From assembly GCA_964016885.1 (NCBI GenBank), contig OZ024740.1, positions 36,518,001 to 36,582,000 of the forward strand: 64,000 bases of DNA. The letters run 5' to 3'. Position numbers and translations under genes: made by a program. Of this stretch, positions 1-64,000 are shown one piece after another. Numbering within the stretch: the first letter of the stretch is position 1; each line of letters begins with the position of its first letter. This DNA comes from Eledone cirrhosa (taxonomy: Eukaryota). Under the pieces are notes generated by a model. The model worked only from the letters and a program-made list of their open reading frames with translations, had not been told where the DNA came from and searched no databases.

Positions 1-172
1 ATGTCTATATTAGTTGACTATAATATTTTGACGGTAACAGTGAAGACATCACAGATTTAAATGTCTATACTGGTTGACCATAATATTTTGACGGTAACAA
101 CGAAAACATTAAGGATCTAAATGTCTATATTAGTTGACCATAATATTTTGACGGTAACAATGAAGACATTAA

Positions 173-495
173 CCCTTTAGCAATCCCGCCGAGGTTAACT
201 TTGCCGTTCATCCTTACGGGGTCGATAAAATAAAGTACCAGTAATGTACTGGTTAATTTGCTGGCCTTGTGCCAATAGTAGAAACAATTATTGTATAGTT
301 ACTATTGTATTTTCACAGTAAAGACTTTATTTTACATAATCATCTATGTAATATCAAATCTACGAGATTTTGATGTCACGTGCTTTGAGAACAATACCTT
401 AATATAGGCATGAGCAGCCAGTTACGGCTAGTTTGAACAGAAAGAGGTGAGAGAATGAATTCTGGCCAGATATGGCTGGTTTAAATGCTGAAGGG
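173..495. mobile_element. piggyBac-like non-autonomous element (MITE)
   Basis: TTAA at 169-172 and 496-499 (target duplication); termini CCCTTTAGCA...TGCTGAAGGG are inverted repeats. Confidence 0.75.
183..292 (+). mobile_element. SINE 3' fragment nested in the MITE
   Basis: CCGCCGAGGTTAACTTTGCC...GGGGTCGATAAAATAAAGTACCAG...TTGCTGGCCTTGTGCC matches the reverse complement of the copies at 32115-32525. Confidence 0.75.
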
Positions 496-1066
496 TTAAA
501 GATTTAAATGTCTATACTAGTTGACCATAATATTTTGACGGTAACAGTGAAAAAATCGCGGATTTAAATGTCTATATTAGTTGACCATAATATTTTGACG
601 GTAACAATGAAGACATTAAAGATTTAAATGTCTATATTAGTTGACCATAATATTTTGACGGTCACAATGAAGACATTAAGGATTTAAATGTCTATATTAG
701 TTAACCATAATATTTTGACGGTAACAGTGAAAACATCACGGATTTAAATGTCTATATTATTTGATCATAATCTTTGACGGTAACAATGAAGACATTAAGG
801 ACATTAAAATTTTCAAGCTGTGTCAAGTAAACGCCATTTTATTTGTCCATCTATTCTGATCAATCAATTTAGAATTTAACAGATAAAATAAGAGCGACGA
901 AAATAGGTTTATGGTTTAGGAAAGCCACGGAAATTAATCAGATCCGCCCAATGTATCATTCTCAATAAAGATACTGCAATGATCTTAAATTAGAGTCATT
1001 TCAAGGCTGTTGCTGTGTTGAATCTAAAGCTTTCTTTGTTGAAGGAAAATTTATGGTAAGAGGAGG

Positions 1067-1720
<654 letters not shown>

Positions 1721-1899
1721 ATCAACGAGAATAACACAGTCTTCGTTGCCATCACCACCAACTTCATCAGTCGTCATCCCAATCATGATCACCATGACGA
1801 CTCCATCTACAACATACTCAGAACCATCGTCCTCCCCCTCATCTTTAAAAATAACAACACCAATAACACTAACATTGCCGTTAACAACACTTCAACATC

Positions 1900-4800
1900 A
1901 GTACCATCGCTACCACCGCCACCACCATCTCTACCACTAGCATTACCACCGCCACCACCATCGCTACCACTAGCACTACCACCGCCACCACCATCGCTAC
2001 CACTAGCACTACCATCGCCACCACCATCGCTACCACTAGTACTACCGCCGCCACCACCATCTCTACCACTAGTACTACCACCGCCAACACCATCTCTACC
2101 ACTAGCATTACCACCGCCACCACCATCGCTACCACTGGTACTACCACCGCCACCACCATCTCTACCACTAGTACTACCACCGCCACCACCATCTCTACCA
2201 CTAGTACTACCACCGCCACCACCATCTCTACCACTAGTACTACCACCGCCACCACCATCGCTACCACTAGTACTACCACCGCCACCACCATCTCTACCAC
2301 TAGTACTACCACCGCCAACACCATCTCTACCACTAGCATTACCACCGCCACCACCATCGCTACCACTGGTACTACCACCGCCACCACCATCTCTACCACT
2401 AGTACTACCACCGCCACCACCATCTCTACCACTAGTACTACCACCGCCACCACCATCTCTACCACTAGTACTACCACCGCCACCACCATCTCTACCACTA
2501 GCATTACCACCGCCACCACCATCGCTACCACTAGTACTACCACCGCCACCACCATCTCTACCACTAGTACTACCACCGCCACCACCATCGGTACCACTAG
2601 TACTACCACCGCCACCACCATCTCTACCACTAGTACTACCACCGCCACCACCATCGCTACCACTAGCATTACCACCGCCACCTCCATCGCTACCACTAGT
2701 ACTACCACCGCCACCACCATCTCTACCACTAGCACTACCACATCCACCACCATCGCTACCACTAGCACTACCACCGCCACCACCATCGCTACCACTAGTA
2801 CTACCACCGCCACCACCATCTCTACCACTAGTACTACCACCGCCACCACCATCGGTACCACTAGTACTACCACCGCCACCACCATCTCTACCACTAGTAC
2901 TACCACCGCCACCACCATCGCTACCACTAGCATTACCACCGCCACCACCATCGCTACCACTAGTACTACCACCGCCACCACCATCTCTACCACTAGCATT
3001 ACCACCGCCACCACCATCTCTACCACTAGTACTACCACCGCCACCACCATCTCTACCACTAGTACTACCACCGCCACCACCATCGCTACCACTAGCATTA
3101 CCACCGCCACCACCATCGGTACCACTAGTACTACCACATCCACCACCATCGCTACCACTAGTACTACCACCGCCACCACCATCTCTACCACTAGCATTAC
3201 CACCGCCACCACCATCTCTACCACTAGTACTACCACCGCCACCACCATCTCTACCACTAGTACTACCACCGCCACCACCATCGCTACCACTAGCATTACC
3301 ACCGCCACCACCATCGGTATCACTAGTACTACCACATCCACCACCATCGCTACCACTAGCACTACCACCGCCACCACCATCGCTACCACTAGCACTACCA
3401 CCGCCACCACCATCTCAACCACTAGTACTACCACCGCCACCACCATCTCTACCACTAGTACTACCACCGCCACCACCATCTCTACCACTAGTACTACCAC
3501 CGCCACCACCATCTCTACCACTAGTACTACCACCGCCACCACCATCGCTACCACTAGTACTACCACCGCCACCACCATCGCTACCACTAGCACTACTACC
3601 GCCACCACCATCTCTACCACTAGTACTACCACCGCCACCACCATCGCTACCACTAGTACTACCACCGCCACCACCATCTCTACCACTAGTACTACCACCG
3701 CCACCACCATCGCTACCACTAGTACTACCACCGCCACCACCATCTCTACCACTAGTACTACCACCGCCACCACCATCGCTACCACTAGCACTACCACCGC
3801 CACCACCATCTCTACCACTAGCACTACCACCGCCACCACCATCTCTACCACTAGTACTACCACCGCCACCACCATCTCTACCACTAGCACTACTACCGCC
3901 ACCACCATCGCTACCACTAGTACTACCACCGCCACCACCATCTCTACCACTAGTACTACCACCGCCACCACCATCTCTACCACTAGCACTACCACCGCCA
4001 CCACCATCGCTACCACTAGCACTACCACCGCCACCACCATCGCTACCACTAGTACTACCACCGCCACCACCATCGGTACCACTAGTACTACCACCGCCAC
4101 CACCATCTCTACCACTAGTACTACCACCGCCACCACCATCTCTACCACTAGTACTACCACCGCCACCACCATCTCTACCACTAGTACTACCACCGCCACC
4201 ACCATCTCTACCACTAGTACTACCACCGCCACCACCATCGCTACCACTAGCACTACCACCGCCACCACCATCGCTACCACTAGTACTCTTACCGCCACCA
4301 CCATCGCTAACACTAGCACTACCGCCGCCACCACTATCGCTACCACTAGCACTACCACCGCCACCACCATCGCTAACACTAGTACTACCACCGCCACCAC
4401 CATCTCTACCACTAGTACTACCACCGCCACCACCATCGGTACCACTAGTACTACCACATCCACCACCATCGCTACCACTAGCACTACCACCGCCACCACC
4501 ATCGCTACCACTAGTACTACCACCGCCACCACCATCTCTACCACTAGTACTACCACCGCCACCACCATCGCTACCACTAGTACTCTTACCGCCACCACCA
4601 TCGCTACCACTAGTACTACCACCGCCACCACCATCGCTACCACTAGCACTACCACCGCCACCACCATCTCTACCACTAGCACTACCACCGCCACCACCAT
4701 CGCTACCACTAGTACTACCACCGCCACCACCATCGCTACCACTAGTACTCTTACCGCCACCACCATCGCTACCACTAGCACTACCACCGCCACCACCATC

Positions 4801-5310
4801 TCTACCACTAGCACTACCACCGCCACCACCATCGCTACCACTAGTACTACCACCGCCACCACCATCGCTACCACTAGCACTACCACCGCCACCACCATCG
4901 CTACCACTAGCACTACCACCGCCACCACCATCGCTACCACTAGTACTACCACCGCCACCACCATCGCTACCACTAGTACTCTTACCGCCACCACCATCGC
5001 TACCACTAGCACTACCACCGCCACCACCATCTCTACCACTAGTACTCTTACCGCCACCACCATCGCTAACACTAGCACTACCGCCGCCACCACTATCGCT
5101 ACCATTAGCACTACCACCGCCACCACCATCGCTACCACAAGCACTACCACCGCCACCACCATCGCTATCACTAGCACTACTACCGCCACCACCATCACTA
5201 CCACTAGCACTACCACCGCCACCACCATCGCTATCACTAGCATTACCACCGCCACCACCATCGCTACCACAAACACTATAACTGCCACCACCATCGCTAC
5301 CACTAGCACG
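1900..5310. repeat. 30-bp GC-rich minisatellite, about 110 units (CCACCGCCACCACCATC[T/G]CTACCACTAG[T/C]ACTA)
   Basis: Regular 30-nt period with point variants; the edges decay into CCA/CTA trinucleotides. Confidence 0.95.
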
Positions 5311-5723
5311 ACCCCCACCCTTCACCATCACTACATCCATCACTACAACCACCCTACCATCACTACCCCAAGCACTACTACCGCCACCACCACCATTACC
5401 ACTAACACGATCCTCTCTACCATCGCTACTGGGTGCTTTCGTCATGGCAACATCATTGTCTGGTCAGAAAGATAGATAAATAGATAAGTTTCTATTTATT
5501 TGCCACAGGGGCACAAAAGAAGGGGACAAATACAAAGAAGGAAGTTTACATACAATAAAAACGTGTATAATATCACAAATACAATTTAAAAGTTAATCGA
5601 TTTTCCCCAATAGGGGAAGACATTACATATGGGTAACACATACCCCCGAAAAAAATGTGCAACCCTCATCTCCAGGAGTAAGAAGAGTCTGTACCCCTTC
5701 CTCTCCTCCTCTTTTTCCTCAAC

Positions 5724-8568
5724 CTACAAGCTCTTATAGAGAGAAGGCCCATTCACTCGGGCCATTCTCGCCACTTTCACCCACCTTTCATAAAACTTGC
5801 TGGGGTACAGCACCTCTTTATACATCCTGATTCTTCTTCCAAAATGGTATCTGAAAAAAAGAATCAGTTGTTGGCCGGAGAGAAATGTGTCCGATCTCAG
5901 CCCTTTCAAGCTTGTCCACCATACAACCTCTTTCGCCATAGCTATCACACAAAGGAAAACCGCCTCTCCTTCGTTTTTGAAGGAGGGTGGAGGTTTGAGT
6001 GCGTGTTTGCGCATCGTCAGTCACGGCATCCCCAGCCCTCTGTTGGAAGGATGTGGGCAGCAGATGGATCTTCTCACAAAAAGAGCCCACCTCCTCCAAA
6101 GGAATTGGAAGAGCGCGCGCTCCATTTTGGTGAGCGTTTTGGCTGGACAAGGCACGACGGTCAAGTGGTAGTAGATGGCGGACACTATAAAAGTATTCGC
6201 CACCTCCGCTCGACCTTTCAAGGATAGTTTGCACTCGGCCCACTTCTGGGTGAGTGAAAACACCTTGGCCGTCACCTCCTTCCAGTTCTTCTCCACGTGG
6301 AGGTCCGGACCAAACCAGACCCCGAGCATCTTTACCGGTCCTTCCGTCCAGCGTCCGACGACGCCATCGGAAACATCGGTTTTCCTCACCACGATCCGAG
6401 TTGCAAACCGATGGACTTGTCCCGGTTGAGCTTCGCTCCTGTGAACCTTTCGTATTCCTTCAGTAATGTGCCGACTTCCTCGATTTGCAAGGCGCTCGTC
6501 ACCATTACTGGGACGTCGTCGGCGTAGGCCGACGCCGCTTTCCGCAGTCCCGGTTCCAGAGGGATGCCCTACAATAGCTCCAACTTCCGCAGTACTAGCT
6601 CGAGAGTCAGTACATTCAGAAGGAACGAGAGAGGGCATCCCTGTCGAATGGATCGCATGATATGGAACGGCTCCGAGAGGTAGCCGTTCACCTAGACCCT
6701 TGAGCAGATGTTGCTGTTGTGCATTGCAGCAATCCAGCCCTGAACACGGGTCCGAAGCCTGCCGCCTCGAGCACGGCATCCAGGTAACGATGGTCAACCC
6801 TATCGAAAGCGTTAGACTGACCCAAGTTGATCAGGGTCCACCGAAGCCGGGTTTACACCCTACCCTCTCTATGATGTATTGTATCGCATTAGGTGGAGGT
6901 TGTCGTGTATGGAGCTGGTCGGGATTGCGCATGTCTGCGCTTCTCCCACCAGGTTTTCTACGACAAGCGCCAGCCTCTTTGCCAACACCTTGGCCAAAAT
7001 CTGTAACTCTGAGTTTAGCGGAGTTATGGCCCGGAAGTTGCCTATAAATCCCCCTTATTCTCGTCCTTCCTGACTAGTGTGACTAGGCTCCCGGTCACAG
7101 AACTGTTAATTCTCCCGTTCTGCTGCCAATTGCAGTAGACCGCTTCCAGGAGTCCGGCATTGCTACGCAAAATTCGTAGGGTAGACCGTCGAGACCTGGA
7201 GTTTGCGTTTGCTGCATAGGCTCAGCGCGTCCCCTATCTCAGCGGCCGAAATCGGCCTTTCGCAGAACTTCGCCTCGCTGTCCGAGAGTCGCGGTAGGCC
7301 GTCGAGGTATGGACCGAAATCCATAGCCCCTCCCAACGCGCCGCCCTGCCCGAACAGTTGAGCAAAGTGCCGTCGAAAGGCCGCACACATCTGCTTCGGC
7401 TCACGTATCACGCGTCCGTCTTGGTCCTTCAAAGACCGAATCGTGGACTTGTTGCCACTTTTTGCCTCCGTCACTCGGGCCCAGCTAACAGCTTTGGCTC
7501 CCTCGTTTCCCAGAGCACGTATTTTGCTTCTGACAACGCAGCCCTCGTGCTTTGAGCCGAAGAAGTGGTCGAAGGCCGTTTTCGTTGCTAGCACGCTGGC
7601 TACGTTGCCACTTCTAATTGCCTCTTCTACTTTATCTACCAGTTCCTTCTCGGTTCTATTTCTATCTAACGCTAATTCTTTACTAAAAACTAACTTGTCT
7701 AATCTAACTGCCCTCTTGAGAGAGTACCACCATCTGTTGTTGACAATGGCCCCTGTCAAGTGCTGTTTAACTAAAGTGCTAATCCGTCTACTGTACGCTT
7801 TGCATGTCGGTAACGACAAGTTCAGCTTCCAGTAGCCGGGTCCTTGTCTATGGGTTCTATCAAGGTTGACCATGCAGGTCACTAGTTTGTGATCTGAATA
7901 GACAACCATGAACATTTGTGGACAGCTTAACATGTCCCTATCGTTATTTCTAACTAGAACCCTATCTAGGTACGATCTAGATGTTCCGCTGCGATTAGTC
8001 CATGTCCACAGTGGCACATTCGGAAAATCTAGTCGATATCTATCGGCCAGGTCATATCGACCGATTAACTGTTTGAGGCTGTTACACCCCCCTTTATCGG
8101 GACATGCTCCCACATAGTCCCAACGTGCATTTAGGAGTCCATTCCAGTCCCCCACTAAAAGCAAGGCGCGGGACGTTCCCAGAAAAGTCTCTAGACGTTT
8201 GAAGAAGTCTGGCCGCGGTGTCCCGGATGGGGCATATGCGGCAACCAGCCTGAAGGCTCCACCTTCAATACCGTCAACGTCTAGGACCACCAGTCGACCC
8301 TCCGGGTCCAGATGAACCGTCTGTGTTACGAGACCCAGGTGTTTCCGCAGCAAAACGGCCACCCGCCCCAACCCCCCGGCTGACAGAGAGATGCGTAGAT
8401 CTCAAAGTCATCGAAGATGGGGGCCAGCTGTCGCTCGCTGTAGATCCTGGACTCGCAAATGGCTACTACATCCATACTGTGCGACCTGAGGTCGTTTAAG
8501 AGTTTATCCTGTTTCCAGGGCATCCCCAGGCCGCGTACATTCACACATCTAACTCTGATATTGGCCAT
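5724..8568 (-). pseudogene. Copy A ORF2: APE endonuclease + reverse transcriptase, frameshifted, C-terminal zinc-finger region deleted
   Basis: MANIRVRCVNVRGL, VGDWN, YLDRVLV, YSDHKLV, GPGYWKLN (Tx1/L1-type); YADD codons at ~6516-6527; junction at ~5998 skips about 0.57 kb relative to copy D. Confidence 0.88.
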
Positions 8569-8607
8569 GTTGGTTCTGAAAAGTTAAAAAAGAAGAGAAG
8601 AAAACAC

Positions 8608-9400
8608 TCACCTCTTCGTCTCCCGGGGATCAGGCCGCACAATTTCCATGGGGGTGTTAGAGGGGTTGTCTGGGTGGGTGGTGGTTTCCGGCGGGGTGGG
8701 GACGGAGACGGTTGGTGGGGTGGGAGTGTCTGGGGAGTGTGTGTCTGGGGTGAGGGTGGGGAAACTTTTTAAAAGGACGCGGTTAATGGGTTTAAAACAA
8801 GGATTACCCACGTCCTTAGGAAAGTTTTCCTTTAAAGAATTATAGGTGTCCGTAGGGACCCTAATCATCTTTAAATTAGGTTTGTCTACACAGTTCGAAA
8901 AAGTTTTCCCTTCGGTTTTCACCGAATGGTCGTTGGAGATGACCTCCATTAAAGTTTTGTTTTTACTGTTTATGTATGTGTAATGTTCTTGTTGTGTTGC
9001 GGTGGTTTTTGTCTGTTGTTCTTGTGGGAGCTTTCGTTTTATTGTAGGTGTATGTGTTTGGAGTGATGTCGTGGTTTTGTTTTCAGGACGGTGGGGGGGG
9101 GGGGGGTTGTAATGTTTGTGTTGTTTGTTTTGGTGGTAGTATGTTTGTAGTGATGTTTGTTGTTTTTTTTGTTCTTGTGGTGTCTTTTCTTCTTTCTTTT
9201 CGAACGGAGAGGCTCTCCCTCATCGTCACTTGGTGATGATGTGGGAGCCTCGTTCGTTGTGGTGTCTGTGTTATTTGGAGGGGGATGTTTGGGGAGCTGT
9301 TGTGTTTGTGGGTGTTTTTGCAGTGGTTTTAGGTGGAGTGGGGTTGGGTGGGACTGTGGTTGCTGGTTGGTTTTTTGTTCTTGTTTTGGTTATGTTTGCG

Positions 9401-9499
<99 letters not shown>

Positions 9500-10568
9500 G
9501 GTTGTGTTGTTGTTTTGGGTGTTGTCAGTAGTGCCTCTTTTTTGTAGTTAACTGAGGACAGTAAGCCTTCAGGCGACCACTGCTTAAACAGTGGTAACAT
9601 GAAGGCCCCCTACCCTCAACAGAAATGTTTATGTGTGAATTTCCATCTAGAGGCACACGTTGGGGTATTTTAGCTAACCGTTCTGGCCTCATTTGGACCA
9701 GAACTTCCATGCTTGTACCATTGAATGTGCCTTTGGAGGACTTTCCCACCGAAATGATGGTGTCTTCGTCGAAATCGATGAAGCCAGTTAAAATCCACCA
9801 GACGTTTACATTTGGTGCAATGTTCGAAATTTTTATCTTTTGTGTTCTTTTTCCCATATATATGGGGAAAAAGGTGTAAAGGGGGGGGACACAATCGGCG
9901 ATACAGAATATTTTTGTGCTGTCAATTGGTCTCTCGACAACACCGAAATTCTTCCAAAAAGTTTCCCTTTTGGGATGAAGGCAATATCCTTCATGGAATT
10001 CTTCAGAACCAGTTCAATATCGTTTTGGGATAACTGAACTGGTTTTTTCGATACATTTGAAACCGTCCTAAAAATTACTGTTTTTAGAACAGTTTCTCTG
10101 CGTAACTGTTGAGGAGAAGTGATGCTGAAAGCATCACTCACACCAAAAGTTACATACTGTTTTGTATCGCTTAACATTTCCTTAGCATTGGAAATGTCAA
10201 GGGTATGTGAACAGTTCCGTCTTTTGGACGGTTTGAGCAAAGGAAATGTTTTCCTTATTCGTGGAGTTGTTCGTGTTGCTGTTGTTGTTGTTGTTGGTGT
10301 TGTTGTTATCATTTTTGCTGTTGTTGTTCTTGTTGTCATTATTGTTGTTGTTGTTGTTCTTGTTCTTGTTGTTCTGGTTGGTGTTGTTTATATTTTGCAT
10401 GTTATTGGTGTTTGTGTTAGTGTTGATGTTACAATCAATGTCCGACATCGTGTTTTCACAACTGACGACATTTTCGATGTCTTTCATTGAAGTGGTGAGA
10501 GGAGGTGACTGTGAGCTTAACACTCTTACCGCCTCTCCAACACTTTTAGTACTGAACGCAGCGTCCAT
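8608..10568 (-). pseudogene. Copy A ORF1 (gag-like, degenerate CCHC knuckle, poly-Q insert), frameshifted
   Basis: ORF pieces 10197-10580, 9833-10339, 9525-9857 (VEGRGPSCYHCLSSGRLKAYC) and 8608-8949 are homologous to ORF1 of copies B and C. Confidence 0.82.
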
Positions 10569-10792
10569 GACTGAATGCAAGGTTTATTTACAATTTTTTC
10601 ACCGGCGAAATTTTTTCAAAACGAAAATTTCACCCCAGAGAGGGGTGAAGATGACTTGACCCACCGTCTGAAAGTCCAGACGTGGGGTCAAGCTATAAAA
10701 TAGTGTTAAATTTAACAATAAATTTTTGATTTCTTACTTAGAAAATCAACAAAAACTTACCAGCGAACTGACACACGTCTCAAGCAAAACAG

Positions 10793-10809
10793 TAGGTAGA
10801 TAGATAGAT
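10793..10809. repeat. (GATA)n junction between copies B and A
   Basis: TAGGTAGATAGATAGAT. Confidence 0.85.
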
Positions 10810-10963
10810 TTATTTATTTGCCACAAGGGCGCACACGAAAAGGGGACAATGGGGGGAGGAGCACCAGAAATGGGTTGTTTAATACCCCGTCGATAGAACA
10901 ACCCTCAACTCCAGGAGCGTATTGTGCAGGTGCTCCTTTCTTCATTTTGCTCTCTTCTTTAAC

Positions 10964-13900
10964 CTACAGACTTATAAACAGAGAAGGCCCATTCACTCGG
11001 GCCTTTTTTGCCACATTCACCCACCTTTCAGTAAATTTACTGGGGTGCAGTGCCTCTCTCTCCACTCTGATTCTCCTTCTAAAGTGATACTTAAAGAAGG
11101 GAATCAATTGTTGTCCGGAGAGAAAGGCATCTGTCCTCAGTCCTCTCAATCTCGTCCACCATATAACTTCTTTCACCATAGCCACTGTAGAGAGGAAAAC
11201 CGCCTCTCTTTCGTTTTTGAAAGTGCTGGCGGTTTGATCCTTAATATGGACTCGGCAGTCAACTGGATTTGTCCCATACGCGACAGCAGTTGTTCTGCAT
11301 AGTTCCGCAGGTCGGTTACGCCCGGGCAGTGTACAATTGCGTGCAGGACGGTTTCAATGTCCTGCGCGCATCTTGGTCACGTCCTCTTGGAAGGATGCCT
11401 GTAGATATTGTCACGAACTGGTAGAGCTCCTCGGTAGCAGTGCCAGGCCAGGGACCTCTGGTAGTTGTCCATAGGTCCCAAGCGGAAAATCCTACCAAAC
11501 AGACTGGTGAGCTCATCGTCTTCGACGCCCAGAGTCTCTCCGAGCACGTCGTCGCCCTTGTAACCTACAATCCCTCTATAGAATGTCGAAGTGGAGTCTC
11601 CACTGATTGCTGTGCCCGCTTGCCAGGGGACTGTGAGCGCCTGAGCGAATTCATGTGCCAGGCACCCATCGTTTTCGGTCTTTTCTAGACCCAGGACGGC
11701 AGCTCCGTCAGCGAGACGAGCTACGGGAAAGCCTATCTCATAAACGGTGCCCACATCGGTTGGAGGTCGGTGAGGAATACCTGAAGATGCCGCAGCCTCT
11801 GCGCATGTTTGCGCATCATCAGCCACGGCATTCCCAGCCCTCCGTTGGAAGGGTGCTGGCAGCAGACGGATCTTCTCATCAGCGGAGCCTGCTTCTTCCA
11901 CAGAAACTGGAAGAGCATACGTTCCATCTTTGCAAGGTGTTCACGGGGACAAGGCACGACAGTCAAGCGGTAGTAGATGACGGACGCTATGAAAGTGTTC
12001 GCCACCTCCGCTCGACCTTTCAATGACAGTTTGCACTCTGCCTACTTCTGGGTGAGCTCAAACACCTTGGCCGTGACTTCGTTCCAGCTTTTCTCCACCT
12101 GGAGGTCTGGACCGAACCAGACCCCGAGCAATTTTTCCTGTCCGTCCGTCCAGCGTCCAACGACGCTGTCGGACGTCATCAGTTTGCCTCTCCACGTACC
12201 GAGTTGCAAACCGACAGACTTGTCCGGGTTTAGTTTTGCTCCCGTCAGCGTTTCGTATTCTTTCAGTAAGTTGCCGATCACCCCGTTTTCCGAGGTGCTT
12301 GACACCATTACCGTCACGTCGTCGGCATAAGCCGACGCCGCTTTGCGCAGTCCCGGTTCTAGAGGGATGCCCTGCAACAGGTCCAATTTCCGCAGTAGTG
12401 GCTCTAGAGTCAATACATACAGAATGGAGGAGAGAGGGCACCCCTGTCGAATGGAACGCGTGATTGCGAACGGCTCCGATAGGTAGCCGTTCACCTTGAC
12501 CCTCGAGCAGATGCTGGTGTGCATCGCCGCGATCCAATCTCTGAAAACGGGACCGAAACCGGCCGCCTTGAGAACCGCTTCCAAGTATCGATGGTCGACC
12601 CTATCGAATGCCTTAGACTGATCCAAATTGATCAGAGCCCCACCGAAGCCGGGTTTACTACCCACCCTCTCTATGATGTATCGCATGAGGGGGAGGTTGT
12701 CGTGTATGGACCTGGTTGGGATTGCACACGTTTGCGCTTTCCCTACCAGGTTCTCGACGACAAGCGCCAACCTCGTCGCTGGCACCTTGGCCAAAATCTG
12801 TTGAGCAGAGTTATGGGCCTGAAGTTGTTAATTTCGTCCCCCTTGTTCTCGTCTTTCTTGATCAGCGTTACTACGCCCTTGCCTGCAGAAATGGGAATTC
12901 CCCCGTTCTGCTGCCAATTGCAGTAGACGGCTTCGAGGACGCCAGAGAACAACTCCGGCATGTCTATGTAAAACTCATAGGGTAGAGCATCTAGACCGGG
13001 TGACTTGCGTTTCCCGCAGCGGCCCAGAGCGTCCCGTATCTCAGTGTCCGTGATCGGTCTTTCGCAGAACTCGGCGTCCGTGTTCGAGAGACGCGGCAGG
13101 CCGTCGAGGTATGAACTAAAGTCCATTGCCCCGTTTGGCTCACCGTCGTTCTGCTCAAACAGTCGCGCAAAGTGCTGCTGAAAGGCCGCGCACATTTGCT
13201 TGGCGTTAAGTAACACGCGTCCGTTTTGGTCTTTCAATGACCGAATCGTGGACTTGTTGCCACTTTTTGCCTCCGCTACTCGGGCCCAGCTGACAGCTTT
13301 CGCTCCTTCGTTTCCTAGAGCACGTGTTTTGCTTCTGACCACGCAGCCTTCGTGTTTCGCATCGAAGAACTGGTCCAGTGCCGTTCTCGACGCTAACACT
13401 CTAGCCGCGTTGCCACTTCTAAGTGCCTCCTCTACCTTGGCTACTAGTTCTCTTTCTATTTTGTTTTTCTCTAAGGCTAACTCTCTGCTAAACCCTATCG
13501 ATTCTACTCTAATCGCTTTCTTAAGAGAGTACCACCATCTATTGTTGACGATGTCTCCCGTTAACTGTTGCTTGACTAGTCTACTTATCCGTTCACTGTA
13601 AGCTTTACGTGCCGGCAACGACACGTTCAGCTTCCAGTATCCGGGTCCTTGTCTATGTGTTCTGTCACGGTTAACTATGCAGACGACTAATTTGTGATCT
13701 GAATAGGGAACAATGTGCTTTCGTGGACAGCTTAACAACTCCTTGTCCCTTTCTCTAAGGAAGAACCTATCTAAATACGATCTAGATGTCCCGCTGCGGT
13801 TTGCCCACGTCCACTGTGGTGCAGTCGGGAAATCCAGTCGATTCCTATCGGCCAGTTGGAATTGGCCGATTAAAGTTTTGAGGCTGTTGCACCTCCCTCT

Positions 13901-14384
13901 ACTGGGTCATGCTCCCACATAGTCCCATCGTGCATCTAGGATATCATTACAGTCCCCCACTAAAAGTAAGGAGCGAGACGTTCCCAGAAAAAAACTCTAG
14001 ACGCTTAAAGAAGTCTGGCCGTGATTGCGATTGCCCGGTCGGGGCATAAACGCCCAACAGTCTGAAGGCTCCACCTCCAATACTGTTCACGTCTAGGACT
14101 ACCAGTCTACCCACCGGGTCCAAGTGTACTTGCTGTGCTTCGGCGTCCAGTTTCTTCCGAAACATGACAGCCACTCCTCCTCCTCCACCTCCTGGCTGAC
14201 AGAGAGATGCGTAGATCTCAAAGTTGTCGAAGATGGGGCTTAGCTGCTGCCTGTTGTGGATCCTGGACTCGGTGATGGCTATCACATCCATACCGTGTGA
14301 CCTAAGGTCGTTTAAAAGTTGGCCCTGTTTCCAGGGCATCCCTAGGCCACGCACATTCACGCTTCCGACTCGTAAACTAGCCAT
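10964..14384 (-). pseudogene. Copy B ORF2 APE-RT, frameshifted
   Basis: MASLRVGSVNVRGL, YSDHKLV, NFRPITLLN, LDQSKAFDRV, RQGCPLS, YADD across ORF fragments. Confidence 0.88.
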
Positions 14385-14425
14385 GTTGGTGGAGAAGAGT
14401 TGGCGAAAAGGACAAAAAGGTGCAC

Positions 14426-16358
14426 TTACCTTTTCGTTTCCTGGAGATCGGGTTGTTCAATCTCCATTTCAGTTCTGGTGGGGGTTTGGGTGGGGTGGGG
14501 AACCATTATAATAAGACGCGGTCAATAGGTTTTTGACAGGGGTTGCCAACATCCTGCGAAAACTGTTCTTTCAATTTCTGATAGGTTTTTATCGAAACCC
14601 TTATTAGTTTTAGGTGTGGCGACGATTTTTCTTTGACGAAAGTCTTGCCTTCCGTCTCCACCTTGGGGTTTTGGGAGATGACTTCCATCAAACTCTTGTT
14701 GTTTGTGTTGATGTATGCATATTGTTGTTTGTGTTTTTGTTGTGTTGTTTTAGTTTGTTGTTCGTTCGGGAGTTTTCTTTTTATGGTGGGTGCTTGTGTT
14801 TGGTGTGGTGTTGGTGTTGGTTTTGCTGATAGGGGGGTGTTTGACTGTGGTGTTGTTTGTGTCTGTGGTTGTGTGTTGGTGTTGGTGATTGGAGTTTTGT
14901 GGGTTTTGTGGTATCTCTTATTTTGTTTTTTTAGATTTCCGAGGCTCTCCTTCTTCTTCACTTAAAGAAGGAGAAGCAGCCTCATCTATCGATGAATAAT
15001 CATCGTCAGGAGTGTCGGGTAGGGGTATGTTGTGTGGTGGTGGTGCTTCGGTGTGTGTGTTTGTGGTAGTGTTTGATGGAGTGGGATGGGTTGGGGCTGT
15101 GTTCTTCAGGGGTGTTGTCTGTGTTTTTTTTCTGTTGTTGTTAGTTGAGTGGCTGTTTGTTTTGGTGTGTTTGCTCGTTTCATCTGTTGTACTTGTGGTG
15201 GTGGTTGTTTTTGGTGTTGGTGTTGGTAATAGTGTTTTTTTAATGATGATGTTGTGGTGTGTTTGTGAAGGACAGGAAGCCTTTAGGTGTGTTGTGCTAC
15301 CACAGCGAAAGCAACGAGGTTTACGTCCCTCCACCGAAATGTTTATTTTGTTGTTGTCGTCGATGACGACTTTTTCGGGTATTTTGGAGATTCTCTCCGG
15401 CCTCATCTGCTTCAGAATCTCCAAATCAGTACCCGCCCACCTTTGTGGTGGGTGTGGGCAATAGTCCTTTTTGGGGGACACGTTTCGGGCAGTTAGCCTT
15501 AATGTGTCCCCTTTCCATGCATAAATAGCATGCTGGTCTTCTCCCTTCTACAATTATATCTATTGGGGTGAGCTCATCCAGCCAGATGCGATCCGGGATT
15601 TGTGCTATTCTTTCGGGCCTCATTTGGACTAGTAGGTCGAGGCCCATTCCCAGGAACGCATCTCCGGATGCCTTCCCCATTGACAGCACTGTGTCCTCGC
15701 CCATGACTATGAAGCCAGCAATAGCCCACCAGAAGTCCATTGTGGGCAGCATTGTTTGTAATTTTACTCTCTGTGTTCTTCTACCCATGTAGGAGGGATA
15801 GAAGCTGTATGTTGTCGATGAGAGTGGGCTTATGGAAAGCTTCTCCGCCGTTTCCTTGTCTTTTGTCAGGACCGAAATGCTGCCATAGAGTCGGTCCTTT
15901 CGTATGAAGAGAATATTCTTCATATAGTCTTTTAGGACCAACTCTATCTCCATTTGGCTGGGCTGTGCTGGCTTTCTTGTTTCGTTTAGGATTGTTCTGA
16001 AGAGAACTGTGTTCTCTGTTCTCGCTTTCTTGAATTCTGGGGGGGAGTTAATGGAAAACATTCCATTCTCCCCCAAAACAATGTGTTTCTTTGCTTCGGC
16101 CAGTTTTTCTCTGGCGGCCGTTAGGTCAATTGGTGTGTATGTAATGGATTGTTTTGTTTTCTGGGCGAAAGTTGCCCTGTTGTTATTTGTATTATTTTCT
16201 GTTTGTTTGTTTTCCGTTTGCTCATTTTCCTTAACATTTGTTTTTTCATTTTCTTTGTTTGTTTCGTTGTCTAATTTTGTTGTAATTATTTTTTGTTCTT
16301 CAGACTTGGGGGGCGTGGCAGAGCTAATGGTAGACATGTCTGCTATCTTTTCCGCCAT
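14426..16358 (-). pseudogene. Copy B ORF1, a fusion of two subfamilies
   Basis: CYLCMERGHIKANC (15426-16385 ORF), then a second QMRPERI...VEGRKPRCFRCGSTTHLKASC (14918-15481 ORF); ends ...QETKR-TAA. Confidence 0.82.
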
Positions 16359-16561
16359 GCTGCCAAGAACGAAATTTTTCGGCAAAATTAGATATTTATT
16401 TTACCCCCTAAAAAGGGGGTAAATGCAAAAATGTTTCCCTAAATAACAGGGGTTAGTGTTCCAAATGTGTTGCACTGAAAAAATTTATCCGGTACTTACA
16501 ATAGTAAGGGTAAATCCCGATGGAATAGCGGAGCCGATGTGAAGCGTGTCTTACTCTATCA

Positions 16562-16589
16562 AGATAGATAGATAGATAGATAGATAGAT
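16562..16589. repeat. (GATA)n junction between copies C and B
   Basis: AGATAGAT... about 7 units. Confidence 0.9.
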
Positions 16590-16801
16590 TTCTTTATTTA
16601 CCATAAAGGCATAAAAAGAAGGGACAAATACAAAGGGGAGTTTACATATAATCGAGTAAAAAGGGTATAAAATGAAAATAATCGAAAACAACCTCAAAAG
16701 GGAGGGACGTGATGGGGGTTGCACAGACCCCCGAAAAAGTGTGCAATCCTTTGCCCGGGGAGCACATGGAGAAGGTGCTCCCCTCTCCTTCACTTCTTTA
16801 C

Positions 16802-19800
16802 CTACAGGATGGTATACAGAGAAGGCCCATTTACACGAGCCATTCTCGCCACTATCACCCACCTTTCATAAAACTGCCTGTGGCCAAGCACCTCTCTCTC
16901 CATTCTTATCCTTCTTCCGAAGTGATATCGGAAGAAGTAGACCAGACTATGGCCAGAGAGGAAGTTTCCTGACCTCAGACCTTTCAATCGTTTCCACCAA
17001 ACAACCTCTTTCAACATGGCTATTACGCACAGAAAAACCGCCTTTGCTTCCTTTGTGAAGAGGGGAGGCGGTTTGATTGTCATCACGGACTCGGCGGTCA
17101 ATTGAATCGGCGCCACCCGCGACAGCAGTCGTTCGGCGTAGCCCCACAGATCAGCCACGCCCGGACATTGCACCAATGCGTGCGCAACGGTTTCTTCGTG
17201 ACGCACGCATCTAGGGCAAATCTTTTTCGAGGGATCCCTGCCCGGGCGCCCGTGTCTGTAGAGCCTCTCTCGAACGGGTAGAGCCCCCCGGTAGCACTGC
17301 CAGGCTAGTGACTTCTGGAAGTTGTCCATTGGTCCCGGGCCGAAAGTCCTACCAAACAGGCTGGCCAGTTCGTCCTCCTCAATGTCCAGCGACTCTCCAA
17401 GGGTGTCATCGCCCCTGCTAGCCACCAGCCCTCTATAGAATGATGAGGTGGATTCTCCACCGATGGCCTGGCCCGCTTGCCAGAGAGCCCTGAGCGCCTG
17501 GGCACACTCAGTGTGCCAGTCTCCCAGTTTTCCGGATCTTTGCTTGACCCAGGACTGCAGCTCGGTGAGCGAGACGAGTCTCGGAAAGGCTCGTTTCACG
17601 AACGGAGCCCACAGCGGTTGACCAGTGAGGAATACCTGTAGGTGCCGTAGCCTTAATGCGTGCCTACGCATCATCAACCACGGCATCCCCAGCCCTCCTT
17701 TCGAAGGTTGTTGGCAGCAGATGGATCTTCTCACCATAGGAGGGCGCTTCTTCCAAAGAAATTGGAAGAGCATGCGTTCCATGGTGGTGAGTGTTTCCTT
17801 AGGGCAAGGCACGACAGTCAGGCGGTAGTAAGTGACGGACGCTATGTAAATGTTCGCCACCTCCGCCCGGCCTTTTAGGGACAGCTTACACTTGGCCCAT
17901 TTCTGGGTTAGTGCAAACACCTTGTTTGTAACCTCGTCCCAGTTCTTTTCCACCTGGAGGTCCGGTCCAAACCAGACCCCAAGCAACTTTACCGGGCCCT
18001 CCGTCCAGTGTCCGACGACACCGTCGGGAGGCATCGGTCTGCCTCTCCACGTTCCGAGTTGCAGCCCGATGGATTTTTCCCGGTTCAGTTTCGCTCCTGA
18101 CAACCTTTCGTAATCCTCCAGTAAGGTACCGATCGTCTCGATCTCCGAGTCGGTCGATACCATTACTGTTACGTCATCGGCGTAGGCCGACACCGCTTTG
18201 CTCAATCCTGGTTCCAGGGGGATACCCTGCAACAACTCTAACTTCCTCAGTAAAGGCTCGAGAGTCAATACGTACAGAAGGGAGGAGAGAGGGCACCCCT
18301 ATCGAATGGATCGTGTGATTTCGAACCGCTTCGAAAGGTAGCCGTTCACCTTGATCCTAGAACAGATGTGGTTGCTGTGTAAGGCAGTGATCCAGCCTCT
18401 GAAAACAGGACCGAACCCAGCCGCCGCTAGCACCGCATCCAGGTAACCATGGTCGACCCTATCGAAGGCCTTAGACTGATCCAAGTTGATCAGGGCCCCA
18501 CCGAAGCCGGGTTTGTTGCCAACCCTCTCTATGATGTATCGCATGAGGTGGAGGTTATCGTGAATGGACCTGGATGGGATAGCACATGTCTGCGCATCTC
18601 CCACCAGGCTACCCACGACAAGCGCCAACGTCTTTGCTAACACCTTGGCCAAAATCTTTAACTCTGTATTTAGCAGCGTTATGGGCCGAAAATTATTTAT
18701 ACTATCCCCCTTGTTCTCGTCCTTCCTCACCAGCGAGACTACGCCCTTGGCTACAGAACAAGGAATTCTCCCGTTCTGCTGCCAATTGCAGTAGACCGCT
18801 TCGAGGAGTTCGGAGAAGAAGACCGGCATTGCTAAATAAAGTTCGTAAGGTATACCATCGAGACCTGGAGATTTGCGTCTGCTGCATTGGCTCAGCGCAT
18901 CTCCGATCTCATCAGCCGAGATTGGTCCCTCGCAGGACTCTGCCTCTTCGCTCGAGAGACGCGGCAGGCCGTCGAGGTATGGACCGAAATCCACGTCCCC
19001 GCCCGAACCCTCGCCTCCCCCGAATAATCGGGCAAAGTGCCTTTGAAAGGCCTCGCACGTCTGCTTAGGCTCCCGGATCACCCGTCCATCCTCGTCTTGC
19101 AACGACCGGATGGTGGATCGATTTCCACTCTTAGCTTCTGTCACGCGGGCCCAGCCAACGGCTTTGGCCCCCTCATTACCTAGAGCACATATTTTACTTC
19201 GAATGACGCAGCCTTCGTGCTTTTCATCGAAAAACTGGTTCAAGGCCGTCCTCGATGCCAGCATTCTGGCCACATCTTCGCTCTTGATTGCCTCTTCTAA
19301 TTTACCTGTTAATTCTTTCTCATTTCTATTCCTATCGGCAGCTAACATCTTGCTATAACTTATTGATTCTGTTCTAATCTCTCTTTTGAGAGATGCCCAC
19401 CATCGGTTGTTGACGATTGCACCCGTCAACCTCTCTTTAACTAATCTGCTAATCCGGTTTCTGTAAGTCTCTTTTGCCGGTAAAGACAAATTAAGTTTCC
19501 AGTAACCGGGACCCTGTTTATGTGTTTTCTCGAGATTGACTACGCAGGTCACTAATTTGTGATCCGTATAGCCAACCGTGCGCATTTCTGGACAGCTTAA
19601 TATGTCCCTATCCTTACTTCTAACTAAGAATCTATCTAAGTACGATCTAGATTGACCACTGTGGTTTCTCTAAGTCCAGGTAGGCACAGTTGGAAAATCT
19701 AGTCGATATCTATCGACCAAGTTAAAACGGTCGAGTAACCCCTTGAGGCTGTTACACCCCCCTCTATTAGGACATGCTCCTGCATAGTCTCAACGTGCAT

Positions 19801-20239
19801 CTAGGATGTCATTCCAATCCCCCGCTAGAAGCAGGGAACGCGACGTTCCCAGAAAAGTCTCCAAACGCTGGAAGAAGTCGGGCCGTTCAGCTCCGAAAGG
19901 GGAGTAGACGGCGACCAGTCTCAAGGCCGCACCTTCACTACTGGCAACGTCTAGCACCAACAAACGACCCTCCGGGTCCGAGTGAACAACCTGTACGGCA
20001 AGACCCAGGTGTTTTTGCAGCAGTACGACAACCCCACCCCCACCTCCAGGTTGACAGAGAGATGCATGCACCTCAAAGTCATCGAAGGTAGGGGCCAGCT
20101 GTCGCACGACGCTGATCCGAGTCTCACAGATAACCATTACATTTATACCACATGACCTGAGGTCATTTAGAAGCTTTGCTTGCTTCCAAGTTGAGCCCAG
20201 GCCACGTGCATTCAAACATCCTACTCTTAACACATCTAT
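16802..20239 (-). pseudogene. Copy C ORF2 (~1145 codons; APE, RT, C-terminal CCHC) in one frame with three nonsense codons
   Basis: ORFs 19790-20233, 18299-19585 and 16802-18268 share a frame; stops at 19790, 19670 and 18299; YADD; CPRCVRHEETVAHALVQC; the expected start reads ATA. Confidence 0.9.
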
Positions 20240-20272
20240 GTGGGCGGGAGAGCCAAAGGAGAGTGTAGAGAC

Positions 20273-22185
20273 CTACCTTTTTGCTTCCCGGGGTTCGAGT
20301 CGCACGACTTCCATGGGGTCGGGGGTGTTGGGTGAAGGGGTGTCTTGTGGTGGTGTGGGGTCGTCAGTGTGTGGTGGGGTTGGGGTGTTTGGAGTTCTGT
20401 TGGGGAGGGGAAGGGGAGGGGGAAAGCTTTTTAGTAGGACGCGGTTTATGGGTTTGACAGAGGGTCGTCCTACGTCCTCCTTAAAATCCTTTTTTAGTTT
20501 TTGGTAGAGGTTCATTGGGATCTTTATTAATTTTAAATGTGGGTAGTTTTCTGAAGAAACAAAGTTTACACCTTCGGTTTGTACCGAAGGATTATTGTTT
20601 ATGAGTTCATTTAATTTATTATTGTTTCTGTTGATGTAAGTATAGTGTAATGTCTTTTTTTCGGATGGTGTGAGTGTTTCGAAGAGGGGAGGGGCAGGTT
20701 TGGTTTTGTTTGTTGCTGGAGGGGTGTTTTGTGTTTTGTTGGATTGTGTTGACATTTGGGTGGGGGTTGTTTGGCCTTGTGTGTTTTACACATGCTTTCT
20801 TTTTTTCCTTTTAATCTGTCTGAAGGACTCCGTTTCTTCCTCCGAATTCGTTGGGTTATCTTCAGTGTTGGAGGGAAGAGGTATGTTTGCTGGTAATATT
20901 TCCGTGTTGGTTTTCTTTGTGGGGGAGATGGATATCACTATGTTAGACTGTGTTGTGTGTTGTGGCTGCGGTGGTTGTGTTGTTTTATTGAGTGAGGGGT
21001 TGGGTGGGGCTGTATTTTATTTTGGGTAATGTGTTGTGACTGTTTGTGTTGTGGTGGTGGTGTAGTTTTATTGAGGGACGGGTTGGGTGGGACTGAGTTT
21101 TGTTGTTTGTTTATCTGTTGTGGTGGTGGTGGTGGAGCTGGTGTTGGTAGCAGGGTTTTCTTTTTGTTGAGTTGGGGACAAGCCGCCTTCAGGTGCCCTC
21201 TGCCTGCACAGATATGGCAGGATGGCCTTCTCCCCTCCACGCTAATGTTTATATACCCGTGGTCCTCTAATAGGATTCTGTCGGGTATTTGGGCGATGCG
21301 TTCAGGCTTCATTTGCACTACAAGCTCTATACCTGTTCCACTGAACGCATTGCCTGTGGTTTTCCCAATGGAAATCACGTTGTCATTCGCTGGATCGATG
21401 AAGCCAGCTATGAGCCAGCAGTAGTCCAGATCTGGCATCATTGCATCCAGCCATATGCGTTGAATTCTTTTACCCATATAAGATAGATAAAAGGTAAAAT
21501 TTTTCGAACGAATCGGTGACAAAGCACATTTTTTTGCCGCCGATTCGTTCTTCACAATGATCGCTAGGCTTCCATACAGTCTGTCTTTTCTTATGAAAGT
21601 GGTTTCATTAAGTACTTCTGTGAGTACTGTTGTGATTTCTGTTTGAGTTGGCTGTTCAGGTTTTTTAGAAGTGTTGTTGATGGTGCGGAAAACGACCGTT
21701 CGACTTTCAATGTCTTTGGTGAGTTCTTGAGGCATTTTTACCGATAAAATACCATTCTCTCCTTCAGTTATATATTGTTTGGCGTCTGCAATTCTTTGTG
21801 CCACATCTGAAATATTTTCAGGTATATATGTCAAAGATTTCTTTGTTGTTTGTGCAAATGAAATCTTATTGGTGTTGACTTTGTCGTCTGCTTTGCTTTC
21901 TGTTATGATGTTGTTTTCAAATGTTATTTTTGTGTTTGTTGTGTCTTTGTTTGTGGTATTAATATTGTCATGCAATTTTTCAAATTTTTTTTTTTCGTTG
22001 TTGGAATCCATGTCCAGATTTGTGTTTTCGTCATTTTTCTCCGCAGATTCGTCTGTTTTTATTTTATTTTTTCCTTCCGTCTCTATGACGTTAGTTGGGA
22101 AGGAAGGGGGGGGGACTAAAGCGTGCGAGTTTACAACTCTTACCGCTGTCCCCCCACCACTATTTTCGTTAGCTTCGTTTAACAT
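20273..22185 (-). pseudogene. Copy C ORF1 (CCHC knuckle), frameshifted in the low-complexity linker
   Basis: 415-aa ORF with CHICAGRGHLKAAC, plus 160-aa C-terminal ORF ending EPREAKR. Confidence 0.85.
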
Positions 22186-22411
22186 TTCTGTCAGACGATT
22201 GAAATTTTTTATGCCACAAAATTTTTAAAAACAGGTTTTTCACCCCTAGGAGGGGTAAAGATGAGCTGACCCACCGCCTGACAGTTCAGACGGGGGGTCA
22301 AGCTACACAATAGTATCAAAATTAAAATTGAACTTACAAAATTTCCGCAATAAATTTGAACAAAACTTCTGCGCGAAGTGAATTACATCTACGCTGTAGA
22401 ACAGACGACAG

Positions 22412-22436
22412 CTAGATTAATAGATAGATAGATAGC

Positions 22437-22478
<42 letters not shown>
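22412..22478. repeat. (GATA)n junction between copies D and C
   Basis: About 16 units with interruptions. Confidence 0.9.
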
Positions 22479-24577
22479 TGTTTCTTTATTAGCCACATGG
22501 GCACAAAAGAAGGAGACAAATACAAAGGGGGAAGTTTACATACAATAAAAACGTGTAAAATATTATCACAAATGCAATTTAAAAGTTAATCGATTTTCCC
22601 CAATAGGGGGAGACATTTCATATGGGTAACACATACCCCCGAAAAAATGTGCAACCCTCATCTCCAGGAGCACGAAGAGTTTGTACTCCTTTCCTCTCTT
22701 CCTCTTTTTCCTCAACCTACAGGCTGATATAGAGAGAAGGCCCATTCACTCGCGCCATTCTCGCCACTTTTACCCACCTTTCATAAAACTTGCTGGGGTA
22801 CAGCACCTCTTTATCCATCCTGATTCTTCTTCCAAAGTGGTATTTGAAAGAAAGAATCAGTTATTGGCCGGAGAGAAAGGCGTCTGACCTCAGCCCTTTT
22901 AACCTTGTCCACCATAAATCTCTTTCGCCATAGCTATCACTCACACAAAGGAAAACCGCCTCTCTTCGTTTTTGAAGGAGGGTGGAGGTTTGATCATGAC
23001 AATGGACTCGGTGGTCAAACGGATTGGTCCCACTCGCGACAATAGTCGTTCTACAGAGCCCCACAGGTCGGTAACGCCCGGGCAGTGTATGAGTGCGTGC
23101 GCGACAGTTTCTTCGTCTCGCACGCATTTTGGACAGATCTTTTTCGAAGGGTCCCTTCCCGGGCGCCCATGTCTGTAGAGCTTGTCTCGAACTGGTAGAG
23201 CTCCTCGGTAGCATTGCCAGGCCAGGAACTTTTGGAAGTTGTCCAACAGTCCCGGGCGGAAGGTCCTACCGAATAGACTGGCCAGTTCGTCTTCCTCTAC
23301 GCCTAGAGCTTCTCCGAGCGCGTCGTCGTACTTGCTGCGGATCAACCCTCTATAGAATGACGAAGTGGAGTCTCCACTGATCACCGGGTCCGTCTGCCAG
23401 AGGGCTGTGAGCGCCTGAGCACAGTCGATGTGCCAGTCGCCCATTTTCCTCGGTCTTTGCTTAACCCAAGACTGCAGCTGGGTCAGCGAGACGAGTCGTG
23501 GGAAGGCTCGCCTCACGAACGGGGCCCACACCGGTTGTCCGGTGAGGAATACGTAGTATTGCCACAGCCTGAGCACGTGTTTGCGCATCGTCAGCCACGG
23601 CATCCCCAGCCCTCCGTTGGAAGTGTGTTGGCAGCAGATGGATCTTCTCACAAAAGGAGCCCGCTTCTTCCAAAGGAATTGGAAGAGCGCGCGCTCCATT
23701 TTGGTGAGCGTTTTGGCTGGACAAGGCACGACGGTCAAGCGGTAGTAGATGGCGGACGCTATAAAAGTGTTCGCCACCTACGCACGACCTTTCAAGGATA
23801 GTTTGCACTCGGCCCACTTCTGGGTGAGTGAAAACACCTTCGCCGTCACCTCGTTCCAGTTCTTCTCCACCTGGAGGTCCGGACCAAACCAGACCCCGAG
23901 CAGCTTTACCGGTCCTTAGGTCCAGCGTCCGACGACGCCATCGGAAGGCATCGGTTTTCCTCTCCACGATCCGAGTTGCAAACCGAGGGACTTGTCCCGG
24001 TTGAGCTTCGCTCCTGTGAACCTTCTGTATTCTTTCAGTAATGTGCCGACTTCCTCGATTTGCGACGTGCTCGACACCATTACTGTAACGTCGTCGGCGT
24101 AGGCCGACGCCGCTTTCCGCAGTCCCGGTTCCAGAGGGATGCCCTGCAATAACTCCAAATTCCGCAGTAGTTGCTCGAGAGTCAGTACGTACAGAAGGGA
24201 GGAGAGAGGGCATCCCTGTCGAATGGATCGCGTGATATGGAACGGCTCCGAGAGGTAGCCGTTCACCTTGACCCTTGAGCAGATGTTGCTGTTGTGCATT
24301 GTAGCAATCCAGCCCCTGAACACGGATCCGAAGCCCGCCGCCTCGAGCACCGCATCCAGGTAACGATGGTCGACCCTATCGAAAGCGTTAGACTAACCCA
24401 AGTTGATCAGGGCCCCACCGAAGCCAGGTTTATACCCTACTGTCTCTATGATGTATTGTATCGCATGAAGTGGAGGTTGTCGTGTATGGACATGGTCGGG
24501 ATTGCGCATGTCTGCGCTTTTCCCACCAGGTTTTCGACGACAAGCGCCAGCCTCTTTGTCAACACCTTGGCCAAAAT
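22479..24577 (-). mobile_element. Tx1 copy D: RT through 3' end, same subfamily as A
   Basis: 3' UTR and RT are near-identical by eye to 5495-7000; retains the zinc finger CPKCVRDEETVAHALIHC. Confidence 0.88.
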
Positions 24578-25808
24578 ATGTACCAATGCGTGTGCAACGG
24601 TTTCCTCGTCGCACACGCATCTGGGACAGATCTTTTTCGAGGAGTACCTACCGAACAGGTTGGCCAGTTCGTCTTCCTCCCTGCCTAGGGCTTCTCCGAG
24701 GGCGTCGTCGCACCTGCTAACCACCAGCCCTCTATAGAATGACGAGATGGATTCTCGACTGACAGCAGGGCCCGCCTGCTAGAGAGCCGTGAGCGCCTGG
24801 GCACACTCGGTGTGCCAGGCGCCCAGTTTTCTCGGTCTTTGCTTGACCCAGGATTTCAGCTCGGTGAGTGAGACGAGTCTGGGAAAGGCTCGCCTCACAA
24901 ACGGGGCCCACACCAGTTGACCGGTGAGGAATACCTGGGGGTACCGTAGCCTTAATGCGTGTTTACGTATCATTAGCCACGGCTCCCCAGCCCTCCTTTC
25001 GAAGGGTGTTGACAGCAGATGGATCTCCTCACCATAGGAGCCCGCTTCTTCCAAAGGAATTGGAAGAGTGCGCGCTCTAATTTGGTGAGCGTTTCCCTTG
25101 GGCAAGGCACAACGGTCAGGCGGTAGTAGATGACGGACGCTATATAAGTGTTCGCCACCTCTGCCCGACCTTTCAGGGACAGTTTGCACTCGGCCCACTT
25201 CTGGGTCAGTGCAAACACCCTGTTCGTTACCTCACCCCAGTTCTTCTCCACCTGGAGGTCTGGTCCGAACCAGACCCCGAGCAACTTCACCGGGCCCTCC
25301 GTCCAGCGCCCGACGACGCAATCGGAGGGCATCGATCTTCCCCTCCACGTGCCGAGTTGCAGACCGATCGACTTGTCCCGGTTTAGCTTAGCCCCTGTAA
25401 ACCTTTCGTACTCCTCCAGTAAGGTGCCGATCGCCCCGATTTTCGAGGACGTCGACACCATTACTGTTACGTCGTCGGCGTAGGCCGACACCGCTTTCCG
25501 CAATCCCGGTTCCAACAGGATGCCCTGCGCATCTCCCACCAGGTTGCCCACGACAAGGGCCAACCTCTTTTCAAGCACCTTGGTCAAAATCTGTAACTCT
25601 GTATTTAGCAGAGTTATGGGCCTGAAATTATTTATATCGCCCCTTGTTCTCGTCCTTCCTAACTAGCGTGACTACGCCCTTGGTCACAGCACAGGGAATT
25701 CTCCCTTTCTGTTGCCAGTTGCAGTAGACCGCCTCGAGGAGATCGGGGAACAAGTCTGGCATAGCTAGACATAGTTCGTATGGAAGACCATCGAGACCCG
25801 GGGATTTG
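24578..25808 (-). mobile_element. Tx1 segment E: deleted ORF2 piece fused to D
   Basis: Runs PGLDGLPYE -> LVGDAQ|GILLEPG (deletion) -> YADD -> ETVAHALV, then joins D at ILAKV. Confidence 0.82.
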
Positions 25809-26940
25809 TCTCGATTTAAAATAATAAATCAATAAAAACAAACCCATATTGGCAATAGCCGTGATACCTGGACAAATTTAAATTTCAAAATACAAATCTG
25901 TTCCGCAGACAAATTTAAATTTCAAAACCCAAATATTTTAAATCGAGACAGGCAAACTGTATTAATCTAATTAGTATTTTTCAATCTAGCTAACTTGGTC
26001 GTTTACAATGCAAACGCTTATATGTTCATATTGGTTTTTATCATATATTAATTTATATTAACTTGTATTTCACGGCTCAGAAATGCTTCTTTCTTTGAGT
26101 AAAAGACTGTTTGAGTTTATAACTCTAAATATAATATTTAACGGCTCCTGTTGTTGAGCTAAATTTTAATCCCATATAGAAGGCTGTTATTTCTAGCAGC
26201 ATGAGTATGGGGCTAGCTAGGAGCTGGGAAACCACGTGCGCTAGCATTTGATTACCAGTTCTTCAAAAATATTTCGAGGTGAAACATGCTAATTTCTGGA
26301 TACCTGATGATGACCACAGGAATTGGAATTTTTCATTTTTTTAAATTATCGTTGCGAAACTTATTTGGGTTTTGAAATTTAAATTTGTCCAGGTATCACG
26401 GCTATTGCCAATATGGGTTTGTTTTTATTGATTTATAATTTTAAATCGAGACAGGCAAACTGTATTAATCTAATTAGTATTTTTCAATCTAGCTAACTTG
26501 GTAGTTTACAATGCAAACGCTTATATGTTCATATTGGTGTTTATCATATATTAATTTATATTAACTTGTATTTCACGGCTCAGAAATGCTTCTTTCTTTG
26601 AGCTAATTAATTGTAAAAGACTGTTTGAGTTTATAACTCTAAATATAATATATATATATATATATATATTTATCTTTAGTTGCATTATGCACTTCGGATT
26701 CAACACGTTTGGTGATATTTCAATTTGAGAATTCAATGTAGATCCTACCCCAGTTATATCGGTTTCAGAATATGTCACCATTATTTCCTTATGATTTTAA
26801 AAATAGATTTTAAAATTAGTGAGAATGTTAATGGAGATATGTATTGTTTAGTGTATGACATGACGGCATATTCTTCTTGTTTAAATGCTTTCTGAATTAC
26901 CATAGATTGGATAGTATAGGTATTTTCTTTGCATTTTAAA
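25807..26940. mobile_element. AT-rich repeat with inverted and direct duplications, probably Penelope-like; related to 39183-39800
   Basis: 25807-25890 is inverted at 26370-26452; 25936-26133 is repeated at 26438-26650; weak VGST GIY-YIG-like remnant on the minus strand at ~26740. Confidence 0.5.
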
Positions 26941-27740
26941 TATCAATATTTTTCAGATGTTTTCATATCAAGACAAACGAAGCTACGAGACAGTCTCGTT
27001 GACAATCTGCCGCCAGAAAAAGAAAGACGTTTCGAGTCAATTTTATTAGAGTACACTCGATAAGAAGATTAGATGGATCACTGTTTGAACAATAAAAAAC
27101 GTGATCACTCAGACTACTTGAAATAGCAGCTTATGTCTATCCAACCACACCGATTCGTCTTAAAATTGCAAGGACATATATTGGATACAATAATCATAGA
27201 TATATAAAATGCCACATACGTATACGGTCTTCATCAAGACGAAAATATGAAGTATTCAGAGTGCTGGTTATGTAGGTGATACCAAGATATTTGACACATA
27301 CACCATTGTCATATGGCTGTTAGATGAGGGCGAATCGATACTACAGAAAGCAAATTTAAAACAACTGCAATGAATTTATAATTTTACTCCACAGTATCTG
27401 GAGAGTAAACTAGAATAACTTACATATACGACGAAAGTATAAAACAATTTTACCGTTTGGCAGCGTTGGGAGAAGCTTACTGCATCTGAGGGTAAAATAA
27501 AGTAAAAAATAAAGCTATCTGCTGAATTGAAACTTTCTATTGAAATATTGCTATCTATTGAAATATAGCTATCTATTGAAATATTGCTATCTATTGAAAT
27601 ATAGCTATCTATTGAACTAAAAAGAAATAAAGATAAGAGGCAGCGTTATATGATTCGAGTGATGTATTTTCTGTTTTGTACAGATAAAACAGCTTTAGAA
27701 ATAAATAAAAAAATAAAGGGTAGAAGTGGGAAAGTTACGG

Positions 27741-27860
27741 CTTCTTCTTCTTCTTCTTCTTCTTCTTCTTCTTCTTCTTCTTCTTCTTCTTCTTCTTCTT
27801 CTTCTTCTTCTTCTTCTTCTTCTTCTTCTTCTTCTTCTTCTTCTTCTTCTTCTTCTTCTT
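27741..27860. repeat. (TTC)n microsatellite, about 40 units
   Basis: Directly visible. Confidence 0.97.
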
Positions 27861-28300
27861 TACCAACATATTATAAACAGGAGAGGTGACAGTACACACC
27901 CTTGGCGGAGTCCGACTCCCACATTGAATGGTTTCGATTTAGTACCATTTATCTGAACACAAATACCCGGGCATTCGTATAGAGACATCAGAACAAGAAG
28001 TTATCCATCGATACCATACTCCTGCAGAACCTTTGTAAACCTTTTCTGGGTTTACGAAGAAAGCATAGATCTCTTGGCAGGAATCCCATGATTTCTCAAA
28101 GACCTCCTACAGCGTGAATATTTGGTCAGTTGTGCTGCATCCAGGGCGAAAGCCACACTGTTCATCAGCTAGCTCGGACTCGACAATCTCCCTACATTTC
28201 TTTGCCAGACACATAGCATAGACTTTATCTGGAAGGCTTAACAAAGTGATCCTTCTATAATTGAAGCAATTTCTCCTGTCTCCCCTTTTGAAAGGGGCAG
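27861..28300 (-). mobile_element. RTE-clade RT fragment
   Basis: Minus strand reads KRGDRRNCFNYRRITLLSLPDKVY...EQCGFRPG...RQGCVLSPLLFII. Confidence 0.78.
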
Positions 28301-28309
28301 AGCTTTTCT

Positions 28310-30275
28310 AATAGAGAACGGGTCGCAGGGCGCAGATAGTGCTACGGCCACCAGACATAATGGCTAGTTGCGATATAAGCGGGCACCTGCCGGAGGAATA
28401 AGCAACCTCGGACCAACAGCGGTACACTACTTGGGTAGATGGAGCAATATGTGATACCTTTAGCTTCCAAGAAAACTCTCACAACCAAGTGATGTAGCTT
28501 CGATGCGGCAGGTAAAGGCTGCTTCTAAAAAGGCCTAGTCGTTGTGGGTCTCTGAAAAGTATCAAATTAGTGATTGTCGCGAATAAGACCACCAAAAATC
28601 CTTACAATATGACGAGACACAGCAAAGGCAGTCTTATCGTGTCTTCCTTTGCACGGGTTAACAAGGGACGCGTTCAGGCCTTAGGTGGGGGAATTTGCTC
28701 GAAAAATGTATTGCAGTTTCCATCTCATGCAATAAAAATTGGTGATGGGCTTACTACCTGTCCTGGGAGGCATGGAATTGATGCACAAAGATTCTGTATC
28801 CCGAGACCCCAAAGAGAGTTCGAAGGCGAACAAACTATAAAGATTCGAATCTGGAACATTGCAACCCTAAATAGTGGAGGAAGCTAGATGCTACTAGCTA
28901 GATCTAGTAGGGCTTTCCCCAACAATGTTTCGTGGCTCTGGTACTGTAGATTTGGATGGAGGATAGAAGCTCCACTATTCAGGTGTGGCACCAAAAATGT
29001 CTACACAGGCTAGTGAGGGGATACTCACAAGCCCCTGACTGTCAGAATGCATTATGGACTGGATCTTATGAGGAGGGAGGATTTGCACCTTGAAGATTAG
29101 GCTGACAAAAGGTCTCTGTGGACAGTGCAAGTTTATGCACCAAACAAAGAATCTGAATACGCATCTTCCTTTGATGAAGTTACTGCAGCCTTAGATGTAA
29201 TTAAGACTGAGCCATGTATCGGAATGGAAGACTTCAATGCACATGTTAGTACTGACCACCAGAAATGGAAAAGAGTGATTGGAAAGAACGGCGTTCCCAA
29301 TCTAAATATGAACGGAGAGGTCTTATTAGACTTTTGTTCTAGCAATGGGCTCTCTATAATGAACACCTTCCAGCACAAAGACATCCAGAAATATACATGG
29401 TATAAGGGGAATCAGAGACAGAGATAAATAATTGATTTTGTTATTGCCTCTGATCTCTTCGTTTCTGTGTTTTATGTTCGTGTTAAGAGAGTGGTTGAGC
29501 TGTCAACTAATCATCATCTAGTTATATATAGCTTGAGACTGCCTACAGCCAAGGAAGGCCACAAAACTTGGCGGATAAGGAAGTCAAGACCAGGTAAGCG
29601 GATACTATTGCCTCGAATTTCAGAGAACTCCCTGAGCAAACTGAGGACGTTGAAACGGAGTGAAGACTGTTTAAATCAACAGTTCCTGCTTCAGTTTTTA
29701 AAGGCTGCAGGGAAAAGTGGGTTGGTGTGGCGCCGAGTGGAAATAGGTCCTCTTGGTTCAACCAACAGATCAAAAATGCCACGTGAGTTAAGAAAGAGGC
29801 CTACAAAGCTTGGATTGGAAATAAGACATCTTTCTTGCACTTACGGTACAAACAGGCACAATAAGTCGCAGCAGAGGCAGTAAAGGACTTTGGGCTTAAG
29901 CTGAAATCCAACTTTAGGTCAACAAATTAAGTGTTCTGGCAGACCATCCGCTGACTTCGTAATAAGAAGTCCTTCTTCACACCTGCAATGAGGAACGCGC
30001 CTGGGCTTCACTTCTCTCTAGAAAGGTGCATCCTCGCGAGTGGGAGAGAATACTTTGCTGATCTTCTAAATCCGATCACAACGGCATCTTGGGAATGATG
30101 ACTAAGCTTTCGGAGGCTGTGGTTACAAGAACAAAGAGTTTAAATATGGCAAGGCCGCTAGGAAGGTTGAAATTCAACTCGAGATGTTAAAAGATTTGAA
30201 TAGAAAAGGTATTCTCTTGCTGACTTGTGTGCCGAGTGGCCTGGATCTCTGGAAAAACACCTAAGCAATAACAAT
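28310..30275 (+). mobile_element. Decayed RTE-clade LINE 5' half (5' UTR, APE, linker)
   Basis: IRIWNIATLN, QVYAPN, DFNAHV, NGEVLLDFC, LSTNHHLV; stops at GKTPKQ. Confidence 0.8.
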
Positions 30276-31461
30276 CAATGTTTACATTCTTATACTGTTC
30301 CATTGATGTAGTTGATATTGACCTTTCTGAAATTATAGGAATTTCAAAGATGATTGACTTTAATTAAAAGTCTAATAACATCAAGGCATCATTTATATCC
30401 ATGGCAACCTAATAAAACTAAATTTATCTTCATCTTTTGGTATTCTTAAAGCAGTCACTTCCAGGCTTGGATCGTACGAACCAATGTAATAAAAATAGCT
30501 ATATATTTCTCTAATTACGTGGATGTTAGTAGCTCTATTTACCTGTGATTCTACACAGTGCGATTACGATTTACACCCACCTGGACATTTTTCTCCGTCT
30601 ATCTCTTTCACTAGCACATTCTTTTCATCAGGACTCATGATAATGTATTATCACCTGTGTTATTGTGTCTAACACTGAAATGTTTGCATTTACATTATTT
30701 AGTTTAATTAAATAAGTATAGCCGTATACTGATTCAGTAAGTATTAAGAATCCAATTAAAAATAGTTATGGAGTGAAAAAACGGCAATATTAGTCAATGG
30801 TTAATACTATTTTAATTATTCTAGCAAGTACGGAAAAACTCTTGACAAGTTTCGGTCTTATTAGATCTCTTCAACGTACTTACCAATCTAGTGATGAGAG
30901 ATTCACTAATTTACACACAAAAACGCGTTTAAATTAGCATAGTCAGCAAGAAATGGCTGAGTGATCTAGCTATAACATTAAAGCTAGTGCCACATTCTCA
31001 AGATGACTATCACCTCATCCACAAACACTGATAAAGAAGAACATTTTAGGGACCGAGAAAAGTCAATAGATGGATATTATTGATTAAAGAGGCCCATATA
31101 AGACCGACTTACACTGATATTTGACATTCGTTAAACATTCTTTTTCTTTTACTGTTTGTAGTCATTAAACTGAGGCCACACTGGAACATTACCTTACAAA
31201 TATTTGATCGATCTTATTGACAGCAGAACTTATTTTTTCAAAGGTGGTACTTATTTAATTGGTCACTTTTTGTTGTACCGTCAAGTTACGGAGCATACTC
31301 ACACACTCAGACACACACACACACACACACACATACACACACACATATATATATACAGACACGCACACACACACACACACACTTATATATATATATACAT
31401 ATATATATATACATACACACACATATATATATACATAAACATAAACACACGCATAAACACG

Positions 31462-31493
<32 letters not shown>

Positions 31494-32114
31494 TATATAT
31501 ATATACATACACACACATATATATATACATAAACATAAATACACGTATAAACACGCACACACACACACACATATATATATATAATTGTAGGAATCACGGG
31601 GGTAGCTGTAAACGGCTGATTGTTATGTGCATAGCGAATACTGGGGTTAAAATATAACCCCATATTGAGCGGAAGAACGGAGAGGGAAGAGAATGGAAGA
31701 AAGAGAATCTAAAGAATGAGATGTGAAATGAGAGTGCTATAGAGCGAGGGGGATATATAGAAAAGGCTTCTACAGAACTAGAACTGTGTCGTTCGTTTGA
31801 AATCATCAGGAATGCTGATTGAAATAGTAAGTAAGTATTGTATTTATAAGTTTCATAGTGGTAGGGATTGGTAGTGGTAGTGGTGGTGGTTGTGGGGGTG
31901 TATTTTAGGGTCAAGTGTAGAGTAATGGAGTAAAGGGAGTTGGGGAGATGGTAGGAAAATTCTTTAAGTAGAGAGGAATATTAAAGCATATATGTAGAAA
32001 AATACAAACATACTTATGTGTGTATGTATGTAAACACATACACACGCACACATACTTATACACACACGTACATATCTTTCTATATCTCTCTCACTATATA
32101 TATATATATATATA

Positions 32115-32525
32115 ATAATAATGGTTTCTTATTTAGGCACAAGGCCAGCAATTTGGTGGGGGGAGTCGATTAAATCGACCCCAGTGCATTACTGGTACTT
32201 TATTTTATCGACCCCATAAGGATGAAAGGCAAAGTTATCCTCAGCGGGATTTGAACTCAGATCATAAAGGGACATAACTCTATGCTGCTTAGCATCGCGT
32301 CCGACCCTCTACTGATACTGCCAATCCACTGTCAATAATAATTGTTTCTACTTTAGGCACAAGGCCAGCAATAACCCAGTGCATTACTGGTACTTTATTT
32401 TATTGACTACGTAAGGATGAAAGGCAAAGTCAACCTCGGCGGGATTTGAACTCAGATCGTAAAGGGACGTAACTATGCTGGAAAGCATGGCGTCCGACCC
32501 TCTACCGATACTACCAATCCACTAA
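32115..32525 (-). mobile_element. Two tandem tRNA-derived SINE copies
   Basis: Two similar ~200-bp units with a B-box-like GAGTTCAAATCCC and shared body, ending in (TTA)n on the minus strand. Confidence 0.8.
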
Positions 32526-32786
32526 TGATGACAGACACGCCGTCGGTTACGACGACAAGTGTTCCAGTTGATCAGATCAACGGAACAGCTTGCTTGTGAA
32601 ATTAACGTGCAAGTGGTTGGGCATTCCACAGATTACAGGTCCAATTCATTTTTGTCAGCAACGTAACAGGAGCAACGTGAAATAAAGTGTCTTACTCAAG
32701 GACACAACGCGGCGCCGCAGAAATCGACCTCACGACCTTGCTATTGTGAGCCGAATACTCTAATCATAAAGCCACATGCCTTCACA
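32526..32786 (-). mobile_element. tRNA-derived SINE, second family
   Basis: Minus-strand head GAAGGCATGTGGCTT...; body CCTTGAGTAAGACACTTTATTTCACGTTGCTCC shared with 50700-50838 and 53948-54105. Confidence 0.75.
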
Positions 32787-32928
32787 ATATATATACATAT
32801 ATGCACGTTTAATGATAATATCAAGTCTCTGTATATGTAATATAGTTAGGATACATAGTAGAGATAATAGTAAGTCGGATTATAACTAACACTTCTAGAA
32901 ATTCTAAAGTGAGGGAACCATCAAAATC

Positions 32929-33076
32929 CTCACCACCATAGGCGCTTAGCTGGCCAGCCGCGAATGTGAGCCTCGCGAGCTGGAATGGTTTTTCCAGCGC
33001 GTCTCCCTTGCCGTCCTTCGGGGAAACGCCTTCTCCATTCTGTCGGCCGGGGCTGTGGGGAGGCCACCAATATGAT
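32929..33076 (+). mobile_element. 3' fragment of a CRE-like RLE retrotransposon
   Basis: Reverse-complement match to 51215-51350; encodes EPRELEWFFQRVSLAVLRGNAFSIL. Confidence 0.8.
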
Positions 33077-33588
33077 TGACTGACTTGTCATTTTATCAGT
33101 AAATATACTGTGATATACGGTGTGTCTTGGGTATGTAAAACTTAACAGAGCCCATTAATGTAAGGAGAAATCTCTTTAAATGTATGGATTCACTAGCTGT
33201 TTCTTTCATAGATTAGGAGTTTAACCCTTATATTGTATGATTTCCATTTTCGGCTGTTTTTTTCTTATATTTTTTTCATGTAATGAAAAATATATGACCA
33301 ACCCTACATATAAAGTAAAAAAATAAAAAATTAATATTAGATATAAATAAGAATAATCGCAGTGATATTGGTTCTTTAAATATTTTATAAAGTTTCTGAT
33401 ATCTCAATAATAAGTGTAATTAATGTTTAATATACAACTCTTTCAAGTTACATTCAGATTATATAACGGAACTTCAGCAAGGTTGTTCGTCATGATTTAA
33501 TTTTCTTTTATATTATCTTTGCTCATTCTTGTAGAAACATATGTTAGAAAAATAAAATGCAATTTTTTTCATCTGGATATTCATGCAT

Positions 33589-33660
<72 letters not shown>

Positions 33661-33680
33661 TCTCTCTCCATCTCTCTCTG

Positions 33681-33711
<31 letters not shown>

Positions 33712-33968
33712 CATACACACACGCGCACATAGCAAACAAACAAAAACTTACATGGAAGAAATATATTAGTTTAACGCTTGAAATAGATGGGAGAGAGTTT
33801 TAACGTTTCGGATACTAGTCGTTTATCAGAAGATAAAGTTAGAACTAGAAGATAAATAAAAAATAAAGAGTGATAAGAAGAAGGAATGGGGGAAATGATG
33901 AAAAAAGGGAGAGAAGAAAACACACGTGCGTATTCAGTCAGCCACCTTGGAGAGTGGCTGGTCAAGGG

Positions 33969-34013
<45 letters not shown>

Positions 34014-34386
34014 CCACAGACCCTCCATCTCAACTCACCTTTTGAAAAGCAGAAGAACTGCGAAATCGGTAAAGGAACCAAATAAATATATATATTTAAA
34101 AACAAAATAAGACTCCAGTTGCATTTTCGATTTCATCTCTTTTTCTTTATACTTTCACTCGTGTAGGACACCTCGGTTATTTTTCATTTTGTAAAAAAAA
34201 CCTCACTTTCTAATATATATATATATATATAACCCTTGACCAGCCAGTCTCCAAGGTGGCTGACTGAATACGCACGTGTGTTTTCTTCTCTCCCCTTTTT
34301 CCTCATTTCCCCCATTCCTTCAGTCGTCCTCTCTGTCTCTGTTTTTCGGACCCATGGATCTTATATATTCCTTTGTTATATTTCGA

Positions 34387-34444
34387 ATACCTGATGATAT
34401 CACCGGATTCATACGGAACCCGGTCATTGAAATGATCATAGTAT
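34387..34444 (+). ncRNA. Minimal type-I hammerhead ribozyme in a Penelope-like terminal repeat
   Basis: ATAC-CTGATGA-stem II (ACCGG/CCGGT)-GAAA-TGATCA (palindrome)-TA-GTAT, then AATAAA. Confidence 0.7.
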
Positions 34445-34679
34445 AATAAACTTTTCAAGGATTTACACCGGTCCAGCCTCCTGTTATTATATTTATAATA
34501 ATTAACTCCGTATTAGCACCACCAACTACACAAACGAAGACGGGCGAACTGCACTACGTTGAGTACTCTCCATAATATTACATCAAGATTGACCATACGG
34601 AATGACCAACAAACCTAAATATATATATATAGATTACTTCTCTAGAAACCACCCCAAGACTACCTAGGAGAAATAGGCA

Positions 34680-35345
34680 GACAGATTAGTTGGTAACCCC
34701 CCCCCCCCTTCAATAGAGAGGTTACTACACCTATAGCTAGGACTTACTTCAAATTGCTGAATATACACTTCCCCACACAGCATAGGTACTACACTATCTT
34801 TAATAAGAATACAGTAAGACTCCCCTACTCCACTACACCTAACCTAGCTAGAAATATAGCCAATCTCAACACTACAAAATTAAATAAGCCTACTACCTCC
34901 GAAACCAATCCCCGGACGAGAGCTTTGTGCAACTGCCAAAATAAGGAAGCCTGCCCACCCGAAAACAAATTCCTGACAAATGACATCGTATATAAATATG
35001 ATTTCATCTCAGGCACTGATGACAACAACAAAAAGACTTATATCGGTATGACTTCCAACAATTTTAGGACCCGGTGATATGCCCATACCCACTCTTTCAG
35101 AAGACCGGAAAAATCCAAACAGTCAACACTCGCCTCCTATGTCTGGGACCTCAAGAGAAATTCCACCCCTTTCACGCTCAAATGGAAAATACTCCAGAAC
35201 GCCCGCTCATACAAGGGAGGAGACAAGTGCTGTGACCTTTGTATTTCAGACAGTTACGAAATACTATTTATCAAGGGCCCGGTACTGAACAACCCCTCTG
35301 AACACTGCCCGAATAGCATGCACAAAAGCTTTGCAACTTTCAAAT
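34680..35345 (+). mobile_element. Penelope-like element: RT C-terminus and GIY-YIG remnant
   Basis: IFNKNTVRLPYS, CNCQNKEACP, IVYK...TYIGMTSNNFRTR. Confidence 0.8.
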
Positions 35346-35592
35346 ATCTTAAGCTAGTGTTGATGCCAGATGGGTAAAACAAAAAAAAACCCACTCGACA
35401 AAATATCCCCTCCACCTCCATCTCACCCTACCCCTACCCCATCTCGACGCGCTTCACGGCACTGTGATTATGTAAGTACTTCTTACCTATCTGTTTTTTC
35501 CACATGTATGACGTACTTCAATATATGTATGTATATATATATGTGTATGTGTAAGTGTATGTATATATATATATATATGTATATGTATATAT

Positions 35593-35746
<154 letters not shown>

Positions 35747-35750
35747 ATAT

Positions 35751-37810
<2,060 letters not shown>

Positions 37811-37867
37811 TCTGTTTCGACACATGATTTCATATTAAAAAAAACTCGCAAAACTAATTCATCGCCG

Positions 37868-37942
<75 letters not shown>

Positions 37943-38445
37943 TAAACGGAATAGAAAATGCTGACAAATTGTTCACAGTTGAAAAATGGTTTAATTAGGA
38001 ATAAAAGAGTATTAGTGATTGTATGGGTTAGTATTCAGATGTGGTTTTAAGTTTTTAAGTTTTTACCGGTTGCGCAATTCTAAATGCTTTTCAAAAATAA
38101 TTTTGAGATAGAGTGTCCGTGCTGTTTGCTCTGATCTGATTAGTTTTGGGAATTCTACCTGTTTTTATGTTAAAAAAGTGGCTCCAGCGTTATTTTTGTG
38201 TTGCAAAAATTCTTGTGGTCAAAACAATTTTGATTGGTCGGTAGAGGTCATGTGAATGTAAAAAGTTGATTTTGCGCCAAGACTGTTTTTATGTTAAAAA
38301 AGTGGCTCCAGCAAAAATTCTTGGTCAAAACAATTTTGATTGGTCGGTAGAGGTCATGTGAATAAAAAATTGGTTTTGCGCCAAGATTGAGAAATGACTC
38401 TTTCACAACAAATATGTGTGTGTGTGTGTATGTGTGTGTGTGTGT

Positions 38446-38532
<87 letters not shown>

Positions 38533-38636
38533 TAGTAGTAGTAGTAAGGTGTTCGATGCTGCGACAATGGCCAGCAGCGATGTGTGTCAAATGGCTATTA
38601 AGATAAGTGTGTGTGTGTGTGTATAAATATATATAT

Positions 38637-38669
<33 letters not shown>

Positions 38670-38670
38670 A

Positions 38671-38773
<103 letters not shown>

Positions 38774-38989
38774 AATATATAAATATATATATAAATATAT
38801 ATCTTAAGGTTTGTTGGTTCACCACTGGACAGAACTGGTCATTCCGTATGGTCAATCCTGGTGTAATATTGTGAAGAGTACTCAACGCAGTGCAGTTCAC
38901 CCATATTCGTTTGTGTAGTTGGTGGTGCGAATACGGAGTTAATTATAAATGAAATAACAGGACTGGTGTAAATCCTTGAAAGGTTTATT

Positions 38990-39047
38990 ATACTATGATC
39001 ATTTCAATGACCGGGTTCCATATGAATCCGGTGATATCATCAGGTAT
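38990..39047 (-). ncRNA. Minimal hammerhead ribozyme, second copy of the 34387 motif
   Basis: 38935-39130 is the reverse complement of 34320-34510; core conserved. Confidence 0.7.
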
Positions 39048-39993
39048 TGGAATATAACAAAGGAATATGTAAAAAGCCATGGGTCCGAAAAACCATGGGT
39101 CCGGGAAACCAGAGACAGAGAGGGCGGCTGACCAACTAGCTTCACAGCCAGCCGCCCTCAAAGGGCGGCTGGCTGTGAAGCCTAATCAATAAAAATAACA
39201 AACCTATATTGGGCAACCACCGTTTGATACCCGGACAGATCTAAATCTGTTTCGCAACAATTATTAAGTGAAAGCCACCATTCCTGTGCTCTTCTGCGGG
39301 TATCCAGGAAATTCGTACCTTTCACTTCAAAAGACCCAAGAAGACTGAACTTGGTCATTTGCAATTGGAACACATGTATACTTGTATCGGTGTTCATCCC
39401 TCTCATACATTCAATTGTATTACACGGCTCGGAAAGATTCCTTTCCTTGAGCTATTTAATTGTAAAAGACTATTTTGAGTTTCTAGCTCAATATATGATA
39501 TTCTCAGCTCCGTACGTAGAGCTAACTTTAGTCCCATAAAACCGGCTGCTATTTTTAGCGGCACGAGTATGAGACGTGCTAGGCGCTGTAACATGTGCGT
39601 TTATACCAAAACCTAGTTCAGTCTTCTTAGATCTTTTGAAGTGAAAGATAATAATTTCCTGGATAACCGCATTAATAATTGTTGCGTAACAGATTTAGAT
39701 CTGTCCGGATATCAAACGGCGGTTGCCCAATATAGGTTTGTTATTTTTATTGATTTATTACTTTAAATCGAGACAGGCAAACCATATTGTTTTAAATTAG
39801 TATTTTTTCAACCTTTGATGCTTTGTATTGAGTACCTTACTTACTGAGGTTACCCCCGATTGAACCCGGGATAAACTTATATATATAGAGAGAGGTAGAA
39901 CACTGGAAGGTAATATCACTGGAAGGTAGTAGAGCACTCAGTCCATGGGATGAGTTTGGTAGAAGTAGTAACACAACAGTTAGTTCACCATAC

Positions 39994-40031
39994 CGAGAAC
40001 AATTGTTTCACCTTAGCGGATCTTCAGCTCG
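39994..40031 (-). ncRNA. Minimal hammerhead ribozyme within a palindrome
   Basis: CGAG-CTGAAGA-TCCGCTAAGGT-GAAA-CAATTG-TT-CTCG. Confidence 0.62.
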
Positions 40032-40186
40032 TACTCCTGAAGATCCGCTAAGGTGAAACAATTGTTTTCGGTATGGTGAACTAACTGTTGTGGTATGTGT
40101 TATGTATTTCCGTAGAAAATGTAAAGGAAAGAAGAGTGTTCTATGTATAGTACAGAGCAATTTAATTATATAATAAACAACACAAA

Positions 40187-40268
40187 ATTCCATTACCCAA
40201 GGTTTCACGAAGTTAAACGAAGTTAGACGATTCTAACAGAAACGTCTAGTTCGTTCATCAGATGAAAT
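40187..40268 (-). ncRNA. Minimal hammerhead ribozyme
   Basis: ATTTCAT-CTGATGA-ACGAA..TAGACG/CGTCTA..TTCGT-GAAA-CCTTGGG-TA-ATGGAAT. Confidence 0.7.
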
Positions 40269-40461
40269 ATCTATGTTATGGATATAAGATATGAAATTAA
40301 AATCTATTACAAATGAAAGTGAGGCCGAATTAAAATAACGGAAAAAATACAAGTACATACAGAATCAGATATACATATACATATGCATAAAATTGAAATT
40401 CAGCCTCACTTTCATTTGTAATAGATTTTAATTTCATATCTGTTAGAATATATATACACAC

Positions 40462-40497
<36 letters not shown>

Positions 40498-40994
40498 AGA
40501 TAAATCTACCCAAATAAACGGTAGTGTTCAATCCGTATGAAGAACACAATGTAATCCAAATATAGAAGATATCATGATAAGAGTAAATGCATTCAAAATT
40601 TAACGATAAAAATCATAGGAAAACAGAGTCAAGATAAATTAATAAAAACAATGATATAAAAACAAAGAACAGGTTCCTTATATTGAAAAAATCATCATTT
40701 TACGATCGTTTTCGGGATATATATGTGGGTGTTGGTATGTATATCATATTAAAGATCTATGTAAAAAAATATTACAAATTATCAGAGGAGATATACATAC
40801 CTCAACTTATATATGCCATCTTCAGAAATGATGAAGTATGTTTATTGAAAGAAAGTACTAATACAAAAAGTCTGTTTGGGAACAGGTTTTGAATTGACCA
40901 ATAGTAAAGAGTTAGAGATCAAGTTGATAGAATAACAGTAGTAGAAACTTTATGCTAGATATATTTATATATATATATATTGTATATATATATA

Positions 40995-41093
40995 CAGTGA
41001 AATTCTGTTATAACGAAATTCACGGGGTATAAAAAAAAATTCGTTGCAACAAAAAATTTGTTATAATAGTTTGTTATAACGGAATTTTACCTG
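40995..41093. mobile_element. Tc1/mariner-pogo-type MITE
   Basis: TA-CAGTGAAATTCTGTTATAAC...GTTATAACGGAATTTTACCTG-TA. Confidence 0.7.
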
Positions 41094-41096
41094 TAT

Positions 41097-41144
<48 letters not shown>

Positions 41145-41594
41145 GAAACGAGTCAGGACCCTAACAGCTGAGCCCCGGCCGTTTCGACAGCTAGATCCGA
41201 ACATATGTATTTATAATTGCGTGATTACTTCTCTATCTGTATCTTTGTATATATTTATTTTTATTAGTATTTCTTATCATATTTCACCCCCCCCCCCCCC
41301 CATCATACTTCCTCTTTCGAATTGTTTAAAGTGAATTGTCGTAAAACATATCATCTCGTTATCATAACTTAAAATATATTACAAAGCTTCGTCAATTGTT
41401 TACATTGAACCCGACCCAATCTTTTCGTTGTCACTATAAAACATCAATTAAAGTTGCTGAATTTAAAAATTCCTCTGAAAACATGTCTCACCATCTACGT
41501 ACAAACATATATATGATGGTTGTCCCTTCGTTATCGAGTATGGCCATTACACGATATAACATTATTAATAATTATCAATTAATTCCATCATGCA

Positions 41595-41815
41595 ATGCCT
41601 GTGCGTGAAGATTTTTTTTAAAGTGAGGAAAGACTGTGTACTGAGTCAATCCCACTCTCTGAGCGACAGTAGCTATATCCCGAAAAGAAAAAAAGATCAA
41701 CATCATCGGTAACTACTGAGCCGCGGGGTTATGTCGGAGTTATCCCAGTTTTCTGAGTTGCCTTCTCCTAGCGGAAGAACTCATAAGAGTCAATGGCCAT
41801 GCAAAAATGTGTAAA
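41595..41815 (-). mobile_element. Fragments of the RTE-related non-autonomous repeat
   Basis: 41595-41772 is the reverse complement of ~62280-62455; 41773-41815 matches ~62163-62210 in direct orientation. Confidence 0.7.
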
Positions 41816-41997
41816 AATGTATATTGTATATACATGTATGCATGTCTATGTATATGTGCGGGGACATAGAAATAATCGGGCTGGATACCCGATCGCGCGG
41901 TTATACATACATATATATATGCATATATAACTACTATATATATATATATATATTAATTCAAAATATTAACAAAAATAGACATTCGTGTGATCAAGTA

Positions 41998-42064
41998 TAT
42001 TTTATTATACATATTTCAGAGGTACTGAGCTATCTTCAACAGTACGTCCTCATCAGATAAAATA
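41998..42064 (-). ncRNA. Minimal hammerhead ribozyme
   Basis: TATTTTAT-CTGATGA-GGACGTACTG...CAGTACCTCT-GAAA-TATGTA-TA-ATAAAATA (8-bp stem I). Confidence 0.72.
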
Positions 42065-43644
42065 AGATGATGCATGACATACCCTGACTTAGTAGATGGT
42101 TAAGATTCAGTCGTGGTAGTGAATAAGATATGACAAAACTCAATATTTATATACCTTAAGATTGAGACATGCGTGTGAGAAAGCTTAAAAATACATAATA
42201 GTAATTTACATAACTGTTAGAGATTCAAATAATTTACATTATTGAAGAAAGAAGAAAGAAAGAAGAAAGACAGAGAGAAAAAATATAGTTACTAGAAGTA
42301 TAGAAAACAAAAGAGAATTGATCAAGGATAGAGAGACAAGGAGGAAAAATGTTTATAGTATAAAGCATAAGGAGGGAGATTTGTATTGTCGTGGATGTAT
42401 AGGGTGTGATTAGATGATGCAAAAAAATATATATCTATATAAATATGAATATACATTTGGGCATAGCTTTGTGAAAGAGTAAACTCGAATCTTTGAATTA
42501 TCTAGAAGTATCCATCAATCTAAATATTAAATAATAATATGAGGGTTTAATTTCCAGTCCTTAGTTAATTAGAAATATACTAACAATTAATTATATACAC
42601 TATATATATCCAAACGTATCCGGCTGACCGTTAAATTTCGAATCATTTATGTTATGAATAATGAATTAATCTAAAGGTATAATATTTCAGGCTATAAAAT
42701 TTATAAATATCTATATTAATATTAAAGTATACAATCATATTTAATTTATAAAATCATACTTAAAGTATTTGCAAACATGAGAAAGAAGAGACTTAATATT
42801 TTCATCCTCACGAAGGTAATCCATTTCAAATTATATTATTTTATATTATATTAAAAATATTTTTTTTTATTTTTAAATAATAATTCTCATTATATAATTT
42901 AGAAAATAATTACAGTTATAACTTTAAAAATTTAAAATTAACAATTAGAATGCCCTAAAGTATCTAAAGGCCTTATAATTAGACTAAAAAAGGGTATTAT
43001 TAAATTAGATATACGTATTTGTCTAAATATATACAAATAGTATATTGTCTAAAGTTCAAGACGATATTAGTCAGTTATACACAATATAATATAATATAAT
43101 AAATAAGTTACTGTTAATATTGTTAAAATTAAGGCTTTAGATCAATTATTATATTAGAATAATGTAATACATATATACTATAAATATACAAATCAAACTT
43201 CATGAATCATAAGGATAAGAACCAGATTAAAAAAAAAAAAAGTAAATTGTTTGCGATATTAAAAGTGGCAAATATTTAAGCTATATAATTTAAAAATACA
43301 AGAAAATTTTTTTGTAGTATAATTTCATATTTAAAGTGTCTGCAAACATGAGAAAGAGAAAACTTGAGATTTTCATCGACCTGAAGGTAACCCGAATTTA
43401 ATTAAATTAAAAAATAATAATCGTTATATAATTTAGAAGATATTTAACAATTATAACACTAGAATGTCATTAAGTATCTAAAGTACTTATAAATGTGGCT
43501 AGAAGCATATTATTAAACTAGATATATACATTTGTCCAAATATATACAGAGTATTCTGTTCGGAACTCAAGACTATATTAGTGATCCAAATACATATAAT
43601 AAATAATAAATACAATCATTGTTAGTAAAGATTATAATTGAAAT

Positions 43645-44090
43645 TTGACATCATTTAATGTCAATAGTAATAACAATAAATCGAAATGTAATTGTAGAAA
43701 TAGATCAAATTGCCCTCTGCAAAATAATTGTCAGGATAGCAATCTGGTCTATAAATGCTCCGTAAAAGCAAATAACATCACATACAACTATATTGGTGCA
43801 ACTTCATCGACATTTAAATCAAGATTTTTGAATCACAAATACTCTTTTTCGAATCCTAATAGGAAATCTTCGACTTCTTTATCACAATTTATATGGTCGT
43901 TAAAAGACAAAAATTTAAAATACTCGATTTCTTGGTCGAAAATGTGTAATAGTCGAATCTATTTGAATTCTTCAATATCACCTAACTGCAATCTCTGTAC
44001 TATTAATAATCCTATTAATAATTACTAATTATGAAAATTTAATAACAAAAAAGTGAATTAATCTTAAATCGCCTTCATAAAGCTTCCTCT
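43645..44090 (+). mobile_element. Penelope-like GIY-YIG endonuclease fragment
   Basis: CNCRNRSNCPLQNNC, LVYKC, YIGATSSTFKSRFLNH, CNLC. Confidence 0.82.
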
Positions 44091-44939
44091 ACATTCCTAG
44101 CCTCGCAAAAAGTCAGGAAAAAACACTAAATAAATAGGTTATAATTTTTGACGTCTCTTATCAACTAAGTGCGTAAAATGTTATAACAGATTATAAAACC
44201 TTATAATTATTTTTTATTCATTTATGATATGATTAAAGTTAGATGCTTAAAGGGTTCTATATAAACATATAGACTGTTAACATGATCTCTTGATGAATAT
44301 GCATATCGTTTGATTGTGTAGAAATATTTATTTTGATTGGGATTCTTGTATTTTTTTTAATATATAGCTTATATGGTTAACAGTGTTAATTAACCGTAAA
44401 CCATTCATGCATATATGTATTTATTCTTTTGGAGTATCTTAGTTTTAAGTTTCAGGATGTTTGATTTATATCTTTATATTTATTTATATATATATATTTA
44501 TGGTATATGCATCGCACACGATCCTAGTCGTCAAACCTTTTCCACTTAACTTCATGTAAAATTTCAATTATAATCTTTACTAACAATGATTGTATTTATT
44601 ATTTATTATATGTATTTGGATCACTAATATCGTCTTGAGTTCCGAACAGAATATTCTGTATATATTTGGACAAATGTATATATCTAGTTTAATAATATGC
44701 TTCTAGCCACATTTATAAGTACTTTAGATACTTAAGGAAATTCTAGTGTTATAATTGTTAAATATCTTCTAAATTATATAACGATTATTATTTTTTAATT
44801 TAATTAAATTCGGGTTACCTTCGGGTCGATGAAAATCTTAAGTTTTCTCTTTTTCATGTTTGCAGACACTTTAAATATGAAATTATACTACATATACATT
44901 TGTCCAAATATATACAGAATATTCTGTTCGGAACTGCGG

Positions 44940-45471
44940 TCCCCCTATTAAATCTTATATCATCAACAAAAAATCACCTAGAGAACATCAAAATTGCTCC
45001 TGTAGAGTCAAAAGTGAATACCCATTACAAGGTAAATGCAACACCAAAGCCATTGTATATGCGGCTAAAGTGACAACCATCAGCAACAACCAACCAGCCA
45101 CCAGTGAACGATATGTGGGTATGACACAAGACAAGTTCAAAACGCGTTATTACTCACATGTCGCATCCTTTCGACATCCAGAAAAAAGATTCACAACAGC
45201 TCTGGCTAGCAGAATATGGGATTTGAATGATCAAGGTATCCAATATAAATTAGATTGGTCAATTTTGAACCAATCTAAAGAATATGCAAGAGGAACAAGA
45301 AAATGCACACTCTGCGTAAATGAAAAATATTGGATTTTACAAAACCTTAAATCACCAAAAACCTGCCTAAATACAAAGACAGAAATTTTTACCAGTTGCC
45401 CACACATTAAATCACACTTGCTTTCCAGCTCATATAAACTTAACTCACTTTCAGATACTTATCCTCCATAA
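44940..45471 (+). mobile_element. Penelope-like GIY-YIG endonuclease fragment, second family
   Basis: IVYAAKV...YVGMTQDKFKTRYYSH...CTLCVNEKYWIL...LNTKTEIFTSCPH. Confidence 0.85.
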
Positions 45472-46045
45472 GCTCTTATTCTTCACTTAAATTATTCTCT
45501 TTAAAGACTACTCTTTCTGATTTACTTTCATTTTTAACCTTATTATTAATTTTAATTTTATTTTTATTTTTATTTTTATTTTTACTTCACGTCCACCAGT
45601 AACCCCCCCCCCCCCTTTATCCTTCGATTCACTTACCTAATATCTTCACTTTCCACTTCTTACTTCCCTATTTTCTTTACTACCTGATTACACAGGTCAC
45701 TTGCGTTTTCCACTCCTGATATTTTCTGTTATTTCGCAGCCAATTTTATATTTTTATATTTGTACTCATTTATTCATAAGGCTGCTTTACACCCTGTATC
45801 TATGTGTCTGAGCGTCTTTATGTGTGTATACGTTCTGTATATGAACACGAACGCCTCCGTATGCGCGCGTGCGTGCGTGTATATATATGTGTATGTATGT
45901 GTGTTTTTATATCTGTGTTTTTATATCTATGTTTTTTACATTCTTATTTTAATGTGTGTGCGTGTAAGCGGGTCAATGTACGACGTGGATATATGTGTGT
46001 GTATGTGTGTATATATGTATTGTATATATGGATGTATATGTGTGG

Positions 46046-46104
<59 letters not shown>

Positions 46105-46218
46105 AACAAGTAAGACCCCGACAGCTGAGCTCAAGCCGTTTCGACGGCTAATTCTGTACTGAGTATTGAGTACTTTGGTGCGTTATGGTCCACTTGGTTC
46201 CTTACCACATTCCCTTCG

Positions 46219-46270
<52 letters not shown>

Positions 46271-46992
46271 TCGCGTACGTACGTGTGATTAGATATACAT
46301 GGGGCGATATGTATGTATATGTATACGTGCATCCTGTGTAAGTATGTACGCATGCATACGCTTTTGTCTGTACGTATTGCGTGTATATATATATTTTCTT
46401 ATAGATAAATGTTTTTTATAGATATATGTGTATGTACGCGTGTATCTTCTTTTCTTTTCTTTTCTTTTCTTTTCTTTTCTTTTCTTTTCTTTTCTTTTCT
46501 CTAGTGTTAATTGACTACTTTCTCTTTCATTAAAATTTTTTTCTTTCTCACATATTGTTTAATTTTTATACATATATCGAGAATGACACTTTCTTTTAAC
46601 TATTACACTCCCTTCCCCCTTTATCTTCCGCATATAAGTGATCGCGCATGTGTGTGTGTTTATACGCGTGCTTTCATACTCATATGTGTATCTAATACCT
46701 GTTTCTGGATTCGTGTCAACTAGATTATATCCGTATTTGTGGTTACATATACACAAATATACTTGCCCTCATATATGTACTTATGCACACATTTTCACCA
46801 TACACACGCATTTGTACATACATACATATGTACATTTGTGAGTGTATATCCCTACATATACACACACCTAACTATATTTCCTTATATTTTTTTATATATT
46901 GTATATGTCTATTGCATTACCTTTATTTATATATATATATATTTTTTTTGCATTTCTTGAGGAGACTTTCCAAATATTTCACTATGTTTTAT

Positions 46993-47070
46993 ATTGCCTT
47001 GTCCGACGAACGAATGAGGACGTTTCTTTCGTATTCGTCTTATTCGGGAAACCTCTGGTAATGAGGTAAT
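46993..47070 (+). ncRNA. Degenerate hammerhead ribozyme (core CCGACGA)
   Basis: 10-bp stem I ATTGCCTTGT/ATGAGGTAAT, long stem II, GAAA-CCTCTGG-TA; resembles the 40187 motif. Confidence 0.55.
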
Positions 47071-47139
47071 TATATTGTATTGTTTATTATACATTATATA
47101 TATATATATATATATTCCTGGAGGACTCGGTTGATGTCC

Positions 47140-50086
47140 ATCCAAACTACATCCCTTTCTTCGTCCTCACTGAAACCCATCTCAGTAACCTCCACTTGGA
47201 AGCCGAGGTGAAAGTGAAAAGTTTCAAAGCCATCCGTGCTGATCGCGCTGCAGAAGAAAGGGTGGAACTGCCATTTATGTCCATAATTCTATCTCAACAG
47301 AGGCTATGAACATATTCACTAATGGATACTGCGAATCAGTCACTGTATTCAGTCAAACCAACAACCTAATAGTAGTTGGGCTCTATAGGCCACCCCAAAC
47401 GCCTCTACCATGCTTCAAGGAATGCCTCAACAGCATAAAGTGTTTCATCCAAGAGTGTCACCCTGACAACATCTTAATGATGGGGGACTTCAACCTCCCC
47501 GGAGTTGACTGGTCCACAAACAGACTGCCACTAGGTTCTTCTGCCTCAACCTCTGACAGGGAAGCAGTGGAATCGCTTCTTGACTTCATGGATGATTTCT
47601 TCCTGTCCCAACTGGTGCTCGAACCAACGAGGTGCCACAAAAATGTCCTAGACTTAATTTTCAGCAATCACACTGACAATATCCACAATATTGCAGTGGA
47701 GAAAACTCTACTCTCTGATCATGACATGGTTCTCTGTGATCTGAGATTCCACCGTCCAATATACAAACCCAATGTCATCTCTCCTGTCCATCCGTTTGAC
47801 GCTATGGATTTCCACAATGCAAACTGGGAAGCGATCAGTCATGATCTTGCACATGTCGACTGGTCCTTAACGCACACTCATACACCCACTAACATCAAAA
47901 AGTCCTGGCAGACATTTGTGGACACTGTTACAAACATATGTGCAAAATACACCCCATTCAGAACTATAAACAAATCTAAGAGCAGAATCCCTAGAAATAG
48001 AAAAACGCTCATCAGGAAAATTAAGAGAACTAACAAAAAAAATGAACAAGCTGAAATACTGTCAGCAGCAACACATCAACTTGACTGCCATTTCATCACT
48101 AGAGATTAAAAAACATAACCTCCAAAACAATATGATGTCTATCATCAACAATCAGAGAAGAGCTGAAGAGGCCTGGGCCATTGAGAAGATCAAACTCAAT
48201 CCCAAAGTGTTCTTTTCATTTGCAAAAAAACACAAAATCACTGGCTCTACTGTTGGCCCTCTAATTGATGAAAATGTCACTCTTCAAGACAATGCTAAAA
48301 CCATGGGTGGGATACTGCAGAAACAATACTGCTCTGTTTTCAGAAATCCTGATATGGCCGATCTGGGCTATATCGGCGATGTTACTCCCCATTACACCTT
48401 ATCGGACATAACGTTTGGCGCCCCTGATGTCTTAGCGGCAATAAAGGAAATCAAGCATAATTCAGCAGTAGGTCCCGATAGGTTCCCTGCTTGTGTCTTG
48501 AAGGCGTGTCAACACCAACTTGCATCTCCTCTTGCCAATCTGTGGCGGAACTCACTGGATGCTGGATATGTGCCAGAAAACCTTCTATCCCAGTCTGTTG
48601 TCCCAGTTTTCAAAAAAGGAAACAAATCCCTTGCCGGGAATAACCGTCCAATCTCACTCACCTCTCATATCATTAAGGTATTTGAGAGAGTGGTGAGATC
48701 GCGAATGACCCACTTCCTTGAGAGTAACAATATTCTGAATTCCAACCAGCATGGATTCCGTAATGGAAGGGATAGCCTGACGCAGCTACTGCATCACTTT
48801 GATGACATTTTGAGAGCCTTGGGAGAGGCTTCCAACACTGATGTTATCTACCTTGATTTCAGCAAGGCCTTTGACAGGGTTGATCATAACATTCTACTGA
48901 GAAAGCTGTCCAATATTGGTGTCACTGGAAAGCTGCTGCAGTGGATCAAGAGCTTCCTGCCAAACAGAACCCAACATGTTGTAGTCGAAGGAGTCAAATC
49001 CAGCCCAGCCAAAGTCAGTAGTGGGGTCCCACAATGCACTGTGTTGGGCTCACTTCTCTTCATCATCTATATTAATGACATCACTGACATCATCAAACAC
49101 AGCAACATTAGAATTTTCGCTGATGATTCCAAGCTCCAAAAGGTCATCAATGGCCTGGATGACCGGATAAGCCTTCAGTCAGATCTACTGGCTGTTACCC
49201 AATGGGCGGAAAAGAACAACATGTTACTGAACGAAGACAAATTCGAACTGATCCACTTTGGAAAAGAGGATGCTCTGAAACTCCCGTACTCCCTTCCCTC
49301 CGGTGAAACTCTCGTGGCATCTAACAACATCAGAGACTTGGGAGTAACCGTGGACAGCAACATAAGCTGGGCCACGCATATAAGCAGCAAAGTTGACATG
49401 GCGCGCAGAATGTGTTCCTGGATCCTCAGAACCTTCCAGTCGAGAGATTCCCACACCATTATCCTTCTCTTCTCCACTTTTGCCCGACCACACTTTGAAT
49501 ACTGTTGTCCACTGTGGTCTCCCCACACGAAACAAAGTATCATGAAACTTGAAGCTCCCCAAAGGGCAATCACGAAAAAGATAGATGGCATGTCAGACCT
49601 TGACTACTGGGGTCGACTAGAAAAGCTGAAACTTTACTCACTCCAACGTCGCCGTGAGCGTTATATTATCTGCATGATGTGGGAAATGTTTCATCAGCAC
49701 TGCCCAAATGATGTTGGCATCACTTTCAAAATACACCCAAGGCTTGGGCCCCGTGCTATCCGTCCCAAACAAAAATCTAAATCGCAACTCATAACAACAA
49801 TACGGCACAATTATTTCACCTCAATTGGCCCTGCTCTCTTCAACATCACACCAGGACACGTCAAAACAGAAACTGACCACACAAAATTCAAGAAGTCTTT
49901 GGGCAAATTCCTCCAAGTAATCCCGGACAAACCACCACAGCCGGATATGTCTCCGCAAACAGTAGTTCTCTTCTCGAATGGGCCATGGTGCCCAAATCCT
50001 GAATTGAAAGACTTCGCCAGGTGGTGCTATTAAGTTAGACATGGACTGGGCCAATACTGACCAAAACATTTCAAAGTTATTCAAAG

Positions 50087-50088
<2 letters not shown>
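47140..50088 (+). mobile_element. CR1-group LINE ORF2 (APE + RT), frameshifted, inserted in (TA)n
   Basis: FVLTETHL, GLYRPP, MGDFN, LDLIF, SDHD; NRPISLTS, QHGFR, YLDFSKAFDRV, FADDSK; frameshift in the A-run at ~48040. Confidence 0.9.
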
Positions 50089-50161
<73 letters not shown>

Positions 50162-50201
50162 TATTTTATAGAAGGAGCTTCTACAGGACTAGTACTGTTT
50201 C

Positions 50202-50232
<31 letters not shown>

Positions 50233-50235
50233 TAA

Positions 50236-50309
<74 letters not shown>

Positions 50310-50494
50310 GGCAACACTCATGTTTTTCCATTTCTCCGAGGGTTATAAACCCCACTATCAGGCGAGAAATTTCTTTAGTCTAAATTACGGTGAAAGCTTA
50401 TAATTTCTAATTTCTAATTTCAAACTCGCGCACCGCTTCAAAAACATACTTACATGTTTACGTTTATAATTTGCTTGTATATATATATATATAT

Positions 50495-50838
50495 CATTTC
50501 ATTTCATCATTTCATTTTACGTCCGCTTTTTCCCTGCTTGCAAGGGTGGGACGGGAACTGATGCTGGCTTGATTTCTACAGTTGGATGCCCTTCCTAACA
50601 CCAACCTCATTTACAGTGAGTGCTGGGTGCTTTTTTGCCGTGGCACCTCCACGACCACTTTGCAGTGGAATGATATGGACCCCAGTCCCTATCATCTCAT
50701 TTCTACAGCTGAGTAAACTGGAGCAATGTGAAATAAAGTGTCTTGCTCAAGGAAACAACACATCACCCGGTCTGAGAATTGAACTCACAACCTTTCGATT
50801 GCAAGGCCAATGCTCTAACCACTAAGCTATGTGCCTCC
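50495..50838 (-). mobile_element. tRNA-derived SINE
   Basis: Minus-strand head GGAGGCACATAGCTTAGTGGTTAGAGC...GAGTTCAATTC (A/B boxes); tail (AAATG)n. Confidence 0.8.
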
Positions 50839-50850
50839 ATAATATATATA

Positions 50851-52640
50851 CACCCACGGTGTAACAGGAAAATTAGGATCATTTAAATATCTTTATTATA
50901 ATTGGTATAACTCAGAAAAATCAAACACTGCAAATTTTATGTTTATGCCATTTTATTGCGCAGTGTTTAGCACTTATTTTAGTTCAATGTGACCGCCATT
51001 TGCTATCTTTACCAGTTCAATGCGTTTTCGAAATGATGCACACGCCTTAACTATTTCTTCCTTATTCATTTTACCGAACGCTCGCTTAAACGAAGTCTTC
51101 AGTGAAGACACACATCTTTGAGAAGTATTCGCCGGCATATCTACGTTTATGGATTAGGACAATAGGATTGATGAGTTAATATCCGTATACAACAACTACA
51201 ACAACACGCGATGTGGCCCACCCACAGCCCCGGCGGACAGAATGGAGAAGGCGTTTCCCCGGAGGACGGCAAGGGAGACGCGCTGGAAAAGCCACTCCAA
51301 CTCACGGGGCTCACACCTGCGGCTGGCCAGCTCAGCGCCTATGGTGGTGAGTAAGGAGGTAGCCCTGGGGCCGAAGACACCAGAAGTCTCCACTGCCAGT
51401 GGTACGACCGCAAACCTGTCGGAGAGCGACCGGTATTTGAGGAGTTTAGCCCCCTCAGCTCGACGTGCAGCAGAACCTGGGTCAGTCGCAGACTGCACCA
51501 GGTTGCAGCTGCAGAAAGTGTCGGTGCAAGTGGCATCCCAGACGAGGGGTTTGCCACCACGGGACGGGAAGATGGTCATGCCATCTGGCCTTTTGCCGTC
51601 CCCTCGATCCATCCCAACCGGCTCGAGCTGGGAAGGGAAGCCTGCAGCGTCCAAGCGATGCTTAATGACCTCGTTGAGGGCAGCATGGCGTGGAATGCGG
51701 CCGGCACTGTGGCGACAGGAAAGCGGGTGGAGGCCGAAAGAGTCCACGGTGGAACCGCAGCGATATTGGTGTGGCTGGCAGATCCAGAGGCCGAGCCTCA
51801 GGGAAACGCTGATTCGCAGGCTATGGTGTTCTAGCTTCGTACCAGTGGAAAAGGAGGTCAAGGCATGGAGCCAGGCACCACTGTGGAGTTTGGAGGCCGC
51901 ACGAACACAAGCAAGGCGGTGCTGGTTGAGCTGGCGCGTGAGCCTGTCTGAGGCCAGGCCGCACTGGATGGCATCCCAAGTGCGTTGGGGGGACTTGACG
52001 TCAACAGGGGGAGAAGGAGGAGGCATGTCTAATTACGTAAGATATTGCTGCAACTGCGCTCCATAGCCAAACATCACATGGATTCAAATCTGGTGAGCTA
52101 TATTTACGGACAAAAATGGGCAATTCCTTCTTTAAAAATTCTTGCACACTTTTCGAGGAATGGGCGGGCGTGAAGTATTGTACAAATATGACATGATTTG
52201 CATCATAATGCTTCCTAATCCAAGGCAACGCAACTTCAAAACATTTGAGATACTCTGCTGTGTTAATTCTAAGACCTGCTTCAATAAAATGAGGAGGCAT
52301 CAATTTCCCATCACTTGCAACAGCTCCAACGACCATAATGGAAGCCGGATTCTTGCTATGCTTAGCTGAATGAACTTGGGAAGGGTCGTACGCTGACACT
52401 CATGAGATTTGACGGTTTGCAACTTCGTCTACCACGAACTTCTTTTCATCCACGAAGATGCGGACGTCTCCGCCACGATGTTTCAGATTGACTAAGAAGT
52501 TTGGGACTTCTTTCAGTTAGAATGGCTTTGGAGCCGGTAGTTAGAATGTTACGGTGTCTCCTCTCGTACGATTTCATATGGAGGTCTTGTCTCAGAGCCC
52601 TGGAAACGGTCATTGAGCCAACTTCGCCATTGATTTTGAT
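50851..52640 (-). mobile_element. Decayed Tc1/mariner-superfamily (maT/DD37D-like) transposon split by an insertion
   Basis: IFVDEKKF, IMVVGAV, PAH, SSPDLNPCD at 52025-52470; continues VSSLKTSFKRAF...ACASFRKRIELVKIANGGHIE at 50975-51113. Confidence 0.8.
51114..52022 (-). mobile_element. 5'-truncated CRE-like non-LTR retrotransposon (zinc finger + restriction-like endonuclease)
   Basis: 276-aa ORF with SGAWL, RLG, C..D..G.H.LSC, RH, RPDG, WDAT, VPLAVETSG, QRVSLAVLRGNA. Confidence 0.82.
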
Positions 52641-53523
52641 GGGTTCAACTTAATCGATAATTTAAATCTTGCTAAGGGGTGATATGTTTTCGGTCTTTGC
52701 GAGAAAACGTAAGAGAAACACAAACATAAGGACAATTTTTTCTAAACAATATTTATTAGTAACCACACAGCACCTTTGTTAGTTTTAATTCATAATAATT
52801 TATTTCTGTGACCTCCGTTCTCTTCTCCCTATCTCGCTTGTTGTTATTTTGGATTTGGTCTTTAGTTCTGCCATTTTGTATTAACTATTTTCCTTCCTCT
52901 TTTCTGCCTCTTTCTTTCTGTCCCTTTCTCTCTCTCTCCCACTCACTTATTCCATCTATCTCCTCCCCTTTCACTTATTCTCTTTCTCTCTTACCATCTA
53001 TCTCCTTTCTCCCCCGTCTCTCTCTGCTCCCTCCCCACTTCCGCCTCCCCCTCTCACTTCCGTTTTCCTTCGCCTCTCCCTCTTTGCGCCTGTTCACGCT
53101 AAGATCAGACGTTTTTCTCTTCGCTCTCTCTCGTGCTGTTAATACGGATTCAGGGCTTAAGCTCGGTCTCCTTTTTAACTTCTCTCTCTCTCCCATTGGT
53201 TACTGTAACTTACATGTACTACTGCGTCGTGTTTCCTCCTCTCTATCGGTATGGTTTTCTCCTGTTTATTTTCTTTTTTTGTCGTTCTCTTCGCTATCGT
53301 CTCTGTTTTTGTTGTTGTTGTTTTCTTCCGTAATAACTATTTCTCGTAGTTATTAATGCACTGTGGTGAGATGTACTGTCTTTAATGCGTCGAATAATCA
53401 GCGACCCACAGCAGACAGCGGAAGAGCGGGAATTGTCCTTATGTTTGTGTTTCTCTTACCCTTTCTAAACAATATATATATATATATATAATACAATTTG
53501 ACACATAATTCCACCATTTTCTG

Positions 53524-53558
<35 letters not shown>

Positions 53559-53947
53559 TAGAAGAATAACTGGCAAGTAAAAAAGGACTAAGTTAGTGAC
53601 CAATTTATTGAATGAGAATCATGGTAAATCTGTGCATATTCAATATTCCAAACATATTGTTTATATTATTTCTTAAGATAAACGGATTATTTTTTACCTA
53701 ATAAAATATAATTTGTATTTCAATAAGCCACTACAATATTCTTACTTGTACAGCAAACAATATGTTAGGTTCCAATGTTCAGGAAGTAACATATTTTTAC
53801 AGAATCGTCTGAATATAGAAAACGAGAAACTTAGAGTAACGAGTTGTAGTTTCATTTGTGTGCGTGACAGCTCACGCCTATCCAGGTGTAGCTGGCCTCC
53901 TTCAAGGTATATCTCGTTGGAGGTGTCTTGGGTAATTTAATGATAGG

Positions 53948-54105
53948 AACCCCCAGTCCTATCATCTCATTTCTACAGCTGAGTAAAGTGGAGCAACGTG
54001 AAATAAAGTATCTTGCTCAAAGAAACAACACATCACCCGGTCCGAGAATTGAACTCACAACTTTTCGATAGCAGGTCCAATGCTCTAACCACTAAGCCAT
54101 GCGCT
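53948..54105 (-). mobile_element. tRNA-derived SINE 5' part
   Basis: Closely matches 50679-50835. Confidence 0.78.
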
Positions 54106-54129
54106 TTTACTCGTAGTTTCATTACATCA

Positions 54130-54475
54130 AATACAATCCGATTCAATCCAGGGCCTTCCCACTTCTGTTCGAGGAAGCTCTCCCTGGTTAACCTCCACCA
54201 CTTTCTGTTTGGTTTTGGTTATGTCAGACGTGTAGCCGTATTCACTACGCTTGGCCAATTGCATGTTGGTGAGGCTTTAACCCATGTTTGGGATGAACCG
54301 TTGACTCTGAGGAGTTCATCCGCCCTTTTACAGCTCATCTTTTTTGTGCTGCTGGGGTTCCACCTACCCTTCTCACTGCTCTGGTGGAGAAACCAGCTTA
54401 GTCGTCGGCCATGAGGCAGTTTGTACTTAGTTAAGTTACATGATACTAGTAGCAGGCAGAATCTTGACCTGACAT
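54130..54475 (-). mobile_element. 5' part of an RTE-related element
   Basis: Begins (TATG)n-TCAGGTCA like 61364; contains GAACTC..AGAGTCAACGG shared with 62165-62190. Confidence 0.5.
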
Positions 54476-54497
54476 ACATTCATACAAACATACATAC

Positions 54498-54920
54498 AAC
54501 TCGTTTTCGAGTACGGCCACTACTTTATATCCATGTAGGAGAACCCCTACCGATGCTCTGAACGAGTGTGACTTTTTAGTCCAGCCAGCGACTTGAAAAT
54601 TCTGGTACAAACACTACACTTGTGACAATTATTGACACATAGTGCTGGGAGCATGGTACCATGTGACGACAAGTGCAGAGAGATCTCCAGATATAAAGCA
54701 ATGCCTGTGCCGTGAAGCTTTTATAGTGAGCAAAGGCACTGCACAAAGCCAGTCCCACTCTCTTAACTAAGATGATATTTACCAAAAAGAAGAACAAGTC
54801 AACATCATTGGATACCATCAGGGTTGCAGGTGTTATATCAGAGTTTTCCTTCTCCTAGAATTCTGCCTTGACAAAGGCTAAGGGGTCATCTCTCCCGGTG
54901 ATTTTGGATGGCCATTGACT
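54498..54920 (-). mobile_element. RTE-related non-autonomous element
   Basis: Reverse complement of 61537-61951. Confidence 0.8.
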
Positions 54921-54996
54921 CTTACATACAGACATACATACATAGATACATAGATACATAGATACATACATATATACAAACATACATACATACATA

Positions 54997-55540
54997 AAAA
55001 TATAAGTCAACATAAACGACATAAACGACAAGTGTTAAATAGATTGTTTGCCAGAGATCCTAAATCAATTTATCACAGCTTCAGTGGCAAAAGCTCAATC
55101 TCTGTAAATGACACTTCTTCAAAAGAACAGGTTGAGAGCTACTGGAGATATGTATGGGAAACGGATGATGGATTCAACAAACAAACTAAATGGCTAAAAG
55201 AACTGGAACAGGACTACTGCCAACATGTCCAAACAAAACAATATGACATAGATGGGTCAATACTGGAAACAGCTCTACATAAAATGTCGAATAGGAAATC
55301 ACAAGGCCCAGACCTCATAACAGGATACTGGTTGAAGAAATTCACTTTCTATCGGCAAGGTCTCATACGGCTGTTTACAGAAACCATTAAAGGCACACAA
55401 GAACTGCCCAGATGGTTAGCAACTGCCACTACTCTCCTCATTCCCCAAAATAGCCAAACCACCCTTGCTAAAAATTACCGCCCAATAGCCTGCCAAAACA
55501 TCATGTATAAATTATATACTCGAAATTAAGAGAAAGAGAG
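54997..55540 (+). mobile_element. R4/Dong-like fragment: RT N-terminal region fused to the terminal ~25 nt
   Basis: [31 protein letters not shown]; ends CTCGAAATTAAGAGAAAGAGA + (CATA)n. Confidence 0.8.
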
Positions 55541-55619
55541 ACGCATACATACATACATACATACATACATACATACATACATACATACATACATACATAC
55601 ATACATACATACATACATG

Positions 55620-56875
55620 TTCATTGCTACTTCTTGTCAGAAGAGTGCCATCGCTTCATTCAACTTTACACGATCATGTGCACGCAGGTAACTTTTCAGA
55701 CCAGCATTTGTTTTGCAAGCACGTTCACAAGTATGGTCTTTAGCCAATGCCTCACAATTATCCATATCAATCTTCAGAGCTTTAAGATTGTCTTGTATGA
55801 CATCCCTAAACCGCTTCTTTGGTTGATGCTGTGGCCTCTTCCCTCTGGTCAGCTCTCCATAAAATAACTGTCTAGGCAACTTTCTATCTTCCATCCTGAC
55901 CACATGACCAGCCCAACGCATCTGGTTCATAATAATCCTCCTCTCAATACTGGTGCTACCCCCTTTCTCGTGTACAGTAGCATCAGATGTGTAAGAGGAC
56001 CACTTGGAGTTCCATCAAAGGCAATTTTGTCAAGGGCATTATGAACAGCATCTCGCATTTCTAAATTTTGCAGTTTGGACTCATTTTGGCATCTATACTC
56101 CTGCTGTGCCTATTTTTTTCTAGTCTGCATTTCCATCTTGTCACGAACAAGTTTGTGGTCTGTACCACATTTTGAACTACGCATTACATTTACAGAACAG
56201 AGCAGATATCCTGGGGACTTCTCTTTCTGGTGATAATATAATCATAGATATGTCCATGATTAGATTTCGGGTGTATCCATGTTGTCTTGTGGATCTCCTT
56301 CTGTCGAAAAAGTATTGCACACGACCAGCCCAAACGCAGTGCATAATTGCAGAGAAGACAATTGACAATTATCTTGCCCATGCCGTGACGTCCTAAAATA
56401 GTCCAGACGTGGTTGTCCTTTCCCATAAATGAATTGAAATCTCCAAGAAGCAAGATCTTGTCCGAATGTGGAATCGATGTCATAAACCCTCATAAATCTT
56501 GGTAAAAAGCCATAATTAATTCCTTGATGTTATCCAGGCTAGGGATATGCTGAAATGACAGTCATGAAACGTTCCCTTGAAAAACGAACTCTCAAATGCA
56601 TAACTCAATCATTAATACCTTGTGTTTGCTCCAGCCACTTTGTGGCCTCTGTCCGGACAGCGCAACCTACACCTTCATTTCTTTTCTCTCCATTTGGTTT
56701 CCCTTTCCAGAAGAACGTATAACCAGCACCCCACTCTGATAGATGACCTTCACCCCCCAGACGAGTTTCAGGGAATGCAGCTATATCGATATTATATATG
56801 CTCAATTCTCTGACAACAATAACGTTCTAGATTTGTGAATGATTCCCGTCAAGAAGTATTCTAACACTCCATGTA
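55620..56875 (-). mobile_element. Internally deleted RTE (BovB-like) LINE
   Basis: IDIAAFPETRL, GYTFFWKG, LLGDFN, TTWIHPKS; C-terminal MRWAGHVVRMEDRKLPRQLFYGEL; ends in (TATG)n. Confidence 0.82.
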
Positions 56876-57035
56876 GCAATATTCATACATACATATATAC
56901 AGTATATATAGAGAAAGATATATACATACATGCGTACATACGTACACACACACACATACGCACACACACTTATTTATATATATATGTATACATAAAGAGA
57001 GTGTGTGTGTGTGTGTGCGTGCGGATGTGTGTATG

Positions 57036-57166
<131 letters not shown>

Positions 57167-58030
57167 GTAAGAGTCTCACTGTCTGAATATGGCGAGCGAA
57201 AAAATCAGCTACGCCCGTACGCCAGACTGAAATTCCCTTTGGAGGTGTTCAGGTGATGAGACGCAAGGAAGAGTCAGACCTAATACACCGTATGTTAGTC
57301 CAAGTGTTTGGAAACAATTTCAAATACTACAGTATTGAAAGCTAGTTCAAAGTGTAACAGATATGTTTCAATTATATTAAATCTCTCCAGCAAAGTATAT
57401 TCACTCAGTAAATTGGCTAGACTACATTGTTCAAATATATTTGAGAGGGTAAATAAGCCATGCATTAATTGGGAGAGTGTGCATACAAATAAAGTCTCAC
57501 AATTTGTTTACAGTGAGTGGAAAATAAACTGAAAATAGCTGAAACTATACTCAATTTTAATATCCTACACCACTCCACAGAAATCCATTGTCCCAACAAG
57601 TGTCAAAGGAGGAGTTGTGTACGTGTGTTTTATATGTATAGATCTATTGTATGTTTGTCTAGGGGTGTGTACGGTTGGTTTCATTGGTATGCATGTGTGA
57701 ATATCTGTCCATGTACACTTTACTTTTTATTGTTTCTTTTCCATGAATGACTGGAAAATACTTTTCCGCTGGATTAAACAAAGAAAAGAACTCTTTAGAT
57801 TTGATGGCTCCAGTATAAAAAATAGTCTGAAATTTATTTTCGCTAAAATCTCTTGTGTACTTTAATAGATTAATCGAAATATTTGAGCGACACAAGGGGC
57901 TGTTTTCGCAAACAGAAATATAGGACTACAATTTGAAAAGTTTGTGCGTATGTATGTATGTATGTATGTATGTATGTATGTATGTATGTATGTATGTATG
58001 TATGTATGTATGTATGTATGTATGTATGTG

Positions 58031-58293
58031 TATCTCTTTCTCTTAATTTCGAGTATATTTTTTTGACCGGCCACCTTCCTGGTGGCAAGGTTGTAAAAGA
58101 AAAGAAATTGTCATCCCTTGAATCGCAAGAATGTTTTGCAAATTTTGAAGGTGCCAGCTATCGCAGCCATTTGTAGACTACGAATTAGGGAGCTGCGCTT
58201 TTTGTCCGCAAATCCAAGTTCAGTCATACTTTGGTCTAAGCGGGTTGGTATATAACCCGTAGCTCCAATAATGATGTGTATGAAGCTAAAGGT
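58031..58293 (-). mobile_element. R4/Dong-like 3' fragment flanked by (TATG)n
   Basis: Near-identical to 59362-59626. Confidence 0.85.
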
Positions 58294-58302
58294 GTATGTA
58301 TG

Positions 58303-58336
<34 letters not shown>

Positions 58337-58351
58337 TGTATGTATGTATGT

Positions 58352-58698
58352 ACACCTGCAACCCTGATGGTATCCAATGATGTTGACTTGTTCTTCTTTT
58401 TGGTAAATATCATCTTGGTTAAGAGAGTGGGACTGGCTTTGTGCAGTGCCTTTGCTCACTATAAAAGCTTCACGGCACAGGCATTGCTTTATATCTGGAG
58501 ATCTCTCTGCACTTGTCGTCACATGGTACCATGGGCCCAGCACTATGTGTCAATAATTGTCACAAGTGTAGTGTTTGTACCAGAATTTTCAAGTCGCTGG
58601 CTGGACTAAAAAGTCACACTCGTTCAGCGCATCGGTAGGGGTTCTCCTACATGGATATAAAGTAGTGGCCGTACTCGAAAACGAGTTGGCAGCCACCA
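58352..58698 (+). mobile_element. RTE-related non-autonomous element, 5'-truncated
   Basis: Matches 61616-61962; ends GGCAGCCACC-(ATGT)n. Confidence 0.82.
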
Positions 58699-58949
58699 TG
58701 TATGTACGTACGTATGTATGTACGTAGGTACGTAGGTACGTATGTATACATGTATGTATGTATGTATGTATGTATGTATGTATGTATGTATGTATGTATG
58801 TATGTATGTATGTACGTATGTATGTACGTAGGTACGTATGTATAAATGCATGTATGTATGTATGTATGTATGTATGTACGTAGGTACGTATGTATGTAAT
58901 GTATGTACGTGCGTACGTATGTATGTATGTATGAGTGTATATATGTATG

Positions 58950-59314
58950 AAATGTTGAAAAGGGATGTGAGGAAGGGTTTGTAAGTGGAATTGCTAGGAG
59001 AGCTGTCATGCAATGAGTGGCAAAGCTGGATTAAAGGGACACAAAAGGGCTGATGTAGATTACTTTGGTGCGTAGGGTATAACAATCTGTCATCATTGTG
59101 GTAAAGCCTGTCAATCAGTAGCATGCATAAGGCGGCACATTAAGGTACATGACAACCAGCCATCGATTCGTATTGCCAAAGGTCGTGGATGTAACATCTG
59201 TGTTAGAGCATATAAAACTCTTCCTGGCCTAAAATCACGTCCGTGCTAAAAGCATGCAAAAGTGTGTTTGGAAATTCAGGCGATGGCTACACGAGTGCGA
59301 GGTAGCTGTCCCCA
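58950..59314 (+). mobile_element. Probable SINE body ending in (TATG)n
   Basis: Non-coding segment between microsatellites; recognised only by resemblance. Confidence 0.35.
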
Positions 59315-59360
59315 TGTATGTATGTATGTATGTATGTATGTATGTATGTATGTATGTATG

Positions 59361-61320
59361 TTATCTCTTTCTCTTAATTTCGAGTATATATTTTTGACCG
59401 GCCCCCTTCCTGGTGGCAAGGTTGTAAAAGAAAAGAAATTGTCATCCCTTGAATCGCAAGAATGTTTTGCAAATTTTGAAGGTGCCAGCTATCGCAGCCA
59501 TTTGTAGACTATGAATTAGGGAGCTGCGCTTTTTGTCCGCAAATCCAAGTTCAATCATACTTTGGTCCAAGCGGGTTGGTATATAACCCGTAGTTCCAAT
59601 AATGATGGGTTTGAAGCTAAAGGTGTATCTTGGATACTGGATTTGTAAACTCCTCATCAATGGTCCGTAGATGTCCTCCTTCTCCTGTATTTTTCTAACA
59701 ACGTTTACATCAAGTGAGAAGCTGATCTCCACAACAGAACACGTTTTCAATGTGTGGTCCAACAACAATATCAGGCCGGTTGTGCTTTAATTTGGTGGCA
59801 GTTTTTATTTTCAGGTTCCACCAGTATTCCTTAGTGCCATCTGTCTCAATATATTCTTCCTCGTTTGTTGTTAATTTTGGTTTCCGAAGTGCGTTCCAGA
59901 TGGTTCTATCTATCCCATCATGTCTCATGGGGAGGTAGTAGCGAGATGACATTCTTTCGCAGCTGGCAACAATGTGGCTTACATCCTCGATCTTTGTTTT
60001 ACATAGCCTACATTTATTGTCAGCTGCTGGCCCTCCCCTTTTGTGCAGCAGATATTTGGTAGGGAGTTCTTGTTCCTGTATTGCATAGAGATATCCCTCA
60101 AGGTGTGATGTCATAAACTTGTCGGAACGCCATGCCAGGCTTTTTGAGTGGTTTATCCCCTCTATGGTCTGTGTTTTTCGTCTCAAGTATCCATGCAAAT
60201 CATTTTCTGTAAATTGGTCAATTTTTTCATCTTGTTTGAACATTGAATAGGATCTTCCGATTTCTCTGGGTGAGAGATTTATATCAGGCGTTATTCCATA
60301 TCTCTCCTCCAGATCAGTCGCTATTCTAATGATATTTTATTTTTCATGCTCATAAACCTGGGCAAGATGGTTGCCAACCTTTTTCCTCTGTTGAAGGTGT
60401 TGCTTCAGTGTTACTATCCGGGTCTCATATGTTGTTAATATGGATTTTAGACCCCGGCCATCTTCATTGCGTTAGAAGTAAAGCCTATCCACATCACCAT
60501 TGATGTTAAAGTTCCCAGTAACACTGAGAAGTTTGCGAGTTCTAACATCTATCTCACTTAGTTCTTGCAATGGCCAGTTCAGCAGGCTAAATGTTGGCGT
60601 TAGAATTGGCACAGCATAAGTATTGTGGGCAATGTATTTGTTGTATGCTGACAGTTCTGATGACCATATTTTCTTTACTCTTCTGAGGTATTCAGTTCTG
60701 GTTCTCTCCTTATTTATGGGTCCATCATATTTGACCTTCTCATCCTGTCCAAGATATCTGTAGTTGTCACCTGACTGTAGAGGTTGTATTGTCAGGACGT
60801 TCATCTCTAGATTTCTAGAGGAAGGCACAGCTCTTCCACGTTTTACTGCCAAATATGCACACTTGGACTCACCAAATTTCATTTTGATGTCTGTTGAAAA
60901 TTGTGTAATGAGGTCCAATTGTTTCTTTATGTCATTGATATTTGACCCATACAACTTCAGGTCATCAACAAAGAAAAGATGGGAGATACTTCTGGACCCA
61001 CTTCTTTGTCCACCTTGTTTCCTGAGTGGGTAAGATAGTGGATTTAGTGAGAGAACGAAGAGTAGCACTGACAAACTATCACCCTGAAAGATGCCCTTCT
61101 GGTAATGTATCTTATCAGGCTTAACTTGCTCCTTCTCACCTCTAATGATCAAATTGGTGTACCAGTTCTTGGGGAGGTGTTCAACAGGAGCTACCAATGG
61201 TTGAGGGACTTTGGTTAACTGTAAAGCCTTAATAGTCCACCCATGAGGTACACTATCAAATGCTTTTTGATAGTCCAGCCACACCACAGTCATGTTTCTG
61301 CGATTCTTTATTGTTTTTGT
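59361..61320 (-). mobile_element. 5'-truncated R4/Dong-like RLE retrotransposon, decayed
   Basis: WLDYQKAFDSVPH, GIFQGDSLS, HLFFVDDLKLY, CRLCKTKIEDVSHIVASC, MRHD, HNRPDIVV; both ends in (TATG)n. Confidence 0.88.
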
Positions 61321-61363
61321 TATGTATGTAGGTATGTATGTATGTATGCATGTATGTATGTAT

Positions 61364-61962
61364 GTCAGGTCACCAGTTGGTGCTACTGATAACATGTGTC
61401 CCAGTACAACCTGTCTCATGGTCGGGTCGTTGGCGACTAAACTGGCAACCCCACTAAGGTTTCTTGGTAAGGAGGGTGACTTTGGACATCCTGCAGGATT
61501 AAAAACAAAACCTGTCAAAGGGCAAAGGAGCTCTTAAGAGTCAATGGCCACCGGGAGAGATGACCCCTTAGCCTTTGTCAAGGCAGAATTCTAGGAGAAG
61601 GAAAACTCTGATATAACACCTGCAACCCTGATGGTATCCAGTGATGTTGACTTTTTCTTCTTTTTGGTAAATATCATCTTAGTTAAGAGAGTGGGACTGG
61701 CTTTGTGCAGTGCCTTTGCTCACTATAAAATCTTCACGGCACAGGCATTGATTTATATCTGGAGATCTCTCTGCACTTGTCGTCACATGGTACAAAGGGC
61801 CCAGCACTATGTGTCAATAATTGTCACAAGTGTAGTGTTTGTACCAGAGTTTTCAAGTCGCTGGCTGGACTAAAAAGTCTCACTCGTTCAGCGCATCGTT
61901 AGGGGTTATCCTACAGGGATATAAAGTAGTGGCTGTACTCGAAAACGAGTTGGCAGCCACCA
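61364..61962 (+). mobile_element. Full-length (~600 bp) RTE-related non-autonomous element
   Basis: RTE-5'UTR-like CTAGGAGAAGGAAAACTCTG; flanked by (TATG)n; other copies in the window. Confidence 0.75.
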
Positions 61963-62001
61963 TGTATGTATGTATGTGTGTAAGTATGTATGTATGTATA
62001 T

Positions 62002-62535
62002 GTCGGGTCACTCTTGAGTGCTACTGGTAACATGTAACCCAGTACAACCTGTCGCATGGTCGGGTCGTCAGCGACTAAACTGGCAACCCCACCAAGTTTA
62101 CTTGGTGAGGAGGGTGATTTTGGACACCCTGCAGGACAAAAAAACAAAACCTGACAAAGGGTGGAAGAACTCATAAGAGTCAACGGACATCCGAAAGTGT
62201 GTAAATATGTATATACACATGTACCACGCGGTTAAACCACTGGGAGTGAAGGACCCCTAGCCTTTGTTAGGGCATTCTTCTAGGAGAAGGTAACTCAGGA
62301 AACTGGGATAACTCGGATTTAAAACCTGCGGCTCAGTAGTTACCGATGATGTTGATCTTTTCTTCTTTTACAGCTACTGTCGCTCAGAGAGTGGGATTGG
62401 CTCAGTGCACAGTCTTTCCTCACTTTAAAAAATATCTTCACGCACAAGCATTGCACGATAGAATTAATTAATAATTATTAATAATGTTATATCGTGCAAT
62501 GGCCATACTCGATTACGAGGGAGCAGCCATCTTGT
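62002..62535 (+). mobile_element. Sister subfamily of the RTE-related non-autonomous element, in tandem
   Basis: First ~190 nt parallel 61364-61550; ends GCAGCCATC-TTGTATGTATG. Confidence 0.72.
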
Positions 62536-62759
62536 ATGTATGTTTTATAATTTCACAAATGTTTGCCAATAGAGAGAAAGAGTCGGTTTCTAACATAGTT
62601 ACAAGTCTCTCATTGTAATTTACACAACATCAACTAGGTAGATATGTATGCATGTCTGCATGTGTGTACAGGTATGGATGTTAATGTATGTGTGGATGTG
62701 TATGTTTTGAGTTGTATGTGTGCATATATATACGCTTTCTGTCTGTACATGTGTATATG

Positions 62760-64000
62760 CAGTTATTAGATGCAACATTTGTTAATGTTTTACATATTTT
62801 TACTGTTCCGTTAATGGATTGTACTTGCAATTTCCTAACTAGTTGTGTTCTTTCTATTTCTGTGAAGCCCAGCTTCTCAAGATTTGTACTGAGGCAGTTA
62901 CTAACATATCCCAGTGCCCCAATAATCACAGGCATAAATCTGAAGGTATAGTCAGGGTGGAGTATCTGCAGATTTCTCATTAGTTCTGCATAGATATTCT
63001 CCTTTTGGCTAATCTTTGATATTATATATGTCCCATATCATAATATCTGGTCTGTTATGTCTGCATTTTATTGGGGTTTTACTGGAACATTCCACCAGTA
63101 CTCTTTCGTATTATGTACATGGATGTCTTCCACATTGCTGTAGCTTTTAATGTGTTTATTATCGGGGTTATCTTTTTTACGAACTGCAGTGTACAGTGTT
63201 TTGGCCACTACATCATGCCTCATAGGTAGATAATACCGCGATGACATCTTTGGGCAGCTGCTGATGACATGGGTGATATCCTCGATGTTAGTTCTGCAGA
63301 GTCTGCACTTGTTGTCACATCTAGGTGTTTTGCCTGCATACCTATCTCTTTTGTGAATCAGATATTTCGTGTTAATCTCCTGTTCTTGGATTGCAAAAGC
63401 GTATCCTTCAAAGTGGGAGCCAATATAGCGGTTGTTGGTCCAAGATAGACTACTTTCTTTATCTATATTACTCTTACTCTCGAACTTCCTGGCAACATAT
63501 CCATGCATGATTTTTTGCTGATAAGCATGCAGTTTTTCATCCATGGATTCACTGCGATACTGCTGAGTGACTTCCCTGGATGTGAGTTTTTGATTATCAC
63601 ACAGGGAATATCTCTCGAGGAGTTCTTTCCCAACTCTCATGATCTTATCTGTTTCATGCAGATAGACTTGCTTGAGAGACATGCTCCTACGCTTCGAGGT
63701 TCGTAGATGTTGCAGGAGAGACATGATGCGACATTCAAATGTTGTCTGGACTGATGTTAGGCCTCTGCCTCCCTGCTTACGTTTCAAGTAAAGGCGGTCT
63801 ATGTCACTGTTGATGTGGAAGTTTCCGGTGTTGTTTAGTAATTTTCGAGTTCCAACATCAACTGCTCGGATTTCGTCTATCGTCCAATTGAGTATTCCAA
63901 ACGTTAGTGTTAGGACAGGCACAGCAAACACATTGTGAGCCACTGTTTTGTTTTGCGCAGAGAGTTCCGATGACCAGTTCTTTCTTAATCAGGTGTAGTA
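62760..64000 (-). mobile_element. R4/Dong-like element, second subfamily (runs off the window)
   Basis: DRLYLKRKQGGRGL, AIQEQEI, CRLCRTNIEDITHVISSC, MRHD, PVIIGALG. Confidence 0.87.

Follow-up and report, generated by a model that had tools for sequence, protein, structure and literature searches.

A conserved 5′ splice site-like motif at the ORF1 stop codon of putative Tx1-type LINEs in Eledone cirrhosa is probably a regulatory site and not a fusing intron

Three copies of a two-ORF retroelement lie head to tail in the window (the whole 64,000-nucleotide stretch of Eledone cirrhosa DNA analysed here), and in each a sequence resembling a 5′ splice site overlaps the ORF1 stop codon, raising the question of whether this stop is spliced out or the motif is kept for another reason. 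A preliminary description of the window proposed that splicing of a 36-53-nt micro-intron takes out the stop codon and gives an ORF1-APE-RT polyprotein, and mentioned a U1 regulatory site as a side suggestion. The copies (A, B and C) are decayed L1/Tx1-type LINEs, all on the minus strand and all broken (3/3).

Copy A, of subfamily A1, is an entire decayed element spanning 5484..10790 (all features given here are on the minus strand), with a 3′ AATAAA at 5495-5500 and ~570 nt of ORF2 absent near 5997. Its donor-like 9-mer GAG|GTGAGT (8606..8614; G at 8611, context AAG AG|GTGAGT) overlaps the ORF1 stop TGA (8608-8610), and is followed by a pyrimidine-rich 39-nt spacer (8569..8607) containing an acceptor-like TTTTCAG that ends at 8576, and by the ORF2 ATG (8566..8568) in the context CCAAC ATG G. 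The 5′UTR carries a further donor, CTG|GTAAGT with +1 at 10760, and a candidate intron (10693..10763 for both) that is 68 nt long, AT-rich and ends TTTTATAG. Copy B, also decayed (10847..16560), resembles family B only over 10847 to 15446, its 5′ 1.1 kb belonging to another family. Here AAG|GTAAGT (14424..14432; G at 14429, context AAA AG|GTAAGT) overlaps TAA (14426-14428), and the 41-nt spacer, the ORF2 ATG (14382-14384) and the proposed acceptor GCTAG (14377) occupy 14377..14425. Copy C, an entire element (16590..22415) with ~96% identity to an intact family-C copy, carries AAG|GTAGGT (20271..20279; G at 20276, context AAA AG|GTAGGT) over TAG (20273-20275); its 33-nt spacer, decayed start ATA (20237-20239) and proposed acceptor TTAAG (20226), the AG of an Arg codon in L-R-V-G, lie within 20226..20272. 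The target microsatellite (TATC)n is found between copies C and B (16563..16586) and 5′ of copy C (22423..22478). The donors, the differing stops, and the introns of 36, 53 and 41/51 nt that the first downstream AGs would give, with their junction peptides, were all as first described, although the spacers, put at ~35-41 nt, measured 39, 41 and 33 nt from stop to start. The nearer AG in copy C (CATAG) had been ascribed to the ATA start, which is a private decay of ATG and not a family feature, as 29/30 family-C loci read ATG.

ORF2 scored above cut-off for PF03372 (APE) and PF00078 (RT) and below cut-off for the C-terminal zinc-binding PF13966 (E 8e-5), and its best match among solved structures was L1 ORF2p (E 4e-54). 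A zf-CCHC match below cut-off (E 0.0045) was seen in one of the three ORF1 pieces scanned; the ORF1 of the Tx1 clade bears a zinc knuckle. The 5′ ends adjoin (TATC)n in families A-D and (TAT)n in families E-G, in rows picked by that repeat or by the 3′ end of an upstream element, so that this is a description of targets and not a rate. On the ORF2 domains and target preference the elements are putative Tx1-type LINEs. No named Tx1 reference was among the homolog and atlas search matches; relatives with 40% ORF2 identity (P0002-P0024) were found at the protein level, a metagenome scan for related elements came back empty, and the 13 loci inspected of the 30 matched by a distant-protein query all belonged to families E and F. 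Kibi, inserted in (TC)n, and Koshi, in (TTC)n, are described in PMC4494074 as microsatellite-targeting LINEs of the Tx1 clade, and as far as that account goes they resemble the present elements in being two-ORF non-LTR elements with an APE-RT-zinc ORF2, microsatellite insertion and arrays; they differ in their targets. No junction donor was found for Kibi/Koshi-type LINEs in the literature searched.

Copies A, B and C are members of large families, and four further families (D, E, F and G) also end ORF1 with G|GTRRGT, which was present at 187/210 sampled loci over the seven families and matched the consensus 5′ splice site at 8-9 of 9 positions. Positions -1G, +1G, +2T, +5G and +6T were invariant in 7/7 families, compared with none of the 43 other donor-anchored columns, and the variable positions, +3 and +4, held only purines. 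U1 tolerates variation at donor +3 and +4. With 57/254 four-fold ORF2 sites invariant (a neutral rate of 0.22 per column), the five invariant columns gave p ~0.0005-0.003. When the test was conditioned on identity in A, B and C (55/114 such sites were also the same in D, E, F and G), thereby fixing the three families that had prompted the idea, p was only ~0.03-0.05 because the families are related, with a four-fold identity of 0.50-0.70 between them. All seven come from one genome. In 11/11 representatives with an intact site no other donor match surpassed the motif; a codon-made donor look-alike inside ORF2 was gone in 2/7 families. Its conservation is probably more than chance.

A terminal Arg(AGG) plus stop had been noted as a source of part of the motif, and the motif is indeed read as Arg-stop in A1, B, C, D and F. 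In F2, however, the codon is CGG, and in A2, E and G the motif is read as Gly-Lys/Glu-stop; Arg(AGG)+stop alone therefore does not explain a motif kept in two frames and with CGG. Between families the ORF1 stop shifts from +2..+4 to +6..+8 and the motif nucleotides stay unchanged. Other Arg codons, loss of the +5/+6 GT and a lack of intron-less copies had been named beforehand as findings that would speak against splicing; the codon in F2 is CGG and no copy lacking the intron turned up, yet the +5/+6 GT is conserved.

Intron-less copies are the expected footprint of a spliced template, since a LINE protein acts in cis on the RNA that encoded it (as outlined in PMC5860796), and their absence speaks against the fusing micro-intron: none was found among 4,691 genomic ORF1/ORF2 junctions of families A-E. 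These families offer no positive control for the footprint, as the candidate 67-nt 5′UTR intron is also traceless (0 intron-less copies against 382 unspliced in family D, and 0 in family B, for which unspliced copies carry no count). Of the 161 loci that could be assigned a frame, 102 (in A1, old B, C, D and F, among them two families, C and D, with intact ORF2s) would be in frame after splicing to the first AG, which favours fusion, but the other 59 (A2, E, G and one C) would be out of frame, and the in-frame outcome arises because both sites sit inside Arg AGR codons. The proposed B acceptor, read as ATGGCTAG, was present at 257/541 B junctions and missing from intact B copies, only families A and E have an AG ahead of the AUG, and fusion is impossible in three of the five lineages whose ORF2 is open over more than 1,100 aa (1,124-1,148 aa). 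The acceptors are not shared throughout the families. The ORF2 AUG is also retained at 206/210 loci, and the 28-42-nt introns lie under the usual metazoan minimum. Fusion of ORF1 to the RT by a micro-intron is thus not supported and largely refuted, and it would now be very surprising. Two other joins were sought among genomic copies: one from the donor to an AG at the ORF2 stop was absent from A-E copies, and no ORF1-less copy ran from the 5′UTR donor into the acceptor of A or E. In 88 Mb of contigs from a run of unrecorded kind, none of the joints listed (15 of 161 in a comparison that included two other runs, 15 of 17 in one with that run alone) fell at a junction with GT..AG ends, an outcome given no weight as evidence. 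A search for longer ORF1-containing proteins also returned none, which is weak evidence.

ORF2 is a separate frame with its own conserved start near the ORF1 stop, lying 28-45 nt from the donor and preceded by (A/C)AC or AGC, and its unspliced frame relative to ORF1 is not fixed, being 0, +1 or +2 by family. Stop-codon readthrough and frameshifting were ruled out on this variation in frame, and A2 also has two in-frame stops. As to an internal ORF2 promoter, 5′ ends fell within 25 nt of the AUG at 3/150 loci, against ~20 across the remaining 1,475 nt, two further loci with 5′ ends near the AUG were later insertions, and genome-wide just 1/1,416 A copies start at the acceptor; this candidate was set aside. 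Translation of ORF2 from its own AUG by termination-re-initiation is likely on these sequence features, and is the mode described for L1 and SART1 in PMC5972666. As described there, the likeness extends to the bicistronic RNA, with 63 nt from stop to start in L1 and 33-41 nt in the window copies, whereas the stop-start overlap is absent here and a donor-like motif and C/U-rich spacer are added.

Retention of an unspliced motif could also reflect a translation signal or a DNA-level factor site, its splice-site likeness being coincidental. As a translation signal, a strong stop context, a local stem-loop and the unstructured C/U spacer would set termination and re-initiation, in keeping with a stop codon that overlaps the motif in both frames, with the distance and context of the AUG and with the re-initiation of L1 and SART1. 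The stop moves while the nucleotides stay, however, so that the distance between the motif and the terminating ribosome varies, and no structure is common to all families. For a DNA-level site the precedent is human L1, whose 5′UTR donor G98U99, described along with SpIREs, lies within a RUNX3 site and, in the account of PMC5860796, is conserved for a reason other than splicing. That donor resembles the present motif in being a functional-looking LINE donor that is rarely used, although it is in the 5′UTR and spliced copies make up ~2% of full-length human L1 according to the same source, compared with a donor over the ORF1 stop and 0/4,691 here. Such a role, translational or at the DNA level, is rather unlikely. 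A universal junction hairpin was rejected: the commonest variants of the other families were no better than shuffled pyrimidine spacers (z -1.5 to +0.2), and only G and a minor variant of B had a significant hairpin. The G spacer carries the reverse complement of the donor, UCACUUACC, predicted to base-pair with it (z -2.8 to -4.2 against shuffled spacers), and this pairing is kept in all three common variants (33/49 copies).

An ancestral Arg-stop-GT that survived by chance in related families, with no function, is improbable. The four-fold sites are unsaturated, 4-5 columns survive at the conditional p given the 55/114 identity, and the hypothesis was post hoc; but the flanks are far more diverged (invariant columns: 55/362 in the gapless ORF1 tail, 1/22 in the spacer), the frame shifts and the 40 nt by which F2 and G differ in length halt at the motif, and G has a predicted anti-donor. 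About as improbable is splicing in a distinct pool of RNA, destined for translation or decay and never reverse-transcribed, ORF1-only or dead-end like the shGAG of Copia. A perfect donor, the pyrimidine tract and AG ahead of the AUG in A and E, and the equally traceless 5′UTR intron would suit such a pool, and an RNA without ORF2 or without a 3′ end would yield no DNA copy. On the other hand, the ORF1 stop is present even without splicing, splicing would have different outcomes in different families (fusion in some, a stop in others, no acceptor elsewhere), the donor-to-ORF2-end join is absent in A-E and the acceptor-like TAG at the ORF2 end reads TAA in family F.

The motif likely serves as a docking site for a regulator, probably U1, and not as a fusing intron, and the former side suggestion of a U1 regulatory site survives as the leading reading. 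The complete reading, in which the motif is a selected, unspliced U1-type cis-element and ORF2 is made by re-initiation from its own AUG, is given a probability of roughly 45%, on a U1-complementary site that is conserved and without spliced copies (selection p ~0.0005-0.05, depending on the null). U1 would bind the motif during transcription and may help the full-length RNA to cross the A-rich ORF1 without premature 3′-end formation; splicing would be blocked because no AG lies within usable range and, in family G, additionally by the spacer anti-donor masking the donor. A masked G donor would bind less U1, not more, and the stop codon that always overlaps the motif fits a translation role equally well. 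No conserved poly(A) signal was found near the motif, hexamers being non-homologous between families and absent from the G representative, which leaves U1 protection without an identified conserved target. In the accounts of PMC5580714 and PMC3694450, respectively, U1 keeps the unspliced RNA of the Arabidopsis Ty1/Copia element EVD from terminating prematurely and prevents 5′ polyadenylation in foamy virus; the likeness is that of a retroelement U1 site able to act unspliced, with a donor that RNA structure can mask. Those systems, as presented there, belong to LTR elements or viruses in which the intron is real and the poly(A) target defined, whereas the present analysis turned up no conserved acceptor and no conserved poly(A) site. 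A broader version is unlikely: the splice site on the ORF1 stop would be a switch combining nuclear U1 with cytoplasmic termination and re-initiation, gated in G by the U1-mimicking anti-donor, with bound, unspliced RNA as the template and spliced RNA passing to a non-replicating pool.

How bicistronic LINEs secure full-length RNA synthesis and set the ORF1:ORF2 ratio is understood for few elements. The negative result does away with the more striking proposal, a spliced ORF1-RT polyprotein, and leaves a seven-nucleotide element, found in seven families independently of frame, that offers a precise mutational handle; the intact young copies of the five lineages with open ORF2s allow its putative regulatory role to be tested.

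The window (G000:C1:36518001-36582000) was taken from a 3.0-Gb animal genome; at 5484-25808 on its minus strand, decayed non-LTR elements are arrayed head to tail, namely copies A, B and C, a 5′-truncated A copy and D-like fragments. A Pfam scan identified APE, RT and zf-RVT domains in the ORF2 of an intact relative, for which L1 ORF2p is the nearest solved structure; the elements adjoin microsatellites and their 3′ ends consist of AATAAA and a few bases, features that fit the Tx1 clade as described in the available part of PMC4494074. Two target lineages were seen: (TATC)n is the target of families A-D and (TAT)n that of E-G (sampled loci L091-L160 and L207-L326), and both are mixed in head-to-tail arrays; a pure family E array of ten copies with 5.84-kb spacing lies at G000:C1:423.36-423.42 Mb. 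The first 1.1 kb at the 5′ end of copy B (15447-16560, minus strand) matched none of the ten representatives tested above ~70%, and by this comparison copy B is a putative chimera with an unsampled family there. Elsewhere in the window, a 33-bp minisatellite of ~3.5 kb (1880-5410) has long low-complexity ORFs in several frames, and other decayed non-LTR elements, with an APE and RT pair and RT or zf-RVT fragments, occupy 47243-50033 (+), 60472-61533 (-) and 63068-63988 (-). ORFs at 36006-36821 (+), 44881-45471 (+) and 51196-52032 (-) resemble, by eye, Penelope-type RT tail or GIY-YIG fragments and the tail of a restriction-like endonuclease; they had no Pfam match at E 0.01.

The families of copies A, B and C have at least 150 matches each, and families D, E, F and G were reached by walking neighbouring arrays and by one distant query. 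The three copies agreed in full with the preliminary description as to where the donors and AGs lie, how long the introns would be and which junction peptides result. That description had also given ~35-41 nt for the spacer from ORF1 stop to ORF2 start; this measured 39 nt in A, 41 nt in B and 33 nt in C, the last shorter than claimed. Among the 30 best loci from each of seven protein searches, which are top matches and not random draws, the donor motif G|GTRRGT stood just ahead of ORF2 in 187 of 210 and the ORF2 ATG was present in 206 of 210. The exceptions trace to point changes, deletions or truncations, or to insertions that came later.

The caveat that a terminal Arg(AGG) and stop supply part of the motif can apply to the families with an Arg-stop-GT form (A1, B, C, D and F, with CGG as the Arg codon in subfamily F2); it does not apply to A2 (KGE-stop), E (PEGK-stop) and G (DQGK-stop), which have a Gly-Lys/Glu-stop form. 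Donor-anchored alignment gave five columns invariant in all seven families, and none among 43 other columns. Measured against ORF2 four-fold sites (57/254 invariant), this corresponds to p ~0.0005 if all five columns are counted and 0.003 if four are, and to p ~0.03-0.05 given identity in A, B and C (55/114 invariant). The flanks fell below the four-fold null in conservation (55/362 and 1/22 columns invariant), in an alignment that placed the A2 and G donors wrongly. In 11/11 representatives whose site is intact, the junction site was the top donor match or tied for it; a twelfth had been chosen for its mutated donor. A donor look-alike formed by ORF2 codons is gone in two of the seven families. 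Selection on the motif nucleotides is, from these sequence comparisons, probable, not certain.

It had been proposed that a micro-intron with this donor fuses ORF1 to APE-RT as a polyprotein. Since LINEs copy their own RNA, spliced RNA should leave intron-less copies, and in human L1 spliced copies account for 131 of 6,609 full-length elements (PMC5860796, section 7). None of the 4,691 ORF1/ORF2 junctions of families A-E, the families counted genome-wide, was spliced, a number resting on exact-match counts that include duplicated copies. Family B had 541 matches with a gap of 40-65 and none where it was 0-30; in C and D, GT followed the exon end in 2,389 and the 14 others with a different +2 base all keep the spacer. 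Family A had 1,400 + 16 ORF2 starts; where the upstream base had changed (16 starts), 14 retain the spacer, one is an internal deletion and one a truncation, and a direct search for the spliced pattern returned zero. No changed upstream base occurred among 331 ORF2 starts of family E. Where an ORF1 frame was assigned (161 loci), splicing to the first AG would keep the frame in 102 loci and break it in 59, the latter belonging to A2, E and G apart from one C locus, and fusion is impossible in three of five lineages with near-full ORF2. The proposed AG acceptor was patchy in family B (only 257/541 junctions), where intact 1,148-aa copies read GCT GGT, and in C, D and F the in-frame acceptor is just the AG that the Arg codon of L-R-(V/I)-G contains. 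Searches for joins that run to the ORF2 end, or that start in the 5′UTR, found none. The ORF2 stop is acceptor-like (CTR TAG G) in A-E (window 10962-10969, 16800-16807 and 22715-22722, minus strand), while F has TAA there and most G copies have TAG T; no join of the junction donor to the acceptor-like stop was found.

In most families another donor-like site lies within 20-70 nt of the element 5′ end (window 10693-10763, minus strand; L143, L226, L209) and is followed ~67-70 nt later in A1, B and D by TTTTATAG/CTTTGTAG/TTTTGTAG, like a small 5′UTR intron. C and A2 have GA at this position and GTGAGT further on, and no second site was seen in family G.

Depending on family, ORF2 lies in frame 0, +1 or +2 with respect to ORF1, which excludes conserved readthrough or frameshift. 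This variable frame and the conserved AUG fit termination-re-initiation, by which L1 and SART1 produce ORF2 according to the available part of PMC5972666. The donor G-G is paired in predicted folds of the families tested, and the predicted fold beats shuffled spacers only in G and a minor B variant. The family G spacer (L277-L326) contains TCACTTACC, which exactly reverse-complements the donor and is similar to the U1 5′ end; its predicted stem reached z -2.8 to -4.2 against shuffled spacers, and three common spacer variants (33/49 copies) all retain pairing, the shared variants being G-U compatible. Poly(A) hexamers near the donor showed no homology between families. Element 5′ ends lay inside the spacer in 3/150 loci (L038, L042, L114), above the expectation from uniform spread, an excess not confirmed genome-wide.

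Of the explanations considered, we place a putative U1-type cis-element that closes ORF1 and is not spliced, ORF2 being initiated independently, ahead of the others, at a probability of roughly 0.45. That the motif is instead a translation or DNA-level signal is a weaker candidate, and its inheritance by chance is unlikely. About as unlikely is a non-replicating pool of spliced RNA, of a kind for which BARE reportedly offers a precedent (PMC3735527). The plausible 67-nt 5′UTR intron is likewise never missing (0 intron-less copies vs 382 in family D), so the copying of spliced RNA in these families lacks a positive control, and such a separate pool may exist. The fusing micro-intron comes last and is very improbable, given the unspliced junctions and broken frames.

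Splicing-independent donors in retroelements have precedents in the available parts of PMC5580714, PMC3694450 and PMC5860796 (section 10). Among titles and abstract openings, in a search outside Repbase with few subscription papers, none was found to be reported from the junction between ORF1 and ORF2 of a LINE. Under the U1-type reading, the element at the ORF1 end would stay unspliced and ORF2 would start independently.
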